Notes under the pieces: model-generated
Told to the model about the DNA's origin: nothing
Database searches by the model: none
The model's input: the letters and a program-made list of their open reading frames with translations, nothing else
Made by a program: the position numbers and the translations under genes
Source: Proteromonas lacertae
Lineage: Eukaryota
Assembly: GCA_002245135.1 (NCBI GenBank)
Contig: NGBS01000610.1
Coordinates: 56,496-76,495 of the forward strand
DNA length: 20,000 nt
Reading direction: 5' to 3'
In this document: positions 1 through 20,000 of the stretch, piece after piece
How positions within the stretch are numbered: position 1 is the stretch's first letter
Layout of the letters: the number at the start of each line of letters is the position of its first letter

Positions 1-2620
1 TACCATTTATCTCAACATTTACTTTAGTGTAGACATATTTCTCTTCAGTTTTTGGAGCATTTATTGTATATTTATAACCATCATAAACAAAAAGATCAGT
101 TTTTGCATTTTCACCTTTTATTTGATATCCAACTTCATTAGAATATATTGGTCTGATATTTTGAATTTCTACATCTTTATTAAACTTTATTCGATCTATT
201 TCACCCCAACCACCTGTTGCTTTATTCATTTCTTTAAATGTCAATTTATAAGAAACACTATTTAATCCACTCAAATCATTCAAATTTTTAATATAATCAC
301 CCATATCTGTTTCTACTGTCATTACTAAATCGTTTGGAACAACTCCTTTAAAATCTACAAATACATAGTCTATTTCAGTTAAATATAAAACTGGATAAAC
401 AAGCCATTCATCAGATTTAAGAGATACTGGATATAACATTGATCCAAATGAATATTTGTCATTTGGTATTGCAGCTGGAGACAGTTCTATTTCATTATTA
501 TCATTATATTCAAAAGCAACTCGATTTCCATTTTCATTATGATAAAGAACAAATGCATTATAATATGTCACTTTTCCATCTTTATCTTCAACTATTACAA
601 CTCCTTCAGCAAATCCATCAGTTTCAAATGCAGGTAATAACTCAATAAACGTTTTATCAACCACTTTTAATTCTCTTTTATTACCAAAGAAATCAGTTAC
701 ATAAGCTCTTCCACCTTCAGGTACAACTATATTACTACCATATATCAAATTATTAATTCCCAAATCTTCAACTGGAGAACTTGCATCATTCAATTTGGAT
801 CTTTTAACTGAAGCATATTGATAATTCTTTCTACCAAGACCTGAATAGTATTGTCCATCCATTGTTACTGTTATACATTTAGAGCCATTATCACCGTAAC
901 ATACTTTGGATTTTGACAAATCATTACCACTATATGAAACAATTACTTTTCTTCCTTTAACAAATTCATTTTTCTCTGTATATACTCGAGGAACATTCTT
1001 GTTTCGATTGTTTTCATTAACAATATAATACCAACCATTTGGTTTTGTTGATGGTTTGTTGCATGTATAACCACTTTCATCAGAATTCTTTTTACAGTTA
1101 TGAAAACTTGGAGAAAATTTTAAAGAAGGTAAACCACTTGGAGGAGTTGATGGAGGAGATGGTTTTTTGTTTGGATAACATTCTATCTCCACTTCAGCAT
1201 AACTTGCTTCATCATAGTTTCTCTTGTCTTCTTTCACTATTGCTTCTTCTAAACTCTCTTTCAACACTGACTTATAAATTTTAGTCACTCTAATTCTTAA
1301 TGTTCCAGTATCAAAATCAGATGGATAGTAATCAACTCCTGGTAATAATGAACTGTCAGCTAAAGAATTAATCTTGTCAATATTTGCATCTAAATAATTA
1401 CTGTATCTACTTCCACCAATTAACAGTCTTATTCCAAAGTCTTTAGCACTTTGAAGTGTTGGATTTTGTTTATATTCTAAGATCAATGTACCAGATGTTC
1501 CTGAAGTTCCTGTATATTTAGAGGTAAAACTGGTATTCACTAATATTCGAATAGATATACAGTTATATTTGAACGGAATTCCATCAAATACTTCTTCATC
1601 ATTGTGATATGATTCATTTTTACCTAAAAAGTATCTCGAATATGGATGATCATTTGCATAAATTCTATATTTATGAACTCCAGTTTCAATATCTTTGTAT
1701 TGCCACAGCTCTGGTCTGTTTTGTACTATTATTTCTCTATATTCAGAAGTTGGAACAGGATATTTCCATGAGTTACAATTACCCATATATGATCCACAAT
1801 CATTATAATTATCAACAACATCAAAATTATAGAAATTACCTGTTTTATCTACTGTCTTTATACCACTATGATCAAGTCCACAACTATGACCATACTCATG
1901 AATTAGTACTCTCACTCGAGTATTCTCAATATCATCACCAACTTCAATATTTCCTTTAGATATTAACCAAGAATTTTCATTTTTATTTGCAATTTTTGCT
2001 GGAGTTCCTGCTAGTGCCAGACCTGACCATGAAACAGGGAAAGTATCTGTAATATACCATTGAACTCCTACATTAGGAATTGGCTTAGTCTTTTTTGCTT
2101 CTTTTGACAATTCTAACATTAATTTCCAAATATTATCACTGTCATATAAAGCTCTACTTACTGATAGACAGTCACTAATATATAAATCATCTCCTTGATA
2201 TATTCTGATTTGATTGGCTGACCATAATCTCATTCCTAACTCCACATATTTCACATAACTTCTAATTCTATCTATAGAATAGCATATAGAAGGATTATCT
2301 TTATTAGCACCTCTCAATATAGCTACATGTAACATTGTGTTAAACATTGGCGAGTATGATCCAGTTGATAATTCGATTTTCGGTTCAGGTAAAGGAAAGA
2401 AGTGTAGAAGGGTTATTTCATGATCAATTATATCAAATGTGGCTATACCTTTACCAGCACGTAATTTGAACTCTTCTGAATTCATAACCTTATTTAAGTA
2501 ATCTTGTTTATATTTTAAATATACACCTCCATGAGTATCAAAAGCAGCATCTACGGTGGCATTAGTGATTCTTTCTCCACATATCACAGTAACAAACAAA
2601 AAGAATAAAAAAAAATTCAT
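1..2620 (-). CDS. Secreted metzincin zinc metalloprotease (M11/gametolysin-like motif spacing), intronless within the window, >=873 aa, 3' end outside the window
   Basis: Manual translation from ATG at 2620 is open to base 1; it is absent from the ORF track because there is no stop in the window. N-terminus MNFFLFFLFVTVICG looks like a signal peptide. HEYGHSCGLDH (1900..1868) matches HExxHxxGxxH. Downstream YNDCGSYMG is a candidate Met-turn. A Pro/Ser linker (PSPPSTPPSG) precedes a beta-rich C-terminal region. The M11 assignment is an inference. Confidence 0.88.
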   Translation of the reverse strand, partial: MNFFLFFLFVTVICGERITNATVDAAFDTHGGVYLKYKQDYLNKVMNSEEFKLRAGKGIATFDIIDHEITLLHFFPLPEPKIELSTGSYSPMFNTMLHVAILRGANKDNPSICYSIDRIRSYVKYVELGMRLWSANQIRIYQGDDLYISDCLSVSRALYDSDNIWKLMLELSKEAKKTKPIPNVGVQWYITDTFPVSWSGLALAGTPAKIANKNENSWLISKGNIEVGDDIENTRVRVLIHEYGHSCGLDHSGIKTVDKTGNFYNFDVVDNYNDCGSYMGNCNSWKYPVPTSEYREIIVQNRPELWQYKDIETGVHKYRIYANDHPYSRYFLGKNESYHNDEEVFDGIPFKYNCISIRILVNTSFTSKYTGTSGTSGTLILEYKQNPTLQSAKDFGIRLLIGGSRYSNYLDANIDKINSLADSSLLPGVDYYPSDFDTGTLRIRVTKIYKSVLKESLEEAIVKEDKRNYDEASYAEVEIECYPNKKPSPPSTPPSGLPSLKFSPSFHNCKKNSDESGYTCNKPSTKPNGWYYIVNENNRNKNVPRVYTEKNEFVKGRKVIVSYSGNDLSKSKVCYGDNGSKCITVTMDGQYYSGLGRKNYQYASVKRSKLNDASSPVEDLGINNLIYGSNIVVPEGGRAYVTDFFGNKRELKVVDKTFIELLPAFETDGFAEGVVIVEDKDGKVTYYNAFVLYHNENGNRVAFEYNDNNEIELSPAAIPNDKYSFGSMLYPVSLKSDEWLVYPVLYLTEIDYVFVDFKGVVPNDLVMTVETDMGDYIKNLNDLSGLNSVSYKLTFKEMNKATGGWGEIDRIKFNKDVEIQNIRPIYSNEVGYQIKGENAKTDLFVYDGYKYTINAPKTEEKYVYTKVNVEING

Positions 2621-2686
2621 TTTTGTAACGGATATTTAAGAAAATTTTGAGTAAAAACACAAATAATCATAATAACAACATAATAC

Positions 2687-4595
2687 TTAAGCAAATGAAA
2701 AAGAATTACTCAAAGATGTATCTGAAGGGAAAAATTCTTCTTTGTAATTATAATTCAAAGGTAATATCTTCTGTTTCGTATCTACCTTCATATGATTCAC
2801 TATTAATGATGCATAACTACCATCACAATAATCATTAACATTATAATAACTGATTTCTAATTTCTTCTGGAAATTTCTAGTAAATACAGTAACATCACTT
2901 AAATAGTGATTTAATAAAGATTCTAATTCCCAAAGTGAACTATTACCAGCATTTGTATCTTCATCTAATTCTAATGAATAATTATATGGGTCAGACTTAT
3001 ATAAATCATTAACATTGAAGTTAGAGGGTGGTGAAGTAGTATATTCACTTTTATTGTCTTTGTTATCATCATTTTCTTCATCATTATCATCTTCATTATT
3101 TTGTTTATTTTTCAATTTATCAATCTTTTCTATTTTCTTTTTCAATCTATCAAAAAATGATTTCTTTTCATTATCATTATCACGATGTAGTAAACAATAA
3201 GCAGGTTGATGTTTTACAATTAAATTGTATATAACAGGTAATATAAAAAGTAAAATATCAGGTGGTACAAATAATGAAATATGTGACAATTTTTTAATGA
3301 ATGATAAAATCAAATTCGCTGATAAATGAGATGACATTAAAAATTGGTTTAATAAATTTAAAAATTTAGCTTTATTTCTATTTAACAATAATAATCATAA
3401 TAAATATACTTCATCATAAACAAGGAAGGTTCTAATACATGATATAATTGGTTATAAAACAATGGATAATCTAAACCATATTCATTCATTAATATATATA
3501 ATGATTCTAATGACAATACTGAATAATATCCACCAATTGAATAACACCTTGTTAGAAAATCGGATAGAAGAAGTGGATTTAATAGATTATATAATATATC
3601 ATTTGATAATATCTTTAATATTTGTTTGTATTTATTCTATTCATTATATATATTTATTTATACTTGAGATAATGGAAGTGATAAATATGAAATCCAACAA
3701 TTCGAATAGAGTGCTTTAAATGCATTTTGATTGAGGAATTTCAATGTTGATTTTTTTATATCTTGAGGTGGTAAATCAATCTATATAATATAATATAATA
3801 TAATATAATACAAATATCAGTGGTAATTCATCTTCTTTTAATATAGTTTGTTTGATTGTTAAAAGTTTATATCCATTTTCTATTATTCTTTCAATATCAT
3901 AAATATCTTTATTATTTTTGCTATTTTCTTCAGTTTTTCTTTTCTTTTTTGGATTTTCTATCACTTGTGATGATTGGAATTTTTCTAAAATATTATAATA
4001 ATATTTTAATGCATAATATTTGATATCTTCATATTTATTATAATATTCGTTATAAAATATCACTCTACAACTTTCAGGTAATGGATTAAATTCATCTTTT
4101 TTAAACATACTAGTTACTATTGTATTGAGTATCTCATTTTCGTCGTATTTTGCAGAATCAGTCATTTTACTTAAAAATGTCAATAATACACGTATTGATG
4201 CTTCTTGTAGTTTGGTTGAATGAGTAGCAGTAAGGAAAGATGCTAGTATTTCAGTACATTTATTATATCTTTCTTGTAACCATGATCTGTATTTTTCTAA
4301 TGCATCTTTCAGTGTACCTGATACTTTGTTAGACACGGAGCTCATTGATCCTTTGTCGAATAGATGTACAAAAGTATTTCTACAAGCATTTAATGCATGG
4401 AATGCTATATTCTAGTAAAACAATAATATAAAATGACATACTTCATCATCATTACTTAAATATTCAATCAATTGGTTTAAGTCTAAATGATATTGTGAAT
4501 CTTATACTATTAGTATTTTGAACACTTGTTTTGATGTTCTCTTCACATTTTAAAATGATTGATTTAATTTTTGGATCGATATTGCTTGTTGACAT
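2687..4595 (-). CDS. NOC4: Nucleolar complex protein 4 (CBF/Mak21 family, 40S biogenesis), about 587 aa, 5 introns
   Basis: GT-AG introns at 4483-4507, 4412-4441, 3781-3811, 3637-3663 and 3378-3409 give a continuous frame from MSTSNIDPK. Contains NPLLLSDFLTRCYSIGG, LDYPLFYNQLY, SSHLS..LI.SFIKKL and SSLWEL..L..HY, which are typical of Noc4. Confidence 0.9.
3781..3811 (-). repeat. NOC4 intron composed almost entirely of a (TTATA)n microsatellite
   Basis: Minus strand reads GTATTATATTATATTATATTATATTATATAG. Confidence 0.85.
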
Positions 4596-4665
4596 CAAGA
4601 AAATGACAGAAATGAATTTCGAGGTTCGATCAGATCGTGATCATTTTTTATCATTTTCTCTACAA
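4596..4665. promoter_or_regulatory. 70-bp bidirectional promoter region between NOC4 and NLE1
   Basis: Divergent ATGs at 4595 (-) and 4666 (+). Contains three closely spaced GATC (gatcagatcgtgatc). The regulatory role is inferred from position only. Confidence 0.6.
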
Positions 4666-6237
4666 ATGAGTGAAAACCCAGCTAAAAGAAGAAAAACTTC
4701 AGAAACAGAATCTGTAGAGCCATCCTCAATGATCATAACATTGAAAGGACCAGATGTATCAAACCATTTTTTAAAATCTTTATAGGGTGAGATAACAGGG
4801 CCACAAATGGATTTGCCATTATCCACAACGCCACAACAATTGGAACAACTATGTAATCAGTTATTAAACAATGAAGAATCAGTTCCATATGCTTTCTATG
4901 TAGGTGAAGATGAAATAATGACATCAATTCAGCAAATTGTCGATCAAAATGTATGTATATTCATTAAAATTAACATAAATAGAATATATCAACAGAAACT
5001 GTATTAGAAATAAGATATCAACCTCTGTCAATATTCCGTGTAATGCCTGTCACTCGTTGCACAGATACATTACCTGGTCATACAGAAGCAGTATTACATG
5101 TTTCATTTAGTCCAAATGGCAAAATCCTTGGTTCTGGAGGAGGTGATTGTGTAGTACGATTTTGGGATGTATATACATCAACTCCATTATTTGAATGTAA
5201 AGGACATAAAAATCACGTATTATCAACAGCTTGGTCTCCATCTGGACATTATTTCATTTCTGGTGATAGAAATGGAGCAATAATCGTATGGAACCCTAAA
5301 GCAGGTAAGAAGAAAAACCCTGTACTACTCGGACACAAAGGATATATCACTTATTTATGTTTTGAACCATTACATTTAAACAAAAAGTGTAATCGTTTTG
5401 CATCAAGTTCTAAAGATGCCACTGTTATTATATGGAATATTTCTACCATGTCTAAAGAATTTCTAATATCAGGTCATTCATCTTCGATTGAATGTGTGAA
5501 ATGGGGAGGAGAAGGATTGATTTATACAGCTTCTAGGGATAGAATTATTAGAGTATGGGATGCTGAAGAGAAAGGAAAACTGGTAAGAACCCTAGTGGGA
5601 CATGCACATAGAATTAATTCATTAGCTTTGAATACAGATTATATATTGAAAAGAGGTGGATATACACATGAAGATAAAGTATATAACAACAATAATATAA
5701 ACAATAATACGATAGATGAAGAAATGTATAATGATTCTGTAAAATTATATACAGAGTATATGAAAGGTAAAAATGAGTTGTTAGTAAGTTGTAGTGATGA
5801 TTTTACTCTTTATTTATGGAAGCCAACAATCGATAAACAGCCAATCTGTCGAATGACAGGACATCAACAGTTAGTTAATCATATATCATTTTCACCAGAT
5901 GGAAGATATATAGCAAGCGCTAGTTTTGATAAAAAAATAAAAATTTGGGATGGAACAACAGGTAAATTCATTAATACACTGACAGGTCATGTTGGTGCTG
6001 TATATCAAGTATGTTGGTCTGCGGATAGTAGATTATTAGCATCTGCATCAAAAGATAGTACTGTAAAGTTGTGGAAACCATCTAATTCTCATGCTTTCTG
6101 CACTTTACCAGGTCATGCTGATGAAGTATATACATTGGATTGGAGTGGTGATGGAGAAAGAGTAGCAAGTGGTAGTAAAGATAGAACTATAAAAATGTAT
6201 ATCATATTTATTTTTATTGAATAGATGGAGGCATTAG
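4666..6237 (+). CDS. NLE1: Notchless/Rsa4 WD40 ribosome assembly factor (60S biogenesis), about 493 aa, 3 introns
   Basis: Introns 4756-4785, 4951-4982 and 6197-6224. N-terminal NLE/UBL domain (QLEQLCNQLL...PYAFYV, YQPLSIFRVMPVTRC), WD40 repeats with SCSDDFTLYLW and RMTGHQQLVNHISFSPDGRYIASASFDK, and C-terminus IKIWRH*. Confidence 0.96.
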
Positions 6238-6397
6238 ACTAACTGTAAAGTGTTTTTTCTCGAAAATTATCTTTTTAGAATTTGTTATTTTTAATTATTA
6301 TTGAATATATGTTTAATACAGAAAAAAAGAAAAAATACACTAAAATATAGCCGTTTTGATTTTACAGTAGAGATTTTTTTGCTTTTTCTAATCAAAG

Positions 6398-7092
6398 ATG
6401 AGTGGTAAAGGTATATTGGTTTTTACAAATGAATAGAATTTTTAAAATGTATGAGTGGAATTAATCAAATGGGAAAAGTAATACAATCTAAGTATATTTT
6501 TTATTATGAGGATATATAGGGTAGATAAAATTAATATAAGATGCAATAAATTGAAAAAATTGTATCAAGCTGCTCCACAAGCATATAAGAAGACTTATGA
6601 AGATTTGATCAAACAACAGCTATTTCACTTGAAAAAATGAAAGAAATATTAACCAATATAAACAAATTATCTTCAACAATTGAAACATGTAATGAAAAAA
6701 TAAAAAATACAACAAAATTAAAATTAAAAGAATCAGAAATAAGCGAAATGGCAAAAGAAATTAATGTGGATGTAAAAACTTTTAATGCTACATATAGTAA
6801 GGTAAAAGACTTAGCTGAAGAAATTGATGGAAATATAAATGTGAATGTAGAAGGAGAGATGAATGAAGAATTTAACGAATTTATGAATAGTGAGGCAAGT
6901 GCTTCTGATGTTATTAACGATCCGACCAAATTAATGGAAGAAGCGAATAATATGTTAAGTTCTTTAGGAGTAAGTGGTATGTTACCAACAGAAGTTAATG
7001 ACCCTACTCCAGCGCTTGCAGCTGTTCCATCTGCAGTTCCAGAAACTAAACATGAAGAGAAGAAAGAAGTTGCAGTAGATTTTGACTATTAA
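6398..7092 (+). CDS. Coiled-coil paralog A (putative divergent ESCRT-III/Snf7-like), about 213 aa; needs one extra base near 6618
   Basis: Introns 6411-6436 and 6492-6519. The frame breaks at aaacaaca^gctatt; adding one A gives LIKQQAISLEKMKE. Basic helical N-half, acidic C-half and a Pro-rich tail. IQSKVDKIN resembles IQSKIEKLN of paralog F. Confidence 0.65.
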
Positions 7093-7260
7093 TTGATTAG
7101 AAATTGTTTATTGATAGTTTATTATTTTTATGTAAAATATGTATTTGTTTATGTTAATAATTTGATTGATATAAAGCATTTTAAAGAGAAAAACAACCAT
7201 AATATTCTAATATATTCAAATTACAATATACATAAATAATTCACAAAAAATGACTAATAC

Positions 7261-7839
7261 TTATGTCTTCATAGCTATACCTTGAATTGGTGGGAGATGA
7301 CCAGCTGTTTAATATAATATAACATAATATATACGCTGTTCTGGAATATTTGTTGAGATTCTTCTTGGACTTAATATTCTTGACTTTCTAGGAGTCATCC
7401 ATGCAGCAGCAGGTGGTAAAACATCGCTTTCATTTATCATAGGTATTAATTCTATTGGTCTATTGGCTCTAACAGGTTGATATCTTGGTGATCTTCTAAA
7501 TAAACTAACTATATTATAATTATACATAGGGGATTTACTCAAATTAACATTATTATATCTCGGAGAATGTTTGGGTATTGGCGAAGGATTTTTCTTTCTA
7601 TCATTTTCAAATTTTTGTAATATTGGTAAATACTGGATATAAAAAAATAAAGATACTTTAGATCCTTCCGTAGAACATTTATTTCTAAGCCAAGCTTCAT
7701 AATGATCTTTATCTCGATTTACATAACTAATTCAATTAAATGAACACATATACTAGTCTTCTCTTTGAATATTATTGGCTACAAACTGAGAAGAACGATT
7801 GTCATATGTTGTATGGGAAATAATTCCTGTATGTAACAT
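7261..7839 (-). CDS. Small basic SP/TP-rich hypothetical protein (gene B), about 155 aa
   Basis: ATG at 7839. Introns 7727-7753 and 7305-7334 are required for frame; 7633-7656 and 7496-7525 are in-frame and probable. Ends HLPPIQGIAMKT*. Several SPR/TPRK motifs; no family recognised. Confidence 0.65.
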
Positions 7840-7895
7840 ATTAAATAAAAAAAGAAAAAAAAACTGATTGAAAATCTATCCGTTTCAAATTTAAA

Positions 7896-8464
7896 ATGTA
7901 AGTTTTTTCTTTTTTAATCGTTAATAGGAGTAAAATATCAGCAGCAGATGCTATAAAATCAAATAATGAGAAGTATAAGGATGATAAAACAAAGTATATT
8001 TAGTTTTTACACTAGTTCAAAGAGCATCTGATAGTTATTTTGATATAATATACAATGAAAAGTTAATCAAGAAAAATCCAAATGATCCACAGAAAGTATT
8101 GTGGGAAACAAAAATAGCTGATCAAAGATCAGCATTTGTAAGGTCAAAAGAAAATGCTAAAAAGGTAATCAATAATATGGGGGTTGTGTATGAGATAGAG
8201 TATAAATTTTGATTGTATTATAAAAATAGTGATAAAAAAGAATTGTTAGATGCAATGAAAAAATACTGTGATGAAATTGATGAAGTAATGAAGTATATTT
8301 AATATTTGATGATTATATGTAATAGAGAATTTCGTGACTTACAAAAAAGTGATGATAAGAATAAAGATGTAATAGAAGGAATAATGAGTGATGTACAAGA
8401 AGGAACTGATGCAATGAACGAATTATTGAATATACAAATGAATGAAGAAGTAGAATATAATTAA
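7896..8464 (+). CDS. Coiled-coil paralog C, about 148 aa, 4 introns, start codon split by an intron
   Basis: AT|intron 7898-7927|G. Further introns 7994-8022 (AAG acceptor), 8200-8229 and 8293-8325, with a 63-nt exon at 8230-8292. Protein MSKISAADAIKS...KDVIEGIMSDVQEGTDAMNELLNIQMNEEVEYN*. Confidence 0.7.
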
Positions 8465-8473
8465 TCACTGTAT

Positions 8474-9129
8474 TTATGCTGTTTCTAATGCTTTTACTCT
8501 TTGTGGTTGTGCTGCAGCTGGTGCTATTGTATCTGTGACATTTAAATTAGCCATTAAAGCAGCAATGTTGAAATCAGCAGCTTCTTCTGGTTTATCTGAT
8601 AAAACTGCTGTATTTTCTGTTCTTTCCATTTCTGTACTAAGTTCTTGAATTTGTTCAGAATTCTCTTGTATTTCATCCAACAATTTGTCTAATTCTTGAT
8701 CAACCTTTTGTTGTTTTCTCAATTCTCTATTTTAACGTATTTTATATAAAATAAACATACTCTAATATCGGTTGAACATTAGTGATGTATTGTTCATTAA
8801 CATCTGTGAAAACTTGTTGATCTCTGAATTATTAAGGAATTTAACAAGTATAAAAATCAAAAATGATATAATAGCTGTTGAGCTGTACACATCATTTTAT
8901 GTATCCTTGGTAATTCAGTCTGTATTTTCTTTAATTTATCTATGTTAGCATTGATAGCATTTTGAGCATTTGCATCTGGATTTGGATTTTTTGCAAGTAT
9001 ATTTTGAAGTAATTTCTGAGTATTTCTGTATCTAATCAAATATAAAAACTAAAAATACTCTTCCATCTTTCCATCGAACGTCTTTTTAAGTTCTGCATAC
9101 TTTGATTCTTTATCCACAGGAACAGACAT
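8474..9129 (-). CDS. Coiled-coil paralog D (Snf7/Vps20-like features), about 182 aa, with an AT-AG U12-like intron
   Basis: Introns 9032-9058 (GT-AG), 8824-8869 (ATATCATTT...TTCCTTAAT AATTCAG) and 8727-8760 (GT-AG), with a 63-nt exon at 8761-8823. LDKLLDEIQENSEQIQELS resembles ESCRT-III helix 4. Confidence 0.75.
8824..8869 (-). other. U12-like intron with AT-AG termini (46 nt)
   Basis: Contains an in-frame TGA so it must be removed. Donor ATATCATTTT; branch-point-like TTCCTTAAT is followed by 7 nt ending in CAG. Removal restores the frame (QQLL|DQQVF). Confidence 0.75.
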
Positions 9130-9204
9130 CGTGTAAACAAAATATCAAGTTTTAAAAATCAAAAAAGGTTTGAAAAGCTTGATCTTTCTTTTCTTGATAT
9201 TTTA

Positions 9205-9735
9205 ATGCCTACTCAACAACCACCACCAGTGAATAAAGCTCAGAAACTAGTTCAACAAATTCAATTATTAGAAGAAAATGTAAACCAAAAACTTGACAGG
9301 TATAAAATTTACACTAGTCTCTTGTTATAGACTTGATAAAATCGATGTTGGCATGATTGCTTTAGCTAAAGAAGTAAAACAACCGAATATAACAAAACAA
9401 AAGCAAGATGAGATCGTTCGTCAAATCCAAAGACTTGATATACAAAGAAAAGAAACACAAAAAGGTTTAGTGAATGATATGAATAATTTAACTGCTTTAG
9501 AAAAGGTCCAATATCTTTTTTTAACTAACATCACACATTTTTACACCTTAATTGTATTTAATAACAATTACAATTATGCATTTGCATGCAAAAAGTTTAC
9601 AGAGATAGGCGCATCACTTAAAGAGTATTAATGTTTTCTCTTCTATATTTTAGTGAATTAATCCTTATACAAAAAGCTTCAGAGTTTGCTGAAAGAATAA
9701 ACCAACATACTGAAGCACTTGATGCTGATGTATAG
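9205..9735 (+). CDS. Coiled-coil paralog E, about 139 aa, with an AT-AA U12-like intron
   Basis: Introns 9300-9330, 9511-9561 and 9625-9653; internal exons of 180 and 63 nt. Aligns ungapped with F: KLVQQIQLLEENVNQKLDRL/KIYNQMQVLETNIQSKIEKL and QKGLVNDMNNLTALEKV/QKGLIIDYNTLSSIERI. Confidence 0.75.
9511..9561 (+). other. U12-like intron with probable AT-AA termini (51 nt, in-frame, no stop)
   Basis: Donor ATATCTTTTT and branch-point-like ACCTTAAT (9545-9552). An acceptor at 9561 yields the same 63-nt next exon as C and D. The nearby AC at 9564-9565 is out of frame. Confidence 0.62.
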
Positions 9736-9811
9736 TAATATTAACTAAATATATATCGATTATTATGTGTTTTTGTTATGTTATTTTCGAAATAAGTTTG
9801 ATTCTTGTTTG

Positions 9812-10317
9812 ATGTCCAAATTCTCAAAAAGTGAAAACTACTACTCTGATACTAAAACAGATTCTCCTGTAAAAAATGAAGAAAAAATATATAATCAAAT
9901 GCAAGTTTTAGAAACAAATATACAATCAAAAATTGAAAAGTATATAAACTTAAGATATTATATAATAGACTAAATGATATTTACTTAGAAAAAGTAAAAT
10001 ATGAGAAGACTTGCTTATCAGAAGACAGTACCAAAGAAATTAGAGATAATGCTAAAGAATGCATTTTTAAGCTTGAAAATATGAAAAATGAAGTGCAGAA
10101 AGGATTAATTATAGATTATAATACTCTTAGTTCTATAGAAAGGATATTATATCATTTTTTTACTTTTTGTTTAATCTGTTAGAATTTTTAATATACTATC
10201 GATGATTATATCGTTTCTAAAGTATGTGGAGAGATTTCTATTCTATGCTTAGATTTTAATGAGTATATATATATATATTAAATTTGATATAGAAATATGA
10301 ATAGTTCAAAGGTATAA
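9812..10317 (+). CDS. Coiled-coil paralog F, about 131 aa, with an AT-AT (or AT-AC) U12-like intron
   Basis: Introns 9940-9968, 10149-10199 (or -10196) and 10263-10292; internal exons of 180 and 63 nt. Clear similarity to E. The 3' end at GTA TAA is uncertain because it could be another donor. Confidence 0.72.
10149..10199 (+). other. U12-like intron with AT-AT (51 nt) or AT-AC (48 nt) termini
   Basis: Donor TT|ATATCATTTT is identical to that of D. In-frame TAG at 10180 forces removal, and the nearby GT/AG pairs do not restore the frame. Branch-like TTTTTAAT at 10185-10192. Confidence 0.7.
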
Positions 10318-10756
10318 AATGTTGAATATGATGTTGTTAATGGTGCTCTACCTCTAATTAGTTTTTTTACTTAATTAACTTTTTTATCAAATTAAACACA
10401 TGATATATTCATTATTTACATATTTTTGGAAAGTAAATTTCTGTTAATCAGTATAAAGGATGAATAATATGAATGAAAAAACAGTCGGATATTTTCAAAT
10501 TCTAATTGATTATATTAAACATCATGTATTCGAAAAGTAGAATTCATAAAAGCGATGCTTTTCAGAATAATGTGAAAAATCAAGTTCAAATTTTCAAAAA
10601 TACTTCCGGCTTGAAAATTTTGCACCATTAAATCTTTTCGTTTATTTTAATTCATATTTCTTAAACTTCTTCACGTTTTGTTTAAATATTTAAAGTCAAT
10701 AATATATATTCAGTTTAATTGTTATTTATTATATATGAATACATACTTCTAATACC

Positions 10757-13521
10757 ATGACAACAGTAATAAGGTGGAACGCTTATGCTGTCCTTCAAGA
10801 AATAAAAATTTATATGTCTAGCTTCATTAAATATCAGTTAATACAGAATTTATACGAGTTCGAACAAGATTACTACTCCAAACTTGAGTATTTAATAACA
10901 ATGAATATATCGTAGAATTTTATACAATGAATATTTATTTCCGATTAAAAACGGCAAAATTTTAAGTGAAGTGGATATTAAACAGCTTTTTCTGAATATA
11001 GATAGAATATATCTTCAAGATTTTTTTGTATTTAATATTATTTATTGTATCTGTAGCCACAGTTAGAACATGAATTCGTACATACAGATATGAAAAAGCT
11101 ATCAATAGGTAATTTGTATAAAATGTTTTTAAATTACATCCAAAACTATGTACATTATATGGATATGTATAACCAATCAAAAATGCATCTTACTGTATCA
11201 CTTACATTGATATACATTTCTTTAGAACTTGAAATTAACAGATAATAAATTCACATCATTTTTACATACAAAAAGGCATTTGCCACCTCTAGAGGATCTA
11301 CTAGCACTACCATTTGTTCATATTCCCAAGCTAGAGAGATTTTTTAGACAATTGATCAAAATTACACCAATAAACTCAACAGAATTCTCTTCATTATCAT
11401 TTATATACTACAAAGTGAAACCTATATCAGAGTTTCTAGAGAATTGTGCTGGAAATAACACACATACTGCAGAATTAGTTGAAATTTCAGAAAGATTAAC
11501 ACCAAAAATCAATTTAATAGAAGCTGGTAGATCATTTGTATATATATATATTAATTATAATTATATATAAATAGATAAGAGAAGGACCGTTAATAAAACA
11601 CTGTAGAAACTCACATAAGAAATATTATTTTTTCCTCTTCACAGATATATTATTATATTGTAAGCCAACTTATACAATCTCTGATTTCACATTAGCTGTA
11701 AGGCATGTTATACATTTACACCACGTATATATATATATATTATTATTATTATTGTAGATGGAAGATGATCCTGGAATTCCAACACTTCGAATATTTGGAA
11801 TAGAAAAATCATTTCGTTTAGAATTTCCAACATTAGAAAACAAAATGGAATGGGGTGATTCTATATTAAAATGTATACAGTATTTACAAACAACACAAAG
11901 TGAAACAATCAACAAACCATTCTCACCAATGTTTGATTTAAAATCTGAATCTACAGCTTGTCATGAATGTGATAAACCTTTTAGATCGTTCATTCGATCT
12001 AAATTGTATTGTTATGGTTGTGGACATATATTCTGTGCAGAATGTCTAGAAAAAAATGTAACTTTGTCAAACACTAACAAGCCTAAAATATATCCTTACT
12101 TATGCAGTAATTGTAAAGTGTTATTGAGTAGGAAACAAATGAGAACAAAGCGAGGAAGTCTGCAGATATTAACTAAAGCACATGAGAATGTTAATATTGA
12201 TCAATTTAAACCATTATCTGCCTTTAACATAACCGATGAACAGAATAATATAAATAATAAAACTTGTAGTGATGTATATTATAAATTAAAAATATTACCT
12301 TCAAAAATCAAGTGTAAAAGAATTCATAAGATTATACATTTATGTCATGATAATAGTAAATATATCTTAGAAGATAATAGTCGATATTCATCAAAAGATA
12401 ATTCAGGTGCATTCTCTCCAGCTGATTTACATTTAATCTCCATGCATAGTTCTTCATTCTCATTAGTTAATTCTGATGAAGAAGCATTAACGCCAGTAAA
12501 GAAACCAAGACAACCGAATTATAGACAATCTTCATCCTCTTCTATTAATGCAAGTAATAATTCTCAATTTAAACAACCGACTGTTATAGCATCAGCTCCA
12601 TTACTACCACTCCCTTCCTCCTTATCAGCTACAACCTTTCAACAACAACAGCAACAACAACCACTATCACCAACAGAATCAACTGTTTCAGTGTTTTCAA
12701 CTTCATCTACTTCACATAAATATAAGAACCATCATCACCATCATCATCATTATAACCAACAACAACAACAACTTCAACCACCATCATTATTATCTCAACA
12801 AATACCTTTATCTTCATCCACACCACCAGTCAATAGTAGTAATTTATCTCAATCCGCTAGACTAAGAAGTGATAGTAATGCAAGTAGTCATTCATCAGAT
12901 ATAATGACTTATGGAAGTATGGGAATGATAATGGAGAAGTTTAAACCAAATATATTATTCAATCCAATGTCTAAAATAAAGTGTAAAGTACCATATCAAA
13001 CAATATCTATCAAATCATCACATCATAATAATGGACAAGGAAATACATCTACAACAGGAAGTAGTGTTTTAGATTCAAAATTAAAATCTAATTCATATAT
13101 GAGAAGAACATCTTTATTCAATTCAGCTGAAATGTTTGCAATATCTGCTTCTCATTCTGTAGCACCAACACCATTGATGTCACCAAGAGAATCAATTCCT
13201 TTTAATAGAAGTAAAGATAGAGTGAATAGCTTCGCAGTTGGTAAAACAGTCTCAAAAGAAGAATATGAAGCTTTAAATGCTTTTCAAAGAAGAACTGTTT
13301 CATCTGTACAGGATATCAATGAGAGTTTCCAAATGCCTATTAGTGATGTATCTGCTAGACCTCCAGGTATATCCTATATTCCTCGTCTTTCATCATCTGG
13401 ATCGAATTATATGTTACCTCCCACAGCTCAACTTATAACAACAGATTATAACTTAAATAAATCTAATCCCCCTAAAGTACCTAGTAAAAAGCGAAGGACG
13501 AAGAGTAGAATTGTTAATTAA
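10757..13521 (+). CDS. FGD-like RhoGEF: DH-PH-FYVE-like zinc finger plus a long low-complexity tail, about 868 aa
   Basis: Introns 10888-10915, 11028-11056, 11195-11225, 11538-11574 and 11725-11757. DH: LIQNLYEFEQDYYSKLEIL, IKQLFLNIDRIY, LEDLLALPFVHIPKL. PH: FIREGPLIK..YFFLFTDILLY..KMEW. Eight-Cys finger CHEC..CYGCGHIFCAEC..CSNC. The start codon is uncertain. Confidence 0.85.
12640..12771 (+). repeat. Coding trinucleotide repeats (CAA)n and (CAT)n encoding polyQ and polyH
   Basis: caacaacaacagcaacaacaa, catcatcaccatcatcatcat and caacaacaacaacaa within the RhoGEF tail. Confidence 0.85.
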
Positions 13522-13707
13522 TGTTTTGTGATAATTAATTATTTTTATTTTATTTTATAAATGAAATTATATTTTAAAGAATGTTTTTTCAATCTTTTAT
13601 TTGGGTTTATTATATTATAAAAGGTCTTTCGGGTGATTGGGTGTTTATAACTGAAAGGAATCAGTTATACATTAAAATCGAAAAGAACAAAAAATTAGAA
13701 ATTGTAG

Positions 13708-14751
13708 ATGTCTAACGGCAGTATAGTTGAAACACTCCCATCTCCTGCAAGCATTAAAACACCCTACTTTATTCAGAATACGAAGAACAAAGAGATCTAT
13801 AATTATCAACAAGTATTAGGTCATGGCTCCTATGGTACAGTATACTTAGCAATAAGTGGAGGAAAGAGTTATGCTTTAAAAAAGTTCATCAATCCTTTTT
13901 TAAGTCTACAAAGAGCTGTTACAACTTATAGAGAGTTATACTTCGCACAACATTTCAATCATCCAAATCTTGTACATTATAAATCAATATTCTTTGATGA
14001 TCGAGATAATCCGAAGGATATATTCGCTCTTTACGATTTCATGGATATGGACCTTAGGTATGTATTAATTTCCCATCAATCTCTTACCCTGTATCATATA
14101 CAGTTCTTCATATATCATCTTCTTTGCGGTGTGAAATACATGCACACAGCAGGAGTTATTCATAGAGACATAAAACCAGAAAATATTTTAATAAATTCAA
14201 ACTGTCAATTGAAACTTGGTGATTATGGAATGTCTAGAGTTCATTTCCCAACACAATACAGTAGTTATATCTGTAGTAGATGGTACAGAGCACCAGAGAT
14301 TCTTTTCTCTATTGATTACACTGAAAGTGTTGATATTTGGGCTGTAGGTTGCATATTAGCTGAATTACTAATCAAACATGTGTTATTTCCAGGGAAATCA
14401 ACCAATCATCAATTACTATTGATATCTGAGTTACTAGGACCACCTAGTAACAACTCTGTAGGTAATGTAAATAACTTAAAGAATGGTGAATGTTTAATTA
14501 ACGACAAATGGTCAGAAACCTTTGAAGGATGTGATCCAGTCGCTTTAAATCTCCTACAGTCGTTATTAGTATGGAATTATACAAAAAGGCCAACTGCATC
14601 ACAGGCATTAAGACATCCTTTCTTCTTCAAAGTGTTTTGCCCATCTTGTGAAAAAGCAGCACCGTTCAAATTACTCGTACCTGTTATTAAGAATTATAAA
14701 ATAGATGAAATTGTTAATAATATGGTATGCTTCATCAATAATTTACAATGA
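13708..14751 (+). CDS. Atypical MAPK-family (CMGC) Ser/Thr kinase, 347 aa, apparently intronless
   Basis: GHGSYGTV, ALKK, RELY, HRDIKPENILINSNCQLKLGDYG and SRWYRAPE. The ERK-like segment SHQSLTLYHIQFFIYHLLCGVKYMHTAGVIH is present. The activation loop has SSY in place of TxY. Confidence 0.88.
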   Translation: MSNGSIVETLPSPASIKTPYFIQNTKNKEIYNYQQVLGHGSYGTVYLAISGGKSYALKKFINPFLSLQRAVTTYRELYFAQHFNHPNLVHYKSIFFDDRDNPKDIFALYDFMDMDLRYVLISHQSLTLYHIQFFIYHLLCGVKYMHTAGVIHRDIKPENILINSNCQLKLGDYGMSRVHFPTQYSSYICSRWYRAPEILFSIDYTESVDIWAVGCILAELLIKHVLFPGKSTNHQLLLISELLGPPSNNSVGNVNNLKNGECLINDKWSETFEGCDPVALNLLQSLLVWNYTKRPTASQALRHPFFFKVFCPSCEKAAPFKLLVPVIKNYKIDEIVNNMVCFINNLQ

Positions 14752-14987
14752 TTTTAATGTACCATATATTCTTATATTTATTCGTATCCTATTTCATATT
14801 AAGTCTTAAATCATTAATTTTTAGTTATATATTGTTGATATTGTGTTTTTTTGGTTATTTTTAAAAATTAATTCGTTTCGTCGTTATTGTGGTTTTTTTA
14901 TAAAAATCTCATTTTTTTCATTCCTTGTGAGATTCTGAACTAATTATAATTAGAAATATATTTATTAGATCTATTTATTAATTAATC

Positions 14988-17900
14988 ATGTCAGTAGTAT
15001 AACTATACATCAATTTATCTTTTAACTAGCCTGGAAGCGTACCTGCTATGACGCCAGAAGGAAGTCCAAGTGGCTTTCCCTCATCTGTGAAAAAAACATC
15101 TACATTAGTACTCTGTGGTGAAATAGAAAGAGGTAATGTTAGAAGACCCACACATCATAAATCACAGCAAACTGCATTTGATAAAGTATTGAAATAATTA
15201 TTAATACATAATAGCTTGGCTTAGGAACAGTCATAGGTCAAAGATTCGTAATTGAGAGTTCTGTTGGCTCAGGATCTTTTGGAGAAAGTATTGAAATACT
15301 TTGTTATATTTTAAATAGTTATATTAGCAACAGATAAAACAACAGACAACAAAGTAGCAATTAAATGCGAACCAATGAATATATCTCGTCCACAATTACG
15401 AGGAGAAGGCAAATTTCTTGCAAATTTAAAAGATTGTAAGGGTTTTACTAGCGTTTTATGGACAGGATCAGAATTAGGTTATTATTTCTTAGCTATGGAT
15501 TTATTAGGTCAAAGTTTAGATGCTCTCTTTGAAAAGAATAATAAAAAGTTTTCCTTAAAGACTGTATTACTTTTAGTTGACCAAATGTTAATTCGAATTG
15601 AAGATTTACACGAACATGACTATATTCATAGAGATTTAAAACCAGAAGTATTATTATTCCATATTATATATTATAAAATAGAATTGGATGATGGGTTTAG
15701 GAGAAAATGCAGATTTATTATACTTAATCGATTTTGGTTTATCTAAGTCCTACAGGAATCAAAGAACACATCAACATATACCATTCAGAGAAGATTGTAG
15801 TTTAACAGGAACAGCTCGATATTGTAGTATAAATGCACATCATAGTGAACAATCTAGAAGAGATGATTTAGAATCATTAGGATATATATTAATATACTTT
15901 CTAAAAGGTCATTTACCATGGCAAGGGATTAGCAGAGGAGTAGCAACCAGTCATATGTCAATTATTGAACAAACGAAAATAAATACAAGTGTCGATTCAT
16001 TATGTGCAGATTTACCAATAGAATTTAAGAAATATATAGAATATTGTCGAAGTCTAGAATTCCAAACAAAACCAGATTATAAGTATTTAAGAAGAATGTT
16101 CCAGAAATTGGCTCTTAAAAACGGATATAAATATGATGATATATATGATTGGTCAGAATCTGGAAAGAAGCCTGTTATACATCCATCTATTAACAATATG
16201 TTACAAACACTACCTGTAATGCCTTCTAATAATAATAATAATATAAACAACAACAATAATGAAAATATTAATGGTGAAGGAAATGAAATGAATCAACCTT
16301 TTGATGAAGATGAATTATGTGATAAATGTCCATTATGTCTATGGAGAAGTATATATATATATATATATATTCATTATAATTATTAAATAAATAGCTCCTG
16401 AAAATGCCTCTGAAAACAATACTCAAGATGCTGAGCAATACTTCCCATTACATGAAGGAATAATTGGCTGTGATAAAGATAAAGCAAATATTACAATTGA
16501 TGGTATAGAATATGCGCATGCTAGATTGACATGGGATCAAGTCAAAGGAGCTTATTGCTTACAAGATAATAAGAGTGAAACAGGTACATTTTTATTATTA
16601 AGTTCAGAAAGAAGATGTAGAGAGTATATTTATTATTTTATATTATTGTTTTTTAAATAGTACAATTGAATTAAAGAAAGGTGATAAATTCTATATAAGT
16701 CAAGGAGTAGAAGTGGAAGTATTACATATTGATTATGCGACAATCACATTACCAGAAGAAATAGTGTATAAAATGCATCCAACATCTTATCAATATAATG
16801 CAACTGAATGTAGTTTTAATCCATCATCAAACCCCAAAAATTGTGGGAAAACAAAACCCCATATCCGTTTCAATGATGAAATAAATGACAGTGATGGTAA
16901 TAAAATGGAATTACACGAAGAAGAAGAAGTAATAGAAAATATGCAATATCATTTATCAGCAAAATTAGCAGTAAGAGTTGGTAAAACATTTAATGATGAG
17001 AGTGAGATTATTCAAGCACAGATCATTGATGTTACAAGAGAAGTTACATTGGGAAGTTTATCAACAAATGCAGTGCAATTACCAGAAGAATGTGCTGGAG
17101 TTCATTGTAAGATTTCAGTATTAAATGATAAATTATTATTAAAAGATGTATATAATATATATATTATTATATAAATAGTTGGCAGTAGGTGATCCTGGTG
17201 GTACAAAACTATTTTTATCACGTCCAATTGAACTATTTGAAAGAGATATCATCGTATTTGGTGAATCAATAGAACTAGGAGTAATGCCAGTAGCTGATTC
17301 TCCAGTATTAGAGTGTGTATGGGAAGAATGTGCTGTTAGATTAACACCAATTAGAAAATCAAAAAGAACACCGATTTATTCAAAAGAAGCACAAATGGAT
17401 AAAACCATTATATTCAGAGTTCCAAAAGATGGTGAAGTTATTATTGGTAGATCAGAAGATAATCATATTCATTTCCAGATGTATATAAATTATTATTTAT
17501 TTAAATAGTATAAATTATCAGATAGACATGCTTGTATGTATTTTGAGCCATTAGAAAAGAAATTTTATTTAGAATCATTAGTCATGTCTCGTTCACAAAT
17601 TACTGAATTGTTATTAGGAAGAGCAACATCATCTACCAAATCACCTTACAAGCTAAACAAAGATGATGTATTTTGTATTAGTGGTTCACAATTCCAAGTG
17701 ATTGGTATGAAGGTAGAAACAAAAGAAGAAGTTGAAAAAAGAGAACAATTGGCATTTGATAGAGCAGAGAAGTTATGGAAAGATGTTTCACTTCTTTCTT
17801 TATTACCAAAAGAAATATTCACCAAAGTAGCTGATGCTTTAAAACCAGTAACATTTTCAGAAGGTGAATATTTATTACAACAAGGTGAAATTGGTACAAT

Positions 17901-19262
17901 CTTTTATATTATTAAGAAAGGAAAAGTGGATATTATCTATACATCCAAAGGTGAAAAGACTTTATTAAAAACATGTGGTCCAAATGATGCTTTAGGTGAA
18001 TTATCAATTATCAATGGAACAACTTATTCAGCATCAGCAATAGCAACTACAGAAACAGTTGAATGTATGGCTTTAGATAGTGTTTCGTTTTTAAATTACG
18101 TTGGTCCTTATATTGGTACAATCGGTGAAGCAGCTAGAAAGAGAGATATGGATACTTATGTTGATTTATTGTCACAATTGAATTCTTTAATACATTACCA
18201 CATGATGAAATAGTGAAGATTGCTAATGTTTGTCATCCTAAAACATTCCATGATAAGGAATATCTTACTAAAGAAGGTGAAACTGGTCAGAATTTAGATT
18301 TCTTTGTAATTATCAGTGGACAGGTTAGAATTACTAAAAGTATTGATTTAGAAAATACAATTACAATGTTATCAAATGGTGATTATTTAGGTGAAAAAGC
18401 ATTATTTACAGGTAATCCAAGAAATGCAAATGCCATAGCCGTTGGTTTAGTGGAAACATTATCATTAGAAAGATCTGATTTTGATTTATACTTAAAAGAT
18501 CATTTGTTGAAATATTTAGGTGAAAATGATAAGACTGAAGTTATAAATAGTAGCAGAGGATTGCAAGATAGTGGAATAGCAAAACCAATCAATTCATATA
18601 CACAGCAACTAAAAACAAGAAGATTAAGTGAACAAAAACCATTAGAAATTCAACAACCTGTAATTAAACCACCAATAAGGAATACATTAGCAAATATTCC
18701 AGAAACACCTGAAGAAGATGACGAAGAAGGAGGAGGTGGAGGAGATGTGGATGATGAAGAAGTAGATCATGCATCTAATCCAAGTTACTTTAGTGATGAA
18801 GAATTACAAATAGAAAATGAAAATGATATAGAAATATTTGAATCATGTCAGGGTTAAAGAAATCACATTATATCATATTAAAAGTATTATCAGGACCATT
18901 AAGACAAGCAATATATGTTATGGAAGGAGATTTAATTACAATTGGTACTGGAGTATGTACAATATCTATAAATGATTCATCATTGAATTCTTTACATTGT
19001 TCAATAGAATATAGAGAAAATGGATATTGGCTATCAGATTCTGATAGTGATAGTGGAACATTTTTACAATTAGGTTAGGTTTAGCTTTTCCTGTTCAAGT
19101 TGGTGATTCATTCAGATTAGTAATACAGAATTAACCATTTTAGGTAAAACAAAGACAATTGAGAAATCAACTGTTATTCAAGAACCACCACCTCGTAGTC
19201 AAAATAGTGTGATTAATATTCCACCAATATACACTCCAGGTCCTTGTTGTGAAGTTATGTAA
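14988..19262 (+). CDS. Casein kinase 1 fused to FHA x3, cNMP-binding x2, a fourth FHA and a C-terminal CCEVM; about 1336 aa after 8 introns and 5 single-base corrections
   Basis: Introns 14997-15029, 15186-15214, 15288-15318, 15648-15681, 16349-16394, 16624-16660, 17148-17178 and 17481-17508. CK1 motifs: GSGSFGE, VAIKCE, HRDLKPEN, IDFGLSK, TGTARY, EQSRRDDLESLGY. FHA-like: HARL..LQDNKSETGTF, IIGRSEDN..SDRHA, HCSI..LSDSDSDSGTF. cNMP: LGELSII and YLGEKALFTGNPRNA. Confidence 0.82.
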
Positions 19263-19367
19263 TTAATTAATTATTTATCTTTAATATGTAAATTTTCTGA
19301 ATAATCAGTGTTTTTTAAGATCATATATATTGTTATTAATAATGTGTGTTTCTTTTTAATGTTATTC

Positions 19368-19465
19368 TGGGTTCGATAAAGGGCGTCCTTTCGAATTTTG
19401 CCCTATTTTTGCCCCTTTTTTTTCAGCTGAAAAGAAGCCTGCCCCTTACTGCTCGGGCATAGTAA
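19368..19465. other. GC-richer intergenic island with short hairpins and repeated TGCCC/GGGC motifs (possible regulatory element or small RNA)
   Basis: Stem TTCG..AAAGG-gcgt-CCTTT-CGAA, palindrome TTTTCAGCTGAAAA and stem TGCCC...GGGCA, in an otherwise very AT-rich region. No family recognised. Confidence 0.3.
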
Positions 19466-20000
19466 TATTACCATGTGTTATGCTGTAGTATATTTTTTCT
19501 GATTTTTTGTTATAACTTTTCCATATTATCATCTAGATATACTAACATATGTTAAAAAGGATATATTATTGTGTATTATAGCATAATAGTCATCTACTTT
19601 TCTTATGATTATATAATATCATATGTTTATGCATATATACTAATTATATAGAATATACATACTGTATATCATATTCTGATATGCATATATATACATTATG
19701 TACATTTCAAGGTGATTGACGTCACTGAACATAAATGAAATTTATATAATAAATAATTTTGTATATTACACATATATCATATAGATATATTAAGAAGTAT
19801 AGCTATAGAATGGGTATTTTCAGTTAATGATAATCAATAGTACTTGTTATGATAATAACATAATATATTTCATAAACTAATAGAAAAACTATTTCAAAAT
19901 TACTATTTAGTATATTTTGCATACTACTTAATGTATTTCAAGCAATTATTTGAATATTTAGAAAATGGTTTGAGAAATTTCGAGCTATCATTTTGCATTT

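What the first reader, a model, noticed from the sequence alone, without database searches (positions are those of the whole stretch)
6398..10317. Cluster of five highly diverged small coiled-coil paralogs, possibly an expanded ESCRT-III-like family
A, C, D, E and F share an early phase-2 intron (offset by about 3 codons in A) and a helical hairpin pattern. E and F align ungapped, and C-F share the 63-nt exon. A and D have a basic N-half, an acidic C-half and a Pro/Ala tail, with D's LDKLLDEIQENSEQIQELS and C's VIEGIMSDVQEG resembling Snf7/Vps20 helix 4. C, E and F (148, 139 and 131 aa) appear to lack the C-terminal tail that in ESCRT-III autoinhibits and carries the Vps4-binding MIMs. Inference: a clustered, lineage-specific membrane-remodelling or filament system with full-length and tail-less subunits. 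The family call is tentative.
Basis: inference. Interest (0 to 1): 0.75.

Follow-up and report, generated by a model that had tools for sequence, protein, structure and literature searches.

The report
Five-gene ESCRT-III-like cluster with minor introns
Five small helical-protein genes lie within 4 kb of a compact, AT-rich protist genome, and four share one exon layout that includes a predicted rare minor-type intron in three of them; they are likely old duplicates and possibly very diverged membrane-bending ESCRT-III subunits, three of which would lack the usual regulatory tail.

Summary
The five genes are real. E-F are clear paralogs (27 of 89 residues identical, ungapped). C-D align with their introns in the same columns. 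C-F share three phase-2 introns in one layout. A is tied in more weakly, by one intron.

The ESCRT-III call stays unproven. For it: two sub-threshold Pfam Snf7 hits in concordant register, Snf7 as the only named Atlas family shown, colinear alignment to Asgard ESCRT-III, and fitting helix lengths and charge split. Against it: nothing reaches a cutoff, one Pfam hit vanishes in a 99%-identical sequence, and fold searches did not single out ESCRT-III.

Odds: ESCRT-III-derived 0.55, orphan coiled-coil family 0.33. No RNA or whole genome was available, so splicing, expression and the canonical ESCRT-III set are untested.

The parts
6398..7092 (+). Gene A, about 213 aa. Exons 6398-6410, 6437-6491, 6520-7092; an alternative start lies at 6451. 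Helical core plus acidic Pro-containing tail.
   Evidence: Model; orthologues P0001 and P0002 at 49% and 43% identity; alignment
6632..6637 (+). A6 run at which gene A changes frame; likely an assembly error, or a private frameshift
   Evidence: Both orthologue clusters are one open protein across it: 20 of 25 and 27 of 33 identical before, 74 of 141 and 62 of 144 after
7261..7839 (-). Gene B, a Pro/Arg/Ser-rich orphan inside the cluster, head-to-head with C; not a family member as far as tested
   Evidence: Two introns of 27 and 30 nt; no Pfam hit below E 0.1 for its main ORF
7896..8464 (+). Gene C, 148 aa; exons 7896-7897, 7928-7993, 8023-8199, 8230-8292, 8326-8464; four GT-AG phase-2 introns; ends soon after the putative helix 4
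   Evidence: aligns to D with both later introns in the same columns
8474..9129 (-). Gene D, 182 aa; exons 9129-9059, 9031-8870, 8823-8761, 8726-8474; the most Snf7-like member
   Evidence: last exon Pfam Snf7 E 0.013, 15.7 bits against a cutoff of 27.3; colinear with Asgard profile
8824..8869 (-). D intron 2, predicted U12 type: 46 nt, starts ATATCATT, CCTTAAT branch motif 8 nt from an AG end
   Evidence: GT-AG (67 nt) and GC-AG (52 nt) alternatives also keep the frame
9130..9204 (.). 75-nt head-to-head spacer of D and E, with an exact 11-nt inverted repeat (9139-9149 and 9193-9203), one arm before each start codon
   Evidence: Only two exact copies in the window; 7 of 1000 shuffles reach this length (found after the fact)
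9205..9735 (+). Gene E, 139 aa (156 aa if intron 2 is retained); exons 9205-9299, 9331-9510, 9562-9624, 9654-9735; ends at the end of the putative helix 4
9511..9561 (+). E intron 2, predicted U12 type: starts ATATCTTT, CCTTAAT branch motif, 3' end uncertain (51 nt with AT-AA); in frame and stop-free, so it could be retained
9812..10317 (+). Gene F, 131-132 aa; exons 9812-9939, 9969-10148, 10197 or 10200-10262, 10293-10317; closest paralog of E; shortest C-end
10149..10199 (+). F intron 2, predicted U12 type: starts ATATCATT at the same exon offset as in E (180 nt); ends AT-AC at 10196 or AT-AT at 10199; holds an in-frame stop, so it must be removed

Best explanation
A, C, D, E and F are five neighbouring genes for small helical proteins that likely arose by old local duplication and likely descend from an ESCRT-III (Snf7-type) subunit. 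Shown: the genes, their shared intron layout, E-F and C-D homology, the short C-ends of C, E and F, and conservation of A in two other organisms' sequence data. Inferred: each would fold as a helix 1/helix 2 hairpin followed by helices 3 and 4. A and D keep an acidic tail and would be the regulated, closable subunits. C and E stop after helix 4 and F stops at its start, so by analogy with tail-less Snf7 they would be constitutively open, unable to recruit Vps4 through a tail, and would serve as nucleators, stabilisers or caps in a shared membrane-bound filament for a lineage-specific bending or scission task. The middle intron of D, E and F is predicted to be spliced by the minor spliceosome; it was likely present in the ancestor of C-F, with C carrying a major-type intron at that site. 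The frame break in A is likely an assembly error.
For: Gene structure. Pfam Snf7 on D exon 4 (E 0.013, profile 98-157) and on orthologue P0002 (E 0.53, residues 4-127 on profile 22-143); through the family alignment the two hits agree within about 2 positions (96 predicted, 98 found). Snf7 is the only named family shown among 30 Atlas hits for P0002. Blind MAFFT lays the A group and D exon 4 colinearly on Asgard ESCRT-III, with hairpin turn, helix 3/4 hinge and tail LP motif matched. D aligns to the 128-column Asgard core with three short gaps and outscores its reverse (-0.3 against -22) and all 45 non-Snf7 helical decoys. AlphaFold2 without Snf7 rows gives helices 2-12, 15-60, 66-75, 80-105, 109-121. 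Basic N-part and acidic C-part in A, C, D; no transmembrane stretch (highest 19-residue hydropathy 1.3). Forward beats reversed in 9 of 9 hhalign comparisons. Removing the Snf7 tail gives the open, polymerising form (PMC4720517, passages).
Against: No hit reaches a cutoff. Snf7 is listed for 1 of 12 segments (rank 2 of 6), 1 of 3 proteins (rank 13 of 23) and 0 of 8, which included P0012, 99% identical to P0002. NCBIfam: no ESCRT-type family for 9 queries. Asgard HMM gives 2.8-3.6 bits for four models and nothing for F, whereas a related Asgard profile finds yeast Snf7 at 72-78 bits and CHMP1/2A at 21-30. hhalign probabilities are 0.2-3.3%. The Atlas hit is below its own guide values (score 0.88, 159 shared features, recognition 1772, 16% of the cluster). 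In one search A ties with its reverse, E scores below its reverse, and C and F are unremarkable. A hits syntaxin better than Snf7 (Pfam E 0.0018; PDB E 0.018). No canonical MIM in any member. Intron-anchored ACD against EF is best at offset 0 (z 6.3) but offset -4 gives 5.9, and blind alignment misregisters E/F.
Confidence: 0.55

Rival explanations
1. A real paralog family, but an orphan lineage-specific coiled-coil family (structural or adaptor subunits of a small helical-bundle complex) whose Snf7 likeness comes from heptad periodicity and acidic composition.
For: All family hits are sub-threshold and mixed with many unrelated coiled-coil families; reversed sequences score as well for A and E; only two relatives of A, both unnamed, among 1.84 billion representatives.
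Against: Two paralogs hit Snf7 in the same register; the Atlas lead; turn, hinge and LP landmarks are colinear with Asgard ESCRT-III; lengths and charge polarity fit.
Confidence: 0.33
2. SNARE-related: detached Habc-type three-helix regulatory domains (syntaxin or Stx6/Tlg1 N-terminal domain).
Against: Hits cover only two helices and are below cutoff; the predicted 46-, 10- and 26-residue helices do not fit three equal Habc helices (recalled); no membrane anchor; no syntaxin family listed for C, D, E or F at E below 1.
Confidence: 0.07
3. Not one family: unrelated small helical genes (A alone, C-D, E-F) that happen to be neighbours.
For: Blind alignment does not put E/F in register with A/C/D; A-C, A-E, C-E, C-F and D-E are not significant by local alignment; A lacks two of the three shared introns.
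Against: Same three-intron, all-phase-2 layout with a 162-180 nt and a 63-66 nt exon in C-F; an AT-starting donor at the same site in D and in E/F (chance about 0.006 within 9 nt either side); anchored z 2.0-3.4 for C/D against E/F. This rival is live mainly for A.
Confidence: 0.05

Closest known systems
ESCRT-III Snf7 family (Pfam PF03357; yeast Snf7/Vps20/Vps60, Asgard ESCRT-IIIB)
   Same: Size of A and D, basic N-part and acidic C-part, predicted long helix followed by short helices, colinear weak alignment, Pro-containing tail with an LP motif in the A group.
   Different: Far below family cutoffs; no canonical MIM1 or MIM2; three members end before helix 5; genes are clustered, with shared introns; no subfamily can be assigned.
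Divergent ESCRT-III paralogs of gut protists, such as Giardia VPS20L and VPS24L (bioRxiv 10.1101/2021.02.11.430673, passages)
   Same: Lineage-specific duplication and divergence of ESCRT-III in an intestinal protist with reduced ESCRT-I.
   Different: Those were recognised by homology search and placed in trees; the passages read describe no genomic cluster or tail-less Snf7-type subunits.
U12-type introns of Blastocystis (PMC5608401, passages; PMC10639083, passages)
   Same: AT-starting introns longer than a roughly 30-nt major class (reported mean just under 42 nt); AT-AA and AT-AT ends are known non-canonical minor termini.
   Different: Here one site is held in three paralogs with predicted AG, AA and AC/AT ends, is major-type in a fourth and absent in a fifth; none is RNA-verified, and the organism is not identified.
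Syntaxin Habc domain (PF14523, PF09177)
   Same: Weak two-helix sequence likeness of A.
   Different: Helix lengths, no membrane anchor, no hit below E 1 in the other four genes.

Membership tests
ESCRT-III / Snf7 | Pfam PF03357 above the gathering score (27.3 bits) | tested here: inconclusive
   Best 15.7 bits (D exon 4) and 10.4 bits (P0002); not listed. Only single exons, read-through frames and N-truncated orthologues could be scanned, not the spliced proteins.
ESCRT-III / Snf7 | Significant profile match of the spliced proteins to an ESCRT-III profile | tested here: not met
   Asgard-only profiles: 2.8-3.6 bits, hhalign at most 3.3%. No eukaryotic profile was on hand, and the Asgard B profile lists no CHMP3/Vps24 or IST1 chain among its 14 PDB hits, so the test is not sensitive.
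ESCRT-III / Snf7 | Helix 1/2 hairpin plus helices 3-4 core fold | tested here: inconclusive
ESCRT-III / Snf7 | Basic N-terminal, acidic C-terminal charge polarity | tested here: met
   A +8/-14, D +4/-14, C +3/-11; weak in E (+3/-3); absent in F.
ESCRT-III / Snf7 | C-terminal MIM1 or MIM2 for Vps4 | tested here: not met
   No MIM1 and no full MIM2 pattern in 7 of 7 sequences; only a partial LP-T motif in the A group (patterns recalled).
ESCRT-III / Snf7 | Membrane binding, polymerisation, Vps4-dependent turnover | not testable with these tools
   Needs purified proteins.
U12-type intron | 5' splice site of the RTATCCTT type | tested here: met
   ATATCATT (D, F) and ATATCTTT (E): one mismatch each to the recalled consensus, at the homologous phase-2 site.
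U12-type intron | CCTTAAY branch motif close to the 3' end | tested here: met
   CCTTAAT 8 nt (D) and 10 nt (E) from the modelled end; F has only TTTTAAT. A CCTTAA motif occurs in 0 of 12 GT-AG introns of the cluster, TTTTAAT in 1.
U12-type intron | Spliced junction in RNA; U11/U12/U4atac/U6atac in the genome | not testable with these tools
   No genome held; no sequencing run listed.
Syntaxin / Qa-SNARE | Habc bundle followed by SNARE motif and C-terminal membrane anchor | tested here: not met
   No hydrophobic anchor; Habc hits partial and below cutoff.

The most novel reading that the evidence does not exclude
A self-contained, co-transcribed ESCRT-III filament system in a gut-type protist: two tailed subunits plus three naturally tail-less, always-open subunits build a Vps4-independent membrane polymer, with output of three members gated by a shared minor-spliceosome intron that has drifted to three different 3' ends, switched class in one copy and is absent from another.
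Probability: 0.15. Interest if true: 0.8.

Novelty: new variant of a known kind. Interest (0 to 1): 0.5.

Why it matters
If these are ESCRT-III, natural subunits without helix 5 and MIM would test how filaments are controlled when autoinhibition and Vps4 recruitment are missing, a state so far made mainly by engineering. They would also show that ESCRT surveys based on Pfam or BLAST miss whole paralog sets in divergent protists. Whatever the proteins are, one intron site in minor, major and absent states across five neighbouring paralogs is a compact case for studying minor-intron conversion. Gene finders that demand GT-AG would likely mis-model D, E and F.

Tried and rejected
No own genome. 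No sequencing run was listed, so no reads were laid. Word-index search with A's ORF: none of 64 candidates scored; with the A alignment only P0001 and P0002 among 7992 candidates. No homologue search was left for C, D, E or F. Of the 5 hits, P0003-P0005 were dropped as short repeated matches. Exact look-ups of 4 window ORFs: 0 found. Synteny through the NLE1 neighbour: 51 metagenome loci, the full-length ones at most about 60% identical, so no close relative. Viral contigs and phages: nothing. PDB sequence searches with exons or exon alignments listed no ESCRT-III chain. Foldseek: no match at E 0.001 or below for either model (a Vipp1/PspA entry at E 7). VIA-align: no ESCRT-III chain in the top 50 for the model seeded with Asgard rows; that model is biased toward ESCRT-III and was not counted as support. 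Atlas for E exons 2-3: no usable hit. Rfam: 0 matches. No DNA-level repeat links the genes. In one search the top 3 of 48 decoys came from Asgard Snf7 loci and were dropped as leaked positives. A canonical 41-nt intron could also bridge A's frame break, but was rejected because the orthologues conserve those codons. No complex prediction was run. Four look-ups of earlier findings returned nothing. No eukaryotic Snf7 sequences could be obtained for a local profile.
Full report
Setting. The window is a compact eukaryotic sequence of about 27% G+C with GT-AG introns of 26-34 nt. Neighbours are a CBF/Mak21 gene, NLE1, a FYVE protein, two kinases and FHA/cNMP domains. No genome, sequencing run or close relative was available. 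Introns near 30 nt, AT-starting longer introns and tiny spacers resemble Blastocystis (PMC5608401, passages). But G+C is 39-55% in human isolates and 21-23% in tortoise isolates with longer introns (PMC12129017, passages), and the TGTTTGTT motif occurs only once in 20 kb. I call the organism Blastocystis-like and leave it unidentified.

The genes. A has only the early one. Phase 2 holds for 14 of 15 cluster introns against 3 of 11 in neighbours (p 0.0008, or 0.003 with E/F counted once). An unrelated gene B sits between A and C.

Paralogy. E-F is certain: 27 of 89 identical without gaps, z 16. C-D scores z 4.9 against full shuffles and 2.5 against heptad-preserving ones, and alignments blind to gene structure put both later introns in identical columns under three MAFFT modes. 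E/F are not put in register with A/C/D by blind alignment. Anchored on introns they score z 2.0-3.4 against C and D; pooled with A the best offset is 0 (z 6.3), but -4 gives 5.9. Their link therefore rests on gene structure. A's intron falls in C's column, but anchored A-C and A-D are not significant. My estimates: C-F one family about 0.9; A included about 0.7.

A predicted minor intron. The middle intron of D, E and F starts ATATCATT or ATATCTTT and is 46-51 nt. D and E carry CCTTAAT 8-10 nt before the modelled end. In E and F the donor lies exactly 180 nt into the exon; in D it lies in the column where C has a 30-nt GT-AG intron. The motif occurs at 3e-4 per base in simulations, about 0.006 for one coincidence within 9 nt either side (motif defined after seeing it). 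A 63-nt third exon needs AT-AG, AT-AA and AT-AT ends; F can also use AT-AC (66 nt). AT-AA and AT-AT are the commonest non-canonical minor termini in animals (PMC10639083, passage). The reading is not forced: D has GT-AG and GC-AG alternatives, F has two GT-AG alternatives, and E's intron is in frame without a stop.

Gene A is broken in this sequence. It changes frame at the A6 run 6632-6637. A search of 1.84 billion representatives gave 5 hits, two of them true orthologues, P0001 and P0002 (49% and 43%), unnamed, in clusters of 6 and 3 members. Both are continuous across the break and conserve both sides. A homopolymer assembly error is the likely cause; a private frameshift is not excluded. 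The orthologues also show that A is conserved, including its last five residues.

Is it ESCRT-III? Asgard Snf7 loci were fetched as a reference. For: Pfam Snf7 on D exon 4 (E 0.013) and on P0002 (E 0.53, colinear over 124 residues), agreeing in register within about 2 positions. Snf7 is the only named family shown among 30 Atlas neighbours of P0002. Blind alignment to Asgard proteins is colinear at the hairpin turn, the helix 3/4 hinge and a tail LP motif. D aligns to the core almost without gaps and beats its reverse and 45 of 45 non-Snf7 decoys; A is beaten by 2, E by 4, C by 15 and F by 33 (after dropping 3 leaked Snf7 ORFs). The unseeded model has helices of 46, 10 and 26 residues after a turn. 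Against: nothing reaches a cutoff; Snf7 is listed for 0 of 8 queries, including a 99%-identical copy of P0002; NCBIfam lists no ESCRT family for 9 queries; Asgard profiles give 2.8-3.6 bits and at most 3.3%, with z of -0.7 to 4.2 against shuffles; the Atlas row is below its own guide values; A and E do no better than their reverses; A hits syntaxin more strongly; no canonical MIM is present. Both models are low in confidence and lack most of helix 1, so the fold searches decide nothing. The spliced proteins themselves were not scanned against Pfam or folded, which is the main gap.

Mechanism. Snf7 has a four-helix core, an autoinhibitory helix 5 and a MIM; removing the tail yields the open polymer form (PMC4720517, passages). 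Helix 5 and the MIM bind Vps4, and helix 4 makes lateral contacts (PMC8143795, passages). On the Asgard alignment E ends with helix 4; by the family register C ends just after it and F at its start. If the family call holds, A and D would be the closable subunits, C and E open co-polymerising ones, and F a cap or a decaying copy. D and E share a 75-nt divergent spacer with mirrored 11-nt elements, which suggests co-expression. Every step in this paragraph beyond gene anatomy is inferred.

Known context. In Blastocystis ESCRT-I was not found, while the other complexes are described as largely complete, some with several paralogs (PMC5608401, S1 Text part 2). Its S3 Fig with paralog counts was not available as text and may bear on whether a canonical set exists. 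Giardia has divergent duplicated ESCRT-III (bioRxiv 10.1101/2021.02.11.430673, passages; supplements not seen). Searches listed no paper on a clustered or tail-less ESCRT-III family in such a protist; I saw only listings for most, and subscription journals are largely missing from the library.

Verdict. A real, previously unannotated paralog cluster with an unusual intron history. ESCRT-III-derived 0.55, orphan coiled-coil family 0.33, SNARE-related 0.07, unrelated neighbours 0.05. It should not be filed as a Snf7 member yet: the profile and MIM tests were not met, and the fold test was inconclusive. Interest 0.5.

Noticed in passing
window 10312-10374 (+): F's frame stays open for 18 codons past its stop, and 10312 resembles the local 5' splice site; a TGTTGTT element follows the stop. 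F's true C-end is uncertain.
   Followed up: partly
window 7261-7839 (-): Gene B: orphan Pro/Arg/Ser-rich protein with several SPR repeats, head-to-head with C, 56 nt between start codons.
   Followed up: partly
window 2-2635 (-): Intronless ORF of at least 878 aa with a signal-peptide-like start and an HExxHxxGxxH zincin-like motif (motif recalled); no Pfam hit at E 0.001.
   Followed up: no
window 14988-19262 (+): A kinase gene (casein kinase 1-like by eye) is followed within a few bases by ORFs with FHA and two cNMP-binding domains; possibly one fused gene.
   Followed up: no
window 7060-7092 (+); P0001, P0002: The A group ends in a conserved EKKExxVDFDY motif of unknown partner; a candidate adaptor-binding site in place of a MIM.
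   Followed up: no
window 8464-8474: The stop codons of C and D are 9 nt apart, so their 3' UTRs must overlap each other's coding ends.
   Followed up: no
L176:817-3382: Reference Asgard locus with two ESCRT-III genes directly followed by a Vps4-like ATPase; no such ATPase gene was seen in the window.
   Followed up: no

What the first reader, a model, noticed from the sequence alone, without database searches (positions are those of the whole stretch)
8200..10262. One homologous intron in five states across tandem paralogs: U12-like AT-AG, AT-AA and AT-AT/AC, U2 GT-AG, and absent
Seen in sequence: paralogs C, D, E and F each have a phase-2 intron before a 63-nt exon (8230-8292, 8761-8823, 9562-9624, 10200-10262). 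In D it is ATATCATTT...TTCCTTAAT.AATTCAG (46 nt), in E ATATCTTTT...ACCTTAAT.TGTATTTAA (51 nt), and in F ATATCATTT...TTTTTAAT.ATACTAT (51 nt). In C it is a plain 30-nt GT-AG intron, and A lacks it. D and F carry in-frame stops, so splicing is obligatory. Established: minor-spliceosome introns use an RTATCCTT donor and a TCCTTAAC branch point and tolerate odd terminal dinucleotides. Inference: the 3' site here is set by distance from the branch point rather than by the dinucleotide, and the cluster captures U12-to-U2 conversion and intron loss side by side.
Basis: partly seen in the sequence, partly recalled or inferred. Interest (0 to 1): 0.9.

Follow-up and report, generated by a model that had tools for sequence, protein, structure and literature searches.

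The report
Odd-ended minor introns in Blastocystis relative
Three neighbouring genes of what is probably a Blastocystis-like gut protist carry introns with the signals of the rare "minor" splicing machine and likely end in AG, AA and AT, endings already listed for Blastocystis, so the only unusual feature is a start signal that differs from the textbook one at one letter.

Summary
The coordinates, lengths and motifs check out. D, E and F each have an AT-starting, 46-51-nt segment with a branch motif, against GT-AG introns of median 30 nt. Fourteen read-through ortholog proteins of E keep the donor, and 12 of them stop inside the segment, so it is an intron. The host groups with Blastocystis. 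The odd ends are not new. In the RNA-corrected ST1 intron table, 90 of 336 ATATCC introns read by eye end AC 58, AG 25, AA 5 and AT 2, all 6-9 nt after the branch A. That yardstick fits D (AG, 8 nt) and favours AT over AC in F. E's AA lies at 10 nt. Distance-set acceptors, AT-AN introns, and U12-to-U2 change or loss among paralogs are published. The shared position is firm for E-F, moderate for C-D and across pairs, and weak for A; direction of change is unresolved. What remains unusual is donor +6 = A (D, F, 14 of 14 E orthologs), against 0 in the ST1 table. No RNA or genome was available.

The parts
8824..8869 (-). Gene D test intron, 46 nt, phase 2, AT-AG; donor ATATCATTT, branch A at 8832, 8 nt from the 3' end
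   Evidence: 3n+1 with a stop, so removal is obligatory
9511..9561 (+). Gene E test intron, 51 nt, phase 2, AT-AA; donor ATATCTTTT, branch A at 9551, 10 nt from the 3' end (in-frame AA alternatives end 9564 and 9567)
   Evidence: orthologs
10149..10199 (+). Gene F test intron, 51 nt, phase 2, likely AT-AT (AT-AC option ends 10196); donor ATATCATTT, weak branch motif with A at 10191
   Evidence: in-frame stops; spacing compared
8200..8229 (+). Gene C intron at the matching site, 30 nt, GT-AG, ordinary major type, no CCTTNA motif
8230..8292 (+). 63-nt exon of C
8761..8823 (-). 63-nt exon of D
9562..9624 (+). 63-nt exon of E
   Evidence: 16 of 21 codons identical in P0001 and P0004
10200..10262 (+). 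63-nt exon of F
   Evidence: ungapped register with E
7896..8464 (+). Gene C, 148 aa, exons 7896-7897, 7928-7993, 8023-8199, 8230-8292, 8326-8464
8474..9129 (-). Gene D, 182 aa, exons 9129-9059, 9031-8870, 8823-8761, 8726-8474; last exon weakly Snf7-like
   Evidence: Pfam Snf7 E=0.0069, below the curated cut-off
9205..9736 (+). Gene E, 139 aa, exons 9205-9299, 9331-9510, 9562-9624, 9654-9730s
   Evidence: orthologs at 73% identity
9812..10320 (+). Gene F, 131 aa, exons 9812-9939, 9969-10148, 10200-10262, 10293 to an early stop near 10319
   Evidence: E-F z=18
6398..7092 (+). Gene A, likely distant paralog; no intron at the best-matching codon (about 6691) nor 63 nt later; frame break near 6637

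Best explanation
D, E and F carry AT-starting introns with minor-type signals that are likely removed by the minor spliceosome of a probable Blastocystis relative, likely ending AG, AA and AT, at a site that is probably shared with an ordinary GT-AG intron in C and possibly empty in A. Mechanism: U11/U12 would read the donor ATATC(A/T)TT and a (C/T)(C/T)TTAAT branch motif, and cleavage would fall after an A-N dinucleotide a short fixed distance beyond the branch A (8, 10 and 8 nt here; 6-9 nt in ST1), so the last letter can drift. History (inferred): one ancestral AT-type intron. Because major donors here begin GTAT (24 of 25), an AT-AG form like D's is one A-to-G change plus shortening away from C's intron. 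A lost the intron or never had it. Shown: sequence, frames, ortholog conservation, ST1 comparison. Inferred: spliceosome, exact junctions, shared position across pairs, direction.
For: D and F cannot be read through; every GT, GC or GA..AG alternative that restores frame in D, E or F is 37 nt or longer, and each either removes conserved codons, has a donor unlike GTAT, or keeps part of the segment. In 14 of 14 E-ortholog proteins (3 clusters) the read-through continues Q-Y-H-F, which fixes donor +5 C and +6 A. Twelve of 14 stop within 4 or 13 codons; 11 of these end P-stop or S-stop, which fits a CCTTAA-type branch motif. The 2 open ones keep 32 of 40 upstream and 16 of 21 downstream residues but 2 of 7 in the segment's middle, and have N (AA-) at the acceptor codon. 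0 of 25 GT-AG introns carry C(C/T)TTNA; their median is 30 nt. The window's NLE1 groups with Blastocystis sp. Blastoise, support 0.87. ST1 has 346 minor introns, four minor snRNAs and seven specific proteins (PMC5608401). ST1 ends and spacing. Register anchored on the intron: offset 0 ranks 1 of 51 for E-F, C-E, D-F and for C+D against E+F summed (z 2.4), 2 for C-D and 3 for D-E.
Against: No junction read and no snRNA gene was seen for this organism. Donors miss the consensus at +6 (A, T, A), where ST1 has C 336, T 3, A 0. E's 10-nt spacing is outside the ST1 sample (0 of 90; maximum 9) and passes an out-of-frame AT at 6 nt. F's branch motif is weak. C-F ranks 17 of 51 in the register test, and pairwise scores between C or D and E or F are weak (z 0.3-2.8). 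The register test at the first shared intron ranks first for only 1 of 10 pairs. The tree supports only E+F (94.8/82); the AU test rejects no quartet. Three frame breaks in the window suggest assembly indels, and D's and F's ends have no independent copy. The host rests on one gene with moderate support.
Confidence: 0.72

Rival explanations
1. The AT introns are real minor introns, but they are not one homologous site: E/F and C/D/A are separate coiled-coil families, or the same family with introns at nearby but different codons, and the shared 63-nt phase-2 layout is partly the reader's choice.
For: Weak pairwise scores between pairs; C-F rank 17 of 51; no shared Pfam, PDB-sequence or fold hit; exon length in E and F not independently fixed.
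Against: Offset 0 is best for the summed C+D against E+F test and for C-E and D-F. All four genes share three phase-2 introns spaced 54-60 and 21 codons apart. D and F share the same rare ATATCATTT donor.
Confidence: 0.15
2. The major spliceosome removes these segments, either through AT-AG/AN ends that mimic this genome's GTAT donors, or through nearby GC-AG or GT-AG sites (D 8875-8824, 52 nt; E 9554-9595; F 10169-10222).
For: Donors fail the minor consensus at +6; ATAT differs from GTAT by one letter; GC-AG and GA-AG introns exist in Blastocystis; no minor snRNA is shown for this organism.
Against: Lengths of 46-51 nt and branch motifs match the ST1 minor class, not the 30-nt major class. 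E's GT at 9554 is absent in the orthologs, where the codon is I or K, and its use would delete conserved residues.
Confidence: 0.08
3. The direction is the reverse, or both types were gained: C keeps an ancestral major intron and the minor form arose in the D/E/F line, as part of a recent gain of minor introns in Blastocystis.
For: The tree is unrooted and unresolved. Larue and Roy raise recent gain of minor introns in Blastocystis (PMC10639083 passage). No CHMP gene appears in the human/mouse minor-intron supplements (0 hits in 8 files), so, if these are ESCRT-III genes, the site is not known as ancient.
Against: U2-to-U12 change is described as highly unlikely, with one known case (PMC3584512 passage). 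D and E/F lie on opposite sides of the only supported split.
Confidence: 0.12
4. Assembly errors or decaying gene copies produce the odd ends.
For: Three unexplained frame breaks in 20 kb; F ends early.
Against: E's donor and its AA acceptor codon recur in independent ortholog proteins; the same ends occur in RNA-corrected ST1 data.
Confidence: 0.05

Closest known systems
Minor (U12-type) introns of Blastocystis sp. ST1 (Gentekaki et al. 2017, PMC5608401, text and S11 data; Larue and Roy 2023, PMC10639083)
   Same: AT start, longer than the 30-nt major introns, short branch-to-end distance, A at the second-last position, ends AC, AG, AA and AT all present (58, 25, 5, 2 of 90 rows read).
   Different: Donor +6 is A or T here against C in 336 of 339 ST1 rows; spacing 8, 10, 8 nt against a mode of 6; length 46-51 against mostly 37-44; the organism is about 28% GC and has no annotated genome in the searched sets.
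A-type (AT-AN) minor introns of human (de Wolf et al. 2021, PMC8280824; Turunen et al. 2013, PMC3584512)
   Same: AT-AA, AT-AG and AT-AT ends; 3' site constrained by distance from the branch site.
   Different: Optimum there is 11-13 nt, and AT-AG is described as disfavoured. ATATCA occurs once and GTATCA four times in the human/mouse table, against 352 ATATCC and 959 GTATCC.
Non-canonical minor introns of Physarum polycephalum (Larue et al., bioRxiv 10.1101/2020.10.12.336362)
   Same: AT-AG 29%, AT-AA 27% and AT-AT 8% of non-canonical minor introns; paralog pairs scored as U12, U2 or no intron; a splice signal changed together with its snRNA.
   Different: There the changed signal is the branch motif (TTTGA, matched by U12) and +6 is C or T; here the branch motif is near standard and the donor +6 differs.
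U12-to-U2 conversion and loss (Burge et al. 1998 as cited in Lin et al. 2010, PMC2831892)
   Same: Minor, major and absent states at one codon position and phase.
   Different: The published route runs through a GT-AG minor stage; here an AT-AG form sits beside the GT-AG major form in paralogs of one cluster, with no GT-type minor stage seen.
Snf7/ESCRT-III family (PF03357)
   Same: Size, helical make-up, and a weak hit of D's last exon to profile positions 98-157, collinear with its place in the protein.
   Different: Below cut-off; no hit for A, C, E or F; the resemblance of the other genes is recalled, not shown.

Membership tests
U12-type intron, A-type | 5' site RTATCCTT | tested here: not met
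   +1 to +5 and +7/+8 match in 3 of 3, but +6 is A (D, F) or T (E), never C; A in 14 of 14 E orthologs. Hence filed as a variant.
U12-type intron, A-type | TCCTTAAC-like branch motif close to the 3' end | tested here: met
   D TTCCTTAAT, E ACCTTAAT, F only TTTTTAAT (ST1 has such weak cases); absent from 25 of 25 GT-AG introns.
U12-type intron, A-type | A-N end at a fixed short distance from the branch A | tested here: met
   8 nt in D and F, inside the ST1 range of 6-9; 10 nt in E, just outside, or 6 nt from a weaker motif.
U12-type intron, A-type | Removed from the transcript at these junctions | tested here: inconclusive
   Removal is obligatory by frame in D, F and 12 of 14 E orthologs; exact junctions need RNA, which could not be examined.
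U12-type intron, A-type | U11, U12, U4atac and U6atac present in the genome; splicing depends on them | not testable with these tools
   No genome held; none in the window; present in ST1 and ST7.
Homologous intron position | Same codon and phase in alignable sequence | tested here: inconclusive
   Met for E-F (z 4.9), supportive for C-D, C-E, D-E and D-F, not for C-F; A's best summed site is intron-free but its scores are low. The common rule of 4 in 10 identical flanking residues is not met across pairs.
U2-type intron (gene C) | GT-AG, about 30 nt, GTAT donor, no minor branch motif | tested here: met
Snf7/ESCRT-III | PF03357 match or ESCRT-III fold | tested here: inconclusive
   E=0.0069 for one exon; nothing in PDB sequence searches; model of the E read-through is a short plus a long helix with no fold match.

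The most novel reading that the evidence does not exclude
This Blastocystis-related lineage has shifted its minor donor genome-wide to ATATCATT, with matching changes in U11 and U6atac, and tolerates AT-AG well enough that a single A-to-G change hands a minor intron to the major spliceosome, a direct AT-AG bridge caught in paralogs D and C.
Probability: 0.3. Interest if true: 0.65.

Novelty: new variant of a known kind. Interest (0 to 1): 0.4.

Why it matters
The headline features are known, so the cluster is mainly a compact example. Two points have some value. First, donor +6 is almost always C in ST1 and in mammals; a lineage with A there would be a second natural case, after Physarum's branch site, of a minor splice signal changing with its snRNA, and is easy to test once the genome is in hand. 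Second, reviews treat AT-AG as a poor intermediate that limits conversion, yet 25 of 90 ST1 rows read end AT-AG, and here an AT-AG intron lies beside a GT-AG major intron at what is probably the same site. Blastocystis is therefore a good place to test conversion without a GT-type minor stage. In practice, gene finders limited to GT/GC-AG and AT-AC will get these genes wrong.

Tried and rejected
No whole genome is held, so no genome-wide donor count or snRNA search was possible. No RNA holder was listed for 6300-10400. Scans for E-like loci found none in metagenome contigs or prokaryote genomes, so ortholog introns were read only through their translated read-through, which cannot tell A from G at +1. 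The homolog search with D exon 2 found none. The representative search gave only P0001, P0003 and one unrelated long protein. The protein atlas gave no answer. Pfam, PDB sequence and fold searches did not establish the family. Rfam found no snRNA in the window. No other convincing AT intron was found in the window: hits at 5883 and 16946 lie in open coding frames, and most of the rest are on the non-coding strand; 18962 was not resolved. Rejected: AT-AC for E (no in-frame AC after the branch motif until 9600); AT-AG for F at 10182 (out of frame); retention of E as the main form (stops in 12 of 14 orthologs). Dietrich et al. 2001 and Incorvaia and Padgett 1998 are not held. The search for ESCRT-III accessions in the ST1 supplements reached only part of the files, so ST1 orthologs were not checked. 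Literature searches (listings only) showed no paper on a +6 A minor donor in Blastocystis; subscription journals and bioRxiv supplements were not searchable and may bear on this.

Full report
Observation. I rebuilt the gene models from the sequence. C, D, E and F each have three phase-2 introns in the same order, the second and third 63 nt apart. The second is a 30-nt GT-AG intron in C (8200-8229) and an AT-starting segment in D (8824-8869, minus strand, 46 nt), E (9511-9561, 51 nt) and F (10149-10199, 51 nt). D is 3n+1 with a stop, F has in-frame stops, E is open. The 25 GT-AG introns I picked out in the window by eye have a median of 30 nt (26-46; the 46 is an AT repeat); 24 start GTAT and none has a C(C/T)TTNA motif. 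The AT segments are therefore a separate class by length and signal. The relaxed motif alone is weak in this AT-rich DNA (6 against 3.2 expected in the window; 3 against 0.4 in the cluster).

Independent copies. A search with the E read-through frame found 3 clusters at 73% identity, 14 proteins in all. They are genomic read-throughs, so they show the intron in translation. All 14 continue Q-Y-H-F, which fixes donor +5 as C and +6 as A but leaves +1 open. Twelve stop inside the segment; 11 of them end in P-stop or S-stop, which fits a CCTTAA-type branch motif one base out of the window's frame. P0001 and P0004 read through the same number of codons as the window. They keep 32 of 40 upstream residues, 16 of 21 downstream residues and the codons over the branch motif, but only 2 of 7 in the middle, and they have N at the acceptor codon, meaning AA. 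This excludes retention as the main form and the GT alternatives at 9506 and 9554, and makes an assembly error unlikely for E's AA. No such copies were found for D; F was not searched.

Host. No genome is held. Among 119 of the top 120 NLE1 hits (one fused record dropped), the window's protein groups with two unnamed close relatives and then with Blastocystis sp. Blastoise, support 0.87. With 30-nt introns, this points to Blastocystis or a close relative, on one gene. ST1 has 346 minor introns, four minor snRNAs and seven specific proteins (PMC5608401, section 8 and S1 table).

The right yardstick. The same paper's S11 data list the ST1 introns, corrected by RNA-seq (the file is cut in the ST7 sheet, the ST1 sheet is whole). 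Introns starting ATATCC number 336, ATATCT 3 and ATATCA 0; ATATCG was not searched. I read three consecutive blocks, 90 of 336 rows, by eye. Ends: AC 58, AG 25, AA 5, AT 2. Distance from branch A to the end: 6 nt 54, 7 nt 31, 8 nt 4, 9 nt 1, none at 5 or less or at 10. Five rows pass an AG or AC at 5 nt. A further 30 partly overlapping rows agree. The three ATATCT rows end AC, AA and AG. On this rule the first A-N at 6 nt or more is D's AG (8 nt) and F's AT (8 nt), and both restore the frame; F's AC lies at 5 nt. E does not fit as neatly: the first A-N is an out-of-frame AT at 6 nt, the in-frame AA is at 10 nt, and a weaker motif gives AA at 6 nt (57-nt intron). E is AT-AA either way; the ungapped match to F favours 51 nt.

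Shared position and direction. E-F are clear paralogs (z=18), C-D (5.0) and D-A (4.6) are moderate, and the rest are weak. Anchored on the intron, offset 0 ranks 1 of 51 for E-F, C-E, D-F and the summed C+D against E+F test (z 2.4), 2 for C-D, 3 for D-E and 17 for C-F. A's best summed site (about 6691) has no intron. The tree supports only E+F, and no topology is rejected. A minor ancestor is the simpler reading because D and E/F straddle that split and the reverse change is described as very rare (PMC3584512, passages). Recent gain has, however, been raised for Blastocystis (PMC10639083, passages). The proteins may be ESCRT-III subunits, but only D's last exon gives a weak Snf7 hit; a model of E and the fold search were uninformative. 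No CHMP gene is in the human/mouse minor-intron supplements (PMC6717393, supplement search).

Mechanism. Most likely the minor spliceosome binds donor and branch motif together and cuts after an A-N a fixed short distance on, so the last base is free to drift. Since major donors here start GTAT, an AT-AG intron like D's needs one A-to-G change and shortening to become C's intron. The spliceosome, the junctions and this path are inferred.

What is known. AT-AN minor introns are a named class in human (PMC8280824, passages). The distance rule is reviewed. AT-AA and AT-AT are the commonest odd ends in animals (PMC10639083, section 30). Physarum has AT-AG, AT-AA and AT-AT introns and paralog pairs in U12, U2 and absent states (bioRxiv 10.1101/2020.10.12.336362, passages; supplements closed). 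Conversion and loss at shared positions date from Burge et al. as cited in PMC2831892 (passages). PMC12129017, PMC8199999, PMC7367187 and PMC2846911 were seen as passages only and added no more than context. Dietrich 2001 could not be read.

What is left. Donor +6 is A in D, F and all 14 E orthologs and T in the window's E. ST1 has 0 of 339 with A; the human/mouse table has ATATCA once and GTATCA four times against 352 ATATCC and 959 GTATCC. D and E/F are far too diverged for neutral intron letters to persist by chance alone, which hints at selection, but all copies belong to one intron position, so a genome-wide shift is untested. An unchecked note on another genome describes a like case with a variant U6atac.

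Verdict. A real feature and a variant of a known kind; interest 0.4.

Noticed in passing
window 6630-6640, about 18180-18190, about 18850-18856: Three frame breaks in coding sequence with no intron to explain them, at least the first at an A run; likely assembly indels.
   Followed up: partly
window about 7250-7840, minus strand: Small gene between A and C, rich in SP/TP sites; it recalls the C-terminal part of retinoblastoma-family proteins (recalled; Pfam gave no such hit). It holds an in-frame 24-nt GTATCTTT..AG stretch at 7656 that is probably coding.
   Followed up: partly
window 7896-7929: Gene C has a GT-AG intron inside its start codon (AT|G).
   Followed up: no
window 8455-8480: C and D converge with stop codons about 10 nt apart, so their 3' ends must overlap.
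   Followed up: no
PMC5608401 supplement 32, ST1 sheet: AT-AG makes up 25 of 90 AT-type rows read, although the text says 'typically AT-AC'. The 9 GTATCCTT rows seen (of 75) are 29-33 nt with no clear minor branch motif, so GT-type minor introns may be scarce in ST1.
   Followed up: partly
window 9511-9561; P0001, P0004: The E intron is 3n and stop-free in the window and in one ortholog cluster, so a retained form with 17 extra residues would be translatable there.
   Followed up: no
window 4756-4785: The only GT-AG intron of 25 with C at +5 (GTATCA start), 30 nt, in the NLE1 gene; could be a converted minor intron or chance.
   Followed up: no
window 1-2620, minus strand: Large, apparently intronless gene with an N-terminal hydrophobic leader, probably a surface or secreted protein.
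   Followed up: no

What the first reader, a model, noticed from the sequence alone, without database searches (positions are those of the whole stretch)
14988..19262. Unusual CK1-FHA-FHA-FHA-cNMP-cNMP-FHA-CaaX fusion kinase
Splicing across 16349-16394 joins a CK1 catalytic domain to FHA-like domains and tandem cyclic-nucleotide-binding domains like those of PKA-R or PKG. CK1s are classically second-messenger independent. The second cNMP domain keeps the phosphate-binding cassette (GEKAL...PRNA), while the first has Tyr at the Arg position (GELSII..TTYSA). Inference: a cAMP/cGMP-gated, phospho-sensing, membrane-anchored CK1. I do not know this architecture from model organisms, but cannot exclude homologs in other stramenopiles.
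Basis: partly seen in the sequence, partly recalled or inferred. Interest (0 to 1): 0.72.

Follow-up and report, generated by a model that had tools for sequence, protein, structure and literature searches.

The report
Casein kinase fused to cAMP/cGMP sensor
A gene of what is likely a Blastocystis-type gut protist likely joins a casein kinase 1 enzyme to four FHA docking modules, two cyclic-nucleotide-binding domains and a predicted lipid anchor, which would make it a membrane-bound casein kinase predicted to respond to cAMP or cGMP, a control not described for this kinase family in the papers searched.

Summary
The domain order is confirmed (CK1, FHA x3, CNB x2, FHA, CCaaX; about 1336 aa, 9 exons). 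One gene is likely (about 0.9), though no cDNA spans 16349-16394. Two independently assembled orthologues (89% and 67%) keep an invariant 16-residue motif up to the same donor. One of them has no Met in the linker. The Blastocystis-type 3'-end element follows 6 of 7 gene ends but is absent at the junction.

A near-identical Logan ORF reads through four of them with no decay, so they are likely assembly errors.

New context: the FHA3-CNB2-FHA-CCaaX scaffold is older and has no kinase in Cantina marsupialis, so CK1 was likely grafted onto it. The grafted CK1 keeps its catalytic motifs but lost phosphate-pocket lysines K171, K221 and K224, each Lys in 114 of 115 other CK1s. Only CNB-B keeps the phosphate Arg. 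Only FHA3 keeps GR plus SxxH, so 'phospho-sensing' is weak.

Cyclic-nucleotide control of the kinase is inferred, not shown (about 0.5; direct catalytic gating about 0.35). Six literature searches found no such CK1.

The parts
14988..19262 (+). Fusion gene, 9 exons: 14988-14996, 15030-15185, 15215-15287, 15319-15647, 15682-16348, 16395-16623, 16661-17147, 17179-17480, 17509-19262; about 1336 aa with X at five breaks. Start codon and intron 1 are inferred only.
15221..16155 (+). CK1-family kinase domain (aa 58-347): GSGSFG, VAIK, HRDLKPEN, DFG, SIN and R178 kept; K171>C, K217>S, T220>V, K221>A, K224>H, Y225>M and a 1-aa deletion before EQSRRDD
16156..16299 (+). Asn-rich variable linker, open in the kinase frame; no 3'-end element; the orthologue P0042 has no Met here
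16300..16347 (+). Invariant motif FDEDELCDKCPLCLWR, still in the kinase exon; its end aligns with the start of FHA1 in Cantina (putative FHA1 strand 1)
   Evidence: the strand assignment is not confirmed
16349..16394 (+). Intron 5 (46 nt), joining the kinase exon to the FHA1 core; the orthologue ORFs P0041 and P0042 turn intron-like at the same point
16333..16733 (+). FHA1 (aa 407-512), lacks the pThr-binding Arg and Ser
16953..17292 (+). FHA2 (aa 586-688), lacks the Arg and Ser
17323..17715 (+). FHA3 (aa 699-820) with a conserved basic loop (RKSKR); has GR and SxxH, lacks NG
17767..18111 (+). CNB-A; cassette 17995-18033 has Tyr at the Arg209 position, also in the divergent lineage (P0008)
18160..18524 (+). 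CNB-B; canonical cassette 18390-18428 (G-E-K-A...P-R-N-A)
18612..18806 (+). Disordered linker with conserved R[RK]LS (18612-18644, PKA-type site; consensus recalled) and SY[FL]SDEEL (18783-18806) islands
18860..19151 (+). FHA4 (aa 1203-1300), lacks the Arg and Ser
19245..19259 (+). C-terminal CCEVM (CaaX box plus adjacent Cys); predicted prenylation and palmitoylation
17466..19122 (+). Stretch holding five single-base frame breaks (about 17474, 18184, 18846, 19074, 19121), each beside a repeated base; likely assembly errors
19309..19316 (+). Blastocystis-type downstream gene element (TGTTTTTT), 47 nt after the stop

Best explanation
This is likely one gene for a single-chain kinase, predicted to be membrane-anchored, in which a divergent CK1 was likely grafted onto an older FHA-FHA-FHA-CNB-CNB-FHA-CCaaX scaffold, and cAMP or cGMP binding to CNB-B is predicted to control the kinase's output. 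Steps: (1) SHOWN in sequence: domain order, intact catalytic motifs, loss of K171/K221/K224/Y225, a canonical cassette only in CNB-B, GR plus SxxH only in FHA3, and a CCxxx end. (2) STRONGLY INFERRED: splicing of 16349-16394 and an intact 3' half, the five breaks being assembly errors. (3) INFERRED: prenylation plus palmitoylation holds the protein at a membrane. (4) INFERRED: with the K224 pocket gone, the kinase relies less on pS-x-x-S priming and on phospho-tail autoinhibition, and the FHA array supplies substrate or partner docking instead. (5) INFERRED, weakest: ligand binding at CNB-B moves the CNB-A/B helical unit as in PKA-R and PKG, with CNB-A as a ligand-blind relay, and this releases or repositions the kinase. 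cAMP versus cGMP cannot be called from the R-N cassette.
For: Fusion: P0041 (89%) and P0042 (67%) keep the 16-aa motif unchanged while the linker before it diverges, then run into different intron-like tails at the same point. P0042 has 0 Met in the linker, and the first Met downstream of the intron is aa 526, past FHA1. A 3'-end element with at most 1 mismatch follows 6 of 7 gene ends and occurs in 3 of 71 coding blocks, but not in 16130-16420, and no poly(A)-made stop is in register. blastp to the kinase-less Cantina protein starts at aa 400, inside the kinase exon. P0042 (kinase exon) and P0018 (FHA3 exon) report the same longest contig, 6796 nt. Breaks: P0002 and P0005 read through four of them to the CaaX end; P0011 shows Pro-Asp at the intron-8 donor; the window differs from P0002 at 4 of 314 and 3 of 159 residues, against 11 of 315 between two intact ORFs. 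Older scaffold: P0023 (Cantina, EukProt) and P0022 (JGI) have the same order and CC end with no kinase match. Kinase pocket: position 224 is H or Q in 6 of 6 lineage sequences, and K in 114 and R in 1 of 115 others; K224A/D compromises pSxxS phosphorylation in CK1 delta/epsilon (PMC7012598, passages). CNB-B fits the canonical cassette GE[LIV]AL..[PV]R[ANQV] except Lys at the third place, as Arg is there in parasite PKGs (PMC2246266, passages). The AF2 model of P0002 folds both CNBs at pLDDT about 80-90 and matches PKA-R/PKG tandems.
Against: No transcript or protein spans intron 5, and the shared contig length is indirect. Three tests that the motif is FHA1 strand 1 were inconclusive or failed. 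The Arg is not kept consistently: Cantina has it in CNB-A only, and P0022 in neither domain, so the scaffold can persist without canonical cNMP binding. The kinase lies about 490 aa before CNB-A with three FHA domains between, and no R[RK]x[ST] site lies between the kinase and CNB-A, unlike PKG or PKA-R. For the two more distant gut lineages (P0003/P0011 group; P0019 and P0045/P0046) fusion is not shown, and P0045/P0046 end before any motif. The window's CaaX has Glu at a1, which is atypical (recalled).
Confidence: 0.5

Rival explanations
1. The fusion is real but the CK1 is constitutive. The FHA/CNB/CCaaX part is a membrane scaffold that only positions the kinase and its partners; the CNB domains are structural or sense a ligand without touching kinase output.
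For: The scaffold exists without a kinase (P0022, P0023). The cassette Arg is kept in different domains or in none. Three of 4 FHA domains lack Arg and Ser. No basic inhibitor site precedes CNB-A.
Against: The CNB-B cassette (LTGNPRNA) is unchanged between lineages only about 54% identical overall. The kinase surface changed in a lineage-specific way, which suggests co-adaptation (inference).
Confidence: 0.36
2. Two neighbouring genes: a CK1 that ends at the TAA at 16384-16386 or at a poly(A)-made stop, and a separate FHA-CNB-CaaX gene like that of Cantina.
For: Blastocystis makes stops by polyadenylation, and annotators are warned about wrongly joined genes (PMC12129017 and PMC5608401, passages). 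The kinase-less form exists. Intron 5 is the longest intron tabulated. No cDNA is in hand.
Against: No 3'-end element and no in-register poly(A) stop at the junction, against 6 of 7 real ends. No start codon for FHA1. The linker is open for 67 codons at 28% GC, against at most 47 codons and 18-23% GC in 5 intergenic stretches. The tail after the motif differs in length and sequence in 3 of 3 sequences.
Confidence: 0.08
3. The 3' half is a decaying pseudogene in this organism, and the product is a truncated CK1-FHA1-FHA2 protein (stop at aa 766 as assembled).
For: Five frame breaks lie within 1.65 kb, while two neighbouring genes (493 and 553 aa) splice with none.
Against: All five are -1 breaks beside repeated bases and no nonsense codon remains once they are bridged. 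There is no excess of substitutions (4 of 314, 3 of 159). A 91%-identical ORF is intact.
Confidence: 0.06

Closest known systems
CK1 delta/epsilon/alpha, plant CKL, yeast Hrr25 (PDB 1cki, 3sv0, 4xhl)
   Same: Kinase domain: orthologue P0042 scores 265-282 bits, against 200-223 for CK1 gamma/Yck, 138-144 for TTBK and 86-105 for VRK. It has HRDxKPxN, the SIN motif and R178.
   Different: About 990 aa of accessory domains, where CK1s are described as single-domain (PMC3019232 and PMC4177888, passages). K171, K221, K224 and Y225 are lost, there is a 1-aa deletion, and the clade is long-branched.
Yeast Yck1/Yck2 and CK1 gamma/Gilgamesh (membrane CK1s)
   Same: A CK1 with C-terminal cysteines for lipid anchoring (their palmitoylation is recalled, from no call).
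   Different: The kinase is closer to CK1 delta than to gamma/Yck. The CC end came with the scaffold, since the kinase-less P0022 and P0023 have it too.
PKG, including Plasmodium PKG (PDB 5dyk)
   Same: Kinase and tandem CNB domains in one chain; best PDB sequence match for the CNB part.
   Different: The kinase is CK1, not AGC, and lies N-terminal. The cassette has R-N, not the R-T that gives cGMP selectivity (PMC3080414, passages). FHA domains and CaaX are added.
PKA regulatory subunits (6rsx, 1cx4), including kinetoplastid nucleoside-binding PKA-R
   Same: Tandem CNB fold (Foldseek E 1e-22). CNB-A lacks the Arg, as in trypanosome PKA-R.
   Different: No basic inhibitor site before CNB-A. 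The Ala202 position is Ser, not the Glu that defines nucleoside binding (PMC10959531, passages).
Kinase-less FHA3-CNB2-FHA-CCxxx proteins (Cantina marsupialis EP01029_P019487 = P0023; JGI P0022)
   Same: Same domain order, basic loop in FHA3 and CC end; 24% identity over aa 400-1081.
   Different: No kinase. The Arg is in CNB-A (Cantina) or absent (P0022). No description was found in the searches made.
FHA-containing kinases (Rad53, Mek1; Chk2 and Dun1 recalled), oomycete/plant PP2C-cNMP-kinase, bacterial cNMP-FHA proteins
   Same: A kinase with FHA (one search lists their FHA structures), a kinase with cNMP domains, or cNMP with FHA.
   Different: Other kinase groups or no kinase. In P. infestans cNMP domains occur only on AGC and CAMK kinases.

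Membership tests
CK1 family | Catalytic domain closest to CK1, above TTBK and VRK | tested here: met
   run with orthologue P0042 (67% identical to the window over aa 101-412)
CK1 family | Catalytic motifs (Gly loop, VAIK, HRDxKPxN, DFG) and SIN in place of APE | tested here: met
   the lack of APE in CK1 is
CK1 family (canonical) | Anion site 1, R178 plus K224, for primed substrates | tested here: not met
   R178 is kept; position 224 is H or Q in 6 of 6 against K or R in 115 of 115. Filed as a divergent CK1-family domain, not a canonical CK1.
CK1 family (canonical) | No accessory domains | tested here: not met
CK1 family | Kinase activity on acidic or primed substrates | not testable with these tools
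   needs an assay
PKG | AGC kinase domain C-terminal to the CNB domains | tested here: not met
   the kinase is CK1 and N-terminal
PKG | Thr or Ser after the cassette Arg (cGMP selectivity) | tested here: not met
   Asn in CNB-B
PKA regulatory subunit | Tandem CNB-A/CNB-B | tested here: met
PKA regulatory subunit | Basic inhibitor site just before CNB-A | tested here: not met
   R[RK]x[ST] matches lie only at aa 41 and aa 1122; the D/D domain was not tested separately, and Pfam gave no such hit on the exon pieces
Canonical CNB domain | Cassette with Glu and Arg, CNB-B | tested here: met
Canonical CNB domain | Cassette with Glu and Arg, CNB-A | tested here: not met
   Tyr in the window and in P0008
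Canonical CNB domain | Binding of cAMP or cGMP | not testable with these tools
   needs a binding assay
Kinetoplastid nucleoside-binding CNB | Glu at the Ala202 position | tested here: not met
   Ser in CNB-A
FHA fold | Profile and fold match, four repeats | tested here: met
pThr-binding FHA | GR, SxxH and NG motifs (PMC3162421, passages) | tested here: not met
   FHA1, 2 and 4 lack Arg and Ser; FHA3 has GR and SxxH but not NG
CaaX-prenylated proteins | Cys fourth from the C-terminus | tested here: met
   5 of 5 C-termini seen (window, P0002, P0004, P0022, P0023), each with a second Cys before it; P0008 ends at an intron and was not counted
CaaX-prenylated proteins | Actual prenylation and membrane location | not testable with these tools
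   needs labelling or fractionation

The most novel reading that the evidence does not exclude
The first cyclic-nucleotide-gated casein kinase 1. A PKG-like single-chain switch evolved independently when CK1 fused to an old stramenopile FHA/CNB membrane scaffold, trading its own phosphate-priming pocket for FHA docking and cNMP control.
Probability: 0.35. Interest if true: 0.78.

Novelty: new variant of a known kind. Interest (0 to 1): 0.6.

Why it matters
CK1s are described as single-domain kinases, and in the one stramenopile kinome passage read, cNMP-binding domains sit only on AGC and CAMK kinases. A CK1 wired to a CNB tandem would be an independent invention of PKG-type logic on an unrelated kinase. 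It is also a natural experiment on the CK1 phosphate pocket, because K171, K221, K224 and Y225, studied in clock biology, are all replaced together. The kinase-less Cantina homologue gives a before-and-after pair for how a signalling scaffold acquires a catalytic domain. One binding assay and one kinase assay would test it.

Tried and rejected
No RNA holder was listed, so no reads were laid; this is no evidence on expression.

The JGI metagenome scan gave 2 loci from 190 pattern matches, at 30% identity over a CNB stretch only. They were not examined further and not used.

Tests that the motif before intron 5 is FHA1 strand 1:
- The HMM score gain was nil: 42.3 bits with the motif, 42.9 without; 105 of 500 shuffles reached it.
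- A 7-column PSSM picked an off-register block, ranked the true strand first in only 1 of 3 positive controls, and 1747 of 2000 shuffles reached the real best score.
- AF2 of P0017 had pLDDT below 50 at residues 1-19.
The assignment therefore rests on the blastp and MAFFT alignments only.

The alternative in-frame 45-nt intron 17481-17525 was rejected: it would delete the Ser of FHA3's SxxH, and the homologue ORFs break at Asp at the same donor.

Complex prediction of kinase with CNB tandem was not available, so there is no verdict. The ESM Atlas gave only bacterial cNMP/FHA clusters for the Cantina scaffold (best 0.91) and did not answer for the kinase.

The CK1 tree is a quick tree of 53 rows (52 of the 120 hits plus the window; the careful search did not finish). 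It groups the window with P0041/42/45/46 at SH-aLRT 97, with a long-branch warning, and cannot name the donor CK1.

No Rfam or tRNA hit in the window. No earlier scan findings.

Nucleoside-type CNB-A, PKG membership and PKA-R membership were rejected on residues.
Full report
CONTEXT. The window is eukaryotic, about 28% GC (mean), gene-dense, with 27-46 nt GTA...TAG introns (15 tabulated). An element within one mismatch of TGTTTGTT lies within 110 nt after 6 of 7 inferred stop codons and in 3 of 71 coding blocks. That element and introns of about 30 nt are Blastocystis features (PMC5608401 and PMC12129017, passages), and the best named homologue is from Cantina marsupialis. I therefore infer a Blastocystis-type stramenopile. 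Its GC lies between the published ranges (21-23% and 39-55%), and no call named the organism.

OBSERVATION. Eight introns give a frame open from the ATG at 14988 through the kinase, FHA1 and FHA2. Pfam finds Pkinase, two FHA and two cNMP domains on 11 exon pieces. An HMM from 14 non-window FHA repeats finds four FHA domains. Homologous ORFs that lack an intron confirm the joins at intron 4 (P0042) and at introns 6 and 7 (P0011). Introns 2 and 3 rest on CK1 motifs staying in frame; intron 1 and the start are inferred only.

As assembled the spliced ORF stops at aa 766. Five -1 breaks (about 17474, 18184, 18846, 19074, 19121), each beside a repeated base, separate the rest. With X at each, the model is 1336 aa with a single terminal stop. 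The Logan ORFs P0002 and P0005 (575 aa, 91% identical) run through the last four breaks to a CCSTM end. P0011, P0012, P0018, P0019 and P0035 all reach an Asp at the intron-8 donor, a frame the window has lost. The window differs from P0002 at 4 of 314 and 3 of 159 aligned residues, fewer than two intact ORFs differ from each other (11 of 315). The variable linker aa 1092-1174 was left out of this count. Two neighbours splice without breaks, so the errors are local. Assembly error is much likelier than decay.

IS IT ONE GENE? No sequence in hand spans intron 5, so the evidence is indirect.
(a) The best two hits to the kinase C-lobe exon, P0041 (89%) and P0042 (67%), keep FDEDELCDKCPLCLWR unchanged after a diverged linker and then run into unlike Ile/Tyr/Phe tails, the pattern of a shared donor. 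A third close hit, P0043, leaves the frame before the linker and is uninformative.
(b) A separate downstream gene has no start. The first Met after the intron is aa 526, beyond FHA1, and the P0042 linker has no Met.
(c) A poly(A)-made stop, a known trap in Blastocystis annotation, was tested at every T-starting codon from 16132 to 16386. No element closer than 3 mismatches is in register, and the best 8-mer in 16130-16420 has 2 mismatches and lies inside the kinase.
(d) The linker is open for 67 codons at 28% GC, against 34-47 codons and 18-23% GC in 5 intergenic stretches.
(e) blastp to the Cantina protein begins at aa 400, upstream of the intron, and MAFFT places PLCLWR in the first-strand column of 18 repeats. 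Three independent tests of that strand assignment were inconclusive or failed.
(f) The kinase-exon cluster P0042 and the FHA3-exon cluster P0018 report the same longest contig, 6796 nt, which is a hint only.
I put one gene at about 0.9.

DISTRIBUTION AND ORIGIN. A profile of the FHA1-3 region against 1.84 billion representatives gave 11 hits; 10 were looked up: 7 Logan fragments, 1 JGI and 2 EukProt, none from NCBI. Two are full-length scaffolds with the order FHA-FHA-FHA-CNB-CNB-FHA and a CCxxx end: P0023 (Cantina, transcriptome, 1567 aa) and P0022 (JGI, 1268 aa). Neither has a kinase. P0023 starts with Met about 35 aa before FHA1, but its ORF type was cut off in the output; P0022 could have unseen upstream exons. 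P0025 (Colponema) is a generic two-FHA protein. P0017, P0020 and P0021 are fragments whose upstream DNA is unknown. Logan ORF pieces fall into a near-identical group (89-100%), a 67-72% group, a 54-65% group and a 52% group. The fusion is indicated for the first two only. The kinases P0045 and P0046 share the lineage's 1-aa deletion and group with it but end at a likely intron. The simplest history is gain of CK1 by an older scaffold within the gut lineage; with no rooted test and two outgroups this is inference. No annotated NCBI or UniRef orthologue appeared, which is weak evidence of absence.

ANATOMY.
Kinase: by sequence it is a CK1, closest to delta/epsilon/alpha (via P0042), with all catalytic motifs. 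Among the 120 listed hits plus the window, the 6 lineage sequences have H/Q at 224, A/P/Q at 221, M at 225, C/S at 171 and a 1-aa deletion. The 115 others have K in 114 and R in 1 at 224, K in 114 at 221, Y in 114 at 225, K in 114 at 171, and no deletion in the 114 that could be scored (numbering from the 1cki alignment). R178 and K224 form site 1, and K224A/D compromises pSxxS phosphorylation (PMC7012598, passages).
FHA: pThr binding needs GR, SxxH and NG (PMC3162421, passages). Only FHA3 has the first two, and its Ser is absent in 3 of 3 outgroup FHA3s.
CNB: B fits the canonical cassette, which allows Asn after Arg (PMC2246266, passages). A has Tyr in both lineages seen, without the Glu of nucleoside-binding PKA-R. 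Cantina keeps Arg in A only and P0022 in neither. AF2 folds both CNBs confidently, FHA4 poorly and the linker as disordered. Foldseek matches PKA-R and PKG tandems, with high rmsd, so the A/B orientation is not reliable.
Linker and tail: the linker keeps R[RK]LS and SY[FL]SDEEL islands across lineages. All 5 C-termini seen end in CCxxx.

MECHANISM. Best reading (0.5): a lipid-anchored single-chain kinase whose output is controlled by cAMP or cGMP at CNB-B, relayed through a ligand-blind CNB-A, with FHA docking replacing the lost priming pocket. Direct gating of catalysis is about 0.35; the rest is control through docking or position. The main rival (0.36) is a constitutive CK1 on a passive scaffold. 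It is favoured by the uneven retention of the Arg, the 490-aa distance between kinase and CNB-A, and the lack of a basic inhibitor site before CNB-A. Two genes (0.08) and a pseudogene 3' half (0.06) are unlikely.

LITERATURE. Six searches of the held library listed no paper whose title or abstract start describes a CK1 with FHA or cNMP domains; most listed papers were seen as listings only. Passages read: PMC3019232 (P. infestans CK1s have no additional domains; cNMP only on AGC and CAMK), PMC4177888 (CK1 single-domain), PMC5608401 (Blastocystis kinome; 0 occurrences of CK1, FHA, cAMP or cyclic in the main text), PMC12129017 (0 occurrences of kinase), PMC3681718, PMC4143559, PMC9794997, PMC3080414 and PMC10959531. 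No supplements were read; gene tables of the Blastocystis genome papers could hold an orthologue, and subscription papers were not searched. Yck/CK1-gamma palmitoylation, the PKA site consensus, CaaX rules and Chk2/Dun1 are recalled, from no call.

VERDICT. A real, conserved and apparently undescribed kinase architecture, with a kinase-less relative that points to its origin and a kinase surface changed in step with the fusion. The regulatory claim is plausible and easy to test, but it is not shown. New variant of a known kind; interest 0.6.

Noticed in passing
window 13708-14751 (+): Intronless MAPK-like kinase directly upstream (best PDB matches plant MPK4 and ERK5); its activation loop has S-S-Y where MAPKs have T-x-Y.
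   Followed up: partly
window 2-2620 (-): Intronless ORF of more than 870 aa running off the window, with a signal-like N-terminus and a HExxHxxGLxH zinc motif; weak Pfam M12/M10 peptidase hits below cut-off. Unusual in an intron-rich genome; a possible lateral acquisition, untested.
   Followed up: partly
window 16647-16654 (intron 6): A TGTTTTTT 3'-end-type element inside intron 6; 4 of the 5 plus-strand copies follow gene ends. It could allow a short CK1-plus-partial-FHA1 transcript, or be just the intron's T-tract.
   Followed up: no
window 10759-13521 (+): RhoGEF-fragment/FYVE gene, FGD-like; my trial splicing did not give an open frame, so the model is incomplete.
   Followed up: partly
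window 2687-4467 (-) and 4667-6237 (+): Divergent pair of ribosome-biogenesis genes: CBF/Mak21 (NOC4-like, name recalled) and a WD40 protein (Notchless-like, name recalled); both splice cleanly.
   Followed up: partly
window 6398-10360: Cluster of small coiled-coil genes with weak Snf7 and syntaxin-like Pfam hits below cut-off.
   Followed up: no
P0022, P0023 (not in the window): The kinase-less FHA3-CNB2-FHA-CCxxx scaffold is itself a protein family that was not found in the papers searched, with a strongly conserved basic loop in FHA3.
   Followed up: partly
window 19380-19470: GC-richer patch in otherwise AT-rich DNA after the gene; no Rfam or tRNA hit.
   Followed up: partly
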